Virus record (IMG/VR): IMGVR_UViG_3300041409_000348
Span: 39,564-103,563 of that record
Reading direction: 5' to 3' (one strand)
Length of the DNA stretch: 64,000 nt
Source: a virus
Part shown: piece after piece, positions 1-64,000 of the stretch
How positions within the stretch are numbered: the stretch's first letter is position 1
Layout: the number at the start of each line of letters is the position of its first letter
Position numbers and translations under genes: made by a program
Notes under the pieces: generated by a model
The model's input: only the letters and a program-made list of their open reading frames with translations
The model's database searches: none
What the model was told of the DNA's origin: nothing

Positions 1-50
1 CCAGGACGGGAGCGTCCCCGCGTGAGCGACGACTACCGGTACGAGCGGCG

Positions 51-572
51 ATGACCTGGCGCAACCGGAAACCTGCTGCCGACCCCGAGATGACGGAACT
101 CGCAGACAGCAGCAGCGGAGAAACGGTGCTCGTGCCCGCAGATGCCCTGCGTACCGTCGCGGACCGCTTCCTGCCGCTGCTGCTCAAATACGGCTCCGTG
201 AATCTCACTCTCGGCACCCCGCGCGAACAGCCGGAACGGCCGAAGGGCCTTATCAAGGGGAGCGGGCGCATGGGTGAGCCGCGCAAGCTCGAGCACATAG
301 TCTCCATCCGCGCCGACGCGCCTCTCCTGGACGCCGTTTGCCGCCTCGCGGCAGGTGAAGGCATATCCGTCAGCGAGTGGATGCGCCGTGCTGCTGCGCG
401 GGAAGTAGCTGAGCAGGAGAAGTCACCGGCTCCATCGGTTCCGTCCGGCTATCGCGTCGTCGGCTGGCAGTGCACCCACATGACCATGACTTCCGGCGGC
501 ATCCACTGGGGCAAGGTCACCGCCATGTGCGGCTGTGAGATGCAGCCTTTGTATGAGCCGGTAGCGGCGTGA
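51..572 (+). CDS. hypothetical protein with possible ribbon-helix-helix DNA-binding segment
   Basis: Segment IVSIRADAPLLDAVCRLAAGEGISVSEWMRRAA resembles the RHH/CopG pattern; stop overlaps next start. Confidence 0.5.
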   Translation: MTWRNRKPAADPEMTELADSSSGETVLVPADALRTVADRFLPLLLKYGSVNLTLGTPREQPERPKGLIKGSGRMGEPRKLEHIVSIRADAPLLDAVCRLAAGEGISVSEWMRRAAAREVAEQEKSPAPSVPSGYRVVGWQCTHMTMTSGGIHWGKVTAMCGCEMQPLYEPVAA

Positions 573-790
573 TGACGACCGTGACTGATCCCGTCACCGG
601 CGCTGCCTACGCAACCCTTAGCAAGGCCAAGGTCGCCCGCACGGTTGAGGTCAACGTCAGCGTCATGATCGACGTGGACGCGGATGACCTCATCATCGGC
701 GTTGAGACGCTAGACGGCAGCGACTGGCGGGACGCACTGGCCACTCTCGCGATACAGGGACGGCTCGCGATCCCACGGGAGGCGAGATGA
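569..790 (+). CDS. DUF2283-like small protein
   Basis: DPVTGAAYATL...VARTVEV...MIDVDADDLIIGVE pattern. Confidence 0.65.
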   Translation: MMTTVTDPVTGAAYATLSKAKVARTVEVNVSVMIDVDADDLIIGVETLDGSDWRDALATLAIQGRLAIPREAR

Positions 791-987
791 GCCGCGCAGA
801 GTTCTGGCGCAGCGTGCGCCGCGGGTTCGATTCCCTCACGCTCGGCCCCACGTCGCCGGTTCTTGAGGAACTGCGCCGCGACGCTGAGCTGCGGCAACGG
901 CAGGCACGGGAGCGTCTTCTGAACTCGTGGAAGCCGCTTCCGCCGCTGCCCGGCAGCGCCGAACCGGACGGGCAGGTGCCCGCGTAA
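787..987 (+). CDS. hypothetical protein
   Basis: ATGA overlap with upstream gene. Confidence 0.5.
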   Translation: MSRAEFWRSVRRGFDSLTLGPTSPVLEELRRDAELRQRQARERLLNSWKPLPPLPGSAEPDGQVPA

Positions 988-1085
988 TGGAACTCGACTG
1001 GGAACGCCGGCACTGCGACCACTCAGGGGAACTCCAGGCGATCCGCCAGTTCCTCGAAACATCCACCAGACACCAGGAGGCCATC

Positions 1086-1355
1086 ATGGCTGCACTCGAC
1101 AACCTCACCGCCGCGGACAACGCCCTGAAGGCCGAGGTCACCTCGGCGATCAGCGACTGGGCTGCGGCCCTGGCCAGCGCGAACTCCGCGAACGACCCGG
1201 CGATCCAGGCCGTCGCGGATGACATGAATTCGCAGGTCGCTGCTCTGCAGGCCGCCGACCCGGCGAACGTCCCGGCCTCCACGCCGCCGGCTGCCCCGGC
1301 CGCGCCTGACGCCGGCACCGCAGCGCCGGTCAGCCCCGCCGGCACCTCCAACTAG
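1086..1355 (+). CDS. hypothetical coiled-coil protein
   Basis: SD AGGAGG at 1075-1080; high-GC3 codon usage; alternative start at 987. Confidence 0.65.
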   Translation: MAALDNLTAADNALKAEVTSAISDWAAALASANSANDPAIQAVADDMNSQVAALQAADPANVPASTPPAAPAAPDAGTAAPVSPAGTSN

Positions 1356-1379
1356 CCGCCAGCGTCCGCCGGGGCAAGC

Positions 1380-2648
1380 GTGGCCATCACACCATCTGGG
1401 GTTCGCGAGATCCCCATAGCCACCCTGACCCGCTTCCCCGGCAACGCCCGGCGCGGCAACGTCGCCGAGATCCGTGCGAGTGTCCGCCGTCTCGGCCAGT
1501 ACCGCACCATCGTGGTCCGCGACACCGGTTCGGATCTGGTGATCCTCGCGGGCAACCACACCGCTGACGCGCTGGCCGCTGAAGGGCATGAGAACGCCCG
1601 GTGTGAGGTCATCACCTGCACCGACGACGAAGCCCGCCGCGTCAACCTGACGGACAACCGGCTCGCGGAGCTGCCGGGACCGGACGGGGAACGGTACGAC
1701 GACGAGGCCCTCGTGGAGCTGCTGTCGTACCTGGACGGCGACTATGAGGGCACCGGGTGGACCGAAGAGGACGTGTCCGCGCTCATCGAGCCACCCGAGG
1801 ACACGCCGGGCGGCAACGGCGACCCGGACGACGCACCGGAACCACCAGCCGAGCCGGTCAGCGCGTTCGGTGACCTCTGGCTGCTCGGGCCGCACCGGCT
1901 GCTCATAGGCGACGCGACCAACCCGGATCACCTGGCGCTGGCAACCGAAGGACTCGGCACGCCGGGCATCGTCTACACCGACCCGCCGTACGGCATAGAC
2001 ATCGTGAGCAGCGCCGGAAAGGTGGGCGCATCCATCGGCTACCCCGTCGGCGGTGCCAAGAACGGCGGTCAAGGCAGCAAGGGCACCGTCCGCACGACCA
2101 GTTATCTGCCCGTCGCTGGGGACGACAGCACCGACGCTGCGGTGGACGCCTTCCGGCTGCTGTATGCGGAGTACCCGGACGCCATGCATATCTGGTGGGG
2201 CGGCAACCACTATGCGGCCTCGGCCGGCCTGCCGGACTCGTCGTGCTGGCTTGTCTGGGACAAGGACACTAACGGCAACTTCGCGGACGCTGAGCTTGCC
2301 TGGACGAGCCATCCCGGCGCGGTACGGCTGCTGCGGCACATGTGGAACGGGATGCTCCGCGCCTCCGAACGCGGCAAGCGTGTCCACCCGACCCAGAAGC
2401 CGGTAGCACTCGCCGAGTGGGCGTTCGGTGTCATCGACCCCAAGGATGAGCGGAGCGTCGTCCTCGACGTGTTCGCGGGCTCAGGATCAACGCTCCTCGC
2501 CGCTCACCGGACCAAACGCACGGCGGCGCTGATCGAGATGGAACCCGCATACGGGGACGTCATCGCCGGACGCTGGGAAGCCTTCACCGGCATCAAACCG
2601 GAGCGTGTCCTGCCCGACGGCACCACCGAACCTGTCTCCTTCACCTGA
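1380..2648 (+). CDS. ParB-like N-terminal domain + N4/N6 DNA methyltransferase
   Basis: ILAGNHT ParB-like motif; DPPYG catalytic motif; HPTQKP; DVFAGSGST SAM-binding motif. Confidence 0.9.
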   Translation: MAITPSGVREIPIATLTRFPGNARRGNVAEIRASVRRLGQYRTIVVRDTGSDLVILAGNHTADALAAEGHENARCEVITCTDDEARRVNLTDNRLAELPGPDGERYDDEALVELLSYLDGDYEGTGWTEEDVSALIEPPEDTPGGNGDPDDAPEPPAEPVSAFGDLWLLGPHRLLIGDATNPDHLALATEGLGTPGIVYTDPPYGIDIVSSAGKVGASIGYPVGGAKNGGQGSKGTVRTTSYLPVAGDDSTDAAVDAFRLLYAEYPDAMHIWWGGNHYAASAGLPDSSCWLVWDKDTNGNFADAELAWTSHPGAVRLLRHMWNGMLRASERGKRVHPTQKPVALAEWAFGVIDPKDERSVVLDVFAGSGSTLLAAHRTKRTAALIEMEPAYGDVIAGRWEAFTGIKPERVLPDGTTEPVSFT

Positions 2649-2698
2649 CCGGCATTCGCCGAACGCTAGTTAACCGAATCTCCGGGAGGTGGTGAGAG

Positions 2699-3205
2699 AT
2701 GCCACGCCGCCGCTCCGTCGTCACCCGCGAGAACGACATCCGCGCCATTGACCTGCGCCGGCGCGGCCTCACGTATGAGCAGATCGCCACCCAGATGGGC
2801 TTCCGCGCCACCTCCAGCGCTTATGAAGCCGTCCAGCGGGGCTTGGCCGAGGCGTTCCGTGAGGAAGCCGGCGCGCTCACCCAGATGGAAGCGGAACGCC
2901 TGGACGCCCTGCGGCGCCTGTTCGAGCGGATCGCCGCGACCAAGCATTACGCGGTGTCTCTCGGGTCGGGGAAAGTCATCATGGACCCCGCGAACCCCGG
3001 CCAGCCCCTCACCGACGACGGCCCCGCCATGGCCGCCGGTTTGGCGTTGCTGCGGGTCAGTGAGTCGTGGCGGAAACTCAAGGGCCTCGACGCACCCGCG
3101 AAGTCCCGCGTCGAAGTGGTCACCGCCGACGTGATCGAGTCCGAGATCACGCGCCTGGAGGCAGACCTTGCCGCCAACGACCCCGTACATCCAGGCACCG
3201 GCTGA
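2699..3205 (+). CDS. terS: terminase small subunit (HTH)
   Basis: N-terminal HTH (LRRRGLTYEQIATQMG), C-terminal GLDAP motif, directly upstream of terL. Confidence 0.8.
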   Translation: MPRRRSVVTRENDIRAIDLRRRGLTYEQIATQMGFRATSSAYEAVQRGLAEAFREEAGALTQMEAERLDALRRLFERIAATKHYAVSLGSGKVIMDPANPGQPLTDDGPAMAAGLALLRVSESWRKLKGLDAPAKSRVEVVTADVIESEITRLEADLAANDPVHPGTG

Positions 3206-4877
3206 CCGGCTCCGCTACCTGCGTGAGCTTCAGCGGCAGGCGGCGGAGACCAAGAAGGCCGCATCCCAGCGGTACTACAACGACCCGGTAGCGTTCGCCG
3301 CCGACTGCATCGACTGGCGTGACGGCGCTGGCCTGACCGCCTACCAGCAGGAGATCGTCGGGGACCTGCCGGCCCGTAAGCGCATCAGTGTCCGCAGTCC
3401 CCACGGCACCGGGAAATCGACCACGGCTGCCGTGACCATCTTGTGGTTCGCGCTGACCCGCGAAACGGCGGGTGTGGACTGGAAGGTCGCGACGACCGCC
3501 GGGTCCTGGCATCAGCTGTCCAGATTTTTGTGGCCGGAGATTCACCGCTGGGCGGGCCGGATCCGCTGGGACAAGATACGCGGCAACCAGCCGCTGACCG
3601 CCCATGAGGAACTGAACCTCCGCCTGCGCGGTCACCCGTTCAGCGCCGCTGAGCTGATGAACCTGAACCTGCGCCTCAACCACGGTGCGGCCTTCGCGTC
3701 CGCGTCCGCGAACTCGGCCCTCATCGAAGGCGCCCACGCCGACAGTCTGCTGTTCGTGTTCGACGAGTCCAAGGCGATCCCCGCCGCCACGTTCGACGCC
3801 TGTGAAGGTGCCCTGAACGGCACCGGGGAAGCGTTCGCCCTCGCGCTCTCGACGCCGGGTGCGCCCGCCGGCCGGTTCTACGACATTCAGTCCCGCAAAC
3901 CGGGCTATGAGGACTGGCACGCCGTCCACGTCACCCTTGACCAGGCGATAGCGGCCGGGCAGATCGACCCGGACTGGGCAGCGAACCGGGCCCGCCAGTG
4001 GGGCACCGAATCCAGCATCTACGTCAACCGGGTCCTCGGCGAGTTCCACGCCGGCGATGAGGACAGTGTGATCCCGCTGGCGTGGGCTGAGGCCGCGGTC
4101 GAACGCTGGCTCGAATGGGACCTCGCCGGCCGCCCCGGCACCGAGATGGACTATCCCCGCACCGTCGGTGTGGACGTGGCCCGTGAAGGCATGGACAAGA
4201 CGGTCCTCGCGGTCCGCAACGGCCACGTGCTGACCGAACTGCGCCGGTCGGTGAAGGAAACCACCATGCAGACCACTGGCCGTGTCGCCGGTGTCCTCGA
4301 CGCCGACGCGGCCAGGACCGCGGTCGTGGACGTCATCGGTATCGGCGCGGGTGTCGTGGACCGGCTGCGGGAGATGGGCCACAAGGTGCAGGCGTTCAAC
4401 GCCGCCGCCGGAACCGACCGCCGCGACGTCACCGGCGAACTGGGCTTCCCGAACTCCCGCAGCGCCGCATGGTGGTCGATGCGTGAGCAGCTCGACCCGT
4501 CCGCCGGCTCCACCGTGTGCCTGCCTGATGATGAGATGCTGCTCGGTGACCTGGCCGCGCCGCAGTGGAAAGTCCTGTCCGGCGGCAAAATCCAGGTCGA
4601 GCCGAAAGACGAGATCCGCAAACGCCTCGGCCGGTCCACCGACGACGGCGACGCTGTGGTTCAGGCGTTCTTCTCCCGGTCGATGCCGCATTCGCCGTCG
4701 GCGCGGCAGTGGGCTGTCCACGACGAACTTGAGCGGATGGGCCAGGACCCGTCCGCGCGGATGCGTGCCCGTCCCGGCCAGGACTATGACCGGGACGACA
4801 ACTGGTCCGCGGACTCGTTCGCCCCGCAGGCCGACGACGGCAGACCGGAACGGCCCAACGTGAGGGCATGGCGGTAA
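3168..4877 (+). CDS. terL: terminase large subunit
   Basis: Walker A SPHGTGKST, Walker B FVFDES, nuclease GVDVAREGMD and STDDGDA. Confidence 0.93.
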   Translation: MPPTTPYIQAPADRLRYLRELQRQAAETKKAASQRYYNDPVAFAADCIDWRDGAGLTAYQQEIVGDLPARKRISVRSPHGTGKSTTAAVTILWFALTRETAGVDWKVATTAGSWHQLSRFLWPEIHRWAGRIRWDKIRGNQPLTAHEELNLRLRGHPFSAAELMNLNLRLNHGAAFASASANSALIEGAHADSLLFVFDESKAIPAATFDACEGALNGTGEAFALALSTPGAPAGRFYDIQSRKPGYEDWHAVHVTLDQAIAAGQIDPDWAANRARQWGTESSIYVNRVLGEFHAGDEDSVIPLAWAEAAVERWLEWDLAGRPGTEMDYPRTVGVDVAREGMDKTVLAVRNGHVLTELRRSVKETTMQTTGRVAGVLDADAARTAVVDVIGIGAGVVDRLREMGHKVQAFNAAAGTDRRDVTGELGFPNSRSAAWWSMREQLDPSAGSTVCLPDDEMLLGDLAAPQWKVLSGGKIQVEPKDEIRKRLGRSTDDGDAVVQAFFSRSMPHSPSARQWAVHDELERMGQDPSARMRARPGQDYDRDDNWSADSFAPQADDGRPERPNVRAWR

Positions 4878-4929
4878 GTTACCGGCGAGTACGGGTGCCA
4901 CGTTTCCGCAGGTCGCAACCGGAGGTGCC

Positions 4930-5214
4930 GTGACTGTCCCCGTGAAAGTCACGGTCCCCGAAACGGTCCTCGCCGCCGTCGATGAGATCCGCGGCGACGA
5001 GTCACGGTCCGCGTGGATCCTCGGCGCGATCGGCCTGCGCCTGTCCCCGCTCGCCGAAGCGGTCGCCGCCGTCATCGAACCCGCCGTCGACCCCGGCAAC
5101 ATCATCCCCACCGCGGTCCTCACCGACCGCCCGTCCGTCCAGGTGTGCAAGCACCCGAAAGCACGGGTACTGCGAGGCTTCTGCGGCGCCTGCGGCACGG
5201 GCGGGCTGGCCTGA
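4930..5214 (+). CDS. RHH-like protein with C-terminal Cys motif
   Basis: SD GGAGG; VKVTVPETVLAAVDEIRGDESRSAWI; CKH...CGAC. Confidence 0.6.
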   Translation: MTVPVKVTVPETVLAAVDEIRGDESRSAWILGAIGLRLSPLAEAVAAVIEPAVDPGNIIPTAVLTDRPSVQVCKHPKARVLRGFCGACGTGGLA

Positions 5215-5444
5215 TGGCCACCGTCCTGTACACCGCACTGGCCCCGCTGACCGTGTACTCGGTGATCAGCACATGGGACTGCGCCGCCGGGGACGTTCTG
5301 CCGCTCGACCCCAGCAAGCAGTCCACCGCCAGCCTCCTGGCCGCCGGGAAGATCGAACCTGCCGCGCCCGGCGCGACCGACACTTGCACCCCGGCAAATG
5401 TGCAAAGGGGCGTTCCCGGGCTTCACGTGGGCGTCTCAAACTAG
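5214..5444 (+). CDS. small putative virion protein ending VGVSN
   Basis: TGATG coupling to upstream gene; 76 aa; C-terminus shared with 14117..14287. Confidence 0.65.
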   Translation: MATVLYTALAPLTVYSVISTWDCAAGDVLPLDPSKQSTASLLAAGKIEPAAPGATDTCTPANVQRGVPGLHVGVSN

Positions 5445-5455
5445 CCCTGACCTGC

Positions 5456-5548
5456 TAGAATGGCCATGTTAAACCCCGGCGAGCGAGGGTGCGCAAACAC
5501 CTGACTCACTCCCGGGGGCGTTCGATCTGGTGAAAGCAGACCGACATG
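5456..5548 (+). promoter_or_regulatory. HNH cassette leader: -10 TAGAAT, long hairpin, RBS hairpin
   Basis: TAGAAT 5456-5461; stem CCCCGG...CCGGGG 5474-5517; 26-bp segment 5523-5548 identical to 24837-24862. Confidence 0.6.
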
Positions 5549-6421
5549 ACCAAGCGTACAGGCGAGGCGTTTGTCTACTACATACGCCGCGGTGACCTGA
5601 TTAAGATCGGGGCGTCGGCCAACATCCGGGTGCGGCTCAGCGCGCAGGCTTATGACGAACTCCTCGCGGTTGAGCCCGGGTACTTCAGCCTTGAGAAGCG
5701 CCGGCACAGGCAGTTCGCCGAACACAAGGAACCCCTGGGTCGCGGCCAGCACGAGTGGTTCAAGCCGGGAGAGACCCTGCTCGGGCACATCGCTGCGATG
5801 CGGGCACTCCACGAGCTGCCTGATCTGTCCACGCGCTACTGCCCGCGTTTGGGCACGACCGCACAGGCCATACTGGCGCTGCTGCCGCCGCTACTGATGC
5901 AAGTTCCGGCCGGCACGATGGAGCGGCTCATAGCCAAGATCGTCATCGACGGCGAGTCGGGATGCTGGAGACGCCCCGTCGGGATCAGCGCCAAGGGCTA
6001 CAGCCAGTTCTGGTTCGGCGGCAAACTGCAAGCAGCGCACCGCGTCTCGCACATCCTGTTCGTCGGCCCCATTCCGGACGGCCACGAGGTCGATCACGTT
6101 AAGGCGCGCGGATGCCGGTTCAAGGACTGCATCCGGCCATCTCACCTTGAAGCCGTGACCGGGCGCGAGAACACACTGCGCGGCGGCAACATGGCCGCCA
6201 TTCACGCCCGCACGACACACTGCCCGCAGGACCACGAGTACACGCCCGAGAACACGTACTTGATCAAGTCCCCAAACGGCAGGGATCGACGCCAGTGCAA
6301 GATCTGCACCAGGGAAAAGGCGCACGAGCGGCATCATCGGCTCAAGACCGACCCGGCATTCCGCGAGACGCGCCGCCTGGGACAACTCAACCGACGGACG
6401 CGCGAGCGCGCCACTAGCTAG
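5546..6421 (+). CDS. T5orf172/GIY-YIG-like + HNH endonuclease
   Basis: VYYIRRGDLIKIG...EKRRHRQF...EWF; AHRVSH...VDH...CIRPSHLEAVTGREN; THCPQDH. Confidence 0.85.
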   Translation: MTKRTGEAFVYYIRRGDLIKIGASANIRVRLSAQAYDELLAVEPGYFSLEKRRHRQFAEHKEPLGRGQHEWFKPGETLLGHIAAMRALHELPDLSTRYCPRLGTTAQAILALLPPLLMQVPAGTMERLIAKIVIDGESGCWRRPVGISAKGYSQFWFGGKLQAAHRVSHILFVGPIPDGHEVDHVKARGCRFKDCIRPSHLEAVTGRENTLRGGNMAAIHARTTHCPQDHEYTPENTYLIKSPNGRDRRQCKICTREKAHERHHRLKTDPAFRETRRLGQLNRRTRERATS

Positions 6422-6442
6422 CGGCGGGGGGTGAGATTGAAG

Positions 6443-7985
6443 ATGTCACCCCAAGACCCCCAGAAGGCGCGGATCGTGGCGTTCCCCGACTTGAAGCCGG
6501 CGACACGCCATGACCTTATGCGCGGGGAGCTCGGCACCGAGTTCGACCGCAACCAGATGTTCGGCCTGTACTCGGGTGGTGATGTCTTCTTAGTCCGACT
6601 ACGGCACCGCCACTGCCCGGGACTTCCAGACCATGCTCAGCCGCGACGGCCAGGCCGCGGCGCTCGAGGCGGTCCTGACGCTGCCGATCCGGCAGGCGTC
6701 CCGCGCGATCGAGCCCGGCAAGAACGACAGCGGCGAGGCCGATTTCTGCCACTCGGTGCTGTTCGCGCCGCACACCTCGGGCGGCATGAGCACCCCGATG
6801 CAGGACGTGATCGGGCAGGTCACCTCGGCGCAGATTTTCAAGCTCGCCTTCTTTGAGCTCTGCTGGAAGATCCGGGAGCGGGACGGCGGGGTCGCCATCG
6901 ACAAGATGGCCTACCGGCCGCCGGCGACCTGTGAGCTGAAGCGGGACGCCCGCACGGGCGCGATGGACGGGTTCCGGCAGCAGGTGTGGCAGTTCGGCGG
7001 CAACCTCAAGCAGGACAAGGCATCCAAACTGCCCGGCTACGTCGAGATCCCCAAGATCAAGTCGTATGTCCACGTCAACGGCCGGCACCGGCAGCCCCTC
7101 ACCGGCACCAGTGAGCTTGAGCTGACGCACTGGGTCCACCAGACCAAGCTCAAATTGCTGTACCTCTGGTTCCAGTTCCTGGAGCAGCAGAGCCTGCCGA
7201 AGGTCATCGTGTACGGCCAGGACCAGCGGGAAGCCAACGCGAAGGCCGACGACATCGCCTCGATGCGATCGTCCGGTGTCGTGGGGTTCGCCCGCGACCC
7301 GCAGGGCGCCAAGTCGTTTGAGATCCTGGAGTCCTCGGGCTCGAAGGGTGCCACTCAGTTCGCTGACGCCCTGTCGTTCCTTGAAACGTGGCAGACCGCG
7401 AGCGTCCTGGCCGGGTTCACGGGCCTGTCCTCGCTCGCGGCGATGGGCCGCGGTTCCCTCGCGTTGTCGCAGGACCAGTCGGCGTTCTTCCTGAAGTCCC
7501 GGCAGGCCATCAGCCTGGAGATCGCCGAGTCCATCACCCACGAGGTCATCGCCCCGCTGGTGACCCTGAACTTCGGGCCGGGCGCGAGCTATCCGCGGTT
7601 CACGTTCGGGGCCCTGTCGGATGAGTCCGGCTCCCAGCTGGTCACCTTGTTCCAGGCTCTCGCGGTCGCACCCGCGTTGCAGGTGCCGGCGGGGATCCTG
7701 GACATCATCACGGAACGTCTGGCGACGTTCCTGAACCTGGACGTGGATGCGGTGACGCAGATCGTGCAGCAGGGTGCGAAGGACCGTGAGGCGCAGGCGG
7801 TCGCGCAGGCCCCGGCGGGGATGCCGCAGCAGTCGGCGGCGGCGCTGGGGCATCTGGCGGGGGGAACAGCGGCGGCGGCGGCGATAGCGAAGAAGGCTTT
7901 GGCGCATGCCGGTAACCAGCCACTGCCGGAGGACATCATGCAGCCGTTCGACGTGCCGAACATGAGCGTGAACCCGAAGGCGTGA
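6443..7985 (+). CDS. portal protein (DUF935/Mu gp29-like), split by a +1 discontinuity at TTA 6590-6592
   Basis: Position after terL; N-terminal part 6443-6589 and main ORF resuming at 6597 (DYGTATARDFQTMLSRDGQ...); main ORF in track is 6633..7985. Confidence 0.85.
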
Positions 7986-7989
7986 GGCT

Positions 7990-8673
7990 GTGACCACGCC
8001 CGCCGCGCAAACCCAGCCACCGCAGCAGCAGGCCCCGCAGCAGCAGCAGGACGACACCGCCGCTGACGCTGCCCTGATCGCCCTCATCGTCGCTGCCCTC
8101 GCCGCCTACGGCACCGCACAGGCCCTCACAGGCGCGCTGAAGGCCCCGTTCAAGGCTGCGGGCATCTCCGGTGCGGCGTTGTCCGCGATCGCCGCCCTAG
8201 CCGTCTCCGCCCCGCAGGACGCCGTCAAGGGCACCGGCCCGGCGTCCCGGTGGGCGCTGCGGAACAACCTGCTGCGGCGCGCTCAGTTCGTTCTGGCGGC
8301 GTCGCGGCGTGTCCAGCAGGCGGTGAAGGCGGCACGGTCCCAGAACGAGCCGGCGATGACCGCGATCCGGGACGCGCTGGCCACGGAGAAGCAGTATCTC
8401 GGGCAGCACATCGCGGCCAGCGAGGGCCGTGTGGACGCAGCCTCATCCGTGGACAGCGCGGCGGCGAAGCACGGGAAGCTGCTCGGCTGGCAAGCGACCA
8501 AAGACAAAAGGTGCACGCCGGGCTGTGCTGCCGCGTCAGGCTCCAACTTCAAGGCGGACCGGCCTCCGATCGTGGAAGGTCACCCGGCGTTCCCCGGCAT
8601 GGTCCACGGGGCGACGTGCCGGTGTATCCCGGTCGCGCCGTTCAAGGGCGCTAAGGTGCTGCCGTCATCCTGA
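7990..8673 (+). CDS. MuF-like head morphogenesis protein
   Basis: LGWQATKDKRCTPGC...PGMVHGATCRC; follows portal. Confidence 0.8.
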   Translation: MTTPAAQTQPPQQQAPQQQQDDTAADAALIALIVAALAAYGTAQALTGALKAPFKAAGISGAALSAIAALAVSAPQDAVKGTGPASRWALRNNLLRRAQFVLAASRRVQQAVKAARSQNEPAMTAIRDALATEKQYLGQHIAASEGRVDAASSVDSAAAKHGKLLGWQATKDKRCTPGCAAASGSNFKADRPPIVEGHPAFPGMVHGATCRCIPVAPFKGAKVLPSS

Positions 8674-8692
8674 GGTGGAGGCATACACCCAG

Positions 8693-8998
8693 CTAGTCGG
8701 GCCAGGCGCACTCGTAGGCCATCCTCGCGAAGTCGGAACGGACGATCCGGTACACCAGCCGCCCGCCGTCAGCCAAGGCGAACCGGAGCACCGCGCCGAC
8801 CGCACCGTCTCCCGGCTCGTAATGACCTTCCGGGCACGCAGTGAAGTCGGTGGAGACCAGTGCGACCGGGAACAGCGGCATGCAGTGGATCAGGTCGTCG
8901 AGCATCCGCCAGCTGAGCCACATTCGCGGGCCGGCGGCGGTGAGCAGCAACCCGGAACCATCGGCGCGGGTCGCCCATACCGGCGCGCTTTCCGTCAC
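8693..8998 (-). CDS. hypothetical protein, leaderless
   Basis: TACGAT-GAGCGG-GTG immediately upstream. Confidence 0.6.
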   Translation of the reverse strand: MTESAPVWATRADGSGLLLTAAGPRMWLSWRMLDDLIHCMPLFPVALVSTDFTACPEGHYEPGDGAVGAVLRFALADGGRLVYRIVRSDFARMAYECAWPD

Positions 8999-9033
8999 CC
9001 GCTCATCGTAGACGGGGCGGTGAACCTGCTGCC

Positions 9034-9213
9034 GTGACCTGCCGCCTATGCCTTGAGCGTGTCCCGTTCGAGCGGATCGCCGATCACATGCGCCTGCTGC
9101 ACCCGGACCTCGTATGGCATGGCGACGACCCTCATGACGCGCGGGCGGATGCGTGGCCGGATGGGAAGCCCGTCGTGCACGAGGACGCGGAAACGCTAGC
9201 GGACGTGGCCTGA
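9034..9213 (+). CDS. small C2H2 zinc-finger-like protein (59 aa, not in ORF track)
   Basis: MTCRLCLERVPFERIADHMRLLHPD; SD GGCGGTGA upstream. Confidence 0.6.
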   Translation: MTCRLCLERVPFERIADHMRLLHPDLVWHGDDPHDARADAWPDGKPVVHEDAETLADVA

Positions 9214-9255
9214 GGCCGGACGGCAGCGACGACTGAGCTAGCCGCGCGGTGCCGT

Positions 9256-9738
9256 TCAGGGACGCTGCGGTGCTTCCGTAGCCAGCCAGTCCACGGCAGA
9301 GCGATGGATTGCCGCTGCCTGCTCGGCTGACAACCGGCGTTCGGCGCACTCGCGCTCGAAGCGGGCCGGGTCGGTCAGATGCTCCAGATAGTCGCGGTAC
9401 TCGCGCCTTCCGCGCCGCCACCTTGACAGGTAGAGCTTGGTGAACCAGTGATCGGCGTGAGTTTCCAGGCCACGGTCAGTAGGGGCGTCAATCGAGTCGC
9501 CGACCGCCTCGAAGGCGTTCCGCATCATCACGCCGACGCTGACGCTGGAGTCCTCTGAGTCGATAATCGCGCCGTACCAGGGCGCCCGGCGGGGGACGTC
9601 GGTCACGAGCCGGATCACCGACACGGCATCACGCAACTCTTGCGGCGCACCGGCCAGCTCGCGGTCCACGCGGTCAATGGCCTGCTGGAGCGCGTAGCGG
9701 CTCAGTTCGCCAATGTGCTCGGGTACGTCACGGCTCAT
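9256..9738 (-). CDS. hypothetical protein, leaderless
   Basis: TACGAT-GAGCGG-ATG immediately upstream. Confidence 0.6.
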   Translation of the reverse strand: MSRDVPEHIGELSRYALQQAIDRVDRELAGAPQELRDAVSVIRLVTDVPRRAPWYGAIIDSEDSSVSVGVMMRNAFEAVGDSIDAPTDRGLETHADHWFTKLYLSRWRRGRREYRDYLEHLTDPARFERECAERRLSAEQAAAIHRSAVDWLATEAPQRP

Positions 9739-9769
9739 CCGCTCATCGTAGAACCGGGGCGGTGACCTC

Positions 9770-10216
9770 GTGGCCGCTCCGTCCGTGCAGCCCGTGTCCG
9801 ACGCCCACGCACCCCTCGCCACCCCGCAGAAGCTCACCACGGCGCAAGAGGTCAAGCTGCAGCTGGCCCGCGACTACCCGGCCGGTGCGCTCGCCTGGGT
9901 TGATGACATCACGTGGACGCCGCAGCCGCAGATGGTGCCGCTCCGCCAGGTCGACATGACCGGCGGGGACACGAACTGGGCGCTGGCCCGTAAAGACAAG
10001 GCGAAGATCGCCGCGTTCATCGCCCGTATCCGCTCGGGCACCCGGAAGCCGGTGGTGCTGATCCGTACTCCCGGGCCGGGGAAACTCCGCGCGGTCGACG
10101 GTCACACGAGGTGCCTGGCCAGTGCGGCGCTCGGCCAGCCGGTCACGGCATGGGTCGGGACCGCGAAGACGGCGACCGGCCCGTGGGATGACGTGCACTC
10201 CAGGAAGACGAACTAG
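9770..10216 (+). CDS. ParB/Srx-like domain protein
   Basis: KPVVLIR...LRAVDGHTRCLA. Confidence 0.7.
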   Translation: MAAPSVQPVSDAHAPLATPQKLTTAQEVKLQLARDYPAGALAWVDDITWTPQPQMVPLRQVDMTGGDTNWALARKDKAKIAAFIARIRSGTRKPVVLIRTPGPGKLRAVDGHTRCLASAALGQPVTAWVGTAKTATGPWDDVHSRKTN

Positions 10217-10791
10217 TGAGCGCGCAGACTGCACGGCTCGCCGAGACGCCCAGCCCGTGGGGCAGCCCCGCCGGCCCTGGCCTCTGGCACCACAAGGGCT
10301 GGAAACTCCCAAATTACGTGGAGCAGGTCAGCAAGGGCATCATGAAGTCCGGCCGCGCCGCCACTGAGTCTGAGGCCATCCACATGGCGCTCGGAGTGCT
10401 GGCCCGGTGGGCGCGTGGCGGCGGGAAAGTAAGCCCCGAAGTCCAGGCCGCCGCCGCTAAGGCCATCGCCGAGTTCGCCGCCCTGCGAGCCAAGGCCGCC
10501 GCCCACAGTCACGCGAACGAGGACGGTGCCGCCATGTCCCTCTCCTGGAACGGCGTAGAGGGCATCGAGCTCGGTGCCCCTGCTGTCGCTGAGCGTGTCC
10601 CGCCCGGGCGCCGTGAGGGTGGCCAGTTCGCTGGGAAGGCTACGGTGCTGGGCCGTTACGACACCCCAGAACGTGCCGCGCTGGTGATCAACGGGATGGA
10701 CGCGGCGGAACGTGCCGTGGCCCGCGCGTCTACCTTGCCGCCGCCCGGGTTCGCGTGGACGGACGCTGACCGGCTGGCAGTGGCGGAGTGA
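10216..10791 (+). CDS. putative head-associated protein
   Basis: In head module; GGQF motif and AN(D/E)..IEL motif shared with neighbours. Confidence 0.65.
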   Translation: MSAQTARLAETPSPWGSPAGPGLWHHKGWKLPNYVEQVSKGIMKSGRAATESEAIHMALGVLARWARGGGKVSPEVQAAAAKAIAEFAALRAKAAAHSHANEDGAAMSLSWNGVEGIELGAPAVAERVPPGRREGGQFAGKATVLGRYDTPERAALVINGMDAAERAVARASTLPPPGFAWTDADRLAVAE

Positions 10792-10927
10792 GAGGCGGGA
10801 GAGCGCGCCGGTCCCGGTTCTCACGCTCCTGCCCGGGATAACACTGACCGGTGTGGCTCTCCGGGCGGCGGTGACTAGTACGTCCCGCCCCTCTTGATCA
10901 GCGTAGCGCCCGACGGAAGGCCCGCAG

Positions 10928-12226
10928 TTGAAGACTCCCGCACCGCAGCGCGCCGCTGGCCGTAAGAAGCTCGCCGCGATGGGCCAGGCCCTAAGCGACG
11001 GCACGGCACCGATCCCGGACGTCGCCTACCTGAAGAAGGCGATCCGGGCGAAGGGCCGCGTTGACCCGTCCAAGTGGCCGGCGCTGAAGGCCCTGATCGT
11101 GAAGCGGGCGAAGGCTCTCGGTGCCACGAACGCACCCGGCGTCAAGGGCACGTGGGCGTTCCAGGCCGCGAACGACGGTGAGGCGCTTGAGATGAGCAGT
11201 TACATCGCCCCGCACATGCCGGCCGGTTCCCCGCAAGGCGGCCAGTTCGGCACCACCTCAGGCGGCGGCGGAAAGCCGACTCCCGCGCAGCAGCACGCCG
11301 CCCATGACGCCCACCTCGCGCATCTGCAGCATCTGGTGGACACCGGCAAGGCGACCCCGGCGCAGAAAGCGGAACTGGCCGCGGCGAAGAAGGCCGCGGC
11401 TCCGGGGTCGGCGCAGGTGCAGAAGGCGCTGGCGGCGGTGAAGGCGGGGGCGGCAGCCACCCCGGCACCCAAGGCGAAGAAGGCCAAGGCCCCCGCGAAG
11501 CCGAAAGCCCCCGCGAAGCCGAAGGTCAACAAGACGAAGGGCACCGTCACCGCCACGATCGGCGGCAAAAAAGTGACGATGACCCTGCACCAGTGGCATC
11601 AGCTGCACGTCGCGCACGAGAAGGCCATCAAGGCAGCGAATGACACGGAGGCGATTGAGATGGCCACGGCCACCCCCCGGAAGATGCCGATGGTGCGTGG
11701 TGCCGCTGACGTCCAGTTGCGCCGCACCGGGCCCGGCATGATCACCGTGCAGCACAAGTCGACGGGCATGAAGGTCGGGACGATCACCCCGAAGGGCAAC
11801 GGCTGGCAGGGCATGCACGCCACCGGCACGATGACCGGCGCCTCGGGCAGCCAGCAGGGTGCCCTGACGGGCCTGATCGCGTTCCACAACAAGCAGGCGG
11901 CGAAAGCGAAAGCGTCCGGGTTCCCGCCCGCCCAGCAGGACGGCACAGCGGTCATGCCCGGCTCCAAGACGTACACGGCCGGGCAGGACGCCGTGGACCT
12001 CGCCGGCGCGCTCCCCGTATCCACCCCGGCGTCGTCGTCCTCGGATGGGCCGCGGGTCACGTCGATGGGCTCCGGCAAGCCGGCGGCGGCGCCGAGCGGC
12101 GACCCGTCTGGCCTGTCCCCGTACGCGCTGGCGATCTACCGGAAGTTCCTGGCGAAGAAGATGAAGCCGGCGGTGGCGCTGGCGTTCGCGAAGCGCGCCG
12201 ACGCGATGCACGCGAAAGCGGCCTAG
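10928..12226 (+). CDS. putative head-associated/internal protein, Lys/Ala-rich, multi-segment
   Basis: PIPDVAYLKKAIRA...LIVKRAKALG; PAGSPQGGQF; repeated AAND..A(L/I)EM linkers. Confidence 0.7.
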   Translation: MKTPAPQRAAGRKKLAAMGQALSDGTAPIPDVAYLKKAIRAKGRVDPSKWPALKALIVKRAKALGATNAPGVKGTWAFQAANDGEALEMSSYIAPHMPAGSPQGGQFGTTSGGGGKPTPAQQHAAHDAHLAHLQHLVDTGKATPAQKAELAAAKKAAAPGSAQVQKALAAVKAGAAATPAPKAKKAKAPAKPKAPAKPKVNKTKGTVTATIGGKKVTMTLHQWHQLHVAHEKAIKAANDTEAIEMATATPRKMPMVRGAADVQLRRTGPGMITVQHKSTGMKVGTITPKGNGWQGMHATGTMTGASGSQQGALTGLIAFHNKQAAKAKASGFPPAQQDGTAVMPGSKTYTAGQDAVDLAGALPVSTPASSSSDGPRVTSMGSGKPAAAPSGDPSGLSPYALAIYRKFLAKKMKPAVALAFAKRADAMHAKAA

Positions 12227-12565
12227 CTAGGCGTAGCGCTCGAGCAGCGGCGTCAGCTTCGCCTGCAACTCCTCCCGCCCGGCCTCGGTGTCCATGTCGG
12301 CGATCTCAATCACCGCGTCGGCGACCTCACGGAGCCTGCCCGGCACGGGACGGCCCGCCACGGCGATAGCGACGATCGGCTTCCCGAGCATGATCGCCAA
12401 GCCCAGTTCGACCGCGAACTTGATGTCTACCTCGCCGTCGTCGGGGACGAGGCTGGCGACGAACGCCGAGTCCGTCATCTGCCTGACGGTCCCTTCGCGG
12501 ACATTGGCGACCCAGCGGTCCCAGTCGCGGCGATCCTGCGGGCTCAGGTTCTCATCCCAGGTCAC
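12227..12565 (-). CDS. hypothetical protein (nucleoside 2-deoxyribosyltransferase-like fragment possible)
   Basis: AVELGLAIMLGKPIV motif; coupled to 12552..12752. Confidence 0.55.
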   Translation of the reverse strand: MTWDENLSPQDRRDWDRWVANVREGTVRQMTDSAFVASLVPDDGEVDIKFAVELGLAIMLGKPIVAIAVAGRPVPGRLREVADAVIEIADMDTEAGREELQAKLTPLLERYA

Positions 12566-12752
12566 GTACGGCCTCCATTCGGGGCTTCTCCCGTGACGTT
12601 TCCCGCGCTTCCCGCATCACCTTCCGGAACTCGGGGTCCTTCGCCATCCGCAGCGCCTCCGCCAGCGAGTAGCCGGCCAGCGTCACCGACCCGTCCGGGC
12701 CGATCGTCATTGTCCGCTCGGCGCGTGCCCGCCGCCCCCTGAACATTCTCAT
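12552..12752 (-). CDS. hypothetical protein, leaderless
   Basis: TACCGT-TTGCGC-ATG upstream. Confidence 0.5.
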   Translation of the reverse strand: MRMFRGRRARAERTMTIGPDGSVTLAGYSLAEALRMAKDPEFRKVMREARETSREKPRMEAVRDLG

Positions 12753-12781
12753 GCGCAAACGGTAACGGAGGCGAGCCGAAC

Positions 12782-14113
12782 GTGACCACCACTGTCCTCA
12801 CCCCGATGGACCGCGGGAAAGCCCGCCCGTCCGGCGCGTCCCTGTGGCGCAAGCAAGTCCTGCCGCTCGGCACCATCGACTACAAAGGCCGCAAGATCAC
12901 GTTCAGCCGCGAATACCTCGCCGGCCTGGTCCGGGCGTTCGGTGACAAGGCGTATGACGTGGTGCCGTTCCAGTTCGCCGACGGCGCCAACAGCCACACC
13001 AACGCCCCCGAGCAGCGCCGCGGCACCGTCCGGGACCTGGAACTCACCGACGACGGCCTCGACATCATCGTCGAAGCCGGCCAGGACGCCGCGAAACACC
13101 TCGCCGAATACCCCGACCTGGGTGTGTCCGCCCGGATCGTGGAGGCCTACGACCGGGCCGACGGGAAGTTTTTCCCCGCCGCCATCCAGCACGTCCTCGG
13201 CACCCTGGACCCGCGGATCACGGGCCTGCGGCCGTGGCAGGCGATCGACGCCGCCAACGACGGGGACGGTGACCTGATCGACCTCACCGACGCCCACTAC
13301 ACGGCGCCGTCTACGACGGCCGCCGCGTTCCCGCCCGGCGTGAACGTGGCTGGCCTGGGTGGGGGCGGCGGCGGAGCCACCACCGTCACCTTCACCGCGG
13401 ACGGCGGCAAGCCCGAGCAAGAGCAGCCCAACCCAACCGGCACTCCCACGGAGGAACACACGATGGCTTTCACCGCTGACCAGGAGGCCCGGCTGGCTAA
13501 GCTGCTCGACCTCCCCGACGACAAGTTCGACGCGATGCTCGCCGTCGCCGAGGCCGAGCCGCCCGCCGAGGGCGAGGAACTGCAGATGACCGACGAGGAG
13601 CTGCAGAAGCTCATCGCGTCGCTGGACGAGGATGAGGTAGCCGCTACCGAGCCGGAGACCGAGCCCGCCGCGCAGGACGACCGTGAGCTCGTGGGCGCGT
13701 CCCTGTCCAACGAGGCGCAGGCGCAGATCGACCTCGCCAACTCCCGCGCCGAGGAAACGTCCATCGAGCTGGCCCGGGTCACGTCGGCGCTGAACAAGGC
13801 CGCCTACGAGAAGGAACGCGACCACTACAGCCGCGAGTACGGCATCCCCCCGCGGATCACCGACCTCGCCCGCCCCGTCCTCGAAGGCGAAGGCCACGTC
13901 GTGGACCTCGCCAACGGCAGCACCGCCGACGCCGGCCAGATCGTCCGCAAGGTCCTGTCCGAAGTCGGCAAGACCGTCAAGATGCTGGACCTGTCCGGCG
14001 AGATGGGCTCCCCCCTCGACGGCGGCCGGGACGCTGAACGCGCCGAGCAGGAGCAGACCGCGAAGGACCGCGCCGACATGGTGGGCCGCGTCCGCCAGAT
14101 GACCGGCATCTAG
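12782..14113 (+). CDS. capsid maturation protease/scaffold (Mu gpI-like)
   Basis: Position before capsid genes; globular N-domain then acidic helical scaffold; internal SD GGAGG before MAFTADQ suggests a nested scaffold start. Confidence 0.8.
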   Translation: MTTTVLTPMDRGKARPSGASLWRKQVLPLGTIDYKGRKITFSREYLAGLVRAFGDKAYDVVPFQFADGANSHTNAPEQRRGTVRDLELTDDGLDIIVEAGQDAAKHLAEYPDLGVSARIVEAYDRADGKFFPAAIQHVLGTLDPRITGLRPWQAIDAANDGDGDLIDLTDAHYTAPSTTAAAFPPGVNVAGLGGGGGGATTVTFTADGGKPEQEQPNPTGTPTEEHTMAFTADQEARLAKLLDLPDDKFDAMLAVAEAEPPAEGEELQMTDEELQKLIASLDEDEVAATEPETEPAAQDDRELVGASLSNEAQAQIDLANSRAEETSIELARVTSALNKAAYEKERDHYSREYGIPPRITDLARPVLEGEGHVVDLANGSTADAGQIVRKVLSEVGKTVKMLDLSGEMGSPLDGGRDAERAEQEQTAKDRADMVGRVRQMTGI

Positions 14114-14116
14114 GTC

Positions 14117-14287
14117 ATGGCCCGGCATGTCGTCACCGTGACCACCGCGGCGACCTCCACCACCCCGGCACTGGTCAAAGGCCAGGTCATCGAACTGACC
14201 ACCGGGCAGGAAACCACCCTGTCCACCGCGATCCGCGCCACCACGTTCCGGGACACCACCGGCGAGAACGTCGGCGTCTCCAACTAG
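14117..14287 (+). CDS. small putative virion protein ending VGVSN (56 aa, not in ORF track)
   Basis: MARHVVTVTTAATSTTPALVKGQVIEL...GENVGVSN; high GC3. Confidence 0.65.
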   Translation: MARHVVTVTTAATSTTPALVKGQVIELTTGQETTLSTAIRATTFRDTTGENVGVSN

Positions 14288-14317
14288 CACCACCCCGCAC
14301 GGCCCCGAACCGCTTCC

Positions 14318-14342
14318 ACCCGCCCTCAGTGCGGGTTTTTTT
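14318..14342 (+). terminator. intrinsic terminator-like hairpin
   Basis: ACCCGC-N7-GCGGGT followed by a T run. Confidence 0.6.
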
Positions 14343-14372
14343 GTGCCCCACGACAGGACGGTGTGACTCGCA

Positions 14373-14834
14373 ATGAGCGGAAGTCTCCCGCATTACAAGC
14401 TCGGCCCAGCCTCCTACCAGGTGTCCGCACTCGTAACCGGCGGCCAGCTCGTCACCGCCGACGCGAGCCCCGCGACCACGGTCTCCGTGGCCGGCGCCGG
14501 CGCCATTCTCGTCGTCGGCGTCGCCGGCAACGACGCGGCCCCGATCCCGAACCAGGCCGGCTCTACGGACACCGCCGCCGGGGGTGCGCCGCTGGTCGAC
14601 ATCTCCGTCCTGTCGGACTACACGTCCGTGTACTCCAGCGGCTACGACATGCACGTCACCTACGCCGCGAACTGCACCTTCGGGACGCTCCTGAAGGCCG
14701 CCGCGAACGGCACCGTCACCCCGTGGGTGTCCGGCACCGACACCAACGCCGCCCTCATCGTCGGCCGCTGCACCCAGCCCGGCGGCGTCACCACCTCCAC
14801 CAACGCCGTCGGCCGCGCCCGAATCGGCCTCTAA
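14373..14834 (+). CDS. capsid decoration/cement protein
   Basis: Small Ala/Gly/Val/Thr-rich protein between scaffold and capsid genes. Confidence 0.7.
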   Translation: MSGSLPHYKLGPASYQVSALVTGGQLVTADASPATTVSVAGAGAILVVGVAGNDAAPIPNQAGSTDTAAGGAPLVDISVLSDYTSVYSSGYDMHVTYAANCTFGTLLKAAANGTVTPWVSGTDTNAALIVGRCTQPGGVTTSTNAVGRARIGL

Positions 14835-14873
14835 ACGCCGGACGAAGCACTTCAAGAAAACTAGGAGACCAAA

Positions 14874-15788
14874 GTGCCCACTCCGGCATATTCCAGCCTT
14901 GACGGCCCCCGGGTCACAGTCGACGCCCTGCTCAAGGACCCGCTGGTCATTCCCGCGCTGATCCTCGACATGACCCAGAACGAGTTCATCGTCGACGCCG
15001 TGCTCCGGCAGGGTGGCCTCGCCACCTCCGGCGCCGTCCGCTACTCCGAGTCGACGCCGCTGTACGCCGACGACACCCCGGAGATCCGCGCCGAGTTCGC
15101 TGAGGTGCCGGTCGTGCCGACCAGCGTCGGCGTCCCGCGCGTGGTGTTCACCCACGAGCGCGCCATGGCGATCATGGTGTCCGACGAGATGCGGCGCCGC
15201 CAGGCCATCGACCCGGTGACGCGGCAGCTCACCCAGGTCAAGAACACGATGGTGTACTCCTGGAACCAGGCTTTCTTCTCGGCCGTGGTCGCCAACGCCG
15301 GCATCCAGACGCTGGCCGTGTCGAACCCGTGGGCCTCGAGCAACGCCACCATCCGCGGGGACATCGCCAACGCGGTGTATCTGGTCGAGAACGCTTCGAT
15401 CAGCAGCTCGATCAGCGGCCTGTCTCAGTTCCTCGGCTTCGAGGCAGACACCATGATCATCAACCACGGGACGAAGAACAGCCTGCTCCAGTCGTCCTCG
15501 TTCGCCGCGCCCTACATCGGGGATATTGCGTCGGAGTCGCTCCAGTACACGGGCGTGCTGCCTAATCGCATTTTTAATCTTGATGTAATGGTGAGCCGAC
15601 AGATCCCGGCCGGAAATGCCATTGTCATGCAGCGCAATAGGTGCGGCTTTATCGCCGATGAATTGCCCATGCAGGCTTCCCCGCTCTACAGGGATGAGCC
15701 GCGTAAGACACAGAGGTCGGACGTACAAAGGGCCAGCGCCATTGGGCTTGACCAACCTTTGAGTATCGTGCTGCTCAGCGGGGTATAA
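14874..15788 (+). CDS. major capsid protein
   Basis: 304 aa; strong SD AGGAG; position; HK97-fold-like C-terminus AIGLDQPLSIVLLSGV. Confidence 0.85.
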   Translation: MPTPAYSSLDGPRVTVDALLKDPLVIPALILDMTQNEFIVDAVLRQGGLATSGAVRYSESTPLYADDTPEIRAEFAEVPVVPTSVGVPRVVFTHERAMAIMVSDEMRRRQAIDPVTRQLTQVKNTMVYSWNQAFFSAVVANAGIQTLAVSNPWASSNATIRGDIANAVYLVENASISSSISGLSQFLGFEADTMIINHGTKNSLLQSSSFAAPYIGDIASESLQYTGVLPNRIFNLDVMVSRQIPAGNAIVMQRNRCGFIADELPMQASPLYRDEPRKTQRSDVQRASAIGLDQPLSIVLLSGV

Positions 15789-15830
15789 TCGAACACTTGA
15801 TCTAGGGTCAAGCGCGTTCGTTTCATACGA

Positions 15831-15882
15831 TAGAATGGAGGAAAAGTAAAGGTCCCGGCACCTGCTCCACAGGTACCGGGAC
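15831..15882 (+). promoter_or_regulatory. HNH cassette leader: -10 TAGAAT + hairpin
   Basis: TAGAAT 15831-15836; GTCCCGG...CCGGGAC 15852-15882. Confidence 0.55.
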
Positions 15883-15913
15883 GTGTCCACACCGATTCAG
15901 GCGGTGCAACACC

Positions 15914-17149
15914 ATGCAGAATACCCCTGCCCGCAGGGTCTTCCTGGCGCGCAAGTGCCTAGATTGCCCGGTCCGGTTCACGCCCACAGGTGCCAAGCAG
16001 GTCCGCTGCCCGGACTGCCAGGCCGTGGAGAGCGCGAAGGTGGTTCGCGAGGCCCGCGCCCGGGAGATGATCCGCCGGAAGGCGGTCCGTGCGGAGGCCC
16101 GCCTCGCCGGTCCTCGCTGTTCCGTTTGCAGGGCACCTCTCCGCAAGAACAACACCATCGGCCGATGCCAGGAACACCGCTACATCGGTGAAGGCATGGG
16201 TGCCTGCACCCACTGCGGGAAGCCGGTCCGGCGCGACAACCAGAGCGGGTACTGCGAGGAGCACAAGTACGCCACCTCGCGCGCGCCGGTACGGTTCTGC
16301 GCCAGCAGTGAGGGCTGCGGCAGGCAGCTCCGGATAGACAACGAATCCGGCTACTGTGCGCGTCACTTCTCAGAGTCCCCTCTGTGGCGTGAATGCAGGG
16401 ACCGGTTCAACGCCAAACTGCGGGAGCAAAACCGCCTGCGCCCCGACGAGCGCCGGTTCTGCTCGGAGCCAAGATGCCCTAACCGGCTCCGCTCCGACAA
16501 CACCACCGGCCGCTGCGCGGGGCACGTCTATATCCCCGTGGACATGCCGGAATGCACTGTCGAGAGATGCACCAACCGCCTGACTGTGCGCAACACGACC
16601 GGCCGCTGCTGGGAGGAGCATCACGCGAAGTACTGGGTGGCTGAGCAGTGCGGCCACGTCGGCTGCGAGCAAATCCTGCACGAGGACAACAGCCTCGGAT
16701 ACTGCCACGAGCACCGCAGCGAGGCCGAGCAGCACCAGGAATACATGCGCGCCTACTACCAGAGCCGGAAGGCCGAGTTCCAGGCGTACGCGAAGGCGTG
16801 GCGGCTGGCCAACGGCGATGACCACCGCGCGGCTGTGCGCGCATGGAGCACTGCCAACAGGGAAGCCCGGCAAGCCATGCACGCCCGCCGGCGCACGCGC
16901 ATCAAAGTGGCCATGACTGATCTCGACCGGCAGCAGTCAGTCGCCCGCCGCAGGGACATCAAGAACAACCCCTGCTTCTACTGCGGGACCGCCGAGACTT
17001 CCGACACGGACCACTTCTTTCCGCTCGCCAAGGGCGGCACGGACCACTGGTGGAACCTCGTCCGCGCCTGCGACCCGTGCAATTCCCGTAAAAACGCCAC
17101 CTGCGGCACTGCGTTCCTGCTCCGCGCCGGTGGCCTGACCCTCACCTAA
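15914..17149 (+). CDS. HNH endonuclease with six tandem CCCH zinc-finger-like repeats
   Basis: C-terminal CFYCG...TDHFFPLAKGGTDHWWNLVRACDPCNSRK; repeats C..C...LR.DN..G.C..H. Confidence 0.88.
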   Translation: MQNTPARRVFLARKCLDCPVRFTPTGAKQVRCPDCQAVESAKVVREARAREMIRRKAVRAEARLAGPRCSVCRAPLRKNNTIGRCQEHRYIGEGMGACTHCGKPVRRDNQSGYCEEHKYATSRAPVRFCASSEGCGRQLRIDNESGYCARHFSESPLWRECRDRFNAKLREQNRLRPDERRFCSEPRCPNRLRSDNTTGRCAGHVYIPVDMPECTVERCTNRLTVRNTTGRCWEEHHAKYWVAEQCGHVGCEQILHEDNSLGYCHEHRSEAEQHQEYMRAYYQSRKAEFQAYAKAWRLANGDDHRAAVRAWSTANREARQAMHARRRTRIKVAMTDLDRQQSVARRRDIKNNPCFYCGTAETSDTDHFFPLAKGGTDHWWNLVRACDPCNSRKNATCGTAFLLRAGGLTLT

Positions 17150-17199
17150 CCCCGCCCTCCCGTGGCGGGCTTTCCCTACCGCCACGGAGGCGATCACTC

Positions 17200-17658
17200 A
17201 TGTCCGAAGCACAGCCGGAATCCAAGCCCGCGCCCCGGTCCCGGAACCGCGTCTGGGAAGCTCTCACGAACCTCTCGATTGGCCGCGGCGAGGACAAGGA
17301 CAAGGCCGCGGACATCGTGCACAAGGGTGAGACCGTGACCCTGACCGACGACCAGGCGCAGGGGTTCCTCAACCGGCATCGCCGCCCGGTGATCCGCCCC
17401 GCGGCCAACCAGAACGACGCCAGCCCCAGCATTCAGGCGAAGGATCTGTTCGGGCAGCGTCCCCCCGCGGAGGCGTTCGGTGCCCGCCCCGACCCGCCCG
17501 GCTCGTCCAAGGTGACCGTGAACGATGAGGTCGCCGACCCCGCCGACCCGCGGAACGCCCCGGAAGCCAAGGACCCGAAGACGGACTTCTCCGTTGACCC
17601 GGCCGCGGCGAAGGACAAAGGCACCGGGGCCACCAGCACCAAGGGCAGCAGCAAGTAA
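17200..17658 (+). CDS. hypothetical virion-module protein
   Basis: SD GGAGG; high GC3; position after capsid. Confidence 0.7.
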   Translation: MSEAQPESKPAPRSRNRVWEALTNLSIGRGEDKDKAADIVHKGETVTLTDDQAQGFLNRHRRPVIRPAANQNDASPSIQAKDLFGQRPPAEAFGARPDPPGSSKVTVNDEVADPADPRNAPEAKDPKTDFSVDPAAAKDKGTGATSTKGSSK

Positions 17659-17661
17659 CCC

Positions 17662-17874
17662 ATGGCCCAGTACGCCACGCTTGAGGTCACCATCGCCGAT
17701 GTGGAACCTGTCGCGTCGTTTATCGCCCGGGTGTGCAAAGCGGACGCGATGATCCGGGGGATGACGCCGCAGGACGCGGCGGATCTGCCTGGTGCGGTGG
17801 TTGAGGGGATCGCGGAGCTCCAGTCGGCGGTGCGGGATCTCGGGGCCGTGCCACCGCGCGGGGATGTCCTGTGA
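17662..17874 (+). CDS. hypothetical protein
   Basis: Tight packing in operon. Confidence 0.55.
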   Translation: MAQYATLEVTIADVEPVASFIARVCKADAMIRGMTPQDAADLPGAVVEGIAELQSAVRDLGAVPPRGDVL

Positions 17875-17999
17875 GCGCCCTCGTGCGTGAGGATGACGCC
17901 GACTACGTGTGCCCGTGGTGTGAGCGGAACCAGTGCTATCGCTGTACCGAACGGGCGTGCACGTGCTGTTCCGGTGTCCCCGACGACGACGCGGCCTAG
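17871..17999 (+). CDS. Cys-rich micro-protein (42 aa)
   Basis: GTGA overlap; CPWC...CYRC...CTCC. Confidence 0.5.
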   Translation: MSALVREDDADYVCPWCERNQCYRCTERACTCCSGVPDDDAA

Positions 18000-18364
18000 A
18001 GGGGCGCAGGGGAGCCGGTAGGCCGCTGCTGGCCAGTCCACGGGAGCGACAAGCCATCACCCTCGCGGCGCGGCACCAAGTGGATGTGCAGATGCCGGAC
18101 GGTCTGGGTCGCTGCCGACCCGGCCGAAGTGATCAGGTTGTAGTGCCAGTCGGAAAACTCCAGCGGCCCCGCAATCATCGCGGCGAACTCCATCGCTTGG
18201 CCGGCGGTGACCGGATCGGCACCCGCGTCCGAGACGTGCTTGCGAGGGACCACAAGCAGATGCCCCTCGGTGACGGGGTTCAGCGGCTCGAAGGCGACAG
18301 CGGTCCGATCCGAGTAATCGAACTCGCCCGCCGCGATGCGGGCACAGAACGGGCAGTCGTCCAC
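17996..18364 (-). CDS. HIT-family nucleotide hydrolase
   Basis: DCPFCARI, PLNPVTEGHLLVVP, QTVRHLHIHLVPR histidine triad; SD GGAGAGG. Confidence 0.92.
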   Translation of the reverse strand: MDDCPFCARIAAGEFDYSDRTAVAFEPLNPVTEGHLLVVPRKHVSDAGADPVTAGQAMEFAAMIAGPLEFSDWHYNLITSAGSAATQTVRHLHIHLVPRREGDGLSLPWTGQQRPTGSPAPL

Positions 18365-18401
18365 CGCGCGATCCTCTCCACTGAAATAATGATCGCCGCT
18401 T

Positions 18402-18427
18402 ACCGTAGCCCGATGAGGTGAGCCGTG
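18402..18427. repeat. 26-bp direct repeat, copy 1 (ACCGTAGCCCGATGAGGTGAGCCGTG)
   Basis: Identical to 21531-21556; contains a - strand -10 box and a + strand SD and start codon. Confidence 0.85.
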
Positions 18428-19432
18428 AGCGCCCCGTACTGGACCGATGGGCGCGTCTCGCTTCACCTTGGGGACTGTCGCGAGGTTATGGCGGCGATGG
18501 AAGCGGCCTCTGTGGATGCCGTGGTCACTGACCCGCCGTACGAATTGGCGTTTATGGGCCGTCAGTGGGATGCGAGCGGCATCGCTTACGACGTGGGCGT
18601 GTGGCGGGAATGCCTGCGCCTGCTCAAACCGGGTGGGTATCTGCTGGCGTTCGGCGGGACGCGGACCTATCACCGGCTGGCCTGCGCGGTTGAGGATGCC
18701 GGGTTCGAGATCCGCGACAGCATCGACTGGATCTACGGGTCCGGATTCCCGAAGGGCAAGGCGTGCCTGAAGCCGTCACACGAGCCGATCGTGATGGCGC
18801 GCAAGCCTGACCGCAAGAGCACGCCACTGCCGGGGCTGGATGATTGCCGGATCGGCAACGACACCAGCCGGGGCGATCGTTACCACGGCAAGGCTCCCGG
18901 TGGATCGCACGGTGACGGATTGACCGGCGGCCCTCGTGCCGAGCCATGGACGGTTCCGGCTGGCCGCTGGCCGCCGAACGTCCTGCTGTCCGATGAGGCT
19001 GCGGCCGAGCTGGACCGGCAGAGCGGGAATCTCGCCGGATGCGGTGGCCCCAAGAAGGTCGATAGCGGCGCTACGAGCATGTTCGGCATAGGCGCTGTGG
19101 CCCGGACCTACGAACGTGAGGGTGGCGGCGCGTCCCGCTTCTTCCCCGTCTTCCGCTACGAGGCCAAGGCGTCCAGCAAGGAACGCCCGCGCCTGCCGGA
19201 CGGCACCACACATCCGACCGTCAAGCCGCTCAGCCTGATGCGGTGGCTCGTCCGCCTCGTAACACCGGCCGGCGGCGTGGTGCTCGACCCGTTCGCGGGG
19301 AGTGGCACCACTGCCGAGGCCGCCCGGCTTGAGGACTTCCGCGCCATCTGCGCCGAGGCAGACGAGCGCTACTGCGAGCTCGCCGCCCGCCGGCTCTCGC
19401 AGGGCGTACTGATCCCGGAAGACGCGGCCTAA
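18425..19432 (+). CDS. N4/N6 DNA methyltransferase (paralogue A)
   Basis: VTDPPY, HPTVKP, DPFAGSGTT. Confidence 0.92.
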   Translation: MSAPYWTDGRVSLHLGDCREVMAAMEAASVDAVVTDPPYELAFMGRQWDASGIAYDVGVWRECLRLLKPGGYLLAFGGTRTYHRLACAVEDAGFEIRDSIDWIYGSGFPKGKACLKPSHEPIVMARKPDRKSTPLPGLDDCRIGNDTSRGDRYHGKAPGGSHGDGLTGGPRAEPWTVPAGRWPPNVLLSDEAAAELDRQSGNLAGCGGPKKVDSGATSMFGIGAVARTYEREGGGASRFFPVFRYEAKASSKERPRLPDGTTHPTVKPLSLMRWLVRLVTPAGGVVLDPFAGSGTTAEAARLEDFRAICAEADERYCELAARRLSQGVLIPEDAA

Positions 19433-19449
19433 GCCAGGGGGAGGCGTCG

Positions 19450-19959
19450 ATGGGTGCCATGTACTGCCTGCCGTCCGACATCCGCTCCAACGTCGCCGGC
19501 ACGGACGCGGGCACGGGAACCTGCGCCATGCTCGAGGACGCCCAATTGAACGCGGCCATCGGGCAGGCCAGCGCGAAGGTCGGTGCCTACGTGGGCACCG
19601 CGTACGTGGTCGACGCCGCTGACCCGGTGATTGTGGTGCCGGATCTGGTGAAGACGGTCACGGTGCAGCTGGCCACGTTCTACGCGACTTTGACGTACCG
19701 CAAGGGCAAAGACCTCTCGGCCATGGACCCCGTTTACCTCGGGATGGTGGACGCCAACAAGGTCCTCGCGGACATCGCGGCGGGCCTGATCGAGGTGGCA
19801 CCGACCGCACCCGCCGACCCGACCGATAAGCCCGGGACGGTCATACAGACCATTCCGTCGATCTTCACCTACTCCGATAGCGGCGTCGTGCCGAACCGGC
19901 GTGGGGGCATCGAGGCGGCGGGCGCACCTGGTGCGCGGTTTGGCGAGGGCTGGTATTAG
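19450..19959 (+). CDS. head-tail adaptor (Mu gp36-like)
   Basis: YCLPSDIR...AAIGQASAKVGAYVG...VPDLVK pattern; position. Confidence 0.75.
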   Translation: MGAMYCLPSDIRSNVAGTDAGTGTCAMLEDAQLNAAIGQASAKVGAYVGTAYVVDAADPVIVVPDLVKTVTVQLATFYATLTYRKGKDLSAMDPVYLGMVDANKVLADIAAGLIEVAPTAPADPTDKPGTVIQTIPSIFTYSDSGVVPNRRGGIEAAGAPGARFGEGWY

Positions 19960-20519
19960 GCGACACGCCTCCAGTTGACTCCCCTTATTGCGCGGCTCAT
20001 GCACGTCGTGGAGATGCCGAACTCGTGGGCCAGTGACCGCTGTGATTCCCCCGCCGCGTTCCTGCACCTGCACTCCCTGACGATCGCCTCCGTCAGCTTT
20101 GCCCAGGAAGCATCATCACCGTGTATGAGCGTGCCGTCCCGGTCGCGGTCGGCACCCTGATTCTCGCCGTGCGTGCCGTACTGGAGATTGATCAGCCGGT
20201 TGTCCTGCTTGCCGCCGGGGCCGTGCAGGACCTCCATTCCCGGCGGACATGGCCCGACGAACGCGGCGAGCACCAGCCGGTGCACTGCCCACCCTTCCCA
20301 TTCGTTGCCCCGGTACAGATGAACGGCCACGTAACCGCCATTCCCTGACGGTCCTAGCTTGAGTATCCGGCCACCCCGAACGCCGCTCACTGTCGGGCGC
20401 GGCAGACTGCGGACGCGCCCGAGGTCGCTGACGTCGTACAAGCTTTCCCAGCCAGGAACAGGCAGCCACCGCTCGGCTTCGCCGTGATGCGGGAAGGGCA
20501 GTGTGGCAGGCTCGGTCAC
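19956..20519 (-). CDS. NUMOD4-HNH endonuclease
   Basis: ERWLPVPGWESLYDVSDLGRVRS; VHRLVLAAFVGPCP...H...DNRLINL. Confidence 0.92.
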   Translation of the reverse strand: MTEPATLPFPHHGEAERWLPVPGWESLYDVSDLGRVRSLPRPTVSGVRGGRILKLGPSGNGGYVAVHLYRGNEWEGWAVHRLVLAAFVGPCPPGMEVLHGPGGKQDNRLINLQYGTHGENQGADRDRDGTLIHGDDASWAKLTEAIVRECRCRNAAGESQRSLAHEFGISTTCMSRAIRGVNWRRVA

Positions 20520-20541
20520 AGCGCAGGCTCCTTCTGCGTCA

Positions 20542-20603
20542 GGGGCCGGGGTAACGGTGCTGAGAACACCGCCTGGCCCCGCTCATAAGCTAGTTCGATT
20601 CTA
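20542..20603 (-). promoter_or_regulatory. HNH cassette leader: -10 TAGAAT + hairpin
   Basis: TAGAAT 20603-20598; stem 20542-20580. Confidence 0.55.
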
Positions 20604-20639
20604 CCGCCCCGAGCTTCGCTGAAGGGGGGTGGCGAGGGC

Positions 20640-21129
20640 GTGGCCTCAACCTTCGGTGACAGGATCGACACCCTCAAAGAGATGGTCGGTAGCGGCGATC
20701 TGGTCGGCACGGTAGTCGTAGACCAGGTGTACGCGCGCTACCAGCATTTACGAGGGCCTAGACCTGCACCACCCGCGCGGCGGCCAAGCGCTGTACCTTC
20801 AGGCCCCGCTGATGGAGAAGTACAGCGACTACCTGAACGCCTACGCCCGGCAGGTGCTCGAGGACGGCGGCGAGCAGTCGCTGATCGCAAGCATGGAAGA
20901 CCTCGCTGAGGACGGCGGGGTCGCCACCCGGGCGCCGGTCCTGTACGCGAATCTGCGGGCTTCAGGGCATCCGATGGTCGACAGTGACGGCGTGACCGTC
21001 TACGACCGGCCACCGCGGCAGCACAGGCTGTCCGAGGAAGAACTGCGGGCTTTGTGGCGGCTGCATCACCCGGTCCCGTCCAAGTACACCGCGAAGCAGC
21101 TCCGCTTCCTGTGGTCGCGGGGGATCTGA
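20640..21129 (+). CDS. neck/tail-completion protein (HK97 gp10-like), split by a +1 discontinuity at TTA 20748-20750
   Basis: VDQVYARYQH in frame 0 continues as EGLDLHHPRGGQALYLQAPL in the +1 frame from 20752. Confidence 0.78.
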
Positions 21130-21131
21130 GG

Positions 21132-21524
21132 TCACCGTCCCGCGTTCGGGCAGTTGCCGCCGTGACCCCCGCCGCCTGACGCCCCGCATTCAGGGCACGG
21201 CGGAATGGACGGATCAGGACCGGTGCCGCCCCGGCCGATCACGACGCTGATCCCGGGGAACACTGACCCGCCAGAGCCGCCGGCACCACCCCCGAATGCA
21301 CCGCCCGCGCCGCCGCTGCCACCGAGGCCATTACCGGGCTGCCCCGCATAGTGGATGACGGTGTTGCTCTTGCCGCCTCCGCCCTCGCTCCGCAGATGCC
21401 CGTCCACTTCCCGCTGGATCAGATAGCCGCTGTCGTAGAAGATTTCCGGCAGTCCGGGGCCTTGCTCGATGACCTCGCGCAGGGTGGCGAGGTCGGTGTC
21501 GTTATCCACGATGATGCGAATCAT
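21132..21524 (-). CDS. Gly-rich hypothetical protein with C-terminal CxxC, leaderless
   Basis: TACGGT-GAGCGG-ATG upstream. Confidence 0.6.
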   Translation of the reverse strand: MIRIIVDNDTDLATLREVIEQGPGLPEIFYDSGYLIQREVDGHLRSEGGGGKSNTVIHYAGQPGNGLGGSGGAGGAFGGGAGGSGGSVFPGISVVIGRGGTGPDPSIPPCPECGASGGGGHGGNCPNAGR

Positions 21525-21530
21525 CCGCTC

Positions 21531-21556
21531 ACCGTAGCCCGATGAGGTGAGCCGTG
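21531..21556. repeat. 26-bp direct repeat, copy 2
   Basis: Identical to 18402-18427. Confidence 0.85.
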
Positions 21557-21985
21557 CCCGTCGCCACCTCCGACGTCATCACGTGGATCACATCGCTCGG
21601 CTGGAACGGCAACCAGGAAACCGGCGCACCCCTCTGCATGGGCCCCTACGTCCCCGACTCCCCGGACCAGCTCGTCGTCATCACCGCTACCCCGGGTGCC
21701 GGCTACATGCTCGAGGGCGCGACGGACATGTGCGGGTTCCAGGCCCGGGTCCGCGGCGGCCAGTCCGGGGACGGCTCCACAGACGCCCAGGCGGCCACCG
21801 AGACGCTCGCCTACACCCTGGACGCCCTGATCTTCGCTGCCCCGTACCCGTTCGTCCTGAGCTCGGGGCGGGTGCTGGTGACTGCTCACCGGCTGTCGGG
21901 GATACCGGCGCCGATGGCGCAAACCAGTGACGACCTCGACCGATTCACCTACACCTGCTCGTATCTCATCGAAGTTTCAAACTGA
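21554..21985 (+). CDS. tail terminator / minor capsid-3-like protein
   Basis: GPYVPDSPDQLVVIT...FQARVRG...RFTYTCSY; position. Confidence 0.75.
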   Translation: MPVATSDVITWITSLGWNGNQETGAPLCMGPYVPDSPDQLVVITATPGAGYMLEGATDMCGFQARVRGGQSGDGSTDAQAATETLAYTLDALIFAAPYPFVLSSGRVLVTAHRLSGIPAPMAQTSDDLDRFTYTCSYLIEVSN

Positions 21986-22022
21986 GAGACCGCCGGTCTC
22001 CTGTCCCAAGGAGTTGAGTCCC

Positions 22023-22445
22023 ATCGGGTACGAGACCGACATCGTGAAGCTTTACCCCCAGACCACCCTCGTCGCCACCGGCACCACCACCGGGCCCGCG
22101 TTCGGCGCCTCGGACTGGCAGCGCGGCTACATCTACGGCGTCTTCGGGACCATCGTGGGCTCCCCGACGGTCCTGCCGTTCCTGCAGGTGTCCCCGGACG
22201 GCGGCACCACGTGGATCGGCGCGTCCGGCGCGGCGGCGGCCGGGCTGATCACCAACCCGCTGAACGGCACCGGCACTGCGATCACGGCGATCACCGCTGT
22301 GACCGGGGCGAGCTTCATCGTCCCCGTCAACGGCGGTTTCCCCGGCTCGTACATCCGGCTCGCCCTGACCGCTGCCGGGACCGTCACGTCCTGCCCGATC
22401 ATCGTCTACGGCGACTTCCAGAAGTGGGTCGCTGACAACAGCTAG
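22023..22445 (+). CDS. putative virion structural protein (probable ATC start)
   Basis: SD AAGGAG 22008-22013 then ATC 22023; LQVSPDGGTTW beta-rich motif. Confidence 0.6.
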   Translation: MGYETDIVKLYPQTTLVATGTTTGPAFGASDWQRGYIYGVFGTIVGSPTVLPFLQVSPDGGTTWIGASGAAAAGLITNPLNGTGTAITAITAVTGASFIVPVNGGFPGSYIRLALTAAGTVTSCPIIVYGDFQKWVADNS

Positions 22446-22456
22446 CGGCCGTCTCG

Positions 22457-22732
22457 TCACTCTTGGTCAGTAGCAGGAGGGGCGCGGAATACGACGGGAG
22501 GCTGGCCGGGCGCGACGAGGGCCACGAAACCGGCTGGCATGCGGGCGTCGGCCACGACAGGGATGCCGTGGAAGTCCGTGCCCTCCTCGTTGCGCTCGCG
22601 GAACTCCTGCAGCGCCCGGACCATCGCGGCGTTGACGCTGGTGTCATTGGCCTCGGCGTGCTGTTCGTACCACGCCAGAAGACCGTCCGGCATGCGGACG
22701 GCCTTCGGGCGGGTCTTGTGCCGGTCGGTCAT
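22457..22732 (-). CDS. Arc/RHH-like repressor
   Basis: HKTRPKAVRMPDGLLAWYEQHAEANDTSVNAAMVRALQEF. Confidence 0.75.
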   Translation of the reverse strand: MTDRHKTRPKAVRMPDGLLAWYEQHAEANDTSVNAAMVRALQEFRERNEEGTDFHGIPVVADARMPAGFVALVAPGQPPVVFRAPPATDQE

Positions 22733-22890
22733 TAGCGGGCGGCCTTCGCCTTGGTGCCCGCATCGAACACTGCGCCCAGAATCCTGCGGATGGCGTCGAC
22801 GTCAATGTCAGCGTCCGGGCCATACGAGCCGTACATCGCCAGCATGGCGGCGTCAATCGCCTTGTCCCGGGCGGTCAGTGTCTTGCTCAT
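22732..22890 (-). CDS. small hypothetical protein (52 aa)
   Basis: SD GAGGGAG; TAATG coupling to the RHH gene. Confidence 0.6.
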   Translation of the reverse strand: MSKTLTARDKAIDAAMLAMYGSYGPDADIDVDAIRRILGAVFDAGTKAKAAR

Positions 22891-22907
22891 CTTGTGCTCC
22901 CTCATTC

Positions 22908-22948
22908 GGTGGTAGCACCACTCTAACAGGTGGTAGCACCACACGCAA
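22908..22948 (-). promoter_or_regulatory. sigma70-type promoter with two operator repeats
   Basis: TTGCGT-N17-TAGAGT; GGTGGTAGCACCAC at 22908-22921 and 22929-22942. Confidence 0.75.
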
Positions 22949-22992
22949 GGGCCGCCCGATCCACTCGTCCCAGCTAGCGGAAGGCGGCCACG

Positions 22993-23364
22993 ATGGCACG
23001 GCTTACCCTCACCCCCGTCCAGTTGCCCGGCACGCAGGGAATGGTGCTGTCGGCGACGACGGGCGCCCAGTCCCTGTCCGGGTTCACCGGGTTCCAGTTC
23101 GTGAACAACGGCGGGCTGTTCGTTGCCCTGTACATCGGCTCGGGCGGTGTCGGGACCGTCGTGCAGAACTTCGGCCGCAAGATCGAGGGCGCCATCGCCG
23201 CCCCGCCGACGGTGGCCGTGTCCAACTCGACGGTCTACCTGTTCGGCCCCTGGTCCCCGTCGGACTTCACCGCCCAGGACGGGTCCGGGCTGACCGGGTT
23301 CGACCTGACCGGCACCCAGACCACCAACTCGATCACGCTGTATCAGCTTTCCCCGCTGAGCTGA
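22993..23364 (+). CDS. putative virion structural protein
   Basis: MARLTLTP... beta-rich; position in neck/tail module. Confidence 0.7.
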   Translation: MARLTLTPVQLPGTQGMVLSATTGAQSLSGFTGFQFVNNGGLFVALYIGSGGVGTVVQNFGRKIEGAIAAPPTVAVSNSTVYLFGPWSPSDFTAQDGSGLTGFDLTGTQTTNSITLYQLSPLS

Positions 23365-23377
23365 CCAGGAGGCACGC

Positions 23378-23752
23378 ATGACTTTCAGCACTGGCCAGGA
23401 CCCCGTTCCCGAGGGACTGGACCTGTCCGCCGCGCCGCTGGACAATCCCGCACCCGAATCCTCGGTGCCGCCCGTCGGCGCAGACGAGGGCCAGGCCGGG
23501 GGAGCGGACGTGGAACAGCCCGAACCCGCCCCGTCGATCACCGCACCGGAGCAGGACGAGCCGGCGAAGGAACACACCCCCGGCAAGGTCACCATGTACG
23601 CGGTCCCCCCCATGGGCACCCTCACCATCCCCCCGGACGGTGACGGTGAAGCGGTGGTCATCGACCGGTACGGCACCGAAGTGGACGAGGCGACCGCGGA
23701 ACGCGCCCGGGAAGCCGCGGCGGCGTCCGGGTTCCGCATCCGCGAGGACTAG
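23378..23752 (+). CDS. acidic hypothetical protein
   Basis: SD AGGAGG. Confidence 0.65.
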   Translation: MTFSTGQDPVPEGLDLSAAPLDNPAPESSVPPVGADEGQAGGADVEQPEPAPSITAPEQDEPAKEHTPGKVTMYAVPPMGTLTIPPDGDGEAVVIDRYGTEVDEATAERAREAAAASGFRIRED

Positions 23753-24074
23753 CGGACCCGTCTCCGGGCGGGACGAAACCGGCCACCAGTTGCGTCCCGC
23801 ACGCCTCACACCACCACGCCGTCCGCTCACCGGTCAGCAGCAGATCCACCGGCACCGCACCCGGATGGGCGCACGGCACCGCGAGCGCCGGAGCCGGGCC
23901 GGACGCGGAAAGAACGTCATGCAGCCCGCTAGCCGCGAGCGCGAGAAAGACACCAGCCAGCAGGCACGCGAGGCCCGCCACCGTCACGCCCGCCACCAGC
24001 AGGATCACGCCGGCGAACGCCAGCACCACCGGCCAGCGGTAACACCACCGGCTTAGCCGCCCCGGAAAATCCAT
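23658..24074 (-). CDS. membrane protein with Cys motif, leaderless
   Basis: TAGGGT-CAGCGC-ATG; hydrophobic N-terminus; 3' end overlaps the convergent gene. Confidence 0.55.
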   Translation of the reverse strand: MDFPGRLSRWCYRWPVVLAFAGVILLVAGVTVAGLACLLAGVFLALAASGLHDVLSASGPAPALAVPCAHPGAVPVDLLLTGERTAWWCEACGTQLVAGFVPPGDGSASPRGCGTRTPPRLPGRVPRSPRPLRCRTGR

Positions 24075-24097
24075 GCGCTGACCCTACCGACCCTCAG

Positions 24098-24124
24098 CCC
24101 GTCACCTCAGCGTGGCGGGTTTTT
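24098..24124 (+). terminator. intrinsic terminator-like hairpin
   Basis: CCCGTCA-N8-TGGCGGG followed by TTTTT. Confidence 0.5.
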
Positions 24125-24152
24125 CCATGCCCTCCGGCAAAGGAGACCCGCC

Positions 24153-24761
24153 GTGCCCGGTGCGCCCCTGCTCTATACCCCCCCGGCGTATACCGCCACG
24201 AACGTGCTCTACGGCGTCGGGGTCCTGTTCATCGCCCCCGTCGGCACTGCCGTCCCCTCCGACCAGAACCTCGGCGTCGGATCGTCGTGGGTGTCCGGCG
24301 GCTGGTCCTACATCGGCGCCACCGACCAAGGTGTGTCCCTGACGTTCAACCCGACGACCACCGACATCCGCATCGAGGAACAGCAGACCCCCGTCGCGGC
24401 CCTCGTCGACCAGGTGACGATGGAAGTCACCACGTCACTGTCCGAGGAAACGCTGGCCAACATCAACGTCGCCTGGGGCAACGGCGGCACCGTCTCGGTC
24501 ACCGCGGCCGGGGCTTCGCAGCCGGGTAAGAGCGTCCTGACGCTCTCCACGAACTTCGCGTCGCTGGCCTGCGCCCTCATCGGGAAGAACCAGCTCGGGT
24601 TCGCCCGCGTGCTGTCCATTCCTATTGTTATGAGTGCGGGATCGGTGAAAACCGACTACCGCAGGGCCGCAAACAACCGTAGTTACCCACTTACGCTCAA
24701 CGCGATTTCGCCCCTATCGCAGATCACCGTCACGGATCTCACGAGCATCGCCACGAGTTAG
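24153..24761 (+). CDS. major tail (tube) protein
   Basis: LFIAPVGTAVP...WSYIGATDQGVSLTFNP...IEEQ...SLSEETLAN; SD AAGGAG. Confidence 0.88.
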   Translation: MPGAPLLYTPPAYTATNVLYGVGVLFIAPVGTAVPSDQNLGVGSSWVSGGWSYIGATDQGVSLTFNPTTTDIRIEEQQTPVAALVDQVTMEVTTSLSEETLANINVAWGNGGTVSVTAAGASQPGKSVLTLSTNFASLACALIGKNQLGFARVLSIPIVMSAGSVKTDYRRAANNRSYPLTLNAISPLSQITVTDLTSIATS

Positions 24762-24785
24762 CCCAGCGTAAGAGCGGTAATGCGA

Positions 24786-24862
24786 TAGACTGTACGAAAG
24801 TGGCCCGGCGACGTTGCAAGCGTCCCGGGCCGTGTCCGATCTGGTGAAAGCAGACCGACATG
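24786..24862 (+). promoter_or_regulatory. HNH cassette leader: -10 TAGACT, hairpin, RBS hairpin
   Basis: TAGACT 24786-24791; GGCCCGG...CCGGGCC 24802-24831; 26-bp identity with 5523-5548. Confidence 0.6.
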
Positions 24863-25474
24863 GAACAGCGTACGTGCAGCTATGACGGCCCCGGCGGATG
24901 CCCCCGGCCGCCTGTGGCTCGCGGCTTGTGCAGCATGCACTACCAGCGGCTACGGAACCAGGGGAACCTCGGCGGCCCACGGTCAACGGTCATCGCGGAC
25001 ATGGAGGAACGGTTCTTCTCCCACGTCCGCAAGGAACCGGGCGGATGCTGGATGTGGACCGCGAGCGTCAGCCGCGACGGCTACGGCATGTTCGGGGACG
25101 GCGGCGGCAAGGTAGTCGGCCCGCACCGCTGGGCGTATGAGCACTTCGCGGAACCAGTCCCGGACGGGCTGCAACTCGACCATCTGTGCCATACCCGTGA
25201 GCGCCTGACCTGCCCCGGCGGCCGGCGGTGCCTTCACCGGCGGTGCGTGAACCCGGCGCACCTTGAGCCCGTGCCTCAGAAGATCAACGTGGAGCGCGGC
25301 GTCAACAGCAAGTACGACGGCGACGTGTACGCGCCTCTCTACGCGCGGTGGCGGGCCGGTGAGGGGCAGATAGCGCTGGCGGCCGAGTCGGGGGTCAGTC
25401 AGTCCCAGTTGTCCCGGGCCTTTAGCCGCATCACTGCCGCTGTCATCCCGCCGCCGGACGGCGCCCTCTTCTAG
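24860..25474 (+). CDS. HNH endonuclease
   Basis: RGLCSMHYQR; CWMWTA...GYG; HRWAY...LDHLC...CVNPAHLEPV...N. Confidence 0.9.
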   Translation: MEQRTCSYDGPGGCPRPPVARGLCSMHYQRLRNQGNLGGPRSTVIADMEERFFSHVRKEPGGCWMWTASVSRDGYGMFGDGGGKVVGPHRWAYEHFAEPVPDGLQLDHLCHTRERLTCPGGRRCLHRRCVNPAHLEPVPQKINVERGVNSKYDGDVYAPLYARWRAGEGQIALAAESGVSQSQLSRAFSRITAAVIPPPDGALF

Positions 25475-25497
25475 CCCCACGGGAGAGGCGGCACCCT

Positions 25498-26277
25498 GTG
25501 AGGTGGTTCCCGCGCGTCTCCTACCCGGACGTGGCCGGCAAGCTCAACCTGTCGGTCATGGCCACCGCGTTCGCCATCTTCGGCCTGTCGCTGATCTTCC
25601 AGCCGCACCGGTGGGCGTCCACGCCCGCCTACCACATCCTGCTGCTGATCTTCGCGGCGCAGATATGGGGCGGGCTGTTCCTGGCGTCCAGTGTGGCGAT
25701 GGCCGCGGCGGTGTGGCAGTTCGGGCGCCGCTGGACTGTGATCGCGGCGCTGACGCTGGCGTTCACGCTGACGACCGGGTGGATGCTCGGGTTCATCGTC
25801 CGGTACCTGTCCAGCCCCAGCACCACCCCGGAGACGTGGGTGTCGTGGGCGGTGTTCGGGTTCCTGCTGCTGAAAGTGGCCGCCGGCCTGGACCGTCCCC
25901 GTACCGTCGCGGATGCTGCGGACACGGGGGAGATCCTCGCGCTGCGGCAGGCCATCGACGACGCGCTGACAACGGCGGTCGCCGACCAGCAAGCCACCCT
26001 GGCCCGGGACGTGGAGATCGGCTCGGATCGGCTCCGTGACTCGGTGAGCGCCGCGTGCGCCGCCTATGCGCAGGCCCTGCATGCGATCATCCCGGCGGGC
26101 GGGATGCCGGGCGGGGATCCGGCCCGGGTCGCCCTGGTGGAGGCCCGGAACGCGCTGCTGCGGGCTGAGGAAGCGTACGCGCGGGCCACGGGCCAGTCAG
26201 CGCAGCAGGTGCCGCCCCCGTCGAAGGGAGGCGGCCCTGATCCCGGTGTCCCTGGCCGGCATGCGGGACCGTCGTGA
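25498..26277 (+). CDS. 4-TM membrane protein with helical C-terminus
   Basis: Four hydrophobic segments. Confidence 0.7.
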   Translation: MRWFPRVSYPDVAGKLNLSVMATAFAIFGLSLIFQPHRWASTPAYHILLLIFAAQIWGGLFLASSVAMAAAVWQFGRRWTVIAALTLAFTLTTGWMLGFIVRYLSSPSTTPETWVSWAVFGFLLLKVAAGLDRPRTVADAADTGEILALRQAIDDALTTAVADQQATLARDVEIGSDRLRDSVSAACAAYAQALHAIIPAGGMPGGDPARVALVEARNALLRAEEAYARATGQSAQQVPPPSKGGGPDPGVPGRHAGPS

Positions 26278-26621
26278 CCGCGATGGACGCCGCCGCGGCG
26301 GCCAGCGGCCCCGACACGATCACCCTGATCACCGGGAGCCTGCTGGCGCTGGCCGCGATCGTGTCCGCGCTGACCCCCATTTTCCTGGCCCGCCGCCGGG
26401 CCCGTAAGGAAGCCGCCGCCGCGTCCGCTGTCTCGGCGGTGAACTCCACTGACCTGGCCTTGTCGGGGTGGACGACGCTGAACGCCGCGTTGCAGCAGGA
26501 GATCACCCGGCTGCAGGGGGTCACCGAGCGGATGCAGGTCCGTATCGACCTGCTGTCCGGCGAGGTGGAGTCGCTGCGGAAACTGGCCATGGGCGGCGGG
26601 AAAGGCCCCCCGGATGCCTGA
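26274..26621 (+). CDS. single-TM coiled-coil protein
   Basis: TM helix then heptad repeats; GTGA coupling. Confidence 0.7.
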   Translation: MTAMDAAAAASGPDTITLITGSLLALAAIVSALTPIFLARRRARKEAAAASAVSAVNSTDLALSGWTTLNAALQQEITRLQGVTERMQVRIDLLSGEVESLRKLAMGGGKGPPDA

Positions 26622-26940
26622 CCTCGTGCTCGTGTTCCTGCTGGTGTCGTGCCTGTCGCTGATGGCCCAGGTGCTGGCGTACATCCGGCTCGCTGCCCGC
26701 CGTGCCCGCACCCCCACCGAGGAACTCGTCGGCGGCGGATATCTGCGGACCGTCGCGTGCCGGGTACTGGCCGCCACCGTGTACGTGACCGTGGCGGCCG
26801 TCCAGCTCGCCGGCGCGGGGACGCTCAGCTTCGAGGCCCTGATCGTCTTTGTCTCGGTTCAGCTTCTGTGGATGGGCAACTCGCTGATGGACATCCGCAT
26901 CCGCCGTGCCCTGGCCCAGGGGAGGCCCGATGCCGGCTGA
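26614..26940 (+). CDS. 3-TM membrane protein (holin-like)
   Basis: Three hydrophobic segments. Confidence 0.65.
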   Translation: MPDLVLVFLLVSCLSLMAQVLAYIRLAARRARTPTEELVGGGYLRTVACRVLAATVYVTVAAVQLAGAGTLSFEALIVFVSVQLLWMGNSLMDIRIRRALAQGRPDAG

Positions 26941-27127
26941 CGAGCCCCGGCACGCCGGCCCGCCCCGGCAGCAGCTCGCTTCCATCGCCGCGGTGACCGA
27001 TGAACTCGACCGGCACCTCGACGACCTGTTCGCCAGTGTGGCGCGGCTGAAAGAGATCCTGGTCCGCACCGGGACAGACACCGGTGAGGGGAAGGCGGAC
27101 GAGGATGCCGCACGGCCCGGACCCTGA
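26930..27127 (+). CDS. small helical protein
   Basis: SD GGAGG; overlaps neighbours. Confidence 0.55.
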   Translation: MPADEPRHAGPPRQQLASIAAVTDELDRHLDDLFASVARLKEILVRTGTDTGEGKADEDAARPGP

Positions 27128-27563
27128 CCCGCTGGCGACCGCTGACCGTCTCGCGACCGCCCTGGACGCCATGACTACGGAACTGCGGACGGTCACCGCA
27201 CGGCAGGCCGGTGCTGAGCAGTACGCGCGCCGTAACCGGGCCATGATCTGGCTGACGGCCGCGTCGATCGCCCTGGATGTGGTCCTGACGGTCCTGCTGG
27301 TGTTCGCGTACGGGTCGGCGGAGAACGCCGCGGCCCGGGCCGCGGCGAATTCGGCGGCTATCTCGGCGCAGCATCAGAACCTGCTGGCCTCCTGCCAGTC
27401 CGGTAACACGTCCCGGGCCGCGCAGGTCACCCTGTGGGATCACGTGCTGTCGGAGACGGCCACGAACCTGTCCCTGAAGACCGCCACCGGACGCCAGTTG
27501 CTGACCTATATCCGGGTGGCGTTCAAGCCGAGGGACTGCCAGGCGCTGTACCGGCTGCCCTGA
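27105..27563 (+). CDS. single-TM protein, paralogue 1
   Basis: RRNR-TM-...SC..GN..RA...W...PRDCQALY. Confidence 0.72.
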   Translation: MPHGPDPDPLATADRLATALDAMTTELRTVTARQAGAEQYARRNRAMIWLTAASIALDVVLTVLLVFAYGSAENAAARAAANSAAISAQHQNLLASCQSGNTSRAAQVTLWDHVLSETATNLSLKTATGRQLLTYIRVAFKPRDCQALYRLP

Positions 27564-27593
27564 CCGGCGCTCTGCGGGGAAGGCAGGTGCGGC

Positions 27594-28031
27594 GTGGCTG
27601 ACAGCATCACTGTGGCCGCTGGCGGCCCGGACCGTGACCGGGACGCGCTGGCCGCCGCGCAGAGCCTCACAGCCTCCCTGGACGCTATGACCGGGGAACT
27701 GTCGCGGCTGCGGGCCTACGGGAAACGGAACCGGCGGATCATCGTCGGCCTGGTCGTGTCCCTGTGCCTGGATCTGCTGATCACCGCCGGGTTCGGTTAC
27801 AACACGATCCGGGTGAACGACGCCCAGGACGCGACCCGCACCAGCGAGATCAGCGCGTGTCAGCAGGCGAACGTGAACCGCGCCCAGGACATTGCGATCT
27901 GGAACAGTTTCCTCGGCGACCTCGCCCCGGCGGCGCAGACGCCGAAGGTGAAGGCGGAACTGGCGGGGCTCAGCAAGCTGGTCAGGATCAAAGACGCGCC
28001 CCGCGATTGCCAATCTCTGTACGCCAAGTGA
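27594..28031 (+). CDS. single-TM protein, paralogue 2
   Basis: KRNR-TM-...AC..AN..RA...W...PRDCQSLY. Confidence 0.72.
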   Translation: MADSITVAAGGPDRDRDALAAAQSLTASLDAMTGELSRLRAYGKRNRRIIVGLVVSLCLDLLITAGFGYNTIRVNDAQDATRTSEISACQQANVNRAQDIAIWNSFLGDLAPAAQTPKVKAELAGLSKLVRIKDAPRDCQSLYAK

Positions 28032-28043
28032 GGGAGTGCCGTC

Positions 28044-28190
28044 ATGGCCGCTATCCCAGGTGACACCACCGCCAACCCGCAGGCATCCGTGCCGCACCAG
28101 ACCTCGATGGGACGCTGCCCGAGGTGTGAGCGGTGGCCGTGGGAGCTGCCGTGCGGCGGGATCGGCGACGTCGTGCACCTCGGGAGCTAG
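28044..28190 (+). CDS. Cys-containing micro-protein (48 aa)
   Basis: SD AGGGAG; CPRC...C...H. Confidence 0.4.
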   Translation: MAAIPGDTTANPQASVPHQTSMGRCPRCERWPWELPCGGIGDVVHLGS

Positions 28191-28209
28191 ACGGGCTTGC
28201 GGCGGGCGC

Positions 28210-28413
28210 TCATTGCCCGGCCGCCCTCTCGCGGATCATCAGGCCGGCCTGGATCGTGTCGTAGACGTCTTGCGCTTTGCCTGGATCGACGGTGGCCAGC
28301 ACCCTGATCCCGGCTTCCACTCCCTGAAAGTCCTTGTTCTTGAGCGCTTCCCCGATCACCTTCACGAGAGTGTCGGCATCCCACGACGGCACCTCGGGGC
28401 TGGGCTCGGTCAT
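28210..28413 (-). CDS. hypothetical protein
   Basis: ATGA coupling to upstream gene. Confidence 0.6.
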   Translation of the reverse strand: MTEPSPEVPSWDADTLVKVIGEALKNKDFQGVEAGIRVLATVDPGKAQDVYDTIQAGLMIRERAAGQ

Positions 28414-28610
28414 TTTCCCGCCAGCCCTTCGGCGCGCAGGCAGTAGTTGCGGCAGTCGATAGCGCAGGTGCACCGTGCGCCGGTCATGTCCGGTGCCGTG
28501 GTGCACGCCGGGCGCGCGGCTTCGATCCTGGCGCGTGCTTCTGCTATCGCAACGGCTGGCGTGTACTCGTCGGGGCGCATCCAGCGCTCGCTAGGCCTGT
28601 TCCCGGTCAT
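28410..28610 (-). CDS. small Cys-rich protein
   Basis: ATGA coupling; CTC..DC..YC. Confidence 0.55.
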   Translation of the reverse strand: MTGNRPSERWMRPDEYTPAVAIAEARARIEAARPACTTAPDMTGARCTCAIDCRNYCLRAEGLAGK

Positions 28611-28978
28611 GACTGGCCGCCTTCCGTCACAGGGGCGTTCTCTGGCAGTAGGTCGGCTAGTTCGGCCGTTGCCGCCGAAAGCTGTTTCCAGTAGCGCTGA
28701 AACTCGCCGTCCGGCTCGAAGGCGATCTTGCGCATGCCGTCGAGCAGGCCAGCCAGAGTGACGACATGGTGGCGGACCTCATCGGCCGAGACCGCTGGAT
28801 TGTCGCTCTCCTCGAACGCCCTGAGCGCCGCGCGTGTGTGCTCAAGCCAGTCCACGGACATCACGACGGCTGCGGGCTTGCCCTGCCGGGTGATCGTCGT
28901 GAACTTGTCCGCGATCCGGGCCCGGTCAACGACCTCCCCGAGCTTCAGCCGCGCCTGCTCGATGCTCATTTCATCCAT
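28607..28978 (-). CDS. Phd/YefM-domain protein, leaderless
   Basis: MSIEQARLKLGEVVDRA...TTITRQGKPAAVVMS; TAGGAT-N6-ATG; palindrome ATCCT-AC-AGGAT over the -10. Confidence 0.85.
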   Translation of the reverse strand: MDEMSIEQARLKLGEVVDRARIADKFTTITRQGKPAAVVMSVDWLEHTRAALRAFEESDNPAVSADEVRHHVVTLAGLLDGMRKIAFEPDGEFQRYWKQLSAATAELADLLPENAPVTEGGQS

Positions 28979-29042
28979 ACCAGAATCCTACAGGATCTCG
29001 TGATCCTCCACCCTGCCGACACGCGGCGGAAAGGACACCCGG

Positions 29043-29459
29043 ATGCCCGGTTTTGATGCCGGTACCGTCGTGGAGCCCCTCGACTGGGACTTCACCGCAT
29101 TCGGTGCCGGTAAAGGCACCGTCCCCGAACCATCCGACGCGCGGCTCGGCAAATTCATCCGCGAGGTCATGCAGGCCCAGCAGACCGAATCCCAGTCGCT
29201 GGCCCCGCTGACCGCGGCCGGGGACGACCCGGAGGCGGTCCTCGCCGCCATCGCCGCGTTGCCCGAGGATGTCCTCCCCGGCGCCACGATGGCGATGATC
29301 AAGCCGTACGCGGACCTGTGCGACGGGTCACCCACCGAAGCCCAGTTGACCAAACTCCCGCCCCGGGTGCGGGTCGCGTTCTTCGCGTGGCTGGCAGGTG
29401 AACTGCGCCCGGAAGCCTCAAGCGCCGCTTCGACGCCGGCGCTGAGGTCCGTGAGCTAG
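29043..29459 (+). CDS. tail assembly chaperone (G-like)
   Basis: Position before tape measure; SD AAAGGA. Confidence 0.75.
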   Translation: MPGFDAGTVVEPLDWDFTAFGAGKGTVPEPSDARLGKFIREVMQAQQTESQSLAPLTAAGDDPEAVLAAIAALPEDVLPGATMAMIKPYADLCDGSPTEAQLTKLPPRVRVAFFAWLAGELRPEASSAASTPALRSVS

Positions 29460-29740
29460 CCAACAACCGTCTCATCCTGTACATGGCCCGCCGGTACCTG
29501 AAAATGCCGGCGGACGAGTGGTGCGGGCTGTCGTGGGCGCATCAGCAGGCATACATGGAAGGCTTCTACACCGAGGGCCTGCTGGAACGCCCCGAGGCTG
29601 CCCCGCTGAACGCGGACATGAGCGTCCCCGATGACATCAGGTCGCTGACCGCATCCGGGTCCGGGTACCGGACGGCGGAAGCGTCCGGCATCGACATGGA
29701 CGCCCTCATCGGCGAGATGGAAGCGCAGCGGCAGGGGTGA
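29408..29740 (+). CDS. tail assembly chaperone -1 frameshift extension (GT-like)
   Basis: -1 frame open from about 29402; candidate slip C-CCG-GAA 29408-29414; track ORF 29483..29740. Confidence 0.6.
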   Translation, partial: PGSLKRRFDAGAEVRELANNRLILYMARRYLKMPADEWCGLSWAHQQAYMEGFYTEGLLERPEAAPLNADMSVPDDIRSLTASGSGYRTAEASGIDMDALIGEMEAQRQG

Positions 29741-29743
29741 GCG

Positions 29744-30745
29744 GTGGACGCCCTCGTTACCCTGCACGAGGGCGACTGCCTGGAAGTGCTCGCCGGGATG
29801 CCGGACGCGAGTATCGACGCGGTGGTCACCGATCCGCCGTATTCGCTTTCGTTCATGGGCCGGTCGTGGGACACGTTCAAGCCGTCAGAGTTCCAGGCGT
29901 GGTGCGAGAAGTGGGCCGGTGAGTGCCTGCGGGTGCTGAAGCCGGGCGGGTATCTGCTGGCGTTCGGCGGGACGCGGACGTATCACCGGCTGGCCTGCGG
30001 GATCGAAGACGCGGGCTTCGAGGTCCGCGACTCGCTGCACTGGATTTACGGGCAGGGATTCCCGAAAGGGAAAGCTGCGCTCAAGCCGTCACACGAGCCG
30101 ATCGTCATGGCGCGCAAGCCTGACCGCAAGAGCGCACCATTGCCGGGGCTGGACGATTGCCGGGTTGAGGGCGTGCCACCGTCAGTGCCGCAGCCAGCGT
30201 TCAACAGTCCGACCGGTCAGGTGTACGGCATGAAAGCCGGAACAGGCCGGAACGGTGCCATGTCCCAGTCGTCGCAGGGCCGCTGGCCACCGAACGTGCT
30301 GCTGTCCGAGGAGGCGGCGGCCGAGATGGACCGGCAGAGCGGGAATCTCGCCGGATGCGGTGGCCCTAAGAAGGTAGATAGCGGCGCGACGAGCATGTTC
30401 GGCATTGGCGCTGTGGCCCGGACGTATGAGCGCGAGGGCGGCGGCGCGTCCCGCTTCTTCCCCGTGTTCCGCTATCAGGCCAAGGCGTCCAGCAAGGAAC
30501 GCCCCCGCCTGCCGGACGGCACCGCATGGCCCACCGTGAAACCGCTGGAACTGATGCGCTGGCTTGTCCGCCTCGTAACACCTCCCGGCGGCACCGTGCT
30601 CGACCCGTTCGCCGGAACCGGCACCACTGCGCAAGCCGCTGCCCTCGAAGGCTTCTCCTGCGTGCTCGCCGAGAAAGACCCCGTTGCCGTGGCACTGATC
30701 CGGCAGCGCCTAGCCAAACCGCTCCAGCCGTCGCTACTTGAGTGA
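29744..30745 (+). CDS. N4/N6 DNA methyltransferase (paralogue B)
   Basis: VTDPPY, WPTVKP, DPFAGTGTT; long near-identity to 18425..19432. Confidence 0.92.
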   Translation: MDALVTLHEGDCLEVLAGMPDASIDAVVTDPPYSLSFMGRSWDTFKPSEFQAWCEKWAGECLRVLKPGGYLLAFGGTRTYHRLACGIEDAGFEVRDSLHWIYGQGFPKGKAALKPSHEPIVMARKPDRKSAPLPGLDDCRVEGVPPSVPQPAFNSPTGQVYGMKAGTGRNGAMSQSSQGRWPPNVLLSEEAAAEMDRQSGNLAGCGGPKKVDSGATSMFGIGAVARTYEREGGGASRFFPVFRYQAKASSKERPRLPDGTAWPTVKPLELMRWLVRLVTPPGGTVLDPFAGTGTTAQAAALEGFSCVLAEKDPVAVALIRQRLAKPLQPSLLE

Positions 30746-30760
30746 AGGCGGTGAGCGGCC

Positions 30761-33700
30761 ATCACGTTCGACGCCGGCAGCATCTCCGCGAAGCTCGAAC
30801 TCGACCGCTCCAGCTTCAACACCGGGCTGACCCAGGCGCAGGCCGACGCGGACAAGTTCAGCGGCAAGCCCATCCAGGCGAAGATCACCGCTGACGGGAC
30901 GCAGGCCAAGGCGACCCTGGATGACCTGCAGACGCGGGCCGATGCGCTCGGCAAGAAGGCCGGGACCATCACGGTCAAGGCGGACGCATCGCAGGCGGAC
31001 GCGACCCTGGACGCGACGTCGGCGAAAGCGGACGCGCTCGGCAAGAAGGCCGGCACGATCAAGGTCCAGGCCGACGCGAGCCAGGCCAACACCGAGATGG
31101 ACGCCACCGCCGCCAAGGCGGATGCGCTGGGGAAGAAAAACCCCACCATCACGGTCAAGGCCGACACGTCTGGTGCCAGTTCCGACCTGGACAAGGCCGC
31201 CGCGAAGGCCGATGCGCTGGGGAAGAAAACCGAGACGGTCACGGTCAAGGCCGACACGTCCGACGTCAGCCAGAAAATCTCCGATCTCACCTCGGGGCCG
31301 TTCTCGCTGCTGAAAACCGCGATCGTCGGCCTCGGCCCCGCCGCGGTCCCTGTCCTCGGCACGGTCACCGCCGCGGTGCTGCCGCTGTCCGCCGCGGTCG
31401 GGTCCGCTGCGGCCGGGCTCGCCGCGTTCGGGACCGTATCCAAACTGGTCCTCACCCAGGCCGGCACCGCCGCGACCGCGGCGTCCACCGCCCAGGCCAC
31501 TTACACCGCGGCCATCGCCAAAGCCGCCGGGCAGTACACCATCGCCTCCGCCGCCGCGAAAACCCACACCCAGCAGGTCGCCGCGCTCGCCGCCGAGCAC
31601 AAAGCCGACGCGACCGCTGCGGTCGCCCAGGCCGCCGCGCTGAGCACCGCCTACTCGGGTATGAGTTCCCAGCAGATCGCCCTGTCCAAGCAGGTCGGGG
31701 ACCTCGACAAGGCATACAAGGGCATGCTGACCTCGGTCACCCCCCTGGTGTCCTCCGCGCTGGTCCCGTGGATGAAAGACGTCCAGAACCTGCTCCAGTA
31801 CATCAAGCCGCTGATCAGCCCCGTCGCTGCCCTGTTCAAGTCCTGGGGGGACGAGCTCAACCGGTCGCTGACCGGCAACACAGCCAACATCACTAAGTTC
31901 ATGGACGCCTTCGCGGGCCGGTCCGCCACCAACATCCGCCTGTTCGGTGACGCCCTCGTGGAGTTCGCGAAAGGCGCCGGGTCGCTGATCCACGACGTCG
32001 CCCCCAATCTGGCGGGGGCCGCCGACGGGGTGCTGAAACTCGCGCAGTCGTTCGCGGCGTGGGCCGGGTCGCAGAAGGCCGCCGACGACATCAAGGCGTT
32101 TTTCTCGTGGGCGCAGACCAACGCCCCCACGGTCCGCAAATTCCTCGACGACCTGAACACCACCATCGGGCACCTGGTCATCGCGCTGGCGTCCGCCGGG
32201 CCCTCCGATCTGAAGGTGCTCACCGCTGGCCTGTCCGCCCTGGCGGCACTGCCCTCCGGGGCGATCGTCGCCATCGCCGACGGGTACGTGGCCCTGTCCC
32301 TCGGCCTGCGGGCCGCCGCGGTCGCCACGACCCTGTACGAGATCGCCTCCAAGGACGCCGCCGGCTACACGCTGCTGATGCGGATCCAGTTCGGGTTGCT
32401 GCAAGTCCAGGAGAAAGCGGTCGCGTTGTGGACGGGCCTGGTCACGGCGGCCACGTGGCTCGCTGACGCCGCCGAAACCGCCTACGTCGCCGTGATGCTC
32501 CTCGCCGACGCCGCGAGCCTCCCCCTCATCGTCGTGATCGGCGGGATCGTCCTCGCCGTCGCCGCCCTCGCGCTCGGCATCTACGAACTCGCCACCCACT
32601 GGAATACCGTCTGGCATGACATCCTCGCCGTCTCCCAGGACGTGTGGGGCTGGATCAAAAACAACTGGCCGCTGCTCACCGCGATCCTCCTCGGCCCCAT
32701 CGCCGTCGCCGTCCTGGAAATCGTCCAGCACTGGGACACCATCAAGGACGCCTTCTCCGCGGTCTCCGCGTTCATCGCCGCGGACTGGAAAGCGTTCACC
32801 AGTTCCCTCCTCGCCCCCGTCGCCGCGATCGTCCACGGAATCTCGGTCGCCTGGGCCGCGATCGAGGCCCCGTTCGAGGCTGTCATCGACTGGATCAAAA
32901 CCCACTGGCAGGACACCCTCGTCCTCCTGACCGGGCTCCTCGGCGTCGCGATCCTGGTCATCATCCACTTCTGGCCGCAGATCACCACCGCCGTCGAAAC
33001 GGTCTTCAACGGCATCGCGTCCTATTTCACGACGTGGTGGGCGACGGCAACCAGCCGGTTCACCGCCGCGGCGAACATCCTCAAAGGCGTCCTGACCGCC
33101 GCGTGGTCAGCGATCTCCACCGCCCTCAAGGCCGCCTGGGCGGCGATAGCCGCCTACTTCACGTCGTGGTGGAACGCCGAGGTCGCCTACTTCAAAGGCC
33201 CCATCACCGCCATCGAGAACGCCCTCAAGGCGGCGTGGTCGGCGATCACCAGCGTCGCGAAGACGGCGTGGGGTGCGATCTCGTCGTATTTCTCGTCGTG
33301 GTGGAACAGCGAGCTCAGCACGTTCAAGAACGACGCCGCCGCAATCGGAAATGCGCTAAAGGCAGCCTGGGACGCGATCGAATCCACCGCCAAATCGGTG
33401 TTCGGCGGGATCCTGACCTACTTCGGCGGCTTCTGGTCCGCCCTCAAAACCGGGTTCGCGACCGCCGTGTCCGGGGTGGCCACCGCCTGGAACAAGCTCG
33501 AGACGATCGTGAAGACCCCCGTCCAGTGGGTCGTCACCAACGTCTACGACAAGCTGATCATGCCGTTCTGGAACGCCACCGCCGGCGCGATCGGCCTCAC
33601 GAAACTCCCCAAGCTCGCCGGCGGCGGCATGGTCCCCGGCGGGTACAGCCCCGTCGACAACCAGCTCGTGTGGATGCGGTCCGGTGAAGGGGTCCTGCAG

Positions 33701-35080
33701 CCCGGTGCGGTGATGGCCCTCGGCGGGCCTGCGTTCATCGACGCCGCGAACCGCACCTACGGGGATGTCCCGGTCGGGTCCAGCGGCGCCGGCCATTACG
33801 CCTCCGGGGGGACCGCGCCGGGGAACGTGGGCCAGGGACTCCACACCGGCACCACCGCGGAGCCGTCAGGGAGCGCCCCAGCCGGTCTCGGGAGTATCGG
33901 CGGCATCCTCAGCGGCCTCGTCCACGACGCCGCCGGGGTCATCTCCGAGGTTGAGACCGGGGTCTTCGATGCCCTGTCCAGTGTCGGCACCAGGCTCATC
34001 GACGGTGCCGTGAAACTGATCCCCGGTAGCGGCGGTGTGGCCACGGCCATGCGGGACTACCCGCCGAAGATCTGGTCGGCGTTCCTGTCCTGGGTCACCG
34101 CCCACGCTGGGAACGGCGGGGATATCGTCAAGTACGCCGAAAGCTTCCTCGGGAAAATCCCCTACGTGTGGGGCGGCACCTCCCTGTCAAGCGCCGGCGC
34201 GGACTGCAGTGGCTTCACCGGCAGTGTGCTATCCCACTTCGGATACGACCCGCCGCGCACGTCGGAGGCGCAGGGCTCGTGGGTTAAACGGGCCGGCCCG
34301 CAAGCGGGCGGGCTCGCGTTCTACCACTCCCCGGCGGGTGGCGCCGACCCGGGCCACGTCGCGATCGTCGCCAGCGGGAGCCAGGTGGTCTCCCAGGGCG
34401 GCGGGATGGGCCCGAAGATGATGGCCCTGCACGCGATGCCGCTGCTGTGGACCGGTATCCCGCCGGGCGGGTTCAAGTCCGGCAGCGGCGGCGGGAGCAC
34501 CGCCATGGCGGGCGGCGGCAGCGCCAGCGCCAACCAGGCCCTCGGCCAGAGAATGGCCGCAGCGATGGGCTGGACCGGCGCGGAATGGGCCGCTCTGAAC
34601 GCCGTGGAAATGCGGGAGGCGGGCTGGTCGACCACCGCCAGGAACGCGAGTTCCGGCGCGTACGGGATCGCCCAGTTCATTTCGGGGCCGTCCGAGTATG
34701 CCCAGTACGGGGGCAGCAGCACGACGGCGGGCGGGCAGATCGCCGGGTTCCTGAACTACGTGAAAGAGCGCTACGGCGACCCCATCGCCGCCGAGGCTCA
34801 TGAGGCGCAGTACGGGTGGTATGACCAGGGCGGATGGCTGCAGCCCGGCATGACAATGGTCATGAACGCCACCGGGCACCCGGAACCGGTCCTCAACCCG
34901 GACCAGTGGGACCGGCTCACCTCCGCGGTCGGGTCCGGTGACGGGATCGGGGACAAGCTCGACCGGATCGCCGGGCTGCTCATGGCCGGGCCCCGCGCCA
35001 CCGCCGGTGGTGTGTCCGAGGTTCTGAACGGGACAGCGCACACGGCGTCATTCAGGGCCCGGTACCCGCGCAACAACTAG
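30761..35080 (+). CDS. tape measure protein with C-terminal NlpC/P60 and lytic-transglycosylase-like domains (probable ATC start)
   Basis: Frame open from 30755; TFDAGSISAKLELD N-terminus; Trp-periodic repeats; PYVWGG..DCSG..GHVAI; EAGWSTTARNASSGAYGIAQ. Confidence 0.9.
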   Translation: MTFDAGSISAKLELDRSSFNTGLTQAQADADKFSGKPIQAKITADGTQAKATLDDLQTRADALGKKAGTITVKADASQADATLDATSAKADALGKKAGTIKVQADASQANTEMDATAAKADALGKKNPTITVKADTSGASSDLDKAAAKADALGKKTETVTVKADTSDVSQKISDLTSGPFSLLKTAIVGLGPAAVPVLGTVTAAVLPLSAAVGSAAAGLAAFGTVSKLVLTQAGTAATAASTAQATYTAAIAKAAGQYTIASAAAKTHTQQVAALAAEHKADATAAVAQAAALSTAYSGMSSQQIALSKQVGDLDKAYKGMLTSVTPLVSSALVPWMKDVQNLLQYIKPLISPVAALFKSWGDELNRSLTGNTANITKFMDAFAGRSATNIRLFGDALVEFAKGAGSLIHDVAPNLAGAADGVLKLAQSFAAWAGSQKAADDIKAFFSWAQTNAPTVRKFLDDLNTTIGHLVIALASAGPSDLKVLTAGLSALAALPSGAIVAIADGYVALSLGLRAAAVATTLYEIASKDAAGYTLLMRIQFGLLQVQEKAVALWTGLVTAATWLADAAETAYVAVMLLADAASLPLIVVIGGIVLAVAALALGIYELATHWNTVWHDILAVSQDVWGWIKNNWPLLTAILLGPIAVAVLEIVQHWDTIKDAFSAVSAFIAADWKAFTSSLLAPVAAIVHGISVAWAAIEAPFEAVIDWIKTHWQDTLVLLTGLLGVAILVIIHFWPQITTAVETVFNGIASYFTTWWATATSRFTAAANILKGVLTAAWSAISTALKAAWAAIAAYFTSWWNAEVAYFKGPITAIENALKAAWSAITSVAKTAWGAISSYFSSWWNSELSTFKNDAAAIGNALKAAWDAIESTAKSVFGGILTYFGGFWSALKTGFATAVSGVATAWNKLETIVKTPVQWVVTNVYDKLIMPFWNATAGAIGLTKLPKLAGGGMVPGGYSPVDNQLVWMRSGEGVLQPGAVMALGGPAFIDAANRTYGDVPVGSSGAGHYASGGTAPGNVGQGLHTGTTAEPSGSAPAGLGSIGGILSGLVHDAAGVISEVETGVFDALSSVGTRLIDGAVKLIPGSGGVATAMRDYPPKIWSAFLSWVTAHAGNGGDIVKYAESFLGKIPYVWGGTSLSSAGADCSGFTGSVLSHFGYDPPRTSEAQGSWVKRAGPQAGGLAFYHSPAGGADPGHVAIVASGSQVVSQGGGMGPKMMALHAMPLLWTGIPPGGFKSGSGGGSTAMAGGGSASANQALGQRMAAAMGWTGAEWAALNAVEMREAGWSTTARNASSGAYGIAQFISGPSEYAQYGGSSTTAGGQIAGFLNYVKERYGDPIAAEAHEAQYGWYDQGGWLQPGMTMVMNATGHPEPVLNPDQWDRLTSAVGSGDGIGDKLDRIAGLLMAGPRATAGGVSEVLNGTAHTASFRARYPRNN

Positions 35081-35523
35081 GGCTGCCCGATCTCCTCGGC
35101 CAGCACCTCGGGTGGCACGAAACTCAGGTAGACGCCGAGGCGGTACGCGCGCTCGGCCGCTTCGGGTGTGTGCCGGATGTCTACCGCCGGCCCGACCCGC
35201 CGCTGCTCCCGCTCCGAGAGCCTGCGCCGGATGTGGAACGCCTTCCCGGTCCACTCCCGCCACTCGCCCAGAGAGGCATCCCCGATAGCGGCTAGCTGCC
35301 GTTCAGCTTCCCGCTCGAGGGTGGCGCGGATGGGGAAGTTCCCGCTTGCTACTGAGGCGTGCCAGACCGGCCCGCCGTATCCGGCGTCAATTCATTCGTA
35401 GCCGCTGTTGACCGTCAGCACCACGGACAGGCCGTTAGGCAGCTTCCGGGCGAACTGCGGGTGCACGGTCTCCACCGACAGGCGGCAATGCCTGTCTAGC
35501 GCCACGGTGTGCTGACGGTTCAT
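35077..35523 (-). CDS. hypothetical protein with in-frame TGA at codon 44 (selenoprotein, readthrough or pseudogene)
   Basis: CAGGAT-N7-ATG leaderless start; frame continues 104 sense codons past TGA 35394-35392 to TAG. Confidence 0.55.
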
Positions 35524-35562
35524 GCCTCTCATCCTGCCACTACGTCCTGACAGCGGGGTGAG

Positions 35563-38500
35563 ATGGCAGACAGCCTCGTGATCGCGGGCAAAATCGAGCT
35601 GCTGGGCGGCGAAGCGGTCTCCACCGACCCGCACTGCCCCGGCGCGCAGTTCATGCTCTTGCCCGGGTTTGACCTGTCTGCACCCCAGCCCACCACGGAC
35701 TTCGTGGCGAGTTTGATCTTGGATGGCGAAAAACCCTTCGGCCGGCGGGCATCAAACCGGCAGGTCACGCTGCCGATCGTCATCAAAGCGCCGACCCGGG
35801 CGATTCTCGCGGCGGCCCGGGAACTGCTCGAGCAGACCATCGACGCCCAGACGTGGACGCTGACGTGGACCCGGGATCCGGGACCAGGCGGGACACCCCT
35901 CCCACTCGTCCTGGACTGTTTCAGGGCTCAGCCGACCGTCCCCATCTACAACACGAACTACGAGAAGCAAGCCCAGCTTCAGCAGCTCACCATCACGTTC
36001 CCCGCCCTGCCCTACGGCCGGTCGGACACGCAGCAGCAGATCGCGTTCGCCGCCCCCGTCCCCGCGACCCCACCGCCCCCGCCGGCGCCGGTGGTGCTGG
36101 ACAACTTCACGTCGATCTCCTCGACCCAGTTCTCCCAATCCTCGCAGTGCATCGTCGGCCCGTTCACGGCCTGCTGGGATCCGGACGACGCCCGGGTCGG
36201 TGACCCGGGCGGTTCCCGCACGCCCCTGTCGTACGGGTCGGCGTTCACGACGCCGCTGGACCTGACCGGCATGGTGTCGCTGCAGATGTGGTTCGGGCTC
36301 GGTTCCCGCTATTACTGGAACCTGCACGACCGCAGCGGCCGGCTCAAGGTCAACTTTTACGTCACCCTGACCGACACGAGCGGGAACACGCTGTCCTGCT
36401 CGAGGTCGGGTCAGACGCTGCCGTCGAGCTCGAACCCGAACAACCCGGCGTTTTCCCGGGTGACCCTTTCCATCCCGCAGAGCTCGGCGACGTTCGCCTA
36501 TGCGTCGGTGGCGTCGTATTCGGTGATGGTGACCTCCCGGGACACCTCCCCGTGCCTGCGGTGGGTCGTCGGCTACCTGGACGCGCTGACCGCCTACCCG
36601 CTGTCCCAGACCGCGACCCCGGTCACCCGCGGGTCGGTTTACACGCTGTACGGGGTGCAGGGCACCCATGACGCCCCCGTGTCGCTGCAGTTCCAGCAGG
36701 CGCCGGTGCCGGGCACGCCGACGACGATCAGCACCGCGGGCGTGGGGACGTACACCGTCCCGTCCGGTACCGCGTGGCTGAAAGTTGAGGCCATCGGCGG
36801 CGGCGGTGCGGGTGCCGGCCAGACCGGTACCGGCGTGGGCGGCGGCGGTGGCGGCGGCGGGTACGCGGCTGAGACCGTGTTCCCGGCCTCACCCACGCAG
36901 GTCATCCCGTACAACGTCGGTGCGGGCGGCACCGCGGGCGCTACCCCGGTCGCGGGGCAGCCGACCGTGTTCGGGCCGGGGCCGTCCGGGTCGCTGGCCG
37001 TCACCGCGAACGGCGGATCCTCGGCCGCGCAGAACTCCCCGACGGGCGCAGCCGGTGGCCCCGTCTCCAGCAACTCGGTGTCGTTCGCGGGCGGCACCGG
37101 CCGTACCGCGTCCGGGTCGGTCGGCGGCGGCGGCGGCTCAAGCGGCGGGTCCGCGTCGGCGGGCCTGACCCCCACCGGGACCGCGGCGACCCTGTTCACG
37201 TCGGCGGGCTCCTCGACCTGGACGTGCCCGGCGGGTGTCACGCAGGTCTACGCGGAATGCTGGGGGTCCGGCGGGTCCGCGGCGACCGGCGGCAGCAGCA
37301 CCAACGGCGGTGGCGGCGGTGGCGGCGAGTACGCGGCGGCGTTCATCAATGTCACCCCCGGCAACGTGTACAACTACACGGTCGCCGCTGGGGGGGCCAG
37401 TGTCGCCGGGTCGCCCAGCAACGGCAACGCGGGCGCCAGTTCGGTGTTCACCGGGAACTCCGGCGCCTCGGTCACCGCCCACGGCGGGGCCGGGGGCGTG
37501 TCCCGCGTGTCCGGCGGCGGCGGCGCGGGCGGCTCCGGCAGCTCGGCCTCCGTCCACTTCAGTGGCGGCGCTGGCGGTCCCGCGAACCCGTATTCGGGTG
37601 CTGGCGGATCGTCGGCGGGTACCGCGTCGGCGGGTAACACCGGCAACGGCTACGGCAGCACCACCGCGGCGCCCAGCGGCGGCGGCGCTGGTGGTGCCGG
37701 GTCCGGTGCGGGCGGCAGCCCCGGTACCGCCGGGGCTGCTCCCGGTGGCGGCGGCGGCGGCACCTTCTTCGGGGGGGTCGCGTCCGGTGCCGGGGCGTCC
37801 GGTCAGGTGCGGCTCACCTACCCGGGCGGGCTCGGCGCCCCGACCAGCAACGGCGCCTCGGCGGTCACCGGCGGCGGCGCGGGCGGCGCGGGCGGCGGCA
37901 GCAACAACACGGCCGGGTCAGCCGGTTCCGCACCCGGCGGCGCGGGCGGCGGCGCGGACTCCACCGGCACCTCGGAGGCGGGTGGTGTGGGTGCCACGGG
38001 GCAGATCAAGATCACCCCGTTCGCTTCGCTGGCGTTCAAGTCCCTCATCGTCCACCGGCCAGCACCCGCAGCACCGGCGATGTTCACGCCGCTGGTGTCC
38101 GTCGGCGGCGGGACGGGTGTCCCGAACGGCGGCACCGAGTACACGATGCCGCAGCCGGTCACCAACGTGCAGGCGGATTTTGACGGCACCTACACGGTCG
38201 TGCTGATCGCCAACACGTGGAACAACCCCACCGCGGCCAGGACCATCACGGTCACGGTCAAGCAGTACGAGTCGTCTGGCGGGTCCTCCTACAGCGTCAG
38301 CACCACCCCGGTCACCGTCTCCCCGGGCGTGGCCAGCACGTTCGGGCCCGGCAACCAGGTCAACAACGGCATCCTCGTCGCAGGGGTACTCACGCTTCCG
38401 CTGAAGGCGGTCGCGCCGGACAACAACACCGGCTACTACACGGTCCTGGTCACCGACACAAACACCTCAGACCGGTTCTACGACTGCATCTTCCTCGACT

Positions 38501-38778
38501 CGCAGGGCCAGACGGTCATCATCAACGAACCCAGTTCCGGGTATATCAATTTTTACCTGGACGAGCCCGACCCGACCACGGACCTCGGACGGCACCTCGG
38601 CAGCCAGCTAGGGCGGCCGAGTGCGATCAGCGTCATGGACGCCTGCCAGGCCATCTCGGGTGGGCCTTTGACGATTCCGCCCAATGAGTCGACGATGTTC
38701 TGCTACTCGGCTGACGGCAGTGCGCCCGCCATAGGCGTCAGCTACTACGCACGGTATTTCCTCGATCGCACAGTGTAG
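35563..38778 (+). CDS. distal tail (Dit-like) / minor tail protein with Gly-rich insertions
   Basis: Follows tape measure; NRQVTLPIVI; two Gly-rich domains (VEAIGGGG, AECWGSGG). Confidence 0.82.
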   Translation: MADSLVIAGKIELLGGEAVSTDPHCPGAQFMLLPGFDLSAPQPTTDFVASLILDGEKPFGRRASNRQVTLPIVIKAPTRAILAAARELLEQTIDAQTWTLTWTRDPGPGGTPLPLVLDCFRAQPTVPIYNTNYEKQAQLQQLTITFPALPYGRSDTQQQIAFAAPVPATPPPPPAPVVLDNFTSISSTQFSQSSQCIVGPFTACWDPDDARVGDPGGSRTPLSYGSAFTTPLDLTGMVSLQMWFGLGSRYYWNLHDRSGRLKVNFYVTLTDTSGNTLSCSRSGQTLPSSSNPNNPAFSRVTLSIPQSSATFAYASVASYSVMVTSRDTSPCLRWVVGYLDALTAYPLSQTATPVTRGSVYTLYGVQGTHDAPVSLQFQQAPVPGTPTTISTAGVGTYTVPSGTAWLKVEAIGGGGAGAGQTGTGVGGGGGGGGYAAETVFPASPTQVIPYNVGAGGTAGATPVAGQPTVFGPGPSGSLAVTANGGSSAAQNSPTGAAGGPVSSNSVSFAGGTGRTASGSVGGGGGSSGGSASAGLTPTGTAATLFTSAGSSTWTCPAGVTQVYAECWGSGGSAATGGSSTNGGGGGGGEYAAAFINVTPGNVYNYTVAAGGASVAGSPSNGNAGASSVFTGNSGASVTAHGGAGGVSRVSGGGGAGGSGSSASVHFSGGAGGPANPYSGAGGSSAGTASAGNTGNGYGSTTAAPSGGGAGGAGSGAGGSPGTAGAAPGGGGGGTFFGGVASGAGASGQVRLTYPGGLGAPTSNGASAVTGGGAGGAGGGSNNTAGSAGSAPGGAGGGADSTGTSEAGGVGATGQIKITPFASLAFKSLIVHRPAPAAPAMFTPLVSVGGGTGVPNGGTEYTMPQPVTNVQADFDGTYTVVLIANTWNNPTAARTITVTVKQYESSGGSSYSVSTTPVTVSPGVASTFGPGNQVNNGILVAGVLTLPLKAVAPDNNTGYYTVLVTDTNTSDRFYDCIFLDSQGQTVIINEPSSGYINFYLDEPDPTTDLGRHLGSQLGRPSAISVMDACQAISGGPLTIPPNESTMFCYSADGSAPAIGVSYYARYFLDRTV

Positions 38779-38783
38779 TCGCG

Positions 38784-39524
38784 TCAGCCATGTCGCCTCT
38801 GACTGCCGTTAGTGATGCCGGCGATGGTCGTCCGGGCCACCCCGAAGTGAAGGGCGATCACGCGATTACTCTCACCCGCCGCATGCTGCCGCCGGATCTC
38901 GATCACGTCCGTATTGGAGAGTTTGGCGTTCCCATGGTTCTCGCCGAGGCCGTCCTTTGACGGCACTGCCGCTTCGCGGACATGATCCCAGCATTCACCG
39001 ATGATCGCCCTCCGCATGGCTCCGAGGCTCATACCGAACTCGCGAGCCAACTCGGCATGCGTCTCCCCGGCAGCGTTCCTGCGCCTGCACTGCTCCACAA
39101 CAGCGTCGGTAAGCTTGGCGTACCAGTGCTGTTCGCCCTGCTGAATGGTCCCGTCCCGCACCTTGTCAGGACCGTTGTTCTTTTCCTTCGTTCCCCAGGT
39201 TAGATTCGCGAGCCGGTTGTCCAACTGGCCGCCACGGCCATGACACGCCTCCATGCCGGCCGGGCACGGGCCGACGAACGCTTCCAGCACAAGACGGTGC
39301 ACCGTTCGAGCTGTCGGGATGTTGCTCCGATGGAGGCTGACGAAAAAGTAACCAGGGCCGGTAGTGGAAGGCTTCAGCACTCGGCCGCCCATTACGCCTT
39401 TTACGGTCTGTCTTGGCAGGCTGCGGACGCGGCCAAGGTCGCTGACCTCATATAGGCCCTCGAAGCCGGTCACCGGCAGCCAGCGTTCGGCCTCGCCGCG
39501 GTGGGGGAACGTAGACTCGCTCAC
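38784..39524 (-). CDS. NUMOD4-HNH endonuclease with two C-terminal HTH repeats
   Basis: ERWLPVTGFEGLYEVSDLGRVRS; VHRLVLEAFVGPCP; DNRLANL; AKL.....I/CRR x2. Confidence 0.92.
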   Translation of the reverse strand: MSESTFPHRGEAERWLPVTGFEGLYEVSDLGRVRSLPRQTVKGVMGGRVLKPSTTGPGYFFVSLHRSNIPTARTVHRLVLEAFVGPCPAGMEACHGRGGQLDNRLANLTWGTKEKNNGPDKVRDGTIQQGEQHWYAKLTDAVVEQCRRRNAAGETHAELAREFGMSLGAMRRAIIGECWDHVREAAVPSKDGLGENHGNAKLSNTDVIEIRRQHAAGESNRVIALHFGVARTTIAGITNGSQRRHG

Positions 39525-39546
39525 TAGCCGGACCAGCTTCCGGTTA

Positions 39547-39608
39547 GGGCCTCCGGTCACGGTGTTGACGCACCGCGGGGGCCCGATGAATGTCTGGCCT
39601 CCATTCTA
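39547..39608 (-). promoter_or_regulatory. HNH cassette leader: -10 TAGAAT + hairpin
   Basis: TAGAAT 39608-39603; stem 39547-39584. Confidence 0.55.
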
Positions 39609-39625
39609 TTCGGGGGGTCTGACAT

Positions 39626-40765
39626 TTGACGTACACCGTCCCGAACGCGAGTCAGGTGATGACCTGCACGCCCAGCGGCGGGGATGTGCGGTGGCTCGGC
39701 GCGATCGGCCACGTCCAGGACCTTACTTACGGGTTCATATACCCGGGTGGCTGCGACCAGATGACGTGCACGCTCGACCAGCCCGCCACGTGGCGCTCCT
39801 CGGCGATGAACCCCGGGCGCTCCGTGTCGGTGTTCCGCGGCGGGCATCAGGTCTGGTTCGGGAAAATGGACGAGCCCGTGCCGACTACCTCCGGTTGGAC
39901 CCTGACCGCGGAAGGCGCCGGCAACTTCGGCCAGGACTTCGTGGCCCAGTACACGTCCACGTGGCCGACGTCGATCCCCGACCAGCCCATCAACAACGCG
40001 ATCACCCGGGGCCTGCAATGGGCAAATCCGGGCGTGGGCACGCCGTCGGGGATGTGGCTGGGGCAGGAAGTCGACCCGGGCGCGCAGGCGATCTCCGACC
40101 TGCTGAACCTGCTCTGCACCCGCGGCGGCCTCGGCTGGTACGTGTCCTCCCAGCCGGGCGGGCTGCCGGGCAATGACCTGTCGGTGGCGGCGCTGCCGAC
40201 AACAGTGAACCGGCTGCTGGTGTGCAGCTCGCCTGTCCCGAGGACGCTCGGCGGGGACATCAACACCATCTGGATCCGGTACGAGTCGGCGGCCGACAAC
40301 GCCACCACCGGGGCGGCGGCCACGTATGCGCTGACGTCGGTGACGAACGCGGCGTCGGTGACCGCGCACGGGAAGATGGAAACCTACCTGGACCTGTCGT
40401 CGGCCGGGGTGCTGACCTCTACGGCGGCGAACGCGGTCGGGAATTTCGTTTTGGGCATCTATCAGCGCGCCAGTTTCGCGGGACCGTTCACCGTCCAGCC
40501 GGGGCAGTTGCTGAACACGGGCGGGCAGGCTGTTGACCTCGGCACCGAGCAGGCCGGGACGGTGTGCCGCCTCCTCCTGTCCGACTTCGGGTACGGCGGC
40601 GAGGTCAATCTGGCGGCCCCCCTGACGTTCATCGTCGGGGCCTACAGCTACGACGATCAGACCGAGACGGCGACCGTGACCCCTTATCAATCGCTAGATA
40701 CCAGTTTGTCCGGTTTGCTCTCCGCGCAGAGCACCATCCTGACCCCGATCACCGTGGCGACCTGA
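39626..40765 (+). CDS. minor tail / baseplate hub protein
   Basis: PGGCDQMTCTL...VWFGKMDEP; position. Confidence 0.78.
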   Translation: MTYTVPNASQVMTCTPSGGDVRWLGAIGHVQDLTYGFIYPGGCDQMTCTLDQPATWRSSAMNPGRSVSVFRGGHQVWFGKMDEPVPTTSGWTLTAEGAGNFGQDFVAQYTSTWPTSIPDQPINNAITRGLQWANPGVGTPSGMWLGQEVDPGAQAISDLLNLLCTRGGLGWYVSSQPGGLPGNDLSVAALPTTVNRLLVCSSPVPRTLGGDINTIWIRYESAADNATTGAAATYALTSVTNAASVTAHGKMETYLDLSSAGVLTSTAANAVGNFVLGIYQRASFAGPFTVQPGQLLNTGGQAVDLGTEQAGTVCRLLLSDFGYGGEVNLAAPLTFIVGAYSYDDQTETATVTPYQSLDTSLSGLLSAQSTILTPITVAT

Positions 40766-40775
40766 GCGGAGGACC

Positions 40776-41369
40776 ATGCGCAGTGCAATGACCGTCCTGC
40801 TGGCTTTCGGTGCCGACCTGGCGTGGAACCTCGCGGGAGCGTTCTGGGGGTTCAGCCTCCTGGCGCTGCTGGTCGTGTGGGTCGCGCTGCATCAGCTGCA
40901 TGTCACCACGGCGAACACGTCGAAGACGGTCGCGGTGGAGCAGCGGCTGAATGCGACTGTGGCCGCGACCGCGCCGGCGGTGAACCTGGTGGCCAACGGC
41001 GGCACCATCGGCGGGGACGTGACTGTGCAGGGTAACCAGACCTTCCAGGGAGACGTGCACGTTGATGGCTCGCTGTTCGGGACCGGCGGGACGCTCAGCA
41101 TCGGGGATACGGCGCGCTTCAACGCGACGGGTAACGGCCCGTCTGGCGGTAACACGTTCCTGGGGCTGACCAACTCGCAGGCGACGTTCCTGGCCTCCAT
41201 CAACACTGCTGGTGGCGTGACCCCGCCGTCCACGAGCTGGGGTGGTGGCGCGGGTTGCTCCCTGACGACCGGCAACTTCAACACCAACGCCCTGTCCGGC
41301 CTGAACCAGCTGGAAGACGCCATCAACGAGCTCATCACCGCGCTCGTCGCCATGAACCTCCTGACCTGA
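40776..41369 (+). CDS. minor tail-region protein with N-terminal TM
   Basis: SD GGAGG; C-terminal INELITALVAMNLL. Confidence 0.65.
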   Translation: MRSAMTVLLAFGADLAWNLAGAFWGFSLLALLVVWVALHQLHVTTANTSKTVAVEQRLNATVAATAPAVNLVANGGTIGGDVTVQGNQTFQGDVHVDGSLFGTGGTLSIGDTARFNATGNGPSGGNTFLGLTNSQATFLASINTAGGVTPPSTSWGGGAGCSLTTGNFNTNALSGLNQLEDAINELITALVAMNLLT

Positions 41370-41425
41370 GCGCCTTCCCGCCCGCTCATCTGCCATCGCC
41401 CCCAATGCCCGGAGAGGTCTCCCGC

Positions 41426-41692
41426 ATGCCCGCAACACACCGCTATACGCACAGCAAGGGGCTCGGTGAGCATCACGCCGCCGAGGCTGGCCGCGAACTT
41501 CCCGGCGAGATGCGCGACCTGGACATGGCCCCCGGTACCGAGGTTGAGCACGGTGCCACCGACGAGGACACCGGGGCGCTGATCGTGGCGTGGGAAGACT
41601 CGTCCGGCATCATCCGGCACACGGCGATCCACCCGGATTTCTTCGACGAGCACTTCGAGGCACTCGTGCCCGGAACACCGGAAGGGGCCTGA
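41426..41692 (+). CDS. hypothetical protein
   Basis: SD GGAGAGG. Confidence 0.6.
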   Translation: MPATHRYTHSKGLGEHHAAEAGRELPGEMRDLDMAPGTEVEHGATDEDTGALIVAWEDSSGIIRHTAIHPDFFDEHFEALVPGTPEGA

Positions 41693-41695
41693 CCC

Positions 41696-42139
41696 ATGGC
41701 GCTCTCAGCAGGCCAGCTCATGGAGTACGCCGAGAAGGAAGCCCTCAACGCGGTCACCCTGAACCTGCAGTCCCCGACTGCCGCCACCACCTACCTGGCG
41801 CTGATCACCGCCGCGCCGGCGTCGGGTGCGGACCTGACGATGGCGGCGGAGACGGAGTTTTCCACCTCCGACGGGTACGCGCGGCAGCCCCTCGCCGTCA
41901 CCACCGGCTGGACCGGGCCGTCCTCGGCGTCCCCGTCGGTGATCTCCAACGCGCTGACCCTCACGTTCGGGCCGATCACGACCGCCGGGCCGGGTACGTG
42001 CACGTGGGCGATGCTCACCGACGCCGTGTCCGGCTCGACGTCGCACTGCATCATCTCGTACCTGCTGGCCAACCCCCGCACCCCTCTCGTCGGGGACAGC
42101 CTGACGGCGGCCGGCGGGGCGTTCACCTGCACGGTCTAG
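41696..42139 (+). CDS. tail-fibre-associated structural protein
   Basis: YLALITAAP...E.....GYARQ...SNA..LTFG pattern common before actinophage fibres. Confidence 0.72.
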   Translation: MALSAGQLMEYAEKEALNAVTLNLQSPTAATTYLALITAAPASGADLTMAAETEFSTSDGYARQPLAVTTGWTGPSSASPSVISNALTLTFGPITTAGPGTCTWAMLTDAVSGSTSHCIISYLLANPRTPLVGDSLTAAGGAFTCTV

Positions 42140-42161
42140 GTCCGCAAAGGAGTCACGAGCC

Positions 42162-42470
42162 GTGGCCGTTCACCTGCTTGAGCCGGTCGCGCCGACCCTG
42201 AACGTCCCGCGCATGCACCCGTGCGCGGCGCGGCCGGACGAGACAGGCCGGGACTGCGGCGCGACCCCCGCATGGCTGTACCGGCGGGTCTGCGCCCACG
42301 GCCACATCCGGGACGTGTGGCTGTGCAACACGCATGAAGCCCTCGTGTCCCAGACCGGGGGAGCGTCCTGCCGGGACTGCATGGGCCTGGGCCGGTGGGC
42401 GCACCGCTGCCCCGTCGCGCTGGTGAAAGACCCGGAAGCGGCGGCCCTGATCCGCGCCGGGAGAACCTGA
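42162..42470 (+). CDS. Cys/His-rich zinc-binding protein
   Basis: Multiple C..H/C..C pairs; SD AAGGAG. Confidence 0.6.
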   Translation: MAVHLLEPVAPTLNVPRMHPCAARPDETGRDCGATPAWLYRRVCAHGHIRDVWLCNTHEALVSQTGGASCRDCMGLGRWAHRCPVALVKDPEAAALIRAGRT

Positions 42471-42495
42471 CACCCGGGGGGCGGTGCGCTGAGCC

Positions 42496-45252
42496 GTGAC
42501 CTTCAGCGTCGTCCAGACCAAGAGCGGCAGCACAACCGGCGCGACGACAGTCACCGTCACCCTCAGCTCGGCGACGACCGCCGGGAACTGCCTGATCGCC
42601 TGCGTCTACGCGGGCGCGACGACGATCACCGGGGTCAAGCTCGGCGGGGTAGCCGGTAACTGGGCGTCGCAGAAAAGCCTGGAAACAGCCACGACGGGCA
42701 CCGTGGCGATCTGGGCGGACCCGAACTGCGCCGGCGGCCAGACGTCGATCGTGGTCACGCAAGGCACGTCGGCGCAGATGAGCGTGTTCGTCTACGAGGT
42801 GTCCGGGGTCGCGACGTCCTCGATCCTGGACGTGTCCCAGTCCAACGGGCCCGCGGTCACCACCAGCTCGTGGACGTCGAACGCGACCGCCACCAGCACG
42901 CAGGCGTCTGAACTGCGGATTGGTGTTGTCGGCGGGTTCAACAACAACGGCGCGGTGTCCACCACGCTCACCGGGCCGTCGTCGCCGTGGACCAACGAAA
43001 CCCAGGTCACCGCCCAGACCGGCGTGTTCCTGCTCACCGGCTTCCAGATCGCCACGACGACCGGCACGGCGACCTATAACGGCACGTCGAACATCTCCGG
43101 CACGAACAACGCCTACGTCGCGTGTGTGGCGACGTTCAAGTCCGGGGCCACCACCTGGGTCCTGACCGGGACCGCGACGTCCGCGAGCAGCAGCACCGGG
43201 GCGCTGGCGTGGACCGCCGCGCTCGCGGGCACAGCCACCTCGGCGAGCACGACCACCGGGGCGCTGGCGTGGCAGGCCGCGCTCACGGGCAGCGCGGACA
43301 GCACCGCCACCGAGGCCACGGCCGGAGCCTTCACCCAGGCGATGGCGGTCACGGGGACCGCCGCGTCGGTCTCGGCCGCGTCCGGGGCGCTCGCCCAGCA
43401 GATGGCGACGGCCGGTACCGCCGCGTCGTCCAGCACGACCGCGGGTGCGCTCGCGTGGCTGGCACCTATCACCGGCACTGCGGCCTCCACGTCGTCCACC
43501 ACAGGTGCTCTGGCGTGGCATGCGGCCATCGCCGGGGGCGCCACCTCCGCATCGTCCACTACGGGTGCGCTCGCCTGGACCGCCACTCTCACAGGCACGG
43601 CAACCTCCGCGACCGCGACCGCCGGGGCGCTCGCCTGGCATGCGGTCATCACGGGTACCGCGACCACGGCCAGCACCACCACCGGGGCGCTGGCGTGGCT
43701 GGCAACCCTCGCGGGCACGGCCACCTCCGGCACAGCCACGGCCGGGGCGCTCGCGCAGGCCATGGCCATCACCGGCCCCGCTGTATCGGCGTCCTCGGCT
43801 GCGGGAACGTTCACGCAGAAGATGGCCGTCACCGGGACGGCCACATCGCCCAGCGCCACCACGGGCGCGCTGGCGTGGACAGCCACCCTCGCAGGCACGG
43901 CCGCCTCCGCGAGCTCCACGACGGGCGCGCTGGCGTGGCTGGCACCCATCACCGGCACCGCCGTATCGGCGTCGTCGTCTGCCGGTGCGCTTGCGTGGAT
44001 CGCCACCCTCGCCGGGACTGCGGCTAACGTCTCGTCGTCCGCTGGCGCGGTCATCGACATTCCCGGGCTCGCCGGATCCGCGGCGTCCGTCTCCGCCACG
44101 ACCGGGGCTCTCGCCCAGGCGATGGCCGTCACCGGCACGGCTGCCTCCGCGAGCTCCACCACGGGCGCGCTGGCGTGGCATGCGGCGCTCACCGGCACCG
44201 CGACGTCCGCGAGCACGACTGCGGGAACGTTCACGCAGACGATGGCCCTCACCGGGTCCGGGACCACCGTCTCGGCCGCGGCGGGCAAACTCGCGTGGAC
44301 CGCGGTCATCACCGGGTCTGCGGCATCGCTGTCGTCGAGCGCGGGCACGCTCGCCTGGCACGCACCCATCACCGGGACAGCCACCTCAGCGTCCAGCACC
44401 ACCGGGGCGCTCGCCTGGCACGCGGCGCTGGTCGGCACCGCATCGTCCGCAACGTCCACGGCGGGTGCGCTCAGTGCGGGCGCGGCCTTCGCAGGCACGG
44501 CGGCCTCCGTCTCCGCGACGGCTGGAACGTTCACGCAGGCGATGGCGCTGGCCGGGACCGGAACCACGGTCACGTCCGCCACAGGCGCGCTCGCGTGGAC
44601 CGCGGTCATCGCGGGCACTGCTGCCAGCGCTTCCGTCACGGCTGGCACGCTCGCCTGGCACGCCACGATCGCCGGGGCCGCAGCGTCGCTGTCCTCGACC
44701 GCAGGTGCCCTCGCATGGCACGCCACCATCACCGGTACGGCAACGTCCGGGACGGCTACGGCTGGAACGTTCACCCAGACCGCGGCCATGTTCGGGACCG
44801 CCACCTCGGCATCCGTCACTGCCGGGGCGCTGGCTCAGGCCATGGCCGCCGCCGGGACCGCTGTCACCGTCACCACCGCGGCAGGCACGTTCACGTGGAC
44901 CGCGGCGCTCACCGGGACCGCGACCTCGGCCACGGGCACCACCGGGCGGTTCACGGCACGGATGGCCATCGGCGGGACCTCGGTCACCGTCAGCTTCGCC
45001 GCCGGGGACATGCTCGCCGGGATCTTCCTCGCCGGGTCCGCTGTCACGGTCAGTGTTACGGCCGGGTCGTTCACGGTCACGTTCCTGGTCATGTCATGCG
45101 GCGGGATCGTGCCGTCCGTCCGCGCCGGGGTCATTGTCACGCCACTGGCCGTAGGGGGGATCGTCACGCAGGCCAGGGCGGGGCATGTCACCGCCGAACT
45201 CGTCGCGGCGGGTGCCGGGACGGAAGTGCAGGCCGGCGGGGTCCGCGTCTAG
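42496..45252 (+). CDS. long fibre/adhesin-like protein with about 30 tandem 20-aa repeats
   Basis: N-terminal globular domain then GALAWxAxLTGTAxSASSTT repeats. Confidence 0.8.
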   Translation: MTFSVVQTKSGSTTGATTVTVTLSSATTAGNCLIACVYAGATTITGVKLGGVAGNWASQKSLETATTGTVAIWADPNCAGGQTSIVVTQGTSAQMSVFVYEVSGVATSSILDVSQSNGPAVTTSSWTSNATATSTQASELRIGVVGGFNNNGAVSTTLTGPSSPWTNETQVTAQTGVFLLTGFQIATTTGTATYNGTSNISGTNNAYVACVATFKSGATTWVLTGTATSASSSTGALAWTAALAGTATSASTTTGALAWQAALTGSADSTATEATAGAFTQAMAVTGTAASVSAASGALAQQMATAGTAASSSTTAGALAWLAPITGTAASTSSTTGALAWHAAIAGGATSASSTTGALAWTATLTGTATSATATAGALAWHAVITGTATTASTTTGALAWLATLAGTATSGTATAGALAQAMAITGPAVSASSAAGTFTQKMAVTGTATSPSATTGALAWTATLAGTAASASSTTGALAWLAPITGTAVSASSSAGALAWIATLAGTAANVSSSAGAVIDIPGLAGSAASVSATTGALAQAMAVTGTAASASSTTGALAWHAALTGTATSASTTAGTFTQTMALTGSGTTVSAAAGKLAWTAVITGSAASLSSSAGTLAWHAPITGTATSASSTTGALAWHAALVGTASSATSTAGALSAGAAFAGTAASVSATAGTFTQAMALAGTGTTVTSATGALAWTAVIAGTAASASVTAGTLAWHATIAGAAASLSSTAGALAWHATITGTATSGTATAGTFTQTAAMFGTATSASVTAGALAQAMAAAGTAVTVTTAAGTFTWTAALTGTATSATGTTGRFTARMAIGGTSVTVSFAAGDMLAGIFLAGSAVTVSVTAGSFTVTFLVMSCGGIVPSVRAGVIVTPLAVGGIVTQARAGHVTAELVAAGAGTEVQAGGVRV
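43160..45080 (+). repeat. 60-bp-period degenerate coding tandem repeat
   Basis: GGGGCGCTGGCGTGG at 43198, 43258 and onward; boundaries approximate. Confidence 0.85.
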
Positions 45253-45387
45253 CGGGGGCTTGCGGGAGATCCGCCACCGGCGGCACTCGCACCGGGGCGC
45301 GGCACAGTCAGAGCCCCGCCTGTAGTGGTGGTGGGCTTCGCGGGAATGCCCGCACCGGCAGCCGCGCGTCCGTAGCCATCTGATCAC
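45094..45387 (-). CDS. Cys/His-rich small protein, leaderless
   Basis: TAGGGT-N7-GTG; CRCGHSREAHHH...C..C.C; 3' end overlaps fibre gene. Confidence 0.5.
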   Translation of the reverse strand: MIRWLRTRGCRCGHSREAHHHYRRGSDCAAPRCECRRWRISRKPPLDADPAGLHFRPGTRRDEFGGDMPRPGLRDDPPYGQWRDNDPGADGRHDPAA

Positions 45388-45428
45388 GTGGGGCACCCTA
45401 GCCAAGGACAACAGAAGGCGGCGAACCG

Positions 45429-45764
45429 ATGGGCCTCGCCCGTATCTGCGCCACCGACCCCGTAAGGAACGTCCTCATCACGATCCTCACCCTCGAACAG
45501 GACGACGGCACACCGGTCGATCCGGTCACCGCCAGCCTGCCCGTCATGGTCGCGTTCGTGCCCGTCGGCGGCTCCCCCGACGGGGCCGCGTGGCTCGCGG
45601 CGGACTGGATAGCGGCGGCCGACGGGACGTTCCGGGCCCGATGCCAGGTCGGGTCAGCGGCCACCGGGCAGCTCGCGACGGGGTTCTTCCAGCCGTACGT
45701 GCAGGTGGTCAACGGCGGGGAGACCATCACCGTGCCGGCGGCCGACGTGCTCGAATCCTATTGA
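45429..45764 (+). CDS. tail-fibre-associated protein
   Basis: Follows fibre gene; beta-rich. Confidence 0.6.
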   Translation: MGLARICATDPVRNVLITILTLEQDDGTPVDPVTASLPVMVAFVPVGGSPDGAAWLAADWIAAADGTFRARCQVGSAATGQLATGFFQPYVQVVNGGETITVPAADVLESY

Positions 45765-45978
45765 GCGGCACCCTGCGGCGGTCCGGGCGGTGGCGGGGGC
45801 AGTAGTCCTTGCGGCGTCCCGTCTCATCGTCCGGGCAGTTCACCAGCCACCCGCGCTGCTTGAGGATCTTGCGGAGTTGCGTGGCCGTGCCCACCTCGAA
45901 GACGTCCGTGCGTCCCCGCGAGGGACACGAGGGGCCGTCACACAGCACCGTCCACACGGTGTGGCTGGTAACGCTCAC
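45727..45978 (-). CDS. zinc-ribbon protein
   Basis: TVLCDGPSC...GW...KDYCPRH; GTGA coupling. Confidence 0.6.
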   Translation of the reverse strand: MSVTSHTVWTVLCDGPSCPSRGRTDVFEVGTATQLRKILKQRGWLVNCPDDETGRRKDYCPRHRPDRRRVPLNRIRARRPPAR

Positions 45979-46145
45979 GCCTCGCTTCCCTCGCGGTTCT
46001 CGTGGCGTTCGCGGTACTCGGCCAGCGCCTCGTTGAGGATGACCTTGAGGTCTACGTCCCGCCGCTCGGCCTCGGCCCGCACCCATGCCGAATCCTCGGC
46101 CGGCGGGTGCCAGCCGAGCATCGGCGTCTTGTGCTGGTTAGGCAT
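45975..46145 (-). CDS. Arc/RHH-like repressor (56 aa, not in ORF track)
   Basis: MPNQHKTPMLGWHPPAEDSAWVRAEAERRDVDLKVILNEALAEYR. Confidence 0.7.
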   Translation of the reverse strand: MPNQHKTPMLGWHPPAEDSAWVRAEAERRDVDLKVILNEALAEYRERHENREGSEA

Positions 46146-46344
46146 CGTCGTCGGTCTCGGTGAACACTGCCGTACGGGCTGCGGTTGATTCCCGTGGCCA
46201 CTCGAACTCGCCCTTGTGGCCGTTCATGGTGAACCAGATCGACTTGCCGGACTTGCTGGTGCGGATGGCGGTGACGGTCCCGCCGACGAGCCGGTCGCCG
46301 ATCTTGACTTCGGTGGTGGGGACGAATTTTGCGTCCAGTGCCAT
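46138..46344 (-). CDS. small beta-barrel-like protein
   Basis: SD GAGGGAG; EVKIGDRLVGGTVTAI. Confidence 0.65.
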   Translation of the reverse strand: MALDAKFVPTTEVKIGDRLVGGTVTAIRTSKSGKSIWFTMNGHKGEFEWPRESTAARTAVFTETDDDA

Positions 46345-46360
46345 CGCGTGCTCCCTCACT

Positions 46361-46404
46361 AGGTGGTTAGCACCAGCTTAACCCAGGTGGTTAGCACCTG
46401 TCAA
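46361..46404 (-). promoter_or_regulatory. sigma70-type promoter with two operator repeats
   Basis: TTGACA-N18-TAAGCT; AGGTGGTTAGCACC at 46361-46374 and 46385-46398. Confidence 0.8.
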
Positions 46405-46428
46405 CACACTTTCCAGGGGTTCACTGAG

Positions 46429-47088
46429 TTGCCGGACGCACCACCACCACCGCCCAAACTGATCCGCTTTCCTGCACTCACCGCCTCCGTCCTCGCCGCT
46501 ATCACCACCGCTGTCCTCGGCTCGTTCATCGGCACCGCCGGGACGCTCGCCGGGGCTGGGCTCGCCTCAGCTGTCGGGGGAGTGGCGACCGCCCTGTACG
46601 AGCGGGGCATCGAGCGGGCGGCGGCGAGAGCACGCACCAGGCGCACCGGGCGGCCCCCGTCACCGCAGGCGCGGGGCAGGAAACTGGCCAGCCGCAAAAT
46701 CATCGTCCGCTCGGCCGCCACCGCCGCGGGGATAGCCGTGGTGACCCTCGGCGTGCTCACCGCCGCCGAGTACGCGGCCGGGCGTCCCGTCTCCGCCATC
46801 GTGCAGGGCACCCACGGGACGGGGCTGTCGGTGACCGGCGGGGGAAACGCCCCGCAGCCGGCCCCGGCACCCGCGAGGACGGGGGCCGCCCCCTCAGTGA
46901 CCCCCGCGCCCTCGTCCATGACTACAGCGCCACCGGGCACGGTCATGTCACCCACCCCCTCGGCCACCTTCACCGTGACGCCCACGGCGAGCCCCACGGC
47001 CGCACCTGCGATCAGCGACCCCGCACTCATCCCATCCACGTCCGCGACGCCGATCCCGTCCGCCACCCCAGGGGAGACGCCGCCGTGA
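46429..47088 (+). CDS. membrane protein with Pro/Thr-rich tail
   Basis: TTAVLGSFIGTAGTLAGAGLASAV TM segments; start uncertain. Confidence 0.6.
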   Translation: MPDAPPPPPKLIRFPALTASVLAAITTAVLGSFIGTAGTLAGAGLASAVGGVATALYERGIERAAARARTRRTGRPPSPQARGRKLASRKIIVRSAATAAGIAVVTLGVLTAAEYAAGRPVSAIVQGTHGTGLSVTGGGNAPQPAPAPARTGAAPSVTPAPSSMTTAPPGTVMSPTPSATFTVTPTASPTAAPAISDPALIPSTSATPIPSATPGETPP

Positions 47089-47417
47089 GCTGGCTGCTGC
47101 ACGTCCTCGGCCTCGACTCGCCATCCGGGCCCGCCTACCTCGCGTGGAGCGGGGCGGGAGGGGATCTGGGCGAGCTCGCGATTGTCGGCGCGCTGCTCGC
47201 GATCGTCCGCAAGCACAACTGTGCAGTAGGCCGCTGCTGGCGGATCGGCCGCCACAAGGTGCCCGGCACGGACCACCTCTGCTGCGCGAAGCACACCCCC
47301 GGCGGAGCACCGACCCACGCGCACATCCTCGCCCTGCACCGGCAGCACACAGCGCGTCTCACCGCGCCCGGCGCACCCAGCGAACGCCTGTACGACCACA
47401 AACGCGACGGCCTCTGA
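47085..47417 (+). CDS. membrane protein with Cys/His motif
   Basis: YLAWSGAGGD...HNC...CWRIGRH...CAKH. Confidence 0.65.
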   Translation: MSWLLHVLGLDSPSGPAYLAWSGAGGDLGELAIVGALLAIVRKHNCAVGRCWRIGRHKVPGTDHLCCAKHTPGGAPTHAHILALHRQHTARLTAPGAPSERLYDHKRDGL

Positions 47418-47484
47418 CCGTAAGGCGCCCTAGCGCACCGCCCGCCCTCCGGAGCCGGCGGTAATCGCATCGACAGGGGAGCCC

Positions 47485-47595
47485 ATGCACTGGTGCTGGA
47501 ACTGCGGTCGTTACGGGCCGCCATCGCGTGTCAAAGGCTGGTGCCAGTCCTGCCTAAAAGCATGGCGGCCCGCCGTCAAGGAGGCCATCCGATGA
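47485..47595 (+). CDS. zinc-ribbon micro-protein (36 aa) coupled to endolysin
   Basis: SD AGGGGAG; CWNC...CQSC; ATGA overlap. Confidence 0.5.
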   Translation: MHWCWNCGRYGPPSRVKGWCQSCLKAWRPAVKEAIR

Positions 47596-48629
47596 CCGCG
47601 AGCGCGCAAGGCATCGACGTCTCGTCGTATCAGCCTGACCAGACTGCCAGCGGACTGGGGAAATACAGCTTCGCGTTCTGCAAGGTCAGCGAGGGCCTGG
47701 CCGGCACCGACCCGCACCTGCCCGCGAACTGGGCCGCGATCAAGGCGGCAGGCATCCACCGCGGCGGGTATCACGAGTTCCACCCGTCCGGAGACCCCGC
47801 CGCGCAGGCCCGCCACTTCGTCGCCGCCGCGAAAACTCAGGGCCTCGTGCCCGGCGACATGCTCGCGGTCGTGGCCAGCGACTACGCGGGTGTCACCTCG
47901 GCGATGATCCGCACCTGCTGCGATGAGGTCGCCGCACTGGCGGGCCCGCACTGCCCGGTGCTGGTCTACAGCGACCTGTCCGTGGCACGCGGTCTCACCA
48001 CCTGCACGAAGTATCCGCTGTGGATCGCCAATCCGGCCAGCAGCGCCCCGCAGGATGTGTCCCCGTGGCCGCGGTGGATGTTCTGGCAGTGGTCGTGGAC
48101 CCCGGAAGACCAGGACGCATTCAACGGGACCGCGGCCAGCCTGAGCGCGTGGATCGCCGGCTACACGGGCGGGAACACGCCCGCCGCACCCGCCGCCACT
48201 GTCGCGGGCTGGCTTGCGCAGGGCCAGAAGTCCCTCGCCGACCTGTGCTCCGGGTCGCTGCACAACGGCGTGTCCACGGTGCTCCGCCTCACCGCCGAAC
48301 GCAGCCCGGGTGCCGTCTACGCCCCCGCGCTGGCGACGTACCTCAACGGGGTGTTCGCCGCCGACAAGGCCGTGATCCCGGCCGGGGTGGTGCTGTTCTA
48401 TCCCAAGGGCAGCGGAGACGAGGCGTTCACGTCCCGCGGCGATCAGACGCTGCAGGGGCTGGCGAACACGTGGCACTGCGAGTGCTCCGCGATCGTCCGG
48501 CTCACCGCCGAGAAGTCGCCGGGGTCGGTTTTCTCCGGCGCCATGGCCACCTACCTGGATGGGGTTTTCCAGCGTGCGGCCAGCGGGCCGAAAGTCCCGG
48601 TCGGCGTCCACCTGTACTACGAAACGTGA
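47592..48629 (+). CDS. endolysin, GH25 muramidase with two C-terminal repeats
   Basis: GIDVSSYQ, FAFCKVSEG, RGGYH, WMFWQW...DQDAFNG. Confidence 0.88.
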   Translation: MTASAQGIDVSSYQPDQTASGLGKYSFAFCKVSEGLAGTDPHLPANWAAIKAAGIHRGGYHEFHPSGDPAAQARHFVAAAKTQGLVPGDMLAVVASDYAGVTSAMIRTCCDEVAALAGPHCPVLVYSDLSVARGLTTCTKYPLWIANPASSAPQDVSPWPRWMFWQWSWTPEDQDAFNGTAASLSAWIAGYTGGNTPAAPAATVAGWLAQGQKSLADLCSGSLHNGVSTVLRLTAERSPGAVYAPALATYLNGVFAADKAVIPAGVVLFYPKGSGDEAFTSRGDQTLQGLANTWHCECSAIVRLTAEKSPGSVFSGAMATYLDGVFQRAASGPKVPVGVHLYYET

Positions 48630-48775
48630 AATGGGCCGTCGCGGTGATCTGCGCCTACGAGGTCACCGCCATCACATCCGGGAAAGTCCCCACCGTGACC
48701 GAGCTGTGCAGGCGCTACCCGGACCTGAGCCGGGTCATGGTGGGCGGTCTCGCCATGCACCTGAACGACCACTGA
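48626..48775 (+). CDS. small lysis-cassette protein
   Basis: GTGA coupling to endolysin. Confidence 0.55.
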   Translation: MKWAVAVICAYEVTAITSGKVPTVTELCRRYPDLSRVMVGGLAMHLNDH

Positions 48776-48784
48776 GGCGGGCAG

Positions 48785-49027
48785 GTGAGCTCACCGGGCG
48801 GATTCAAAGGCTCCCCGCTCCGCTTCCGCATCGAGAAGTGGGCGTGGGTCGCTCTCACCGTCGCCGTGGTCGTCGCCGACGTCTGGTTCCCGGCGTTCTG
48901 GCAGAAGATCAGCATCGTCTACCTCGCGGTTGTCTCCAACTACGCCCTCGTCGCCGCTCTCGCGTCCTGCGAGCAGGCCGCCGAAGCGAAACAGGAAGCT
49001 CAAGCGGGACAAGGAGAACCGGCATGA
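48785..49027 (+). CDS. 2-TM membrane protein
   Basis: Hydrophobic segments; lysis cassette. Confidence 0.65.
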   Translation: MSSPGGFKGSPLRFRIEKWAWVALTVAVVVADVWFPAFWQKISIVYLAVVSNYALVAALASCEQAAEAKQEAQAGQGEPA

Positions 49028-49203
49028 AGCTCGCCCTCATCATCATCTTCAAGATCGTCGCCCTGCTGTTCCTGATCCTCGCCGCCGCCTACGCCGGGGG
49101 GATCATCACCGCGTCCGGGGCCGGCTGGCTGCTCGCGGGCGGGCTGGCCACGTGGTGCCTGGCGTCCCTGATCGAATCCCTGCCGATCCGGGAAACGCCG
49201 TGA
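49024..49203 (+). CDS. 2-TM membrane protein
   Basis: SD AAGGAG; ATGA coupling. Confidence 0.65.
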   Translation: MKLALIIIFKIVALLFLILAAAYAGGIITASGAGWLLAGGLATWCLASLIESLPIRETP

Positions 49204-49445
49204 CCGGCGGGCCGGTCGAGACCAAGGTCGCTGCGGGTGCCGCGGCCGGGACGATCACGGGTGTCATCACCTGGATTCTGGTCACCTACGTGCCCGTGTT
49301 CCATTCGGGGCTGCCGTCGGCGCTGGCGGCGTTCCTGCCGTACATCGTCACGCTGGTAGCGAGCACGGTCAGCGCCTATCTGGCCCCGCACACATCGCGC
49401 CCCGCCCCGGTGCCGCCCGTAGCACCCGCACCCGCCGTGCAGTAG
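49200..49445 (+). CDS. holin
   Basis: VETKVAAG...2 TM...AYLAPHT.RP actinophage holin pattern. Confidence 0.75.
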   Translation: MTGGPVETKVAAGAAAGTITGVITWILVTYVPVFHSGLPSALAAFLPYIVTLVASTVSAYLAPHTSRPAPVPPVAPAPAVQ

Positions 49446-49459
49446 CCCGAGCAACACAG

Positions 49460-49502
49460 AAGCCGCCGCCCTTTCCCTTCGGGGGGAGGGCGGCGGCTTT
49501 TT
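49460..49502 (+). terminator. intrinsic terminator ending the late operon
   Basis: AAGCCGCCGCCCT...AGGGCGGCGGCTT followed by T run. Confidence 0.8.
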
Positions 49503-49520
49503 ACGTTGGGCGGAAGTCCT

Positions 49521-49805
49521 TTATCTTGCGGCCCCGGCCTGGATGCGGCTGAGGAACGCGCCCCACCCCTCCGGAGTGACCTCCAGAACCGGGCCGGGAT
49601 CCTTGCTGTCACGGACCCCGACGACACCGGCACCGTTCCCGGCCTCCACGCACTGCCCGTTAGCGACGCTGTGGGTGGCTTTGCGCCAGTCCGCTACCTC
49701 CACGCACGCACCCTGGCTGTTGCTGCGGGTGCTCTTGCGCCAGGCCGCCACCTCGACGCACTGGCCGCTGGCGGTGCTTCGGGTGCTCTTACGCCATGAG
49801 TTCAT
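49521..49805 (-). CDS. DUF397 protein with triplicated N-terminal motif
   Basis: WRK(S/A)T.S....CVE x3 then VGVRDSKDP.GPVL...W.AFL. Confidence 0.92.
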   Translation of the reverse strand: MNSWRKSTRSTASGQCVEVAAWRKSTRSNSQGACVEVADWRKATHSVANGQCVEAGNGAGVVGVRDSKDPGPVLEVTPEGWGAFLSRIQAGAAR

Positions 49806-49811
49806 CGCGGA

Positions 49812-49940
49812 TCAACCGTAACGGAGCACAGGCTCGAACGGCGTGTCCATGACGTTGTTCCACGCGAGCTGGATGGGGCCGTTGGTGAGAGTGCAGGGCC
49901 CGTTGGAGAACGAGTTGCCCCGCAGGGCTTCCGCGCTCAC
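49812..49940 (-). CDS. micro-protein (42 aa)
   Basis: GTGA coupling to upstream peptide gene. Confidence 0.4.
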   Translation of the reverse strand: MSAEALRGNSFSNGPCTLTNGPIQLAWNNVMDTPFEPVLRYG

Positions 49941-50089
49941 CCGTCGAAGACGTGGTTCGGGTTGGCGTGGAGTCCCGCAGCCGCAGCGACCGGGGCCGCC
50001 GAGGAAACCGCCGTCGCGACGGACACGCCAGCGACGCTGCCTGCCGCCGCGAGCGACAGAGCGACCGCCGCGATTCGCCTCTTGATCAT
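49937..50089 (-). CDS. secreted micro-peptide precursor (50 aa)
   Basis: SD GGGAGG; MIKRR + hydrophobic signal; polar tail LHANPNHVFDG. Confidence 0.7.
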   Translation of the reverse strand: MIKRRIAAVALSLAAAGSVAGVSVATAVSSAAPVAAAAGLHANPNHVFDG

Positions 50090-50293
50090 GATTCCTCCCG
50101 GATGGGTGAAACTTTGGCCATTTGACGGGATTATGGCACACATGGCAGGCATGGCCTAGACCCCCGGGGAGGGTGTGTGGTGTCACCGTCCAGGCGGAAT
50201 GTTCCCGGTTCCGTATCCGGGTCGTTGCTCGCAGTGCTTAGGCTCGGCTGGTGGACATGCCCGGACCCCGGGCCCTCAAAGCGGAGGTATGTG

Positions 50294-51562
50294 ATGCGGT
50301 GGCGGCCGATCTCGTGGAAGTCAGCAGTACACCTCGACCGGCGCCCGGCACGGACATCCCTGATAGGGCCACCCGCGGCCTGCCCCGTGGATCCGCCGGC
50401 TTTACTGCCACCGCATCTGCCGGAGCCGGTGGTGCTCCGGGACAGCCTCGCCGGGATGAACGGCGGCGCGCAGAAGGTCGCCGGGGACTTCTACGCCACC
50501 CTGTTCCGGTACCACCCGGAACTGCGGGACATGTTCCCCGCGATGATGAACAACCAGAACGAGCGCCTGTTCGGGGCGCTGCTGAACATCGTCAAACTGC
50601 TGGACGCACCGGACCAGCTCGCCCGGTACCTGAGCCAGCTCGGCGCCGACCACCTGAAGTACGGGGTCCGGCCCGAGCATTACGCCCCGGTCGGGCAGTC
50701 GCTCCTGGCCGCGCTGCGGCACAACTGCCCCGCCCTGGACGAGCGGGCCGAGGCGGGCTGGCTGGCTGCCTACACGTTCGCGGCGGGGGCGATGATGGCG
50801 GGCGCGGAAACGCACCGCGGTCCGGCGGTCTGGCACGGGCGGGTGATCCGGCATGAACGCCGGTCCCGGGACCTGGCGGTCCTCGAGGTGGAGACGAACG
50901 AGCCGCTGCCGTATCTCGCGGGCCAGTTCGTGACTGTGCAGACCGCGAAGTGGCAGCGGGTGTGGCGGCCGTTCTCGATCGCGAACGCCCCCGCGCAGGA
51001 CGGCAGCAGGATCACCCTGCATGTGCGGTCCATCCCCGGCGGGTGGGTGTCCACCGCACTGGTCCGCGACACCAGGGACGGCGATGAGCTGATCATCGGC
51101 CCGGCGACGGGCACCATGACCAGCGATCAGGTCAGCGACCGGGACCTGCTGTGCGTCGCCGGCGGTACGGGCCTGGCACCGGTCAAGGCTGTCGTGGAGG
51201 ACGTGCTGCGCGGCGACGAGGCAGCGGTGGCGGGCGGGTACGGGATGCGCCGCAACATTCACCTGTTCCACGGGGCGAAAACCCCGCTGGAGCTGTACGA
51301 CATGCCCGCCCTGCATGAACTGGCCCACGCCTACCCGTGGCTGCGGGTCATCCCCGTCGTATCGGACGATCCGGCCTTCTCGGGCCGTCAGGGGTATGTT
51401 TCGGACGCTGCCCTCGGTTACGCTGACTGGTCGGACGCGGAGGCGTTCGTCGCAGGCCCAGCCAGCATGGTGGGCCTGACCGCTGACGGCTTGTGCAAAG
51501 CGGGCATGGCAGCCAGCCAGGTCCACCGCGACGACCTCGAGGTGACCAAGGCAGTTGCTTAG
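50294..51562 (+). CDS. flavohaemoglobin-like protein (globin + FAD/NAD(P)H reductase)
   Basis: FYATLF..HPELRDMFP; LGADHLKYGVRPEHY (proximal His); WRPFSIAN; GWVS; AGGTGLAP; AGP; SD GGAGG 50283-50287. Confidence 0.92.
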   Translation: MRWRPISWKSAVHLDRRPARTSLIGPPAACPVDPPALLPPHLPEPVVLRDSLAGMNGGAQKVAGDFYATLFRYHPELRDMFPAMMNNQNERLFGALLNIVKLLDAPDQLARYLSQLGADHLKYGVRPEHYAPVGQSLLAALRHNCPALDERAEAGWLAAYTFAAGAMMAGAETHRGPAVWHGRVIRHERRSRDLAVLEVETNEPLPYLAGQFVTVQTAKWQRVWRPFSIANAPAQDGSRITLHVRSIPGGWVSTALVRDTRDGDELIIGPATGTMTSDQVSDRDLLCVAGGTGLAPVKAVVEDVLRGDEAAVAGGYGMRRNIHLFHGAKTPLELYDMPALHELAHAYPWLRVIPVVSDDPAFSGRQGYVSDAALGYADWSDAEAFVAGPASMVGLTADGLCKAGMAASQVHRDDLEVTKAVA

Positions 51563-52685
51563 CTTCCGGCGCAGAACCCCCGAGCCCACGGGGATACCGG
51601 CCGTGGACATGGCCGAAGCCGAGGACTTCATCCGCGGGTTCCACTCCGCCACCCCCGGCGCCGGTGACACGGGCCGGCGGGTCCGCGAGGCCAGGGAGTC
51701 CATCGCCGCCACCGGGACCTACACCCACACCCTGCCGGAGCTGACGTACGCGGCCCGGGTCGCGTGGAGGCACGCCGGCCGGTGCGTGGGCCGGGACAAG
51801 TGGCGGTCGCTGCGGCTCCGGGACAAGCGGGACGTGTCCGCCCCCGCCAGCGTCGCCGCCGAGGTCATCGGGCATCTGCGGGAAGCCACCAACGGGGGAC
51901 GGATCCGCTCCACCATCACCGTATTCGCGCCGGACACACCACACCGCCGCGGCCCCCGCATCCTCAACAGCCAGGCCATCCGCTACGCCGGCTACCAGCA
52001 GCCGGACGGCGTGCTCGGCGACCCCGCGAACCAGCAGCTCACCACACTGGCGCTGCGGCTCGGCTGGGAGCCGGGCAAGAGCCAGTTCGACATTCTGCCG
52101 CTGATCATCCAGGGACCGGACGGGGGCCTGTCAGCCTGGACGATCCCCGGCGACGCGGTGCTGGAGGTGCCGATCAGCCACCCCGGCTACCCGTGGTTCA
52201 CCGAACTGGGGCTGCGCTGGTATGCGCTGCCGGTGATCTGCGACATGTACCTCGACGCGGGCGGCATCCGCTACCCGTGCTCACCGTTCTCCGGCTGGTA
52301 CATGGCCTCCACCGAGGTCGGCGTGCGGGACCTGGGGGACGTGGACCGCTACAACGTCCTCCCTGATGTAGCCAAAGGGATGGGCCTGGACACGGCCCGG
52401 CTGGACACGTTCTGGAAGGACCGGGCGGCGGTCGAGCTGGCCGACGCGGTTCACCGCAGCTACCGGGCGGCCGGGGTGATGGTCACCGACCATCAGACCG
52501 AGGCGGCCCGGTTCGCCAGGTGGGCGACGGCCGAGGAGAAAGCCGGCTGCCCGGTGTACGCGGAGTGGGCGTGGATGGTCCCGCCGATCAGCGGCAGCAC
52601 GACCCCTGTTTTTCACCGGGCCTATCCGGATCGGGTGATCAAGCCGGGATACTTCCGGCACGAGGATCCGTTCCCCAGCCGGTGA
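51555..52685 (+). CDS. nos: nitric oxide synthase oxygenase
   Basis: AWRHAGRCVGR (haem Cys), IRYAGY, GDPAN, FDILPL, WYALP, PFSGWYM..TEVGVRDL.D..RYN, WMVPPISGSTTPVFH. Confidence 0.95.
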   Translation: MLSFRRRTPEPTGIPAVDMAEAEDFIRGFHSATPGAGDTGRRVREARESIAATGTYTHTLPELTYAARVAWRHAGRCVGRDKWRSLRLRDKRDVSAPASVAAEVIGHLREATNGGRIRSTITVFAPDTPHRRGPRILNSQAIRYAGYQQPDGVLGDPANQQLTTLALRLGWEPGKSQFDILPLIIQGPDGGLSAWTIPGDAVLEVPISHPGYPWFTELGLRWYALPVICDMYLDAGGIRYPCSPFSGWYMASTEVGVRDLGDVDRYNVLPDVAKGMGLDTARLDTFWKDRAAVELADAVHRSYRAAGVMVTDHQTEAARFARWATAEEKAGCPVYAEWAWMVPPISGSTTPVFHRAYPDRVIKPGYFRHEDPFPSR

Positions 52686-52733
52686 CGGATACGGGAACGT
52701 GTCAACGGTCAATGTCATGGCCTGTGACATTCG

Positions 52734-52991
52734 TCAACGTCGCTGGTCACGAGCCTGGGCTTTCGCCCAGGCCGCGCGGAATTCGGGGTCGTTTTTGAGG
52801 CTCTCTTCGATGAATTGGTCCAGGTCGTCAGGACCGTCCGGCAGCACGTCCCGAATGTCTTTCCACGCAGCGTTCATGTCGTCGGCCACGGTGACGTCCG
52901 GGGGTAGCGGTGGCTTGAGCGAGCCAGTGAAGTCCATCAGGTGAGCCATGCCCCGAAAGAACGCCCGAGCCTGCTGTCTGAAGGTAAGCAC
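52734..52991 (-). CDS. hypothetical protein
   Basis: Plausible ORF, DPEFRAAW tail. Confidence 0.5.
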   Translation of the reverse strand: MLTFRQQARAFFRGMAHLMDFTGSLKPPLPPDVTVADDMNAAWKDIRDVLPDGPDDLDQFIEESLKNDPEFRAAWAKAQARDQRR

Positions 52992-53028
52992 CGTGTCAAA
53001 CTCCCAATGTCATGCCTGTAGATATTTG

Positions 53029-53226
53029 TCATTCGTCCTGGTCAGCGGCGTGCTCACCGTGGCACAGAAGCGTCTCCGGGGCCGCGCGCACGTAGATGCC
53101 GCTGGTGTGTGCCCGGCCGCAACGGCAGCAGGTCTGCTCGCCGTCGTCGCGGACCCGGGTCGGTGGCCGCCCGGGATACAGGGCATCCCAGCATCGCTCG
53201 CAGTGGTTATGCGTCCAGGCGCTCAC
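53029..53226 (-). CDS. zinc-ribbon small protein
   Basis: SD AGGAGG; CERC...CCRC. Confidence 0.6.
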   Translation of the reverse strand: MSAWTHNHCERCWDALYPGRPPTRVRDDGEQTCCRCGRAHTSGIYVRAAPETLLCHGEHAADQDE

Positions 53227-53236
53227 AGAGTTCCTC

Positions 53237-53512
53237 CTAGTGCGGGTGCTCGGTGGCACGTGATCCCGGCAGCGGCGGGCCACTGCCCGGCCGTGGCTGC
53301 TCCCCGGCCTGAGCCTTCACGTACTCGGGATCACCGTCCAGCACGCCACCGGGAGCGTTGTACCGGGCGTCCAGCTCATTCCACACGTCCGGCCACGCCT
53401 CCCGCAGCAACGCCAGGTTGGTGGTGTCAGCGCCGCGCATCGCAGCCATGATCAGGGCCTCGAACGGTGTGCCGGCGAGATACCGGCTGACCGTGTAATC
53501 GTAGAAGGTCAT
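53237..53512 (-). CDS. hypothetical protein
   Basis: FEALIMAAMRGADTTNL...ARYNAPGG; ATGA coupling. Confidence 0.65.
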   Translation of the reverse strand: MTFYDYTVSRYLAGTPFEALIMAAMRGADTTNLALLREAWPDVWNELDARYNAPGGVLDGDPEYVKAQAGEQPRPGSGPPLPGSRATEHPH

Positions 53513-53814
53513 GACACTGGCTCCCAATCTCTCGGCCCTTCCGGGTGCGCGGCCTTGTATTCGGCGCTCGCGGGCACGTGGTCCGCTCTCCATCCTGCGT
53601 CCCTGCTCCCCGCAGCGGGCTTACTGGGCTTCCCGTGTCGCACAGCGGCCCGGACCTGCACAACGATGTAGGTGACGATCGAGACGGCCACCAGGACCAT
53701 CAGCAGCACGCCGAGGACCGGGGAGAGGCCGAACGCCGCACCGAGCAGGATGAGCGCGAGCAGCAGACTGCCCCCGTGCGTGCGGTGGTGATGGTGATGG
53801 TGGTGGCATCTCAT
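53509..53814 (-). CDS. membrane protein with N-terminal His run
   Basis: MRCHHHHHHR then hydrophobic segments; ATGA coupling. Confidence 0.55.
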   Translation of the reverse strand: MRCHHHHHHHRTHGGSLLLALILLGAAFGLSPVLGVLLMVLVAVSIVTYIVVQVRAAVRHGKPSKPAAGSRDAGWRADHVPASAEYKAAHPEGPRDWEPVS

Positions 53815-54017
53815 GGCTTGGCCTCTCGTGCCATGGTGCGCAGCCGCCGGGCTCTCGCGGACAGCAACTCTGCACTGTCCGCGAGGCCAGCCACTGACAC
53901 CTCGGCTGCTAGTTCGTCCATCCGGCGCGCTTGCCGGTTCCACACCACGGCGTTGATCCGCCACAGGCCCGTCTTCGCCGCTATCCAGGTCTTCACTAGC
54001 TCCCAGATGCGGCTCAT
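53811..54017 (-). CDS. hypothetical protein
   Basis: ATGA coupling on both sides. Confidence 0.55.
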   Translation of the reverse strand: MSRIWELVKTWIAAKTGLWRINAVVWNRQARRMDELAAEVSVAGLADSAELLSARARRLRTMAREAKP

Positions 54018-54403
54018 GACTGGCTGCCGTAGACGGTTTGCCAGCCGAGCCGCCGGGACTGCGCGTCGATCAGGCCGCGCCAGTTCGGGGGCGGAGGGTA
54101 GTTCCCGTTTTCGCCGTCGCCCTTGTAATAGACATTCGGTGCTCCGCCGCCGGCCCGGAAGGTGATCCCGAGCCGCTCGGCGTCCGCCTTGATGACGTCG
54201 ATGACGGCCGTCAGGGTCGCCTCGGAGCCGTCCCGCACGGCGTAGCGGGTGTTCAGCTTGCCCTGCGTGGAGATGATCCCGTTCGCGGCGTCGTCGTCGC
54301 AGAAGCCGCTGTCGAAGTATTCGACCTCGGCGCTCCACGCGCCGCCGTGCCAGTCCGAGTAGGCGACCACGATGCCGGTGGACCAGTAGCCGTTGCCGAT
54401 CAT
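54014..54403 (-). CDS. hypothetical protein
   Basis: SD GGAGAAGGGG; high GC3. Confidence 0.65.
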   Translation of the reverse strand: MIGNGYWSTGIVVAYSDWHGGAWSAEVEYFDSGFCDDDAANGIISTQGKLNTRYAVRDGSEATLTAVIDVIKADAERLGITFRAGGGAPNVYYKGDGENGNYPPPPNWRGLIDAQSRRLGWQTVYGSQS

Positions 54404-54473
54404 TGCTGTAATCCCCTTCTCCTGCGCCCCGCTCGCCCTCACGGGTGAGCGGGGCGGCTTTCCGTATGCCTGA

Positions 54474-55109
54474 TTACTTGACGGTCCAGGTGGCGACCGG
54501 GCCATCGAACCCCGCCGACCACTGAATGCTGGCGATCGTCGCGCCCGGTGCGATCTCGAACGCCACCCAGCCGGTCACCGTCGTGCCGGGGGAGACGTTG
54601 AACTGGCCGCTGTCGAAGTTGGTGCCCGCCGTGATCTGGTCGAAGCTGGGCTGGTAGTCCTGCCCGTTCGAGCCGACCGCCACCGCGTCCGCGTCCGCGT
54701 CGTCGCTGGCCTGCCCCGTCTTCCCCGTCACAGTGAACTCGGCGGCGGTGATGTGGTCTGCGCCGTTGGTGAGGGTGTCGTACTGGCCGAGGGTGGCCTG
54801 CTGCTCCACCGCGATGAGTTTCACGTCGTAGACGGTGGTCGCGCCGCTGGGGCCGTTGGGCCCGGTCACCTCGAACGTGGTGCCGATACCGCCGGTGAGC
54901 GGCTTCGCCGGGCTCGGGGACGGGGACGGGGCGGCCGTGGTGGGAGATGAAGGGCACCAGGACGGGTTCGTGCTGGACCCCGCGACACAACCGGAGGCGT
55001 TACCGGTCTTGGCGGCCGGGGCCTTGGTGACGGTGGTCCCGCACGCGGCGAGACTGACGCCGGTGATGGCTATGGCGGCGATCCCTGCGGCTGTCTTGAC
55101 GGTGATCAT
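54474..55109 (-). CDS. lipoprotein (DUF4352-like Ig fold)
   Basis: Lipobox LAAC; PGTTVTGWVAFEI. Confidence 0.78.
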   Translation of the reverse strand: MITVKTAAGIAAIAITGVSLAACGTTVTKAPAAKTGNASGCVAGSSTNPSWCPSSPTTAAPSPSPSPAKPLTGGIGTTFEVTGPNGPSGATTVYDVKLIAVEQQATLGQYDTLTNGADHITAAEFTVTGKTGQASDDADADAVAVGSNGQDYQPSFDQITAGTNFDSGQFNVSPGTTVTGWVAFEIAPGATIASIQWSAGFDGPVATWTVK

Positions 55110-55238
55110 GATCCGGTTCCCCCACGGGGTTTGTGTTGCGGTGGATTCTTGCCTACGCCCCGAACTGTATGCCCTACTGTAGCCACAGTCAAACCCTACG
55201 GTGGGGTGTACGCTAGGGGAAACGAAAGGGCTTACACC

Positions 55239-55430
55239 ATGGCACCAGAAGGGACGCCGTTTCGGCGCATCCGCATCGACGACGATCTGTGGAAGCGGCT
55301 GGACGACGCAGCGAAGCAATCCGACCCGGACTCCAACCGGTCCGCCGTCCTGCGGAAGTTCGCACGATGGTTCGTAGGAGACATCAACGAGATGCCCCAG
55401 CGGCCCGAGCCCCAGCAGGGGGAGAGGTGA
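55239..55430 (+). CDS. RHH DNA-binding protein
   Basis: TPFRRIRIDDDLWKRL...RSAVLRKFARWF. Confidence 0.78.
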   Translation: MAPEGTPFRRIRIDDDLWKRLDDAAKQSDPDSNRSAVLRKFARWFVGDINEMPQRPEPQQGER

Positions 55431-55957
55431 GCGAGCGCACGGCGGTCTACCGGCTGTATGGCGCGGGCGGCGAGTTGCTCTATGTGGGCATCAGTAAGAG
55501 CTTCGGCGCTCGCTGGGAACAGCACGCTTACATGCAGCCGTGGTGGCCCGAGGTCCAGCGGCAGACTGTGGAGTGGCACCCGGACCGGCAGCGCGCGCTT
55601 ACTGCGGAAGAAGCGGCCATTCGTTCTGAAGGCCCGCGACACAATATCCTTCACAACCCGCGCCGACCGCGGCGCACGGCGGCTAACAAACTCAAGGCGC
55701 TCACGGCCGGGCAGGCCGACACCTTGACCGGAGATGTGGCACTGCTGCACTCCTTGGCCGTCGAGAATCAGGTCGCAAACATCGACCGCGAAGCCACACG
55801 CGACGCTCTCATCGACGCCATCTGGGAAGCCTCCGACCAGGACGACATACCGCAAGTCGACATCGCCAAGGAGACCGGGTTCACACGCGAGCGCCTCCGC
55901 CAGCTGGCTCTCCCGGAATACCGCGCGGCCGAGATGAAGCGCCGGGCCGAACGATGA
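55427..55957 (+). CDS. GIY-YIG domain + C-terminal HTH protein
   Basis: AVYRLY...LLYVGIS...RWEQH...AEEAAIRSEGPRHN; IAKETGFTRERLRQ. Confidence 0.85.
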   Translation: MSERTAVYRLYGAGGELLYVGISKSFGARWEQHAYMQPWWPEVQRQTVEWHPDRQRALTAEEAAIRSEGPRHNILHNPRRPRRTAANKLKALTAGQADTLTGDVALLHSLAVENQVANIDREATRDALIDAIWEASDQDDIPQVDIAKETGFTRERLRQLALPEYRAAEMKRRAER

Positions 55958-56127
55958 GCATCGAGTACACGGTCTACTGCGACGCCTGCAGCCAGATCAT
56001 CGACGCCAGCACCAAATCCGCTGCCGTGGCGCGGAGGTCTGTCCGTGGCATGGGCGGCCGGGTGAATCTGCCCGGCGGCAAAGACCTCTGCCAGCAGTGC
56101 GCCGCAGATGGGAAGGCGCCCGAGTAA
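55954..56127 (+). CDS. zinc-ribbon micro-protein (57 aa)
   Basis: ATGA coupling; TVYCDAC...KDLCQQC. Confidence 0.6.
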   Translation: MSIEYTVYCDACSQIIDASTKSAAVARRSVRGMGGRVNLPGGKDLCQQCAADGKAPE

Positions 56128-56158
56128 CTGCGGGGGAGTGGCCGCCCGGCCCGTAATG

Positions 56159-56359
56159 TCACCGGCCGGCGCTATCATCCGTCACCGTCACCGAGATCGA
56201 CTTGATCCCGCCGAGACCCCTGGTCCGCACCACCGGCGTCACCGGGACAGCCCCGGCCGCCTCAATCGCGTCAGCGATGAACACCCCGAGCTCGGCGAGG
56301 GTCATCTTCCCGTCCGCCGCCGTAGCGGTGATCTTCCGCTCTGTAGTCACAGGCGCCAT
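56159..56359 (-). CDS. hypothetical protein
   Basis: MTLAELGVFI...VRT..GGIKSI. Confidence 0.55.
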   Translation of the reverse strand: MAPVTTERKITATAADGKMTLAELGVFIADAIEAAGAVPVTPVVRTRGLGGIKSISVTVTDDSAGR

Positions 56360-56372
56360 TGTGCCGTCCGCA

Positions 56373-56999
56373 TCAGTCCAGCCGGTAACGCCACGAGCGG
56401 GAATCGGGGAACCCGAGCAGGCGCGCGGTCCCGGCCCGCTCCGCCCGCCGCTGCCCCACGATGATCACAGCCACGAAAAAGTCAGCGACCGCCAGGTACA
56501 GCGGATACAGGACACCCGTGACCGTGATCTCCGCCGCAGCCAGCGTCAGCGTCGCCCCGGCCCCGAACAGCAGGTACACGAACCACGGCTCCTCCCGCGG
56601 CTCATCCCACGCATGCCGGATCGTCGGCAGATACGCCGCCAGGTCAGCGGCAGCAGCCACGATGACGGTCGCGGCGGGGGAGCGCACCACCATGAGCAGC
56701 ACCAGGCCGGCGGTCACCGCGGTCAGGCTCAGCACGTCCAGCCATGTCACCGTCCAGTCCCCGCGCCGCAGCGACAGCACCGTCACCGTCCCGCACGCCG
56801 CCGCGCAGATCCCCGTATAGAGGGCGCTCGGGTACTGGCCGGTGACGAACGACGCGAACGTGACCTCGGCCAGCAGCGCCGCCCACGCCCCCCACGAGAC
56901 CACCTCAGGGCGGGCGGTACCCCGCAGGGTGCACACCACGTACATGACCGAGGCGACCAGGGTCAGCAGGTCCCCGGCGCCGACCTCCGCCCAGCTCAC
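56373..56999 (-). CDS. multi-pass membrane protein
   Basis: About 7 hydrophobic segments; PTIRHAW..P.EE. Confidence 0.75.
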   Translation of the reverse strand: MSWAEVGAGDLLTLVASVMYVVCTLRGTARPEVVSWGAWAALLAEVTFASFVTGQYPSALYTGICAAACGTVTVLSLRRGDWTVTWLDVLSLTAVTAGLVLLMVVRSPAATVIVAAAADLAAYLPTIRHAWDEPREEPWFVYLLFGAGATLTLAAAEITVTGVLYPLYLAVADFFVAVIIVGQRRAERAGTARLLGFPDSRSWRYRLD

Positions 57000-57478
57000 G
57001 CCATCGCCAGCAGCGACTCGGCGTGCCCGTCACCCCAGTCCACCACCCGGCACCCCGGATCGGTGCGCGCCCGCGCCACCAGCCACATCTCCAGCAGCCG
57101 CCCCGGCCGGTACTCCCGGAAACCCGGGACCATCTGCCCGGCCAGCACCCGGATCCCATCCGCGTCATAGCTGAACAGGTCCCAGGCGGCCAGGTCACCG
57201 CCGATCCGCAGCACCGCCAGCGCCCCAGCGGAGTAGAACAGGCGGTGGAACTCGTGCAGCTGGACCGGCCGGCCCGTCTCCACGTTGCGAGCCACGTAGG
57301 CGCGGGCCACCTCAGCCATGTACGGGCGCATCGCCTGCTGCCCCCGGTAAACCAGCGCCACCGCCCGCACACGGTCCCGGCTCAGGGCCCTCGCAGCCTT
57401 GCCGAGGTTGCGCTGCAAATCCCCGGACAAGGCCGGCAGACGGTCACCGACCTGCGTATATCGCTCCCCAGTGCTCAC
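56996..57478 (-). CDS. GNAT-like (Acetyltransf_6) protein
   Basis: LRIGGDLAA...FREYRPGRLL...VDWGDG. Confidence 0.6.
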   Translation of the reverse strand: MSTGERYTQVGDRLPALSGDLQRNLGKAARALSRDRVRAVALVYRGQQAMRPYMAEVARAYVARNVETGRPVQLHEFHRLFYSAGALAVLRIGGDLAAWDLFSYDADGIRVLAGQMVPGFREYRPGRLLEMWLVARARTDPGCRVVDWGDGHAESLLAMA

Positions 57479-57533
57479 AGCACACCAATGTAACCCCGCC
57501 GTGCCATGCGTGCCAGGTGTGCTAACCCGTTCC

Positions 57534-57764
57534 CTATGCCGCCGCGCGGGTCAGGGACGCCAGCAGACGGCCATACGCCAGGGCATGCGCAGCGGACGGG
57601 CGACGCGTCCCCGCCTCCCACATCGACACCGCCTGATGCGAGACGTGCAGCGCCGCGGCGAACTCGGCGAGGCTCACATCCGCGGCCGACCGTGCCGTCC
57701 TGGCCCGACCCGCAGACAGGTCCGCGCGGATCTGGGCCACCTGGGCTAGGTCGACGGGGCGCAC
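57534..57764 (-). CDS. XRE-family HTH regulator, leaderless
   Basis: VSLAEFAAALHVSHQAVSMWEAGTRRP; TATCCT-N6-GTG. Confidence 0.85.
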   Translation of the reverse strand: MRPVDLAQVAQIRADLSAGRARTARSAADVSLAEFAAALHVSHQAVSMWEAGTRRPSAAHALAYGRLLASLTRAAA

Positions 57765-57877
57765 CCTTCAAGGATAAGGCGGCCGGGCGGTCTGCAAGTG
57801 GTCGGCGACACACCGCCAACAGCCCGGCCACCGGGACGCAACTACCGAGTTACATGGTCCGGCGTGGCGTTCAGGAG

Positions 57878-57905
57878 ATACACCATAATGACTGTTATGG
57901 TGTAT
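57878..57905. other. dif-like tyrosine recombinase site (11-6-11)
   Basis: ATACACCATAA-TGACTG-TTATGGTGTAT perfect inverted repeat upstream of the recombinase operon. Confidence 0.8.
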
Positions 57906-57969
57906 GTATGCCCGGTAGGGTCATCCCTACCGGGCCAGCCGTTCGTATCGACCAGACCGAAGGAACAAG

Positions 57970-58227
57970 ATGGGTCAGCTAACCGATCAGAACAACGAGC
58001 CAGTGACCGATGCAGACCGGGAAGCGGCTGCGCGGCGCGCGGCGGACACCGACCTGGATCACTACATCGTCGTCCCGGCTAGCCCGTGGGGTGGGCAGCG
58101 GGCAACGTTCGGGCCAATGACCGAAGGTGCGGCCCGCGCCAAGCTGGACAAGTTCATGCCCCTGTACATGCCTGAGTGCCCGCCGAAGCTGCTGCGCCTC
58201 GTAGAGGACTACGAGGACGGCCAATGA
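57970..58227 (+). CDS. hypothetical protein
   Basis: SD AAGGA; ATGA coupling to recombinase. Confidence 0.6.
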   Translation: MGQLTDQNNEPVTDADREAAARRAADTDLDHYIVVPASPWGGQRATFGPMTEGAARAKLDKFMPLYMPECPPKLLRLVEDYEDGQ

Positions 58228-59189
58228 CCGACCTCGCGGCGACCACGCCGCTCGACGGCCGGATCATCACCCCGCAGATGGAACTCACCGCCCGGCTCAC
58301 TGCCGAGTGGTACGGGACTCTCGGCGAAGGCAACACCGCCGCCGCCTACGCGAACGACCTGAACCTGTGGCGCACCTGGTGCGAGGCGAACAGCATCGAC
58401 CCGCTCACCGCACGCAAGACCGACACCGGAAAATGGATCCGCGACCAGCAGGCCCGCGGATTCGCCAAACGGACCATCGCACGCCGCGTCTCAGCGGTCT
58501 CCGCCTGGTATGAGTTCCTCCACGAGGAAACCGCCAACTCCCCTGTCGTTCTGGCCGCCGAGAACCCGGCACACACCCGGAAACGCCCAAAGGTCGCTAG
58601 GGACGACTCACCGACGCTCGGCCTGAGCAAAGCCCACGCCCGTCAGCTCATCCTCGCGGCCGACGCCGACAGCCTCCGCAGCGGTGCGCTGATGCGCTTC
58701 CTGCTCGGCAACGGCCTGCGGGTCGGGACCGTCGTCAGCGCCCGCATCGAGGACATCGCCGAAGACGACGGGCATCATGTGATCTTCCTGCGCGGCAAGG
58801 GCGACGTCCGCCGCAAGGCACCCATCCCCCCGCCCGGCTACAACGCGATCACGAAGATGCTCGCCGAACGCGGCCACCCTGCGGAGGGCCCGCTATTCGC
58901 TACCTCGACCGGGCGGCCGGTCGACCGCCATTACATCTTCCGTCTCGTCCGCCGCCTATCCGTCCGGGCAGAGATCCCGTCCGCAGCGCACCTGTCCCCC
59001 CATTCGCTGCGTCACTCGTTCGCCACCGAAGCGCTCAAGCGCGGCGTGTCCCTGCACCAGCTCCAGGACGACATGTGGCACGCCGACTCACGGACGACCG
59101 AGATTTACAACCGGGCCCGGAACCGGCTCGACAAGAGCGCCGCCTATGTGGTGGCCGGCGAGTTCGAGCCGGTGACTGATGACGAGTGA
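58224..59189 (+). CDS. tyrosine recombinase (XerC/D-like)
   Basis: GLRV, GKG, PHSLRHSFAT, WHAD..TTEIY catalytic residues; SAM-like N-domain. Confidence 0.93.
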   Translation: MTDLAATTPLDGRIITPQMELTARLTAEWYGTLGEGNTAAAYANDLNLWRTWCEANSIDPLTARKTDTGKWIRDQQARGFAKRTIARRVSAVSAWYEFLHEETANSPVVLAAENPAHTRKRPKVARDDSPTLGLSKAHARQLILAADADSLRSGALMRFLLGNGLRVGTVVSARIEDIAEDDGHHVIFLRGKGDVRRKAPIPPPGYNAITKMLAERGHPAEGPLFATSTGRPVDRHYIFRLVRRLSVRAEIPSAAHLSPHSLRHSFATEALKRGVSLHQLQDDMWHADSRTTEIYNRARNRLDKSAAYVVAGEFEPVTDDE

Positions 59190-59616
59190 GCCGCACGATT
59201 TCAGCCCGGCGTGCTGGTCCTGGCCGCCACCGACGGACGCCGACCGGGAGCGTGTCCGCACGCTGTACAAGTCAGCTATCGACCAGCTCGGGGACGGCAT
59301 ACTGCCCGCCCTGGTGATGTCCGACTGGCAGCAGGAACGCTGCGCGGTATGCGGCGGGCAGGGTGCCCCCGTGGAGGACCACGACCACGGCACTGGCCTT
59401 GTCCGTGGCTACCTCTGCCGCGGCTGCAACGTGGCCGAGGGGATGAACCGTTACGCCGGGCGCGTGTGGCGGGAGTACCGGGAACGCAACCCCGCGTCCA
59501 TCTGCGGCGTGGTCGAGCGGTACTGGGATCCGCTCACGAAGGAGTTCGCCGAGCCAGCCGAGCCGCTCTCGGCTGACCGCTGGAAGAACCACCCGATGCG
59601 CGGCGTCGGCCTGTGA
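59179..59616 (+). CDS. endonuclease VII domain protein
   Basis: CAVCG...EDHDHGTGLVRGYLCRGCN. Confidence 0.85.
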   Translation: MTSEPHDFSPACWSWPPPTDADRERVRTLYKSAIDQLGDGILPALVMSDWQQERCAVCGGQGAPVEDHDHGTGLVRGYLCRGCNVAEGMNRYAGRVWREYRERNPASICGVVERYWDPLTKEFAEPAEPLSADRWKNHPMRGVGL

Positions 59617-59626
59617 GTGCGGCTAG

Positions 59627-59806
59627 CTACGGCTGACGGTACGGGCACGGCCTGACGAGGTGCAGCAGCCCGAGTACCGGATCCCCGGTGTAGTCCCCGC
59701 ACCGGCTGCAGTAGCCGAACGTGCAGTCTTCGGCATGCACCGAGAGCGTTCCGCAGCACGGGCAGGTGAAACAGCGCTGGCCCGTGTGGTGGCCGGTCAC
59801 TGGCAT
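59627..59806 (-). CDS. zinc-ribbon micro-protein
   Basis: FTCPCCG...GYCSRC. Confidence 0.55.
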   Translation of the reverse strand: MPVTGHHTGQRCFTCPCCGTLSVHAEDCTFGYCSRCGDYTGDPVLGLLHLVRPCPYRQP

Positions 59807-60076
59807 CCCCCCAGCATCCCCAGTCACTGTGTGTGGCGATCAGGGGACTTTGTGTTTCAGGAAGATGCTACGCCGGGTATGACCAGGTTGCTCAGGTTGC
59901 GGTGGCAGTCCTCCCCCCGGCTGCCACACCCTGCAAGTGCCGGTCTCCCGGGATCTCCCCCTGTCACTCTCCCGGGGGACCGGCCCCCCTCACGTGCTGC
60001 GGTCCCCCGGGAGAATGCGAACCCGCTCCCCGGCCCGCAGCGAGGTTGAGAGGCCGGGGAGCGGGAGCCTTGGGTG

Positions 60077-60751
60077 TCAGCCGGTGATGTTCCCGGCCGC
60101 GGGAACCTGCCCGCCGTTGTTAGAGATGCCGTCGTCCCACCGCTGGGTCTGCGTGGCCCGGTAGGGGACGGTCACGTGGACCTTGTGCCCATGCCGGTGC
60201 ACCGTCACGGTGCGGTATTTCGTCACCGTGACCTTCGCGGCGTAGGCCCAGTTCCAGTTGCCGATCCCCGCGCCGCCGAATGTGGTGCCGGCCGGGAACG
60301 CCTGCTCGAACCAGTCGCTGGTGCCCTGCGGGCCCGTGGACGGGTCGCCGTTCTCGTGGGACGGCACCAGGCGCGCGTTCGGCTCGGTGCTGGCGGTGAA
60401 ACTGTAGGACGCGGCACCGTTCACCTGGCCGCTGACCCGGCCGCGGATGTGCTTACCCGCGTCGGTGCCGCCCTGGTTCGGGGTGAACGCACCGCGGATG
60501 GTGGTGAACGAGCCGGTGTCCCGGACGGCCGCGGTGAACGTGTGCGGCCCCGTCTGGGTGATGGTCAGGGCGCGGTCCATGCGGTCCAGGGCCCAGTCCC
60601 CGTTGCCGCCGCTGTCGGGCCGGTTAGTGAGAAGCGTGGAGGCGCGGACAGCGTGCGGGTGCGGGGATGCGCTCGCGGCGGCGGGGAACGCCACGATGGC
60701 GGCTCCCGTGGCAGCTGCGGCGATGGTGGTGAGAACGGGGCTGGTCTTCAT
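60077..60751 (-). CDS. secreted protein
   Basis: Signal peptide ending ASA; NRPDSGGNGDWALD. Confidence 0.75.
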   Translation of the reverse strand: MKTSPVLTTIAAAATGAAIVAFPAAASASPHPHAVRASTLLTNRPDSGGNGDWALDRMDRALTITQTGPHTFTAAVRDTGSFTTIRGAFTPNQGGTDAGKHIRGRVSGQVNGAASYSFTASTEPNARLVPSHENGDPSTGPQGTSDWFEQAFPAGTTFGGAGIGNWNWAYAAKVTVTKYRTVTVHRHGHKVHVTVPYRATQTQRWDDGISNNGGQVPAAGNITG

Positions 60752-60863
60752 AGGGGGCACCTTTGCCTGTCGGATCGGTTTGTCACATGAGCCCGCCCCC
60801 CGGGCCCTGGGGAGGAACCCGGCCAGGATCCAGGCCCGGGAGGCGGGAGCTTTCAGGCGGCGG

Positions 60864-61577
60864 CTAGTTCTGGGTGTCCCAGATCTGGTTGGTCGGCACC
60901 TGGTAGTTCTGGGTGATGGTGGCGTGCTCCACGTCCTGCTGCACCAGCGAGCCGGTCAGGGCATCGCCGGGGTCGGTGGCCACGAGCGGGTCGTTCGTGT
61001 TCACCGTCTGGCCGACGTTGATCAGCACGTACTTCCCGCCGCCGAAGATGACGGACGAGTGGGTGCCCAGCTCCGGGGTGTTGCTGCTGCTGACGGGGAG
61101 GACGATCCACTCCTGCCAGACGGAGTTGGGGTTGTCCGCGCGGAGCGCCATCTTCGTCGCGGTGGACGCGGCGGGGCCGTCGAGCCCGACGTACGTGTTC
61201 GCCCCGCCGTTGCCGAACGGGTCGTACTTGAACCGGACCACATCGTCGCCCTTGTAGGCCGACCAGTTCAGGCCCGACTGGTTGACCTTGCCGTGGCTGC
61301 TGACCGTCCCCGCCGGGACGATGAGCAGGTCCGCGCCCGGGTCGGTGGTCGACGACTTCTCGTACCACAGGCCGATCGGGCTGTTCACCGCCGTGGCCTG
61401 GTGGAGGGCGTCGAGAGCGCCGCGGAAGGCGTAGTCGTTCTGGATGTGGTAGCAGGCGTTGCAGGTCTGGGTGCTGACCGGAGCTGCGCTGGCGGCCCCC
61501 GCGCCAGCGAGCCCCATCCCGCCGGCGAGCAGCGCGGCGGACCCCGCTGCTGCGGCGATCTTTGCCTTAAAAGACAT
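60864..61577 (-). CDS. secreted protein, possible beta-trefoil lectin
   Basis: SD AAGGAG; signal peptide; QEW and NQIW (QxW) motifs. Confidence 0.7.
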   Translation of the reverse strand: MSFKAKIAAAAGSAALLAGGMGLAGAGAASAAPVSTQTCNACYHIQNDYAFRGALDALHQATAVNSPIGLWYEKSSTTDPGADLLIVPAGTVSSHGKVNQSGLNWSAYKGDDVVRFKYDPFGNGGANTYVGLDGPAASTATKMALRADNPNSVWQEWIVLPVSSSNTPELGTHSSVIFGGGKYVLINVGQTVNTNDPLVATDPGDALTGSLVQQDVEHATITQNYQVPTNQIWDTQN

Positions 61578-61711
61578 TGTTCTCCTTGTTCGGATGATCC
61601 CAGCCGCTGATGCCGGTGGTATCGGCTGGGCGGGGAAACGGGCCCCCGGCACATGCCAGCGGCCTCACGACGCTGGCATGTGCCCGTGGCCCGTCCTCGG
61701 TGGTGGTTCGT

Positions 61712-62077
61712 TCACCGCACCCCGCCGGGGACAGGCCGGAGCACCGGGCGGGGCTGGGCGGCTTCCCTGGTGCGGCGCACGAGGGCGTCACGCAGGGCCT
61801 TGGACTTCGCGCCGAGAGCGTCCAGGGCGCGCTTGCGGCGCTTGCGGTTGCGCCACCACAGCCATGCCAGGACCGCGGCGAGGGTGAAGCTCAGGATCGA
61901 CCACGGCCATGAGCCGTCGAGGATGTCCCCGGTCCCGATGACCGCATTGCCGATGATCAGGACGCCGAGAACAGAACGGCCCGGCCGTCCTCGCCAGATG
62001 TCTGTCATCTGTATGCCCACCGCGACGAGGATGGAGAGCAGCCCGGAAGTGGACAGGGCCACACCCGCGACAATCAC
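61712..62077 (-). CDS. membrane protein
   Basis: SD GGAGG; 3 TM then basic tail. Confidence 0.6.
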   Translation of the reverse strand: MIVAGVALSTSGLLSILVAVGIQMTDIWRGRPGRSVLGVLIIGNAVIGTGDILDGSWPWSILSFTLAAVLAWLWWRNRKRRKRALDALGAKSKALRDALVRRTREAAQPRPVLRPVPGGVR

Positions 62078-62090
62078 GCCGCCTCCGAGG

Positions 62091-62279
62091 TCACAGGCGG
62101 ACCGTCCGGCCCAGGGCGCTGATGCCGCCGGGCTGGGTGATGAGCTTGATCGCCTGCCGGGTTTCCCGCTCGAACCTGCGGCGGCGTGCCCACCTGGCCA
62201 CCCGGTGGGCCACCGTGGGACCGGCCGCCGCCGCCAGCATCGCCGCGGGCAGCGCTATCACGAACACCGTGCCTGCCAC
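62091..62279 (-). CDS. small membrane protein
   Basis: SD GGAG; single TM. Confidence 0.5.
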   Translation of the reverse strand: MAGTVFVIALPAAMLAAAAGPTVAHRVARWARRRRFERETRQAIKLITQPGGISALGRTVRL

Positions 62280-62436
62280 TAGCTCCGCTCCCCCATCATC
62301 GTGCTTCCCTCCCCAGGGCTGTCCGTGTGACGCTGCGGTATACCGTAGCGGCGGACAGTGACTCTTGTGGCTCTGCGTAAGAGACGCGCAGCATTCTGTC
62401 AGGGTTTACCGCTGTTGCGGGACCGTTACCCGGCCG

Positions 62437-62673
62437 TTACGGAACGGGCGCGGGGTCGCTGGCCGGGGGGAACCCCTTCAGCATCAGGACATTCGCGACG
62501 AGATCCAGCACCAGCCGCGCCGTCTCATCCGGGTACTGGGTCAGCAGCGGCGAACCGAGCGTCCCGTCGACCGTGGAGACGCGGAGACGGCGCCGCAGGG
62601 CCCGCTCGAGCTGCCCGGGTGGCAGCGCGGCCAGTGCGGGCGCGAGATCCGGTGCGGCGGTCACGATCCCCAT
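62437..62673 (-). CDS. hypothetical protein
   Basis: Overlaps end of upstream gene. Confidence 0.45.
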   Translation of the reverse strand: MGIVTAAPDLAPALAALPPGQLERALRRRLRVSTVDGTLGSPLLTQYPDETARLVLDLVANVLMLKGFPPASDPAPVP

Positions 62674-63110
62674 TGTGACCAGTAGCTGTACCGCTTGACG
62701 GGAATCCCCGCCTCTTCGGCGATTCGCGCGCAGTGCTCGGTCCCGTGGGAATCGTGGGTGCCGGGGGTGCGGCAGTCCTGCTTGGTGCACGGCCGCACGA
62801 ACGCCGCCCACTCGTCGGCGCCGCTGGCCACCATCTCGGCGTTCCGGATGAAGCCGCCTTGTTTCCCGTGCCGGGACCAGTCCGCGGGGTGGCGTTCGAT
62901 CCGGCCCGCCGCGGCGGCCTCGTCAGCGTTCCGGTAGCCGGCCAGTGCCGCCCATTCCCGTTCGGCGAGCATGCCGGCGCCTCCGCTGGCGTGCCCGGAG
63001 ATCAGTACCGCGTCCGGGTGGGCGGCCAGGACACCCCTGGCCCAGTCGCGGATGATTCCGGGCCGGTACCAGTCGCGGGAGCCGGTGACACCGGCGCGGT
63101 ACGGGCTCAT
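62661..63110 (-). CDS. DUF2493 / SLOG-family protein
   Basis: VTGSRDW...ISGHASGG...HPADW..HGK.GGFIRN.EM...SHGT. Confidence 0.82.
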   Translation of the reverse strand: MSPYRAGVTGSRDWYRPGIIRDWARGVLAAHPDAVLISGHASGGAGMLAEREWAALAGYRNADEAAAAGRIERHPADWSRHGKQGGFIRNAEMVASGADEWAAFVRPCTKQDCRTPGTHDSHGTEHCARIAEEAGIPVKRYSYWSQWGS

Positions 63111-63370
63111 GGCGGGGTTCTCCGTTCACGGGGGACGCGGGGGCCGGGGTACAGAACCGGCAGGCTCCCCCAGGCCCCCGCGCGTCTCAGATGGTGGTGA
63201 GGGGTCAGCCCCAGGTGTCGTTGCGCACGGCGGTGTCCTTCCTGCCGGGGAACAGGAAACGCACCCCCCGCGGTCATGGTAAACCGGCCGTGCTAGGTCT
63301 GCTAGGTGTGCCACGCGGGATAGGTAAGTCACTCATTGCAACCGGTACGGGAGTGGCTAGCGTGTGCGGC

Positions 63371-63625
63371 ATGAACCGGCTGACCGTCGACCCGCACGGC
63401 ACCGAACCGAGTTACCGGCAGCTCGCCGGGCAACTGCGGGAACGGATCACGTCCGGGCAGATACCGCCCCGCGGCCCGCTCCCGTCGATCACGGAACTGG
63501 CGGAAGAGACCGGGCTCGCGCGGGGCACCGTCAGGAAAGCGCTTAGTGTCCTCGCGGACGAGGGGCTGATCTACGCCATCCCCGGTCGCGGCACCTTTGC
63601 CGGGCCGCGCGGTGGTGGAAGCTAG
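63371..63625 (+). CDS. GntR-family winged-helix regulator, leaderless
   Basis: YRQLA..LRERI..G...LPS..ELA...G..RGTVRKAL..L..EGLI...GRGTF; TTGCAA-N16-TAGCGT-N7-ATG. Confidence 0.9.
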   Translation: MNRLTVDPHGTEPSYRQLAGQLRERITSGQIPPRGPLPSITELAEETGLARGTVRKALSVLADEGLIYAIPGRGTFAGPRGGGS

Positions 63626-63969
63626 CGGGGGCCGAGCGGGTCGGCGTCCCACAGGAGAACGGCCAGGGCGGCGATGTCGCCGGAGGTGACAGCGGCGAAG
63701 CCTCCGCGTGTCATCTGCCAGCGGAGCCGGGCCCGCCGCAGCACCCCAGCGCCGGGCTTGGCGATGACCGCCTCTATCTCACCGTCAGCGGACTCCCGGA
63801 CAGTGAAGGCGGGCACCTCGTGACGGACCCGTGGCTCAAGGGGGAAGGCGGTGAACTGGTGGATGGGGATGTGCCTCGTCCCGGTTTCCGCTCGCACGTC
63901 GTCTTCGTAGACCTGGACGATGTGGACCGCCCTCAGGCCGAGGATGCTGTTGATGATCCGGGAGAACAC
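63622..63969 (-). CDS. hypothetical protein (may extend beyond window)
   Basis: ORF at window edge. Confidence 0.45.
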   Translation of the reverse strand: MFSRIINSILGLRAVHIVQVYEDDVRAETGTRHIPIHQFTAFPLEPRVRHEVPAFTVRESADGEIEAVIAKPGAGVLRRARLRWQMTRGGFAAVTSGDIAALAVLLWDADPLGPR

Positions 63970-64000
63970 CAGATGCTCGTCCCGGTTCAGGCAGTCACTC

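Follow-up and report, generated by a model that had tools for sequence, protein, structure and literature searches.

Structure of the interrupted portal gene

How can one portal protein be made from a gene whose two coding segments lie in different reading frames, with seven nucleotides between them? This question arises in the window, the whole 64-kb stretch of DNA analyzed here, which covers the 3'-terminal 64 kb of an IMG/VR record of 103,563 bp with direct terminal repeats (rated 100% complete) and has a G+C content of 65–75%. The source is an uncultured soil actinophage of ~103 kb; the nearest genome matches are Streptosporangiaceae MAGs (54–55% identity). The features of the locus are listed below, where the take-off codon is the last codon before the gap, the landing triplet comprises the last three gap bases, and the resume codon is the first codon after the gap.

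3168–4877, + strand: large terminase gene (phrog_2 terminase large subunit, E = 2e-30), contiguous and without a gap
4930–5214: small ORF
5546–6421, + strand: homing-type endonuclease gene with a T5orf172/GIY-YIG-like N-terminus and HNH_3, its 3' end 22 nt before the portal start
6426–6435, + strand: Shine-Dalgarno-like GGGGGGTGAG, 7 nt upstream of the portal ATG at 6443, read from the sequence
6443–6589, + strand: portal segment 1, 49 codons (MSPQDPQKARIVAFPDL...GGDVF), the last being the take-off codon TTC (6587–6589)
6590–6596, + strand: coding gap TTAGTCC, with in-frame TTA (6590–6592), +1-frame stop TAG (6591–6593), and landing triplet TCC (6594–6596)
6597–7985, + strand: portal segment 2, which opens with the resume codon GAC and comprises 462 codons and a stop (7983–7985)
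7990–8673, + strand: Mu F-like head morphogenesis gene (Pfam Phage_Mu_F, E = 1.5e-5, under the curated cut-off)

Based on its profile match and on head-module order (TerL upstream, Mu F-like gene downstream), the gene is a Mu-like phage portal (PF06074). The portal body matches Pfam Portal_Mu with E = 9.8e-30 and 104 bits (curated cut-off 23.9), and annotated Streptomyces phage portal proteins share 40% identity with the window portal. Homology detected by tblastn and HMMER starts at the D of DYG (6597), which lies 12 codons upstream of the first start codon (ATG 6633) in the frame of the portal body. This frame is +1 relative to segment 1, is closed by TAG at 6591–6593, and is open from TCC at 6594. 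The residues of segment 1 end in ...GLYSGGDVF and are collinear with the N-termini of intact homologues; joined to segment 2, they give a 511-aa portal. In the preliminary description of this locus, the gene was said to be broken at a TTA codon reached by the N-terminal frame. The TTA does lie in that frame, but the frame is not stopped there, and straight reading continues to 6856. A simple +1 slip at TTC had been predicted to meet a stop, and TAG 6591–6593 is indeed found in the +1 frame.

The seven-nucleotide insert is present in three studies

The arrangement GAT GTC TTC TTA GTC C GAC TAC, reported earlier at 6581–6602, is present exactly in that form. Because close homologues (507–511 aa) are contiguous at this junction, the gap amounts to exactly seven extra bases, TTAGTCC, and skipping them restores the family junction GDVF-DYGT. 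The intact homologues all read through GGDVF-DYGT without interruption (P0008 reads ...GLYSGGDVFDYGTYTARDF...), as anticipated when an alignment to homologous portals was first proposed. Confirmation of the bases had also been called for, and was obtained from Logan contigs that come from three soil studies, namely that of the likely source run (X1) and two others (X2 and X3): contigs across the junction show 0 gaps and no differing letter within 6581–6602. X2 record 15 spans 6531–6778 and X3 record 20 spans 6427–6710, neither has an indel at the junction, and the only differing letters in the X2 and X3 contigs are at 6530, 6611, 6614, and 6629. With the same bases observed in contigs from three studies, the 7-nt insert is real and not an assembly error. 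This comparison was made with contigs, not reads, and minority variants without the insert are not excluded.

Short inserts recur in related portal genes

Related portal loci were gathered from IMG/VR, JGI/ENA metagenomes, and GTDB genomes, and duplicates were removed, leaving 103 distinct related portals with an N-terminus that could be judged. Short N-terminal inserts were observed in 16 of these, all inside one 45-codon stretch. Including the window, there are 19 gaps (17 distinct) at six sites, with lengths of 4, 5, 7, 8, 10, 11, 14, and 15 nt. The first triplet, directly after the last homologous codon, is an in-frame TTA in 18 of the 19 gaps and the stop TAG in the remaining one (locus L173). 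The gaps, written as take-off codon [gap] resume codon, are as follows.

QF/D site: L176 TTC[TTAATGGGTC]GAC
GT/E site: L005, L097, L099 ACT[TTAGGCT]GAG
YY/G site: L176 TAT[TTAT]GGC; L173 TAC[TAGTCAAC]GGC
VF/D site: window TTC[TTAGTCC]GAC; L028 [TTACCTCC]; L069 [TTACCTTC]; L030 [TTACCCGGTTC]; L031 [TTACATAGCGCCTC]
VF/D site, further loci: L137 [TTAACGTAGCTATTT]; L176 [TTAACGGGTC]; L178 [TTAACAGGTC]
DY/G site: L062, L079, L110 TAY[TTAA]GGN; L174 TAT[TTAAC]GGG
YG/E site: L168 GGT[TTACCGGC]GAG

Two loci are not part of these counts or remain unclear: L075 was excluded as having a 2-nt TT insertion in a T-run without TTA, and L080, in which the upstream sequence is unlike the family pattern, is unresolved. 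Across the gaps, frame offsets of +1, +2, and 0 all occur. In L137, TTC and TTT flank an in-frame gap of 15 nt with a TAG in it; in L031, the gap includes a TAG in the body frame; and L176 has three gaps in 30 codons, with middle pieces of only 11–12 codons. The gaps of these three loci are thus beyond rescue by frameshifting. In about 87 gapless relatives, the length of the D-[VI]-[FL]-D-Y-G junction motif never varies, and with conservation this strong, added residues at the junction are unlikely. Gap-bearing genes are scattered over the portal tree, where well-supported branches require a minimum of 9 changes. An identical TTAGGCT gap is found in three non-sister lineages, which points to recombinational spread or repeated loss.

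Landing triplets, codon rarity, and selection

In all 19 gaps, no more than one position of the landing triplet is incompatible with the take-off codon, and five landings are cognate (TTC/TTC twice, TTC/TTT, TAT/TAT, and GGT/GGC). As background, 22.7% of nearby triplets reach this level of match (nominal P ~1e-11). The P value is overstated, since related sequences were taken as independent and gap placement is free where flanks repeat; even so, the landing match is far from chance. In the window, landing from UUC on UCC is a two-of-three match with the mismatch at the middle position.

The codon at which the gaps begin is exceptionally scarce elsewhere. In-frame TTA accounts for one of 49,062 codons in 125 distinct portal bodies, which hold ~4,400 leucine codons, and for at most 12 of the 25,843 codons in the predicted genes of the phage, where it is the rarest sense codon. 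A search for tRNA genes in the phage found none. Selection is observed on both segments of the gap-bearing genes, and for the segments upstream of the gaps, the substitution pattern indicates that it is purifying: dN/dS ranges from 0.12 to 0.40 between gap-bearing pairs (0.31 for window segment 1 compared to L028), and the first 49 codons of the window differ from those of gapless L083 by 35 nt but by only 6 residues.

No stimulatory RNA structure was found at six gap sites, where folds of 106 nt around the gap were no more stable than shuffles (minimum-free-energy z-scores of -0.9 to +1.3). The Shine-Dalgarno-like GGUGGUGA / GGTGGTGA upstream of the take-off codon cannot be distinguished from conserved Gly-Gly-Asp codons. 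In a genome-wide scan for other TTA-linked frame switches, the portal site alone qualified. A candidate at window position 46138 was rejected as a minus-strand stop/start gene boundary, and those at genome positions 31233 and 8254 also look like gene boundaries.

Probable decoding of the portal gene by translational bypassing

We consider it probable that the portal is made by programmed UUA-triggered translational bypassing, although no protein, ribosome-profiling, or RNA data are available. Most likely, ribosomes stall at the portal insert and hop over it. The specific hop proposed in the preliminary description (take-off at TTC, landing on TCC, resumption at GAC) is supported, since no other model accounts for both the window and the 18 further gaps of 16 relatives. 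Initiation would occur at ATG 6443, and 49 codons would be translated before peptidyl-tRNA-Phe sits on UUC (6587–6589) with UUA in the A site. As the rarest codon of the phage, and one without a phage-borne tRNA, UUA is predicted to cause a stall. During this inferred stall, the peptidyl-tRNA would release, the mRNA would slide by 7 nt, and the tRNA would re-pair on the near-cognate UCC (6594–6596). Decoding would then restart at GAC 6597 and yield the 511-aa portal with the normal ...GDVF-DYGT... junction, whereas ribosomes that decode UUA would go out of frame and yield no portal. The same scheme may apply to all gaps, with a stall on a hard-to-decode A-site codon, a short slide, and re-pairing at the first acceptable triplet.

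The efficiency of the hop is likewise inferred. Phage virions contain only 12 portal copies, and a protein needed in such low copy number may be supplied sufficiently by a low-yield hop. Several points stand against bypassing. The UCC of the window mismatches tRNA-Phe in the middle position, which is the weakest kind of near-cognate pairing, no stimulatory fold was detected around the gaps, and the state of host tRNA-Leu(UAA) is unknown.

Possible roles of the gap

The preliminary description inferred that full-length portal is made only when UUA-decoding tRNA is scarce. Such a tie between portal synthesis and scarce tRNA-Leu(UAA), or host state, is plausible, but it rests solely on analogy with bldA in Streptomyces; the host is unknown and there are no expression data. 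This host-state inference competes with a rationale of nuclease immunity. The gap could serve as an immunity mark, by destroying the target that the adjacent endonuclease would cut in the DNA, rather than as a sensor of host development, a role that is compatible with bypassing and that we put forward only tentatively. An equivalent role has been suggested for T4 gene 60 with its mobile nuclease.

Several aspects of the gene neighborhood fit an immunity mark. The endonuclease gene that ends 22 nt before the window portal start combines T5orf172 (a weak Pfam match) with HNH_3 (E = 1.8e-9) and matches phrog_826 HNH endonuclease (E = 8.8e-40). The terminase-portal spacer is a hot spot, with GIY-YIG-like plus NUMOD3 or HNH_3 genes in many relatives. 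A nuclease-like ORF lies upstream in 6 of the 13 loci with a gap and in 10 of the 83 without one (odds ratio 6.3, Fisher p = 0.007), and the occurrence of the same gaps in non-sister lineages is expected under recombinational spread. Against this, no nuclease was detected at seven of the gap-bearing loci, with detection restricted to homologues of a seven-protein panel, and at ten loci a nuclease is present without a gap. A comparison of independent pairs, which takes relatedness into account, gave ~3 pairs in agreement with the association, 1 against it, and 5 without a difference (p ~0.6), a result that is underpowered and not significant. An earlier, smaller test of the nuclease-gap association was also not significant (p = 0.069), and no cleavage site is known. 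The link between nucleases and gaps is only suggestive.

In a broader form, which remains speculative, TTA- or stop-led gaps would be a general and possibly mobile device of soil actinophages that arises or spreads where homing endonucleases cut. If so, gaps would destroy the DNA target while hopping leaves the protein unchanged, which would provide a nuclease-immune allele of an essential gene, and the 17 distinct gaps found at six sites of the portal family would form a natural bypass library graded in length and landing match.

Other readings of the interrupted gene

Decoding of the insert itself followed by a +1 frameshift appears quite unlikely. Here, UUA and GUC would be decoded and the ribosome would shift at GUC_C before CGA, giving ...DVF-LV-DYG... 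with two extra residues. The arithmetic fits, given that a 7-nt insert is two codons plus one base, and CGA is uncommon in the phage (2.2 per 1000). In L005, L097, and L099, TTA GGC is followed by the 0-frame stop TGA, which recalls shifty stops, and the authors of the phiHau3 study could not rule out +1 shifting by sequence alone. However, GUC_C allows no re-pairing in the +1 frame, and a shift at UUC_U meets TAG immediately. The relatives require offsets of +1, +2, and 0, including the in-frame stop of L137 and the body-frame stop of L031, and the DVFDYG junction that would receive two residues is highly conserved, with constant length in about 87 gapless relatives.

A split or truncated portal is very unlikely. 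In this case, the 49-residue N-terminal piece would be dispensable or separate, and a short portal would start at ATG 6633, in line with the 447–462-aa proteins given by gene callers (P0002, P0009, P0030, P0036, P0037, and P0023) and with a Portal_Mu profile match that lies entirely downstream of the gap. ATG 6633, however, has no Shine-Dalgarno motif, and a protein started there would miss 12 conserved codons (DYGTATARDFQT). Other gap sites lack a start codon after the gap, the middle pieces of L176, at 11–12 codons, cannot be genes, and purifying selection persists upstream of gaps in gap-bearing genes. This reading also leaves unexplained why all gaps begin with TTA or a stop.

A dead gene or artefact, whether seven nucleotides inserted at random into a defective genome or a fault of the assembly, is conceivable for a metagenome assembly without culture or virion data, but hardly credible: contigs of three studies agree on the bases, the 103.6-kb genome is complete and carries terminal repeats, only one TTA-linked frame break was found genome-wide, and 18 of 19 gaps start with TTA, which random indels would not give in a 68% GC gene.

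Comparison with known recoding systems

The proposed bypassing of the portal insert most closely resembles a case that the preliminary description had cited in general terms as a Streptomyces phage precedent, and which does exist. UUA-mediated bypassing was proposed for the terminase of phiHau3 (Smith et al. 2013, PMC3807479) and partly tested by Antonov et al. 2023 (PMC10732093). The phiHau3 terminase gene has two 10-nt gaps, which we read from the sequence as GGC[TTACTCCGGT]AAG and TCT[TTAACGGTCC]ACG, an S. catenulae prophage terminase has a 7-nt gap, and the StrepC.1 prophage is also in the set (PMC10732093). In that study, UUA plus a gap was present in only 3 of 100 surveyed terminase genes, mass spectrometry of a UAA variant produced in E. 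coli identified a junction peptide, and recoding doubled when a +1-frame stop was placed within the gap (PMC10732093).

The window portal shares with this type an essential, low-copy packaging gene in a high-GC actinophage and a short insert, 7 nt in the window and 7 or 10 nt in the terminases, that starts with an in-frame TTA and ends in a triplet fully or nearly readable by the take-off tRNA, at a junction conserved in intact homologues. Its gap naturally carries a +1 stop of the kind that was introduced in the phiHau3 test, and the TTAACGGGTC gaps of L176 look similar to the second phiHau3 gap. The differences are that the gene encodes a portal rather than a terminase, that the uncultured 103-kb phage is unrelated, and that the window landing is near-cognate (UUC to UCC), whereas the phiHau3 landings are synonymous (GGC to GGU and UCU to UCC). 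Gaps are also more frequent in the portals studied here (17 of 104, at six sites) than in the published terminases (3 of 100). Unlike phiHau3, the window portal has no experimental evidence.

T4 gene 60 contains a 50-nt bypass gap and is associated with a mobile endonuclease (PMC5009743, PMC10732093, bioRxiv 10.1101/2022.08.31.505936). Take-off, an mRNA slide, and resumption after a landing triplet would be common to both systems, and a homing-type nuclease gene is adjacent in each. In the anatomy of its gap, the window nevertheless does not fit a T4 gene 60-type element: the gap measures 7 nt instead of 50 nt, UUC/UCC stand in place of matched GGA codons at take-off and landing, and the A site holds a rare sense codon where T4 gene 60 has a stop (a TAG is used in the relative L173). 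Neither a take-off hairpin nor a nascent-peptide signal was identified at the window gap.

Hungry-codon and stop-hopping bypass has been described in E. coli constructs (Weiss et al. 1987; Gallant and Lindsley, in PMC10732093). In these constructs, as proposed for the window, a slowly decoded A-site codon triggers a hop over a few nucleotides, and the peptidyl-tRNA re-pairs with a similar triplet nearby, but they are laboratory arrangements of low efficiency, whereas the one in the window is natural, conserved, recurrent, and in an essential gene. Programmed +1 frameshifting, as at prfB CUU_UGA_C and yeast Ty1 CUU_AGG_C (PMC5009743), also involves a +1 change at a slow A-site codon. At UUC_UUA, in contrast, there is no overlapping re-pairing, the +1 frame is shut by TAG, and relatives need +2 or in-frame jumps. 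For the mycobacteriophage Bxb1 primase (gp50/gp51), UUA-associated bypass or frameshifting has been suggested (PMC12646305). This actinophage case also has a rare UUA at the overlap of two ORFs matching one protein, but it concerns another gene, its mechanism is unresolved, and no family-wide gap set has been described for it.

Comparative material and annotation

Natural translational bypassing is among the rarest departures from standard decoding. The documented natural cases, to our knowledge, comprise T4 gene 60 with its relatives, byps in yeast mitochondria, and the terminase of phiHau3, which has been tested in part. A literature search found no description of UUA bypass in a portal gene. 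The UUA-triggered hop has so far been published for only a few Streptomyces phage terminase genes, and the portal case adds richer comparative support: set beside the three terminase cases in print, its 19 gaps allow far more comparison. The portal gaps span 4–15 nt, all frame offsets, cognate and near-cognate landings, and one stop-led gap. The portal family thereby opens to testing the slide distance and the landing mismatch that is tolerated, as well as the scarcity of UUA as a gate on virion assembly and the protection of gap-bearing genes against homing nucleases.

The gaps also affect annotation, as gene callers list gap-bearing portals as truncated proteins of 447–462 aa. The truncated database proteins also include P0031, and P0023 is recorded on 41 contigs.

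Gap variants and their bearing on the proposed ribosomal hopping

The portal genes of several related metagenomic loci are interrupted by gaps (the short inserts, usually TTA-led, over which the ribosome is proposed to hop). The gap of L137 (IMGVR_UViG_3300032782_000294, 1480-1505), TTAACGTAGCTATTT, is 15 nt long, in-frame and contains a TAG stop; it is flanked by TTC on one side and GAC on the other, and its take-off and landing triplets (TTC/TTT) form a cognate pair. Frameshifting cannot rescue this portal gap.

At L173 (IMGVR_UViG_3300036795_000133, a 124,995-bp contig; 1462-1480), the gap TAGTCAAC is preceded by TAC TAC, and its first codon is the stop TAG rather than TTA. This TAG-led gap suggests that a slow A-site codon of any kind can serve, in line with T4 gene 60.

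A single portal gene, that of L176 (IMGVR_UViG_3300036782_000067, 1390-1518), carries three TTA-led gaps, 10, 4 and 10 nt long, in a stretch of about 30 codons. These total 24 nt, and the first and last portal segments therefore lie in a common frame.

The portal frame of L075 (Ga0318516_10055284, 1040-1060) is broken without TTA, by a T-run that is longer by two T (CAG TTT[TT]GAC); this may be either a homopolymer error or a site of +2/-1 slippage on U5. Upstream there is a weak HNH-like match.

Recurrence of an identical gap

The same 7-nt gap, TTAGGCT, occurs at the same codon (site GT|E in the portal N-terminal stretch) in L005, L097 and L099, non-sister lineages on the portal tree that are each adjoined by gapless relatives. 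Its recurrence suggests recombinational spread or repeated precise loss.

Homing-type endonuclease genes, a possible intein and other features

Free-standing genes for homing-type endonucleases have a hot spot in the terminase-portal spacer (window 5546-6421; upstream flanks of L004, L006, L028, L072, L078, L087, L088 and L102). They combine a T5orf172/GIY-YIG-like domain with either NUMOD3 or HNH_3. An intein appears to lie inside the portal gene of L015 (IMGVR_UViG_3300043661_000050, 1400-1510; protein P0024, 801 aa), where the upstream sequence ends in ...FIVTHN and the portal sequence C-YQTKLK follows immediately.

Elsewhere in the window, a second candidate frame switch, at TTAG (46138-46145), was rejected as a recoding site; it is a minus-strand gene boundary, where the stop TAA of one gene meets the ATG of the next. 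One further feature was annotated:

1356-2648: ParB-like domain fused to a DNA methyltransferase, upstream of the terminase (phrog_498, E=1e-66)

Follow-up and report, generated by a model that had tools for sequence, protein, structure and literature searches.

Known cases of translational bypassing

Few recoding events are as rare as natural translational bypassing. Its textbook case is gene 60 of phage T4, and the actinophage case so far amounts to three terminase genes. The large terminase gene of the Streptomyces phage phiHau3 carries two 10-nt gaps with UUA-mediated bypassing, and the StrepC.1 and S. catenulae prophage terminases have a 7-nt gap; only 3 of 100 terminase genes contain gaps (PMC10732093). 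Bypassing at UUA was proposed by Smith et al. (2013) and the first experiments are those of Antonov et al. (2023): the phiHau3 terminase gave a full-length product in Streptomyces, and the junction peptide was detected by mass spectrometry in E. coli with UUA changed to UAA (PMC10732093). In the model favoured by these authors, scarcity of the bldA tRNA triggers the hop (PMC10732093; also PMC5009743).

[quoted passage not shown] According to Bonocora (2011), as cited in bioRxiv 10.1101/2022.08.31.505936, the 50-nt gap of T4 gene 60 protects T4 from MobA. The neck-module gene described here would add to the rare known class of UUA bypassing, with a shorter gap.

Genome, gene order and protein identity

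The source phage is an uncultured soil actinophage with a complete IMG/VR record of 103,563 bp, bounded by direct terminal repeats. Its G+C content is 68.8%, and no tRNA genes were found in the phage. The stretch of DNA analysed here (the window, 64,000 nucleotides) corresponds to bases 39564-103563 of this record, and coordinates refer to it unless the genome is named. The head-tail adaptor gene (19450..19959, plus strand; Mu gp36-like, PF07030, phrog_195) is followed by a minus-strand HNH homing endonuclease gene (19956..20519; NUMOD4 and HNH_3, from Pfam and PHROG), which lies directly upstream of the broken neck-module gene (20640..21129, plus strand, GTG start and TGA stop). Downstream are a small minus-strand ORF and then the tail terminator gene (21554..21985, plus strand), whose PF12691 bit score of 23.5 is just below the curated cut-off of 23.8. 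The major tail protein gene (24153-24761) lies beyond it.

In many relatives some 330 nt of conserved spacer lie between the adaptor and neck genes (L002:2629-3000, L003:2669-3000, L006:2650-3000, L016, L031-33); in the window the HNH gene occupies this place. A search of this spacer in the relatives identified no tRNA, no Rfam family and no convincing ORF.

Among cultured phages the closest relatives infect Streptomyces (41-47% identity), Marky and Intolerant being examples. In phages of this type the homologue is a single intact ORF of 148 aa at the equivalent position. Related prophages are present in Amycolatopsis taiwanensis and in a Frankiaceae MAG. The gene keeps its position between adaptor and tail terminator in relatives and, on this account (gene order only), its product is presumably a phage neck protein. 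The original prediction had used the same name on the strength of a sequence pattern; gene order agrees with it, but no Pfam, PHROG or fold match does. Indeed neither Pfam nor PHROG contains a matching family, and a sequence profile search of the PDB was uninformative. An AF2 model of an intact homologue reached a pLDDT of 78.7, and in fold searches with it (PDB Foldseek, BFVD, VIA wide) the PDB yielded nothing convincing (best Z 5.0). The sole BFVD match is an unnamed viral protein with 45% identity and a length of 148 aa, the length of the Streptomyces-phage homologues.

A 4-nt insert headed by an in-frame TTA

The junction at 20742-20757 reads CAG (20742-44) CAT (20745-47) TTA (20748-50) C (20751) GAG (20752-54) GGC (20755-57), which confirms the predicted break, including an insert that opens with an in-frame TTA. 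Frame A begins at GTG 20640 (VASTFGDRID...VYARYQH-L) and, if continued through the TTA, ends out of frame at 20909 after 89 aa. Frame B (+1), which reads ...YEGLDLHHPRGGQALYL..., stays open between 20722 and the TGA at 21127-29. The gene can be divided into three parts. Segment A (20640..20747, plus strand) runs from the GTG to the take-off codon CAT (His36), and its 36 N-terminal residues and start codon are conserved in all relatives. The insert TTAC (20748..20751, plus strand) would place TTA (20748-50) in the A site and provides the proposed landing triplet TAC (20749-51). Segment B (20752..21129, plus strand, +1 frame) extends from the resume codon GAG to the TGA stop and includes two motifs, HPRGGQALYL and RQHRL, which are invariant.

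A search with the joined protein retrieved 250 relatives, of which the full-length ones are typically 161 aa long. The intact 161-aa homologues share the pattern YAxxQH-E[GEHN]L, with zero residues between H and E. The window therefore carries exactly 4 extra nucleotides. Their deletion, which had been predicted to restore the pattern of the homologues, gives ...VYARYQH-EGLDLHHPRGG..., collinear with the 161-aa proteins with no residue gained or lost.

From these comparisons the break very probably marks a +4 hop, programmed or tolerated, at a hungry UUA codon. It is likely that the neck gene is functional and is decoded by translational bypassing at this codon, in the manner of the phiHau3 terminase. 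What the sequences show is the insert, its collinearity with homologues, the pattern of inserts across the family and selection on both halves; that ribosomes hop, how efficiently they do so and whether this depends on a host tRNA is what we infer. In the proposed mechanism, 36 codons would be translated from GTG 20640, leaving peptidyl-tRNA-His on CAU (20745-47) in the P site. The A site would then contain UUA. This codon is rarer than any other in these high-GC genomes, and Streptomyces-like hosts are expected to read it only with a scarce, developmentally limited bldA-type tRNA-Leu. During the resulting stall the P-site tRNA would unpair, the mRNA would slip by 4 nt, and the GUG anticodon would re-pair with UAC (20749-51) through U.G, A-U and C-G pairs. 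Resumption at GAG (20752) would produce the canonical 161-aa protein (...YQH-EGLD...), and decoding of the UUA instead would lead to the 89-aa out-of-frame product. The junction peptide expected from the +4 hop is YQHEGLDLHHPR, and that from a +1 event is YQHYEG or YQHLEG.

Insert alleles at related loci

Loci were compared as DNA in 16 viral, 16 metagenomic and 2 genomic cases. About half of the 30-odd related loci are intact and the others carry inserts of 4-13 nt at five codons, within a hot spot of 13 codons (VDQ-V-YARY-Q-H-EGL-D). The set of alleles read as DNA includes 21 members (17 from the neck gene, 2 from the portal gene and 2 from methyltransferase genes) with insert lengths of 4, 5, 7, 8, 10, 11 and 13 nt. 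Read in the original frame, all 21 inserts open with TTA or AGA, directly 3' of the last conserved codon.

The alleles are given below as take-off, gap and landing, separated by hyphens. Inserts after the V/I codon are GTA-AGACCCACCG-GTC (L004), GTA-AGACCCCG-GTC (L008), ATT-TTAG-ATG (L006), ATT-TTAGGGC-ATT (L012), GTC-TTAAAGG-GTC (L015) and GTA-TTACCCG-GTC (L083, 1590-1615). The last is in a prophage of a cultured isolate, Amycolatopsis taiwanensis DSM 45107 (NZ_KI912602.1). After Y, L028 and L035 have TAC-TT-AGC, a 5-nt insert (TTAGC) with a poor landing match. The Q codon is the take-off site in CAG-TTACC-CGG (L002), CAG-TTACG-CGG (L016), CAA-TTATC-CGA (L011), CAA-TTACC-CGA (L030-33), CAG-TTACCGCT-CAG (L009/10) and CAG-AGACGCG-CGG (L029). 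After H, the window has CAT-T-TAC and L006 an in-frame TTACCC. After L, CTT-TTAGCGG-CTA occurs in L012 and CTT-TTAG-CTA in L015, so that both of these loci, which also carry an insert after the V/I codon, use three frames within one neck gene.

Database proteins with 5'-shortened gene calls add to this series. P0060 and P0097 (74% and 63% identity to the neck protein of the window) begin with an out-of-frame leader ...TSIYEG. Since this corresponds to the frame-B reading of ACC AGC ATT TAC GAG GGC, both appear to share the CAT-TTAC-GAG allele of the window. Other protein leaders point to alleles of the L002 and L029 types. The leaders of P0058, P0065 and P0075 may reflect an AGA-headed +4 hop (NAT AGA C CAG; ..IDQHEG) and a possible TCA-headed gap (ATT-TCAGCCCCCC-ATC).

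Indels inside the gap distinguish sister alleles, yet the landing codon always sets the downstream frame. This can be seen among GTA-AGACCCACCG-GTC, GTA-AGACCCCG-GTC and GTA-TTACCCG-GTC, and between CTT-TTAGCGG-CTA and CTT-TTAG-CTA. A fixed +1 or -1 shift therefore fails to account for these indels, which follow the pattern predicted by bypassing. A programmed +1 frameshift at the neck site would take place either by a slip of tRNA-His from CAU to AUU with UAC then read as Tyr (QH-Y-EG), or by decoding of UUA as Leu followed by a +1 shift, which amounts to reading UUAC as a quadruplet (QH-L-EG), in both cases with a product of 162 aa. The 4-nt insert equals a +1 frame change, and relatives tolerate two extra residues at the same spot, as shown by the in-frame QH-LP-EG of L006 and QH-LL-EG of P0037. 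We nevertheless regard this reading as unlikely. [quoted passage not shown] Moreover, intact homologues have no residue at the junction, a +1 shift leaves the 5, 7, 8, 10, 11 and 13-nt alleles of the same hot spot unsolved, the portal site described below has a TAG in its +1 frame, and mass spectrometry of the phiHau3 product gave bypass and not +1.

The landing codons also bear on a split gene, in which a peptide of about 36 aa and a separate C-terminal protein would be made by internal initiation or re-initiation. Many relatives are annotated as proteins of 105 aa or of 132-134 aa, and some alleles at the first of the five codons land on ATG or GTG (L006, P0048). However, most alleles land on codons that are not starts (GTC, CGG, CGA, CTA, TAC), and the junction has neither a stop nor a ribosome-binding site. 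The first start codon in frame B, ATG 20812, is 3' of the invariant HPRGGQALYL motif, which such a protein would lose. A split gene is very improbable.

Further sites and TTA usage

The Portal_Mu gene (6443..7985, plus strand) is broken by a 7-nt insert, TTAGTCC, at 6590-6596. The junction is GAT GTC TTC [TTAGTCC] GAC TAC, with take-off at TTC (6587-89), TTA at 6590-92, landing at TCC (6594-96) and resumption at GAC (6597), and portal proteins of intact relatives read ..[DS][IV][FL]-DYG.. at this place. The new frame contains a TAG at 6591-93, which rules out a simple +1 slip and means that a hop must cover at least 7 nt. A +1 break at TTA had been put forward for another structural gene: the portal gene is indeed broken in like manner, but its insert is 7 nt long and neither a +1 nor a 4-nt change. 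The relative L037 has ACT-TTAG-GCT at a different portal codon.

A third site is in a C5 cytosine methyltransferase gene outside the window (genome 10471-10490, minus strand, site 10483; about 1972-1991 in L082), GGC TAC [TTAC] GAG GGC CTG. Here take-off and landing are both TAC, removal of TTAC restores motif I, and the Pfam match of the downstream ORF starts only after the first 20 positions of the profile. The 12-mer TTACGAGGGCCT is common to the neck and methyltransferase sites, both of which contain TTAC followed by GAGGGCCT. In addition, the DPPY methyltransferase gene of the relative G002 (the record of L003) contains, at about 103480-103510, CCG TAT [TTAG] GGC CTT GAG, a +4 site with take-off at TAT and landing on TAG. 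The two methyltransferase sites show that the phenomenon, although it concerns several genes as had been proposed, is not specific to morphogenesis.

A comparative scan for frame breaks against three related genomes of 100-110 kb, a scan of limited sensitivity, picked out no breaks in the present genome other than those of portal and neck; it also gave the G002 site. Four further candidates were dropped: genome 31233 (ATT TTA C) is in an intergenic or promoter region with an upstream 'frame' that is not protein-like, genome 81695 is an ordinary gene junction, genome 55474 is intergenic, and genome 9603 is a reciprocal match in a minus-strand gene region. A PHROG search of the 40.7-45.3 kb region gave nothing informative, and a DNA search of a phage collection gave no match.

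Crude gene models of the genome contain TTA less often than any other codon (13 of 25,316), with most of the 13 in doubtful ORFs that are either non-protein-like or antisense; this is the genome-wide count called for by the original prediction. AGA is the fifth-rarest in the same models (33 of 25,316). An in-frame TTA is present at each of the three frame breaks known in the phage genome, which, for the rarest codon, is more than expected by chance. The original prediction had noted no other in-frame TTA in the structural genes. Elsewhere in the genome there is at least one, in a small Phd/YefM-like gene outside the window (genome 1297, in 1290-1300, minus strand), where an in-frame TTA (GTT TTA GTG) aligns with Val in G001. 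The UUA of this gene looks normally decoded, which suggests that the host is able to read UUA.

Every gap seen is near the 5' end of its gene, in approximately the first 13-50 codons. The gapped genes encode low-copy proteins only (portal, neck and methyltransferases, and terminase in published work); no gap was seen in a major capsid or tail tube gene. The portal gene of G005 (the record of L015; 15897-18375) is interrupted, between residues 181 and 190, by about 1.1 kb through which a long open frame continues. It may correspond to an intein or another mobile insert.

Codon matching and selection

The triplet preceding the resume codon has a mean identity of 2.05 out of 3 with the take-off codon (21 alleles), and triplets shifted by -2 to +5 nt have identities of 0.33-1.05. 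When landing codons were shuffled among alleles, the observed value was never reached in 100,000 trials (permutation p<1e-5), a p-value that is optimistic because the alleles are partly related and not all independent. Take-off and landing codons also covary: CAG occurs with CGG and CAA with CGA, with a G.U pair kept at the middle position.

The window's own pair, CAU and UAC, is identical at 1 of 3 bases and pairable at 3 of 3 if a G.U pair is allowed at the first position. A TTAN insert creates a UAN triplet, on which re-pairing is possible from NAY codons only. The three +4 sites read as DNA take off from CAT, TAC and TAT and land on TAC, TAC and TAG, respectively. As all three take-off codons are NAY, the proposal of the original prediction that tRNA-His re-pairs from CAU to UAC is supported. 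No Shine-Dalgarno-like stimulator was found at the neck site, and the predicted RNA fold of 20700-20800 is no better than that of shuffled sequences (z = +1.3). At the portal site an 11-bp stem encloses the gap (z = -0.9).

Between broken neck alleles dN/dS is about 0.1-0.3, alike in the first 29 and the last 120 codons, and start codons are kept. For the window and L002 the values of dN/dS are 0.047/0.43 and 0.111/0.79 for these two parts. Purifying selection thus acts on both halves, which implies that both frames are translated in insert-bearing lineages.

These values also bear on the possibility that the gene is dead, either in a defective phage that recently acquired an inactivating TTAC or as the result of an assembly or sequencing error. 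The sequence comes from a single metagenome assembly, and in a scan of IMG/VR the exact 21-mer of the neck allele was found in no second contig. However, a 4-nt insert outside a homopolymer is atypical of sequencing errors, the same TTAC and GAGGGCCT occur in a second gene of the same genome, and P0060 and P0097 probably have the same allele. Analogous inserts headed by TTA or AGA at about half of the related loci, the selection on both halves and the completeness of the genome record point in the same direction. The break is neither decay nor a likely sequencing error, and we consider a dead gene or artefact very improbable.

HNH endonucleases beside the broken genes

Five HNH-type genes are found in the structural region (5546-6421, 15914-17149, 19956-20519 on the minus strand, 24860-25474, and 38784-39560 on the minus strand). 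Two of the five are directly upstream of broken genes: the copy at 19956-20519 precedes the neck gene and that at 5546..6421 (plus strand, PF13392) precedes the portal gene. The latter is missing from the relatives G001 and L039, which have an intact portal. The copy at 38784 is a paralogue of that at 19956 (61% identity). The gene following 38784-39560, considered as a further broken gene, has an intact frame.

The inserts might have originated as immunity alleles that disrupt the target of the adjacent HNH endonuclease and persist thanks to hungry-codon bypassing, a view of their origin that is compatible with bypassing as the mode of decoding. In the window each of the two broken genes has an HNH gene directly upstream, and the intact-portal relatives lack the one on the portal side. 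L011, the only relative with a homologue of the neck-locus HNH at the equivalent place, also has an insert. Furthermore, inserts are concentrated in the 40 bp of highest conservation, near the 5' end beside the HNH gene, and protection against MobA by the gap of T4 gene 60 is a precedent. Against this, of the broken neck alleles (about 14) only 2 have an adjoining HNH gene, none was found beside the C5 methyltransferase site, and the three further HNH genes of the window have no detectable broken neighbour. A strict association was rejected as a general rule, as the insert-bearing L004, L009, L012 and L030-33 lack an HNH gene; several insert-bearing neck loci have no room for one. This origin is rather doubtful, and the HNH link would be a possible source of some alleles and not a rule.

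Comparison with known systems

Bypassing at a hungry UUA, the reading preferred here for the neck site, would extend hops to a much shorter length, with +4 as the minimum. To our knowledge, judging from the searchable literature, the comparative allele series is unpublished. At a single hot spot it approaches a natural mutagenesis, in which gap length is free, TTA and AGA can replace each other, and the landing codon covaries with the take-off codon. Gene callers systematically shorten such genes, and many of the 105-aa and 132-134-aa 'proteins' in databases would be artefacts. The A. taiwanensis prophage offers a culturable system for the hop.

More tentatively, hungry-codon bypassing may be routine and population-wide in this clade of soil actinophages. 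Recurring UUA and AGA micro-gaps, perhaps scars of resistance to HNH endonucleases, would gate low-copy essential proteins by the supply of bldA-type tRNA. This wider reading covers dozens of polymorphic micro-gaps of 4-13 nt in portal, neck and methyltransferase genes. The regulatory switch envisaged in the original prediction would be the same as that already hypothesised for phiHau3 and bldA. Both bldA sensing and the possible link between homing endonucleases and bypassing become directly testable in Streptomyces.

The closest system is that of phiHau3. As there, an actinophage gene has an in-frame rare UUA directly 3' of the last conserved codon, a short insert whose length is not a multiple of 3 and which is missing in homologues, a junction without added residues, and take-off and landing codons that are related to each other. 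The proposed link to the scarcity of a bldA-type tRNA is also the same. Unlike in phiHau3, the gene belongs to the neck module, with portal and methyltransferase genes affected in the same clade, and the insert is of 4 nt, with one base between the take-off and landing codons. Take-off is from His instead of Gly, with no KGWG-like nascent motif and no convincing stem-loop or Shine-Dalgarno-like signal, and AGA replaces TTA in some relatives. Whereas 3 of 100 terminase genes are gapped, about half of the neck loci are, at five adjacent codons.

T4 gene 60 and MobA share with the present case the production of one protein from two frames by take-off and landing of the P-site tRNA, a gap about 40-50 codons into the gene, and an HNH gene immediately upstream, although this last feature is not general among our relatives. 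The T4 gap, however, is 50 nt long, begins with a UAG stop after the take-off codon, joins identical GGA codons and depends on an elaborate nascent-peptide and stem-loop signal. At the neck site we find instead a 4-nt insert, a sense TTA and the pair CAT/TAC. T4 presents one conserved cassette in a phage of a proteobacterial host, while here there are many small polymorphic inserts.

The byps of Magnusiomyces are similar in that many short inserts are spread across coding genes, with take-off beside an unused or rare A-site codon and a matched landing; they are longer, possibly mobile, mitochondrial and without a link to phages. Finally, as in the E. coli hops, a slow A-site codon and a nearby cognate or near-cognate landing site would suffice over short distances and with no elaborate signal. 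Those are low-efficiency laboratory events, whereas the configuration described here is natural, conserved and selected in essential phage genes.

What the first reader, a model, noticed from the sequence alone, without database searches (positions are those of the whole stretch)
50294..52685. Phage-encoded nitric oxide module: flavohaemoglobin + NO synthase oxygenase operon
Seen: two overlapping (8 nt), apparently intact genes just after the lysis cassette, flanked by phage genes on both sides. The NOS keeps the haem Cys (RCVGR), the substrate Glu and pterin Arg (TEVGVRD) and WMVPP...TPVFH. The partner has a globin with proximal His plus FAD (RPFS) and NAD (GGTGLAP) motifs. Established: bacterial NOS oxygenases normally lack a reductase and borrow one; flavohaemoglobins turn NO into nitrate; the Synechococcus syNOS fuses globin, oxygenase and reductase. 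Inference: this is a split, self-contained Arg-to-NO(-to-nitrate) system carried by a phage. It could tune host NO-sensitive regulators (Wbl/NsrR/DevS-type), protect against oxidative stress, or act as a lysis/lysogeny signal. I know of no described phage NOS, but could not search.
Basis: partly seen in the sequence, partly recalled or inferred. Interest (0 to 1): 0.93.

Follow-up and report, generated by a model that had tools for sequence, protein, structure and literature searches.

The report
Phage nitric-oxide synthase plus flavohaemoglobin cassette
A complete 103-kb virus of soil actinobacteria carries an intact two-gene unit, an enzyme that makes nitric oxide next to a haemoglobin-flavin protein that most likely burns it to nitrate. 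The same unit sits in several unrelated phages, and I found no published report of it.

Summary
Window 50294-51562 (+) encodes a globin + FAD + NAD flavohaemoglobin-like protein. It overlaps by 8 nt a full-length bacterial NOS oxygenase at 51555-52685 (+, Pfam 439 bits). All catalytic residues are intact.

The window is the 3' 64 kb of a 103,563-bp IMG/VR genome with terminal repeats. That genome has terminase, portal, capsid, tape measure, GH25 endolysin, tyrosine integrase and a WhiB gene, so the phage context is real.

The same cassette, in the same order and overlapping or abutting, lies in three other high-GC viral records. They share almost no other genes with this phage.

The pair is not phage-only. 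About half of the 80 closest actinobacterial NOS loci have a homologous globin-reductase within 6 kb, mostly convergent. In 201 sampled genomes, 20 of 21 with NOS also have this family, yet 25 have it without NOS.

The phage partners form one clade. The phage NOS clade also holds one bacterial lineage, so the two genes have different histories.

Best reading: a buffered NO generator (Arg to NO to nitrate) used to alter host physiology. A role for the partner as the NOS reductase is not excluded. No enzymology was possible.

This scan reported the same cassette earlier on three other genomes.

The parts
50294..51562 (+). Flavohaemoglobin-like partner gene (globin + FAD_binding_6 + NAD_binding_1). 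It is 422 aa from ATG 50294, or about 376 aa if it starts at GTG 50429/50432.
   Evidence: Pfam domains. Weak NCBIfam Hmp match, 102 bits against a cut-off of 432. Invariant F66-Y67 (B9/B10), Q88 (E7), H120 (F8), Y130, R225..S228 and G290-P296 in alignment A4. AF2 model with pLDDT 80, whose best PDB folds are flavohaemoglobins 6o0a, 1gvh, 4g1b and 1cqx at TM 0.63-0.77. SD GGAGGT lies before 50294. A 98%-identical 422-aa cluster is in the protein database. GC3 of the N-terminal extension is only 0.73.
51555..52685 (+). Bacterial-type nitric oxide synthase oxygenase gene, 376 aa. The TTG start overlaps the partner's stop by 8 nt.
   Evidence: PF02898 at 439 bits. Alignment to eNOS, gsNOS and bsNOS structures at E 1e-93 to 1e-106. 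Present: Cys77 thiolate, Glu254, Arg258, Trp338/Trp340 and Ile228 at the Val/Ile position. There is no Zn/N-terminal hook and no reductase domain. These residues are invariant in A1-A3.
50153..50293 (.). Divergent intergenic region upstream of the cassette; a presumed promoter and operator region. It extends to 50428 if the partner starts at the internal GTG.
   Evidence: It lies between the minus-strand small ORF 49937-50152 and the partner start. No sigma-70-type consensus was found, so its function is inferred only.
52751..52773 (+). GC-rich hairpin 66 nt after the NOS stop; a candidate terminator closing the two-gene unit.
   Evidence: Fold of 52670-52800: MFE -57.8 kcal/mol, z -2.79 against shuffles. 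Coordinates. The T-run lies about 20 nt further on, so this is not a canonical intrinsic terminator and the pattern scan did not call it.
47493..48629 (+). Context: GH25 endolysin upstream of the cassette.
   Evidence: phrog_291 endolysin at 84 bits. Glyco_hydro_25 at 75 bits.
58176..59189 (+). Context: tyrosine integrase 5.5 kb downstream. The cassette sits in the lysis-to-integrase interval where temperate phages commonly carry accessory (moron) genes.
   Evidence: Phage_integrase at 89 bits plus the SAM-like N domain. Confirmed.

Best explanation
This is a phage-borne accessory cassette, transcribed as one unit with translational coupling, that gives the infected or lysogenised actinobacterium a buffered source of nitric oxide.

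- The NOS oxygenase oxidises L-arginine to citrulline and NO. Electrons come from host flavoproteins, as for other stand-alone bacterial NOS, and possibly also from its partner.
- The partner is a flavohaemoglobin-fold protein that keeps the Tyr-B10 / Gln-E7 / His-F8 pocket of NO dioxygenases. It uses NAD(P)H, FAD and O2 to turn surplus NO into nitrate.
- The net chemistry resembles the fused syNOS enzyme (Arg to NO to nitrate), split over two genes.
- The phage most likely uses the low, self-limited NO flux to reset NO-sensitive host or phage Fe-S regulators (WhiB-like proteins; this phage encodes one) or host respiration and stress tolerance. The cassette lies between the lysis genes and the integrase, which suggests lysogenic conversion.

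Shown: gene identity and intactness, residue conservation, phage context, recurrence in unrelated phages, and the link between the two families in chromosomes.

Inferred: every enzymatic step, the electron route, the timing of expression and the physiological target.
For: - Domains and residues.
- The partner's predicted fold matches flavohaemoglobins over about 390-400 columns.
- The genome is complete, with terminal repeats, and has TerL, portal, major capsid protein, tape measure, endolysin and integrase.
- The same cassette, in the same order and overlapping or abutting, is in G001, G002 and G003. These share only 4-10 proteins with this phage. G002 has its own portal, TerL, protease and a baseplate wedge subunit.
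- The phage partners form one clade at 99-100 SH-aLRT. They share an 8-10 aa insertion in the NAD domain.
- The partner family also occurs in 25 of 180 sampled genomes without NOS. Its named members are annotated flavohaemoprotein or NO dioxygenase. It therefore has a job of its own, consistent with NO removal.
- 20 of 21 NOS genomes have the partner family (odds ratio 124, Fisher p 3e-14). About half of the closest chromosomal NOS loci have it as a neighbour.
- WhiB-family genes are present in G000 and G002.
- Precedents: syNOS couples a globin to NOS and yields nitrate (PMC6104048). A NOS-Hmp axis governs fitness in staphylococci (PMC10594633).
Against: - There is no biochemical or expression data.
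- The partner scores far below NCBI's Hmp equivalog cut-off (102 against 432 bits). It has RPFS instead of RxYS. It belongs to an actinobacterial subfamily whose activity I could not tie to any tested enzyme. The actinomycete 'type II' flavohaemoglobins are reported as disulfide and D-lactate oxidoreductases rather than NO dioxygenases (PMC8883573).
- Making NO and destroying it at once looks futile unless nitrate, or a small steady-state NO level, is the goal.
- The co-occurrence statistic is not corrected for phylogeny.
- No promoter was found, so expression during lysogeny is only a positional argument. G002 has no detectable integrase.
Confidence: 0.55

Rival explanations
1. The partner is chiefly the dedicated reductase of the phage NOS, giving a self-sufficient two-component NO synthase. 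Electrons would flow from NAD(P)H to FAD to the globin haem, acting as a one-electron relay, and then to the NOS haem. Any NO dioxygenase activity would be secondary. The phage brings its own reductase so that NO output does not depend on host flavodoxins.
For: - Tight translational coupling is conserved in all four high-GC phages.
- The phage-type partner is a separate clade with its own conserved insertion and a Pro-rich N-terminal extension.
- The reductase half is closest in sequence to GcoB, a reductase that feeds a haem-thiolate P450 (5ogx). It also resembles the BenC, Fre and CarAd-type reductases.
- In other bacteria NOS oxygenase is fused to the same FAD_binding_6 / NAD_binding_1 module. 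The fusion usually goes through a 2Fe-2S domain, and in one case (P0252, 669 aa) it is direct.
- 20 of 21 NOS genomes have the partner family.
Against: - The family occurs without NOS in 25 of 180 sampled genomes. In the even sample it is unlinked to NOS.
- Most chromosomal neighbours are convergent, not co-transcribed.
- The distal Tyr-B10 and Gln-E7, needed for NO and O2 chemistry but not for an electron relay, are invariant.
- No NOS-globin fusion appeared among the 120 best longer NOS proteins.
- Established knowledge, not tested here: stand-alone bacterial NOS work with non-dedicated host reductases.
Confidence: 0.27
2. The cassette is passenger DNA without a phage function. It would be either a recent capture of a host chromosomal NOS region or an assembly chimera joining host and phage reads.
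For: - The two families are frequent chromosomal neighbours in Actinomycetota.
- The nearest bacterial NOS is 64-66% identical, as close as the other phage copies.
- Read continuity could not be checked.
- One other 'viral' NOS (G004, GC 43%) lies beyond an integrase near a contig end and may be host flank.
Against: - The record closes on itself with terminal repeats, and phage genes lie on both sides.
- Cassette GC and GC3 match the phage.
- The cassette's arrangement and its partner clade are phage-specific and recur at different genomic positions in unrelated phages, including a second record with terminal repeats.
- Near-identical proteins (96-98%) occur in other assemblies.
- All catalytic residues are invariant across copies that have diverged to 52-67% identity, which indicates purifying selection.
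Confidence: 0.08
3. NOS supplies NO for nitration or another secondary-metabolite reaction, like TxtD with TxtE in thaxtomin or RufN with RufO in rufomycin synthesis. The partner would serve that chemistry.
For: By established knowledge, the characterised actinobacterial NOS are of this kind. The host phylum is right (WhiB, DUF397, GC 69%).
Against: No cytochrome P450 is found anywhere in G000, G001, G002 or G003. No NRPS or other biosynthetic gene lies next to the cassette. The invariant companion is a flavohaemoglobin-fold protein, not a P450.
Confidence: 0.03

Closest known systems
Stand-alone bacterial NOS oxygenases (Geobacillus gsNOS 2flq; B. subtilis bsNOS 1m7v, 2an0, 2amo; actinobacterial NOS of Nonomuraea, Microbispora and Streptosporangium)
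   Same: Single oxygenase domain of about 360-380 aa. It has the haem thiolate Cys, the substrate Glu, the pterin Arg and Trp pair, and Ile at the Val/Ile gate. It has no zinc hook and no fused reductase. It is 50-57% identical to named actinobacterial NOS.
   Different: It is encoded by a phage. It belongs to a long-stemmed clade (SH-aLRT 100) made of phage and phage-like contigs plus one uncultured bacterial lineage. It is translationally coupled to a globin-reductase gene. It has one extra residue before the substrate Glu (GWYMASTE against GWYMSTE in eNOS), as do its actinobacterial relatives.
Flavohaemoglobins / NO dioxygenases (E. coli Hmp 1gvh, R. eutropha FHP 1cqx and 3ozu, yeast 4g1b, Malassezia 6o0a)
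   Same: Three-domain order of globin, FAD and NAD. The predicted fold superposes over about 390-400 columns at TM 0.63-0.77. FY at B9/B10, Gln E7, His F8, Tyr G5 and a Glu in the H helix align. The GGxGxxP NAD motif is present.
   Different: Only 18-20% identity. It fails the NCBIfam Hmp equivalog cut-off. It has RPFS instead of RxYS. The reductase half is nearer to GcoB, BenC and Fre in sequence. The phage type has an 8-10 aa insertion after the NAD motif and a disordered Pro-rich N-terminal extension.
syNOS of Synechococcus PCC 7335 (PMC6104048)
   Same: It combines a globin with a NOS oxygenase and a flavin reductase. The proposed net reaction is arginine to NO to nitrate.
   Different: syNOS is one polypeptide with a mammalian-type (flavodoxin plus FAD_binding_1) reductase. 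Here there are two genes, the reductase is FNR/Fre-type, and it is fused to the globin rather than to the oxygenase. No globin-NOS fusion was seen among the close longer homologues.
Chromosomal NOS + globin-reductase neighbourhoods of uncultured soil Actinomycetota and Streptosporangiaceae MAGs
   Same: The same two protein families are adjacent. NOS is 54-66% identical and the partner 38-51% identical.
   Different: The chromosomal pairs are mostly convergent with a gap of about 19 nt, or several kb apart. Their partner lacks the phage-type insertion and sits in a different clade. AU tests reject a common clade of the phage and L006-type partners (p 0.003).
Fused bacterial NOS with a 2Fe-2S and FNR-type reductase (architecture of the Sorangium scNOS type; cyanobacterial EF-hand forms)
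   Same: NOS oxygenase is served by a FAD_binding_6 / NAD_binding_1 module through a one-electron carrier.
   Different: Those are single chains of 1060-1200 aa with a BFD-like 2Fe-2S domain. Here a globin haem stands where the Fe-S domain would be, and the proteins are separate.

Membership tests
Bacterial NOS oxygenase (PF02898) | Full-length match to the NO_synthase model above the gathering score | tested here: met
   439 bits against a cut-off of 22.7, model positions 7-360 of 362; 438.7 bits in the genome search.
Bacterial NOS oxygenase (PF02898) | Haem thiolate Cys in the RCxGR motif; substrate-binding Glu; pterin-contacting Arg and the WxW..PP pair | tested here: met
   Cys77, Glu254, Arg258 and Trp338/Trp340 align to the eNOS residues. 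They are invariant in A1, A2 and A3.
Bacterial NOS oxygenase (PF02898) | Bacterial type: no N-terminal zinc/pterin hook, no fused reductase, Ile at the Val/Ile gate near the haem | tested here: met
   The alignment starts after the eNOS zinc-Cys region. The protein is 376 aa with a single domain. Ile228 sits in PVICD where eNOS has PAVSN (the position was assigned by my own residue counting from the alignment).
Bacterial NOS oxygenase (PF02898) | Arg- and O2-dependent formation of citrulline and NO | not testable with these tools
   Needs enzymology.
Flavohaemoglobin / NO dioxygenase (Hmp, FHP) | Globin + FAD_binding_6 + NAD_binding_1 in one chain, with the flavohaemoglobin fold | tested here: met
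   Pfam. AF2 model at pLDDT 80 and pTM 0.77. The top six PDB matches are flavohaemoglobins at TM 0.63-0.77.
Flavohaemoglobin / NO dioxygenase (Hmp, FHP) | Distal Tyr-B10 and Gln-E7; proximal His-F8 with its Tyr-G5 and Glu-H23 partners | tested here: met
   The alignment to FHP 3ozu and 1cqx places FY, Q, H, Y and E at these positions. F66, Y67, Q88, H120 and Y130 are invariant in 25 sequences.
Flavohaemoglobin / NO dioxygenase (Hmp, FHP) | Orthology to Hmp by NCBI's equivalog model NF009805 | tested here: not met
   102 bits against a cut-off of 432. The protein has the architecture and fold of a flavohaemoglobin but is not an Hmp orthologue.
Flavohaemoglobin / NO dioxygenase (Hmp, FHP) | RxYS FAD motif and GxGxxP NAD(P)H motif | tested here: inconclusive
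   GGTGLAP is present and invariant. The FAD motif reads RPFS (Phe for Tyr) in the phage type and some chromosomal members, and RxYS in most chromosomal ones.
Flavohaemoglobin / NO dioxygenase (Hmp, FHP) | NO + O2 + NAD(P)H to nitrate activity | not testable with these tools
   Needs enzymology.
Type II flavohaemoglobins of actinomycetes (MtbFHb Rv0385; PMC8883573) | D(x)8GxxP motif in the reductase domain; two conserved Cys; confined to actinomycetes | tested here: inconclusive
   DLLCVAGGTGLAP fits D(x)8GxxP. The Cys in it is not conserved among phage copies, and I saw no second conserved Cys. No MtbFHb sequence was available by reference, so no direct comparison was made.
syNOS-type globin-NOS | Globin, oxygenase and reductase in one polypeptide | tested here: not met
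   There are two ORFs in different frames with an 8-nt overlap. No globin-NOS fusion was found among the 120 best longer homologues.
Phage auxiliary (moron-type) gene cassette | Lies inside a complete viral genome, flanked by phage genes | tested here: met
   Terminal repeats and CheckV 100%. Endolysin upstream and integrase downstream.
Phage auxiliary (moron-type) gene cassette | Recurs in independent phage lineages and is kept under selection | tested here: met
   G001, G002 and G003 carry it at different genome positions. Catalytic residues are invariant at 52-67% identity.
Phage auxiliary (moron-type) gene cassette | Expressed during infection or lysogeny, with an effect on the host | not testable with these tools
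No transcript data were available.

The most novel reading that the evidence does not exclude
The phage-type globin-reductase is a true second subunit of NOS. Its flavin reduces its own haem, which both relays single electrons to the NOS haem and oxidises excess NO. That would be a self-powered, self-limiting NO generator, and the first defined physiological reductase of a stand-alone bacterial NOS. Unrelated actinophages trade the cassette. They would use the NO pulse to switch host and phage WhiB-like Fe-S regulators and so control development or the lysis-lysogeny choice. At least one bacterial lineage would have taken its NOS back from phages.
Probability: 0.2. Interest if true: 0.88.

Novelty: new variant of a known kind. 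Interest (0 to 1): 0.72.

Why it matters
Nitric oxide synthase has been studied as an animal and bacterial enzyme. In the sources I could search, I found no description of a virus-encoded one.

A conserved NOS plus flavohaemoglobin cassette moving between unrelated soil phages would add NO signalling or NO stress to the known ways phages reprogramme hosts. It would also add arginine-to-nitrate conversion to virus-driven nitrogen chemistry in soil.

The cassette also offers a clean, two-protein system for an old open question: what delivers electrons to stand-alone bacterial NOS. It can further show whether NO synthesis and NO dioxygenation are deliberately coupled, as in syNOS. The strong link between the two families in actinobacterial genomes suggests the answer would apply well beyond phages.

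Tried and rejected
I could not inspect the contexts of the closest database proteins: the 96% NOS on a 16-kb contig and the 70-75% pair on a 151-kb contig.
No read-continuity or expression test was possible, and read laying was not used.
- Complex prediction (NOS alignment A3 + partner alignment A4 residues 45-422 + 2 haem + FAD) gave no verdict: score 0.00, controls not run. This counts neither for nor against binding.
- Megablast of 49-54 kb against INPHARED gave no match.
- An IMG/VR scan with the single NOS protein found nothing. The alignment-based scan was needed.
- Searches of the other NOS phages with this phage's TerL and capsid, and with phrog_2, found nothing. I read this as showing they are unrelated, after confirming their phage nature in other ways.
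- The sigma-70 promoter scan found no site, and only an irrelevant minus-strand terminator-like site.
- PHROG and Pfam scans of most small neighbouring ORFs gave no hits.
- The AU test on the full 121-row NOS tree did not finish. I repeated it on a 36-row subset.
- An apparent 774-aa fused ORF in L104 was rejected. The two hits are in different frames, and the long ORF is a high-GC artefact.
- The TxtD/TxtE-type nitration reading was rejected because none of the four phages has a P450.
- G004 (GC 43%, NOS 47% identical, no partner) was not counted as a phage cassette. It lies beyond an integrase near a contig end and may be host flank.
Full report
**What is there**

The window has 65-75% G+C throughout, with no compositional break at the locus. 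Two uninterrupted plus-strand ORFs occupy 50177/50294-51562 and 51555-52685.

- The first ORF carries Pfam Globin, FAD_binding_6 and NAD_binding_1.
- The second is a full-length NO_synthase oxygenase domain at 439 bits.
- The first gene stops at TAG 51560-51562.
- Residues upstream of Met19 of NOS are conserved in relatives, which supports the early start and translational coupling.
- The first gene has two plausible starts. ATG 50294 has GGAGGT 6 nt upstream, and a 98%-identical 422-aa protein is on record. GTG 50429/50432 has GGAG upstream.
- Third-position GC is 0.73 in 50294-50430 against about 0.90 in the core. The first 38 residues are disordered in the model. The shorter form is therefore at least as likely.
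- A GC-rich hairpin at 52751-52773 follows the NOS stop.

**Is the phage context real?**

The window is bases 39564-103563 of a 103,563-bp IMG/VR record. The record has direct terminal repeats and a CheckV completeness of 100%. I confirmed an exact 69-bp end overlap.

The window holds these genes:

| Gene | Coordinates |
|---|---|
| Large terminase | 3168-4877 |
| Portal | 6633-7985 |
| Major head protein | 14874-15788 |
| HNH endonuclease | 15914-17149 |
| Tape measure | 31097-35080 |
| GH25 endolysin | 47493-48629 |
| Tyrosine integrase | 58176-59189 |
| Endonuclease VII | 59179-59616 |

- A WhiB-family gene lies in the part of the genome outside the window.
- A triple-DUF397 gene lies just upstream of the cassette.
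- These two genes, with the G+C content, place the host in the Actinomycetota.
- The cassette therefore sits between the lysis genes and the integrase of a temperate tailed phage.
- The arguments against a chimera are indirect: the closed genome, matching composition, and the recurrence described below.

**Recurrence in other phages**

An alignment-based scan of IMG/VR found NOS in four more viral records. Three are high-G+C and carry a homologue of the partner directly upstream on the same strand, overlapping by 4 nt or abutting.

| Record | Size and completeness |
|---|---|
| G001 | 35.8 kb fragment |
| G002 | 165 kb, terminal repeats, 100% |
| G003 | 124.8 kb, 82% |

- All-against-all BLASTP shows that this phage shares only 4-10 proteins with them, the cassette included.
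- Its terminase and capsid find nothing in them.
- G002 is a phage in its own right. It has a portal (465 bits), terminase, prohead protease and baseplate wedge subunit.
- G003 has a 2702-aa tape-measure-like gene, and distant portal and endolysin homologues.
- The cassette lies at different places in each genome. In G003 it is inverted relative to nearly all other genes.
- In the protein database about 60 clusters of phage-type partner (52-98% identity, 432 bits or more) are separated by a score gap from the named chromosomal homologues (381 bits or less).
- At least 28 of these clusters sit on contigs whose lengths equal those of contigs carrying close NOS homologues. Eight of those contigs are 117-161 kb.

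**The pair is not a phage invention**

- All but one of the 80 best NOS loci in reference genomes are named Actinomycetota (one is a Gemmatimonadota MAG). They include Streptosporangiaceae, Nonomuraea, Microbispora and many soil MAGs, at 50-66% identity.
- About 40 of them have a partner homologue (38-51% identical) within 6 kb. It is usually convergent, with a gap of about 19 nt.
- Contigs of the closest such group carry ordinary cellular genes: LPG synthase, LysR, MFS, phosphoglucomutase, Ser/Thr kinase and hydantoinase.
- I sampled 201 genomes evenly from the class around Nonomuraea. The partner family (E 1e-90 or better) is in 45 and NOS is in 21.
- Twenty of the 21 NOS genomes have the partner family, although there it is unlinked. 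Twenty-five genomes have the partner without NOS.
- The odds ratio is 124 and Fisher p is 3e-14. This is not corrected for shared ancestry.
- The partner family thus has a role of its own, and NOS is almost never kept without it.

**Gene histories**

- On the partner tree all eight phage-type sequences form one clade (SH-aLRT 99-100), apart from every chromosomal one.
- On the NOS tree the four high-G+C phage copies, the phage-type metagenome copies and the closest database proteins form a long-stemmed clade (SH-aLRT 100). That clade also contains, nested, one tight bacterial group, the L006/L087/L091 type.
- AU tests reject a phage-only NOS clade (p 0.022; I named the group after seeing the tree).
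- AU tests also reject a joint clade of phage and L006-type partners (p 0.003).
- The simplest reading is one origin of the phage cassette, then spread among unrelated phages, plus an exchange of NOS alone between phages and that bacterial lineage. The direction of that exchange is undecided because the trees are unrooted.

**What the proteins look like**

NOS:
- It aligns over its full length to eNOS, iNOS, nNOS, gsNOS and bsNOS structures (E 1e-93 to 1e-106).
- It keeps the thiolate Cys77, Glu254, Arg258, Trp338/Trp340 and Ile228 at the bacterial gate position.
- It has no zinc hook and no reductase domain.

Partner:
- It aligns to FHP and Hmp with FY at B9/B10, Gln at E7, the proximal His, Tyr G5 and an H-helix Glu.
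- These residues, plus R..S and GGTGLAP, are invariant across 25 phage and chromosomal sequences.
- Its AlphaFold model (pLDDT 80, pTM 0.77) matches flavohaemoglobins best over the whole chain, at TM 0.63-0.77.
- It is not an Hmp orthologue (102 against 432 bits).
- It reads RPFS rather than RxYS.
- Its reductase half is closest in sequence to GcoB, a P450 reductase, and to the BenC, Fre and CarAd-type reductases.
- The phage-type proteins share an 8-10-residue insertion after the NAD motif.
- The motif DLLCVAGGTGLAP fits the D(x)8GxxP signature given for actinomycete 'type II' flavohaemoglobins (PMC8883573). I could not compare sequences directly.

**Mechanism**

I favour a buffered NO generator at 0.55. 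NOS makes NO from arginine, and the partner oxidises the surplus to nitrate. This is the split equivalent of syNOS (PMC6104048).

- The independent distribution of the partner family fits this reading, as do its invariant distal pocket and its annotation in named species.
- A functional NOS-Hmp axis is documented in staphylococci (PMC10594633).
- The main rival, at 0.27, is that the partner is the NOS reductase.
- The tight coupling, the phage-specific subfamily and the near-universal co-occurrence support the rival.
- So do natural fusions of NOS to the same FNR-type module, usually through a 2Fe-2S domain and in one case directly.
- The two readings are compatible with each other.
- A complex prediction gave no verdict.
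- Nitration chemistry is unlikely, since none of the four phages has a P450.
- What the phage gains is inference only. Candidates are NO-sensitive WhiB-like regulators (one is phage-encoded), effects on respiration, or stress protection of a lysogen.

**Novelty and caveats**

- I found no paper describing a phage NOS.
- INPHARED holds only two unannotated Staphylococcus records with a 41-44% NOS match.
- This scan reported the same cassette earlier on three other genomes, and the chromosomal module on a fourth. My results agree with those reports. They add the co-occurrence count, the incongruent gene trees with AU tests, the fused-form survey and the fold match.
- Some genomes are flagged as unpublished. 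G006, the genome of locus L006, contributes one row to the bacterial NOS clade and to the trees. G023 and G032 are two of the 201 sampled genomes.
- The conclusions do not depend on these three. Public metagenome contigs L087 and L091 represent the same clade, and removing the two sampled genomes leaves the association intact.

Noticed in passing
window 49521-49805 (-): A 94-aa protein made of three DUF397 repeats (PF04149, 105 bits) lies upstream of the cassette on the opposite strand, beyond the small ORF at 49937-50152. From my own knowledge, not tested here: DUF397 proteins are small and actinomycete-specific, often paired with XRE regulators in developmental loci. Homologues lie near the cassette in G001 (L002:17-289) and in one chromosomal locus (L081).
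   Followed up: partly
window 49937-50152 (-): A 71-aa ORF diverges from the cassette. It has a hydrophobic, Ala-rich signal-like core and a short polar tail, and no family match. Another first-stage note (e1-5978309) flagged it as a possible secreted peptide.
   Followed up: no
window 56996-57478 (-), 58176-59189 (+), 59179-59616 (+): A GNAT acetyltransferase, a tyrosine integrase and an endonuclease VII lie downstream of the cassette, so the phage is temperate. I did not look for attP.
   Followed up: partly
G000:C1:28242-28433 (outside the window; locus L151): A WhiB-family gene (82 bits) is in the same phage, and another is in G002 (L152). From established knowledge, Wbl Fe-S clusters react with NO, so these are candidate targets of the cassette.
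   Followed up: no
L005:9890-11080 (G004, 134-kb viral record, GC 43%): A low-GC viral record has a NOS only 47% identical, with no globin-reductase next to it. It lies about 20 kb beyond an integrase and near the contig end, so it may be host flank of a prophage rather than a phage gene.
   Followed up: partly
L158:4001-5101 (G210, 162-kb viral record, 100% complete): Another high-GC viral record carries a chromosomal-type globin-reductase (45% identical). It has no NOS anywhere on the record, so phages may also carry the flavohaemoglobin alone.
   Followed up: partly
Database proteins P0243, P0245, P0251, P0252, P0284: Unusual fused NOS forms appear among the longer homologues: NOS + MFS transporter (843-855 aa, 57% identical), NOS + GGDEF (673 aa), NOS + FNR-type reductase with no Fe-S domain (669 aa), and NOS + PF02390 methyltransferase (696 aa).
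   Followed up: no
L006, L087, L091 and relatives (metagenome and MAG contigs): One uncultured actinobacterial lineage has a NOS that groups inside the phage NOS clade, while its convergent partner gene groups with ordinary chromosomal ones. This suggests replacement or donation of NOS alone.
   Followed up: yes
window 31097-35080 (+): The 1327-aa tape-measure protein also matches an endolysin family and has a C-terminal transglycosylase-like segment. It appears to be a tape measure with a built-in wall hydrolase.
   Followed up: no
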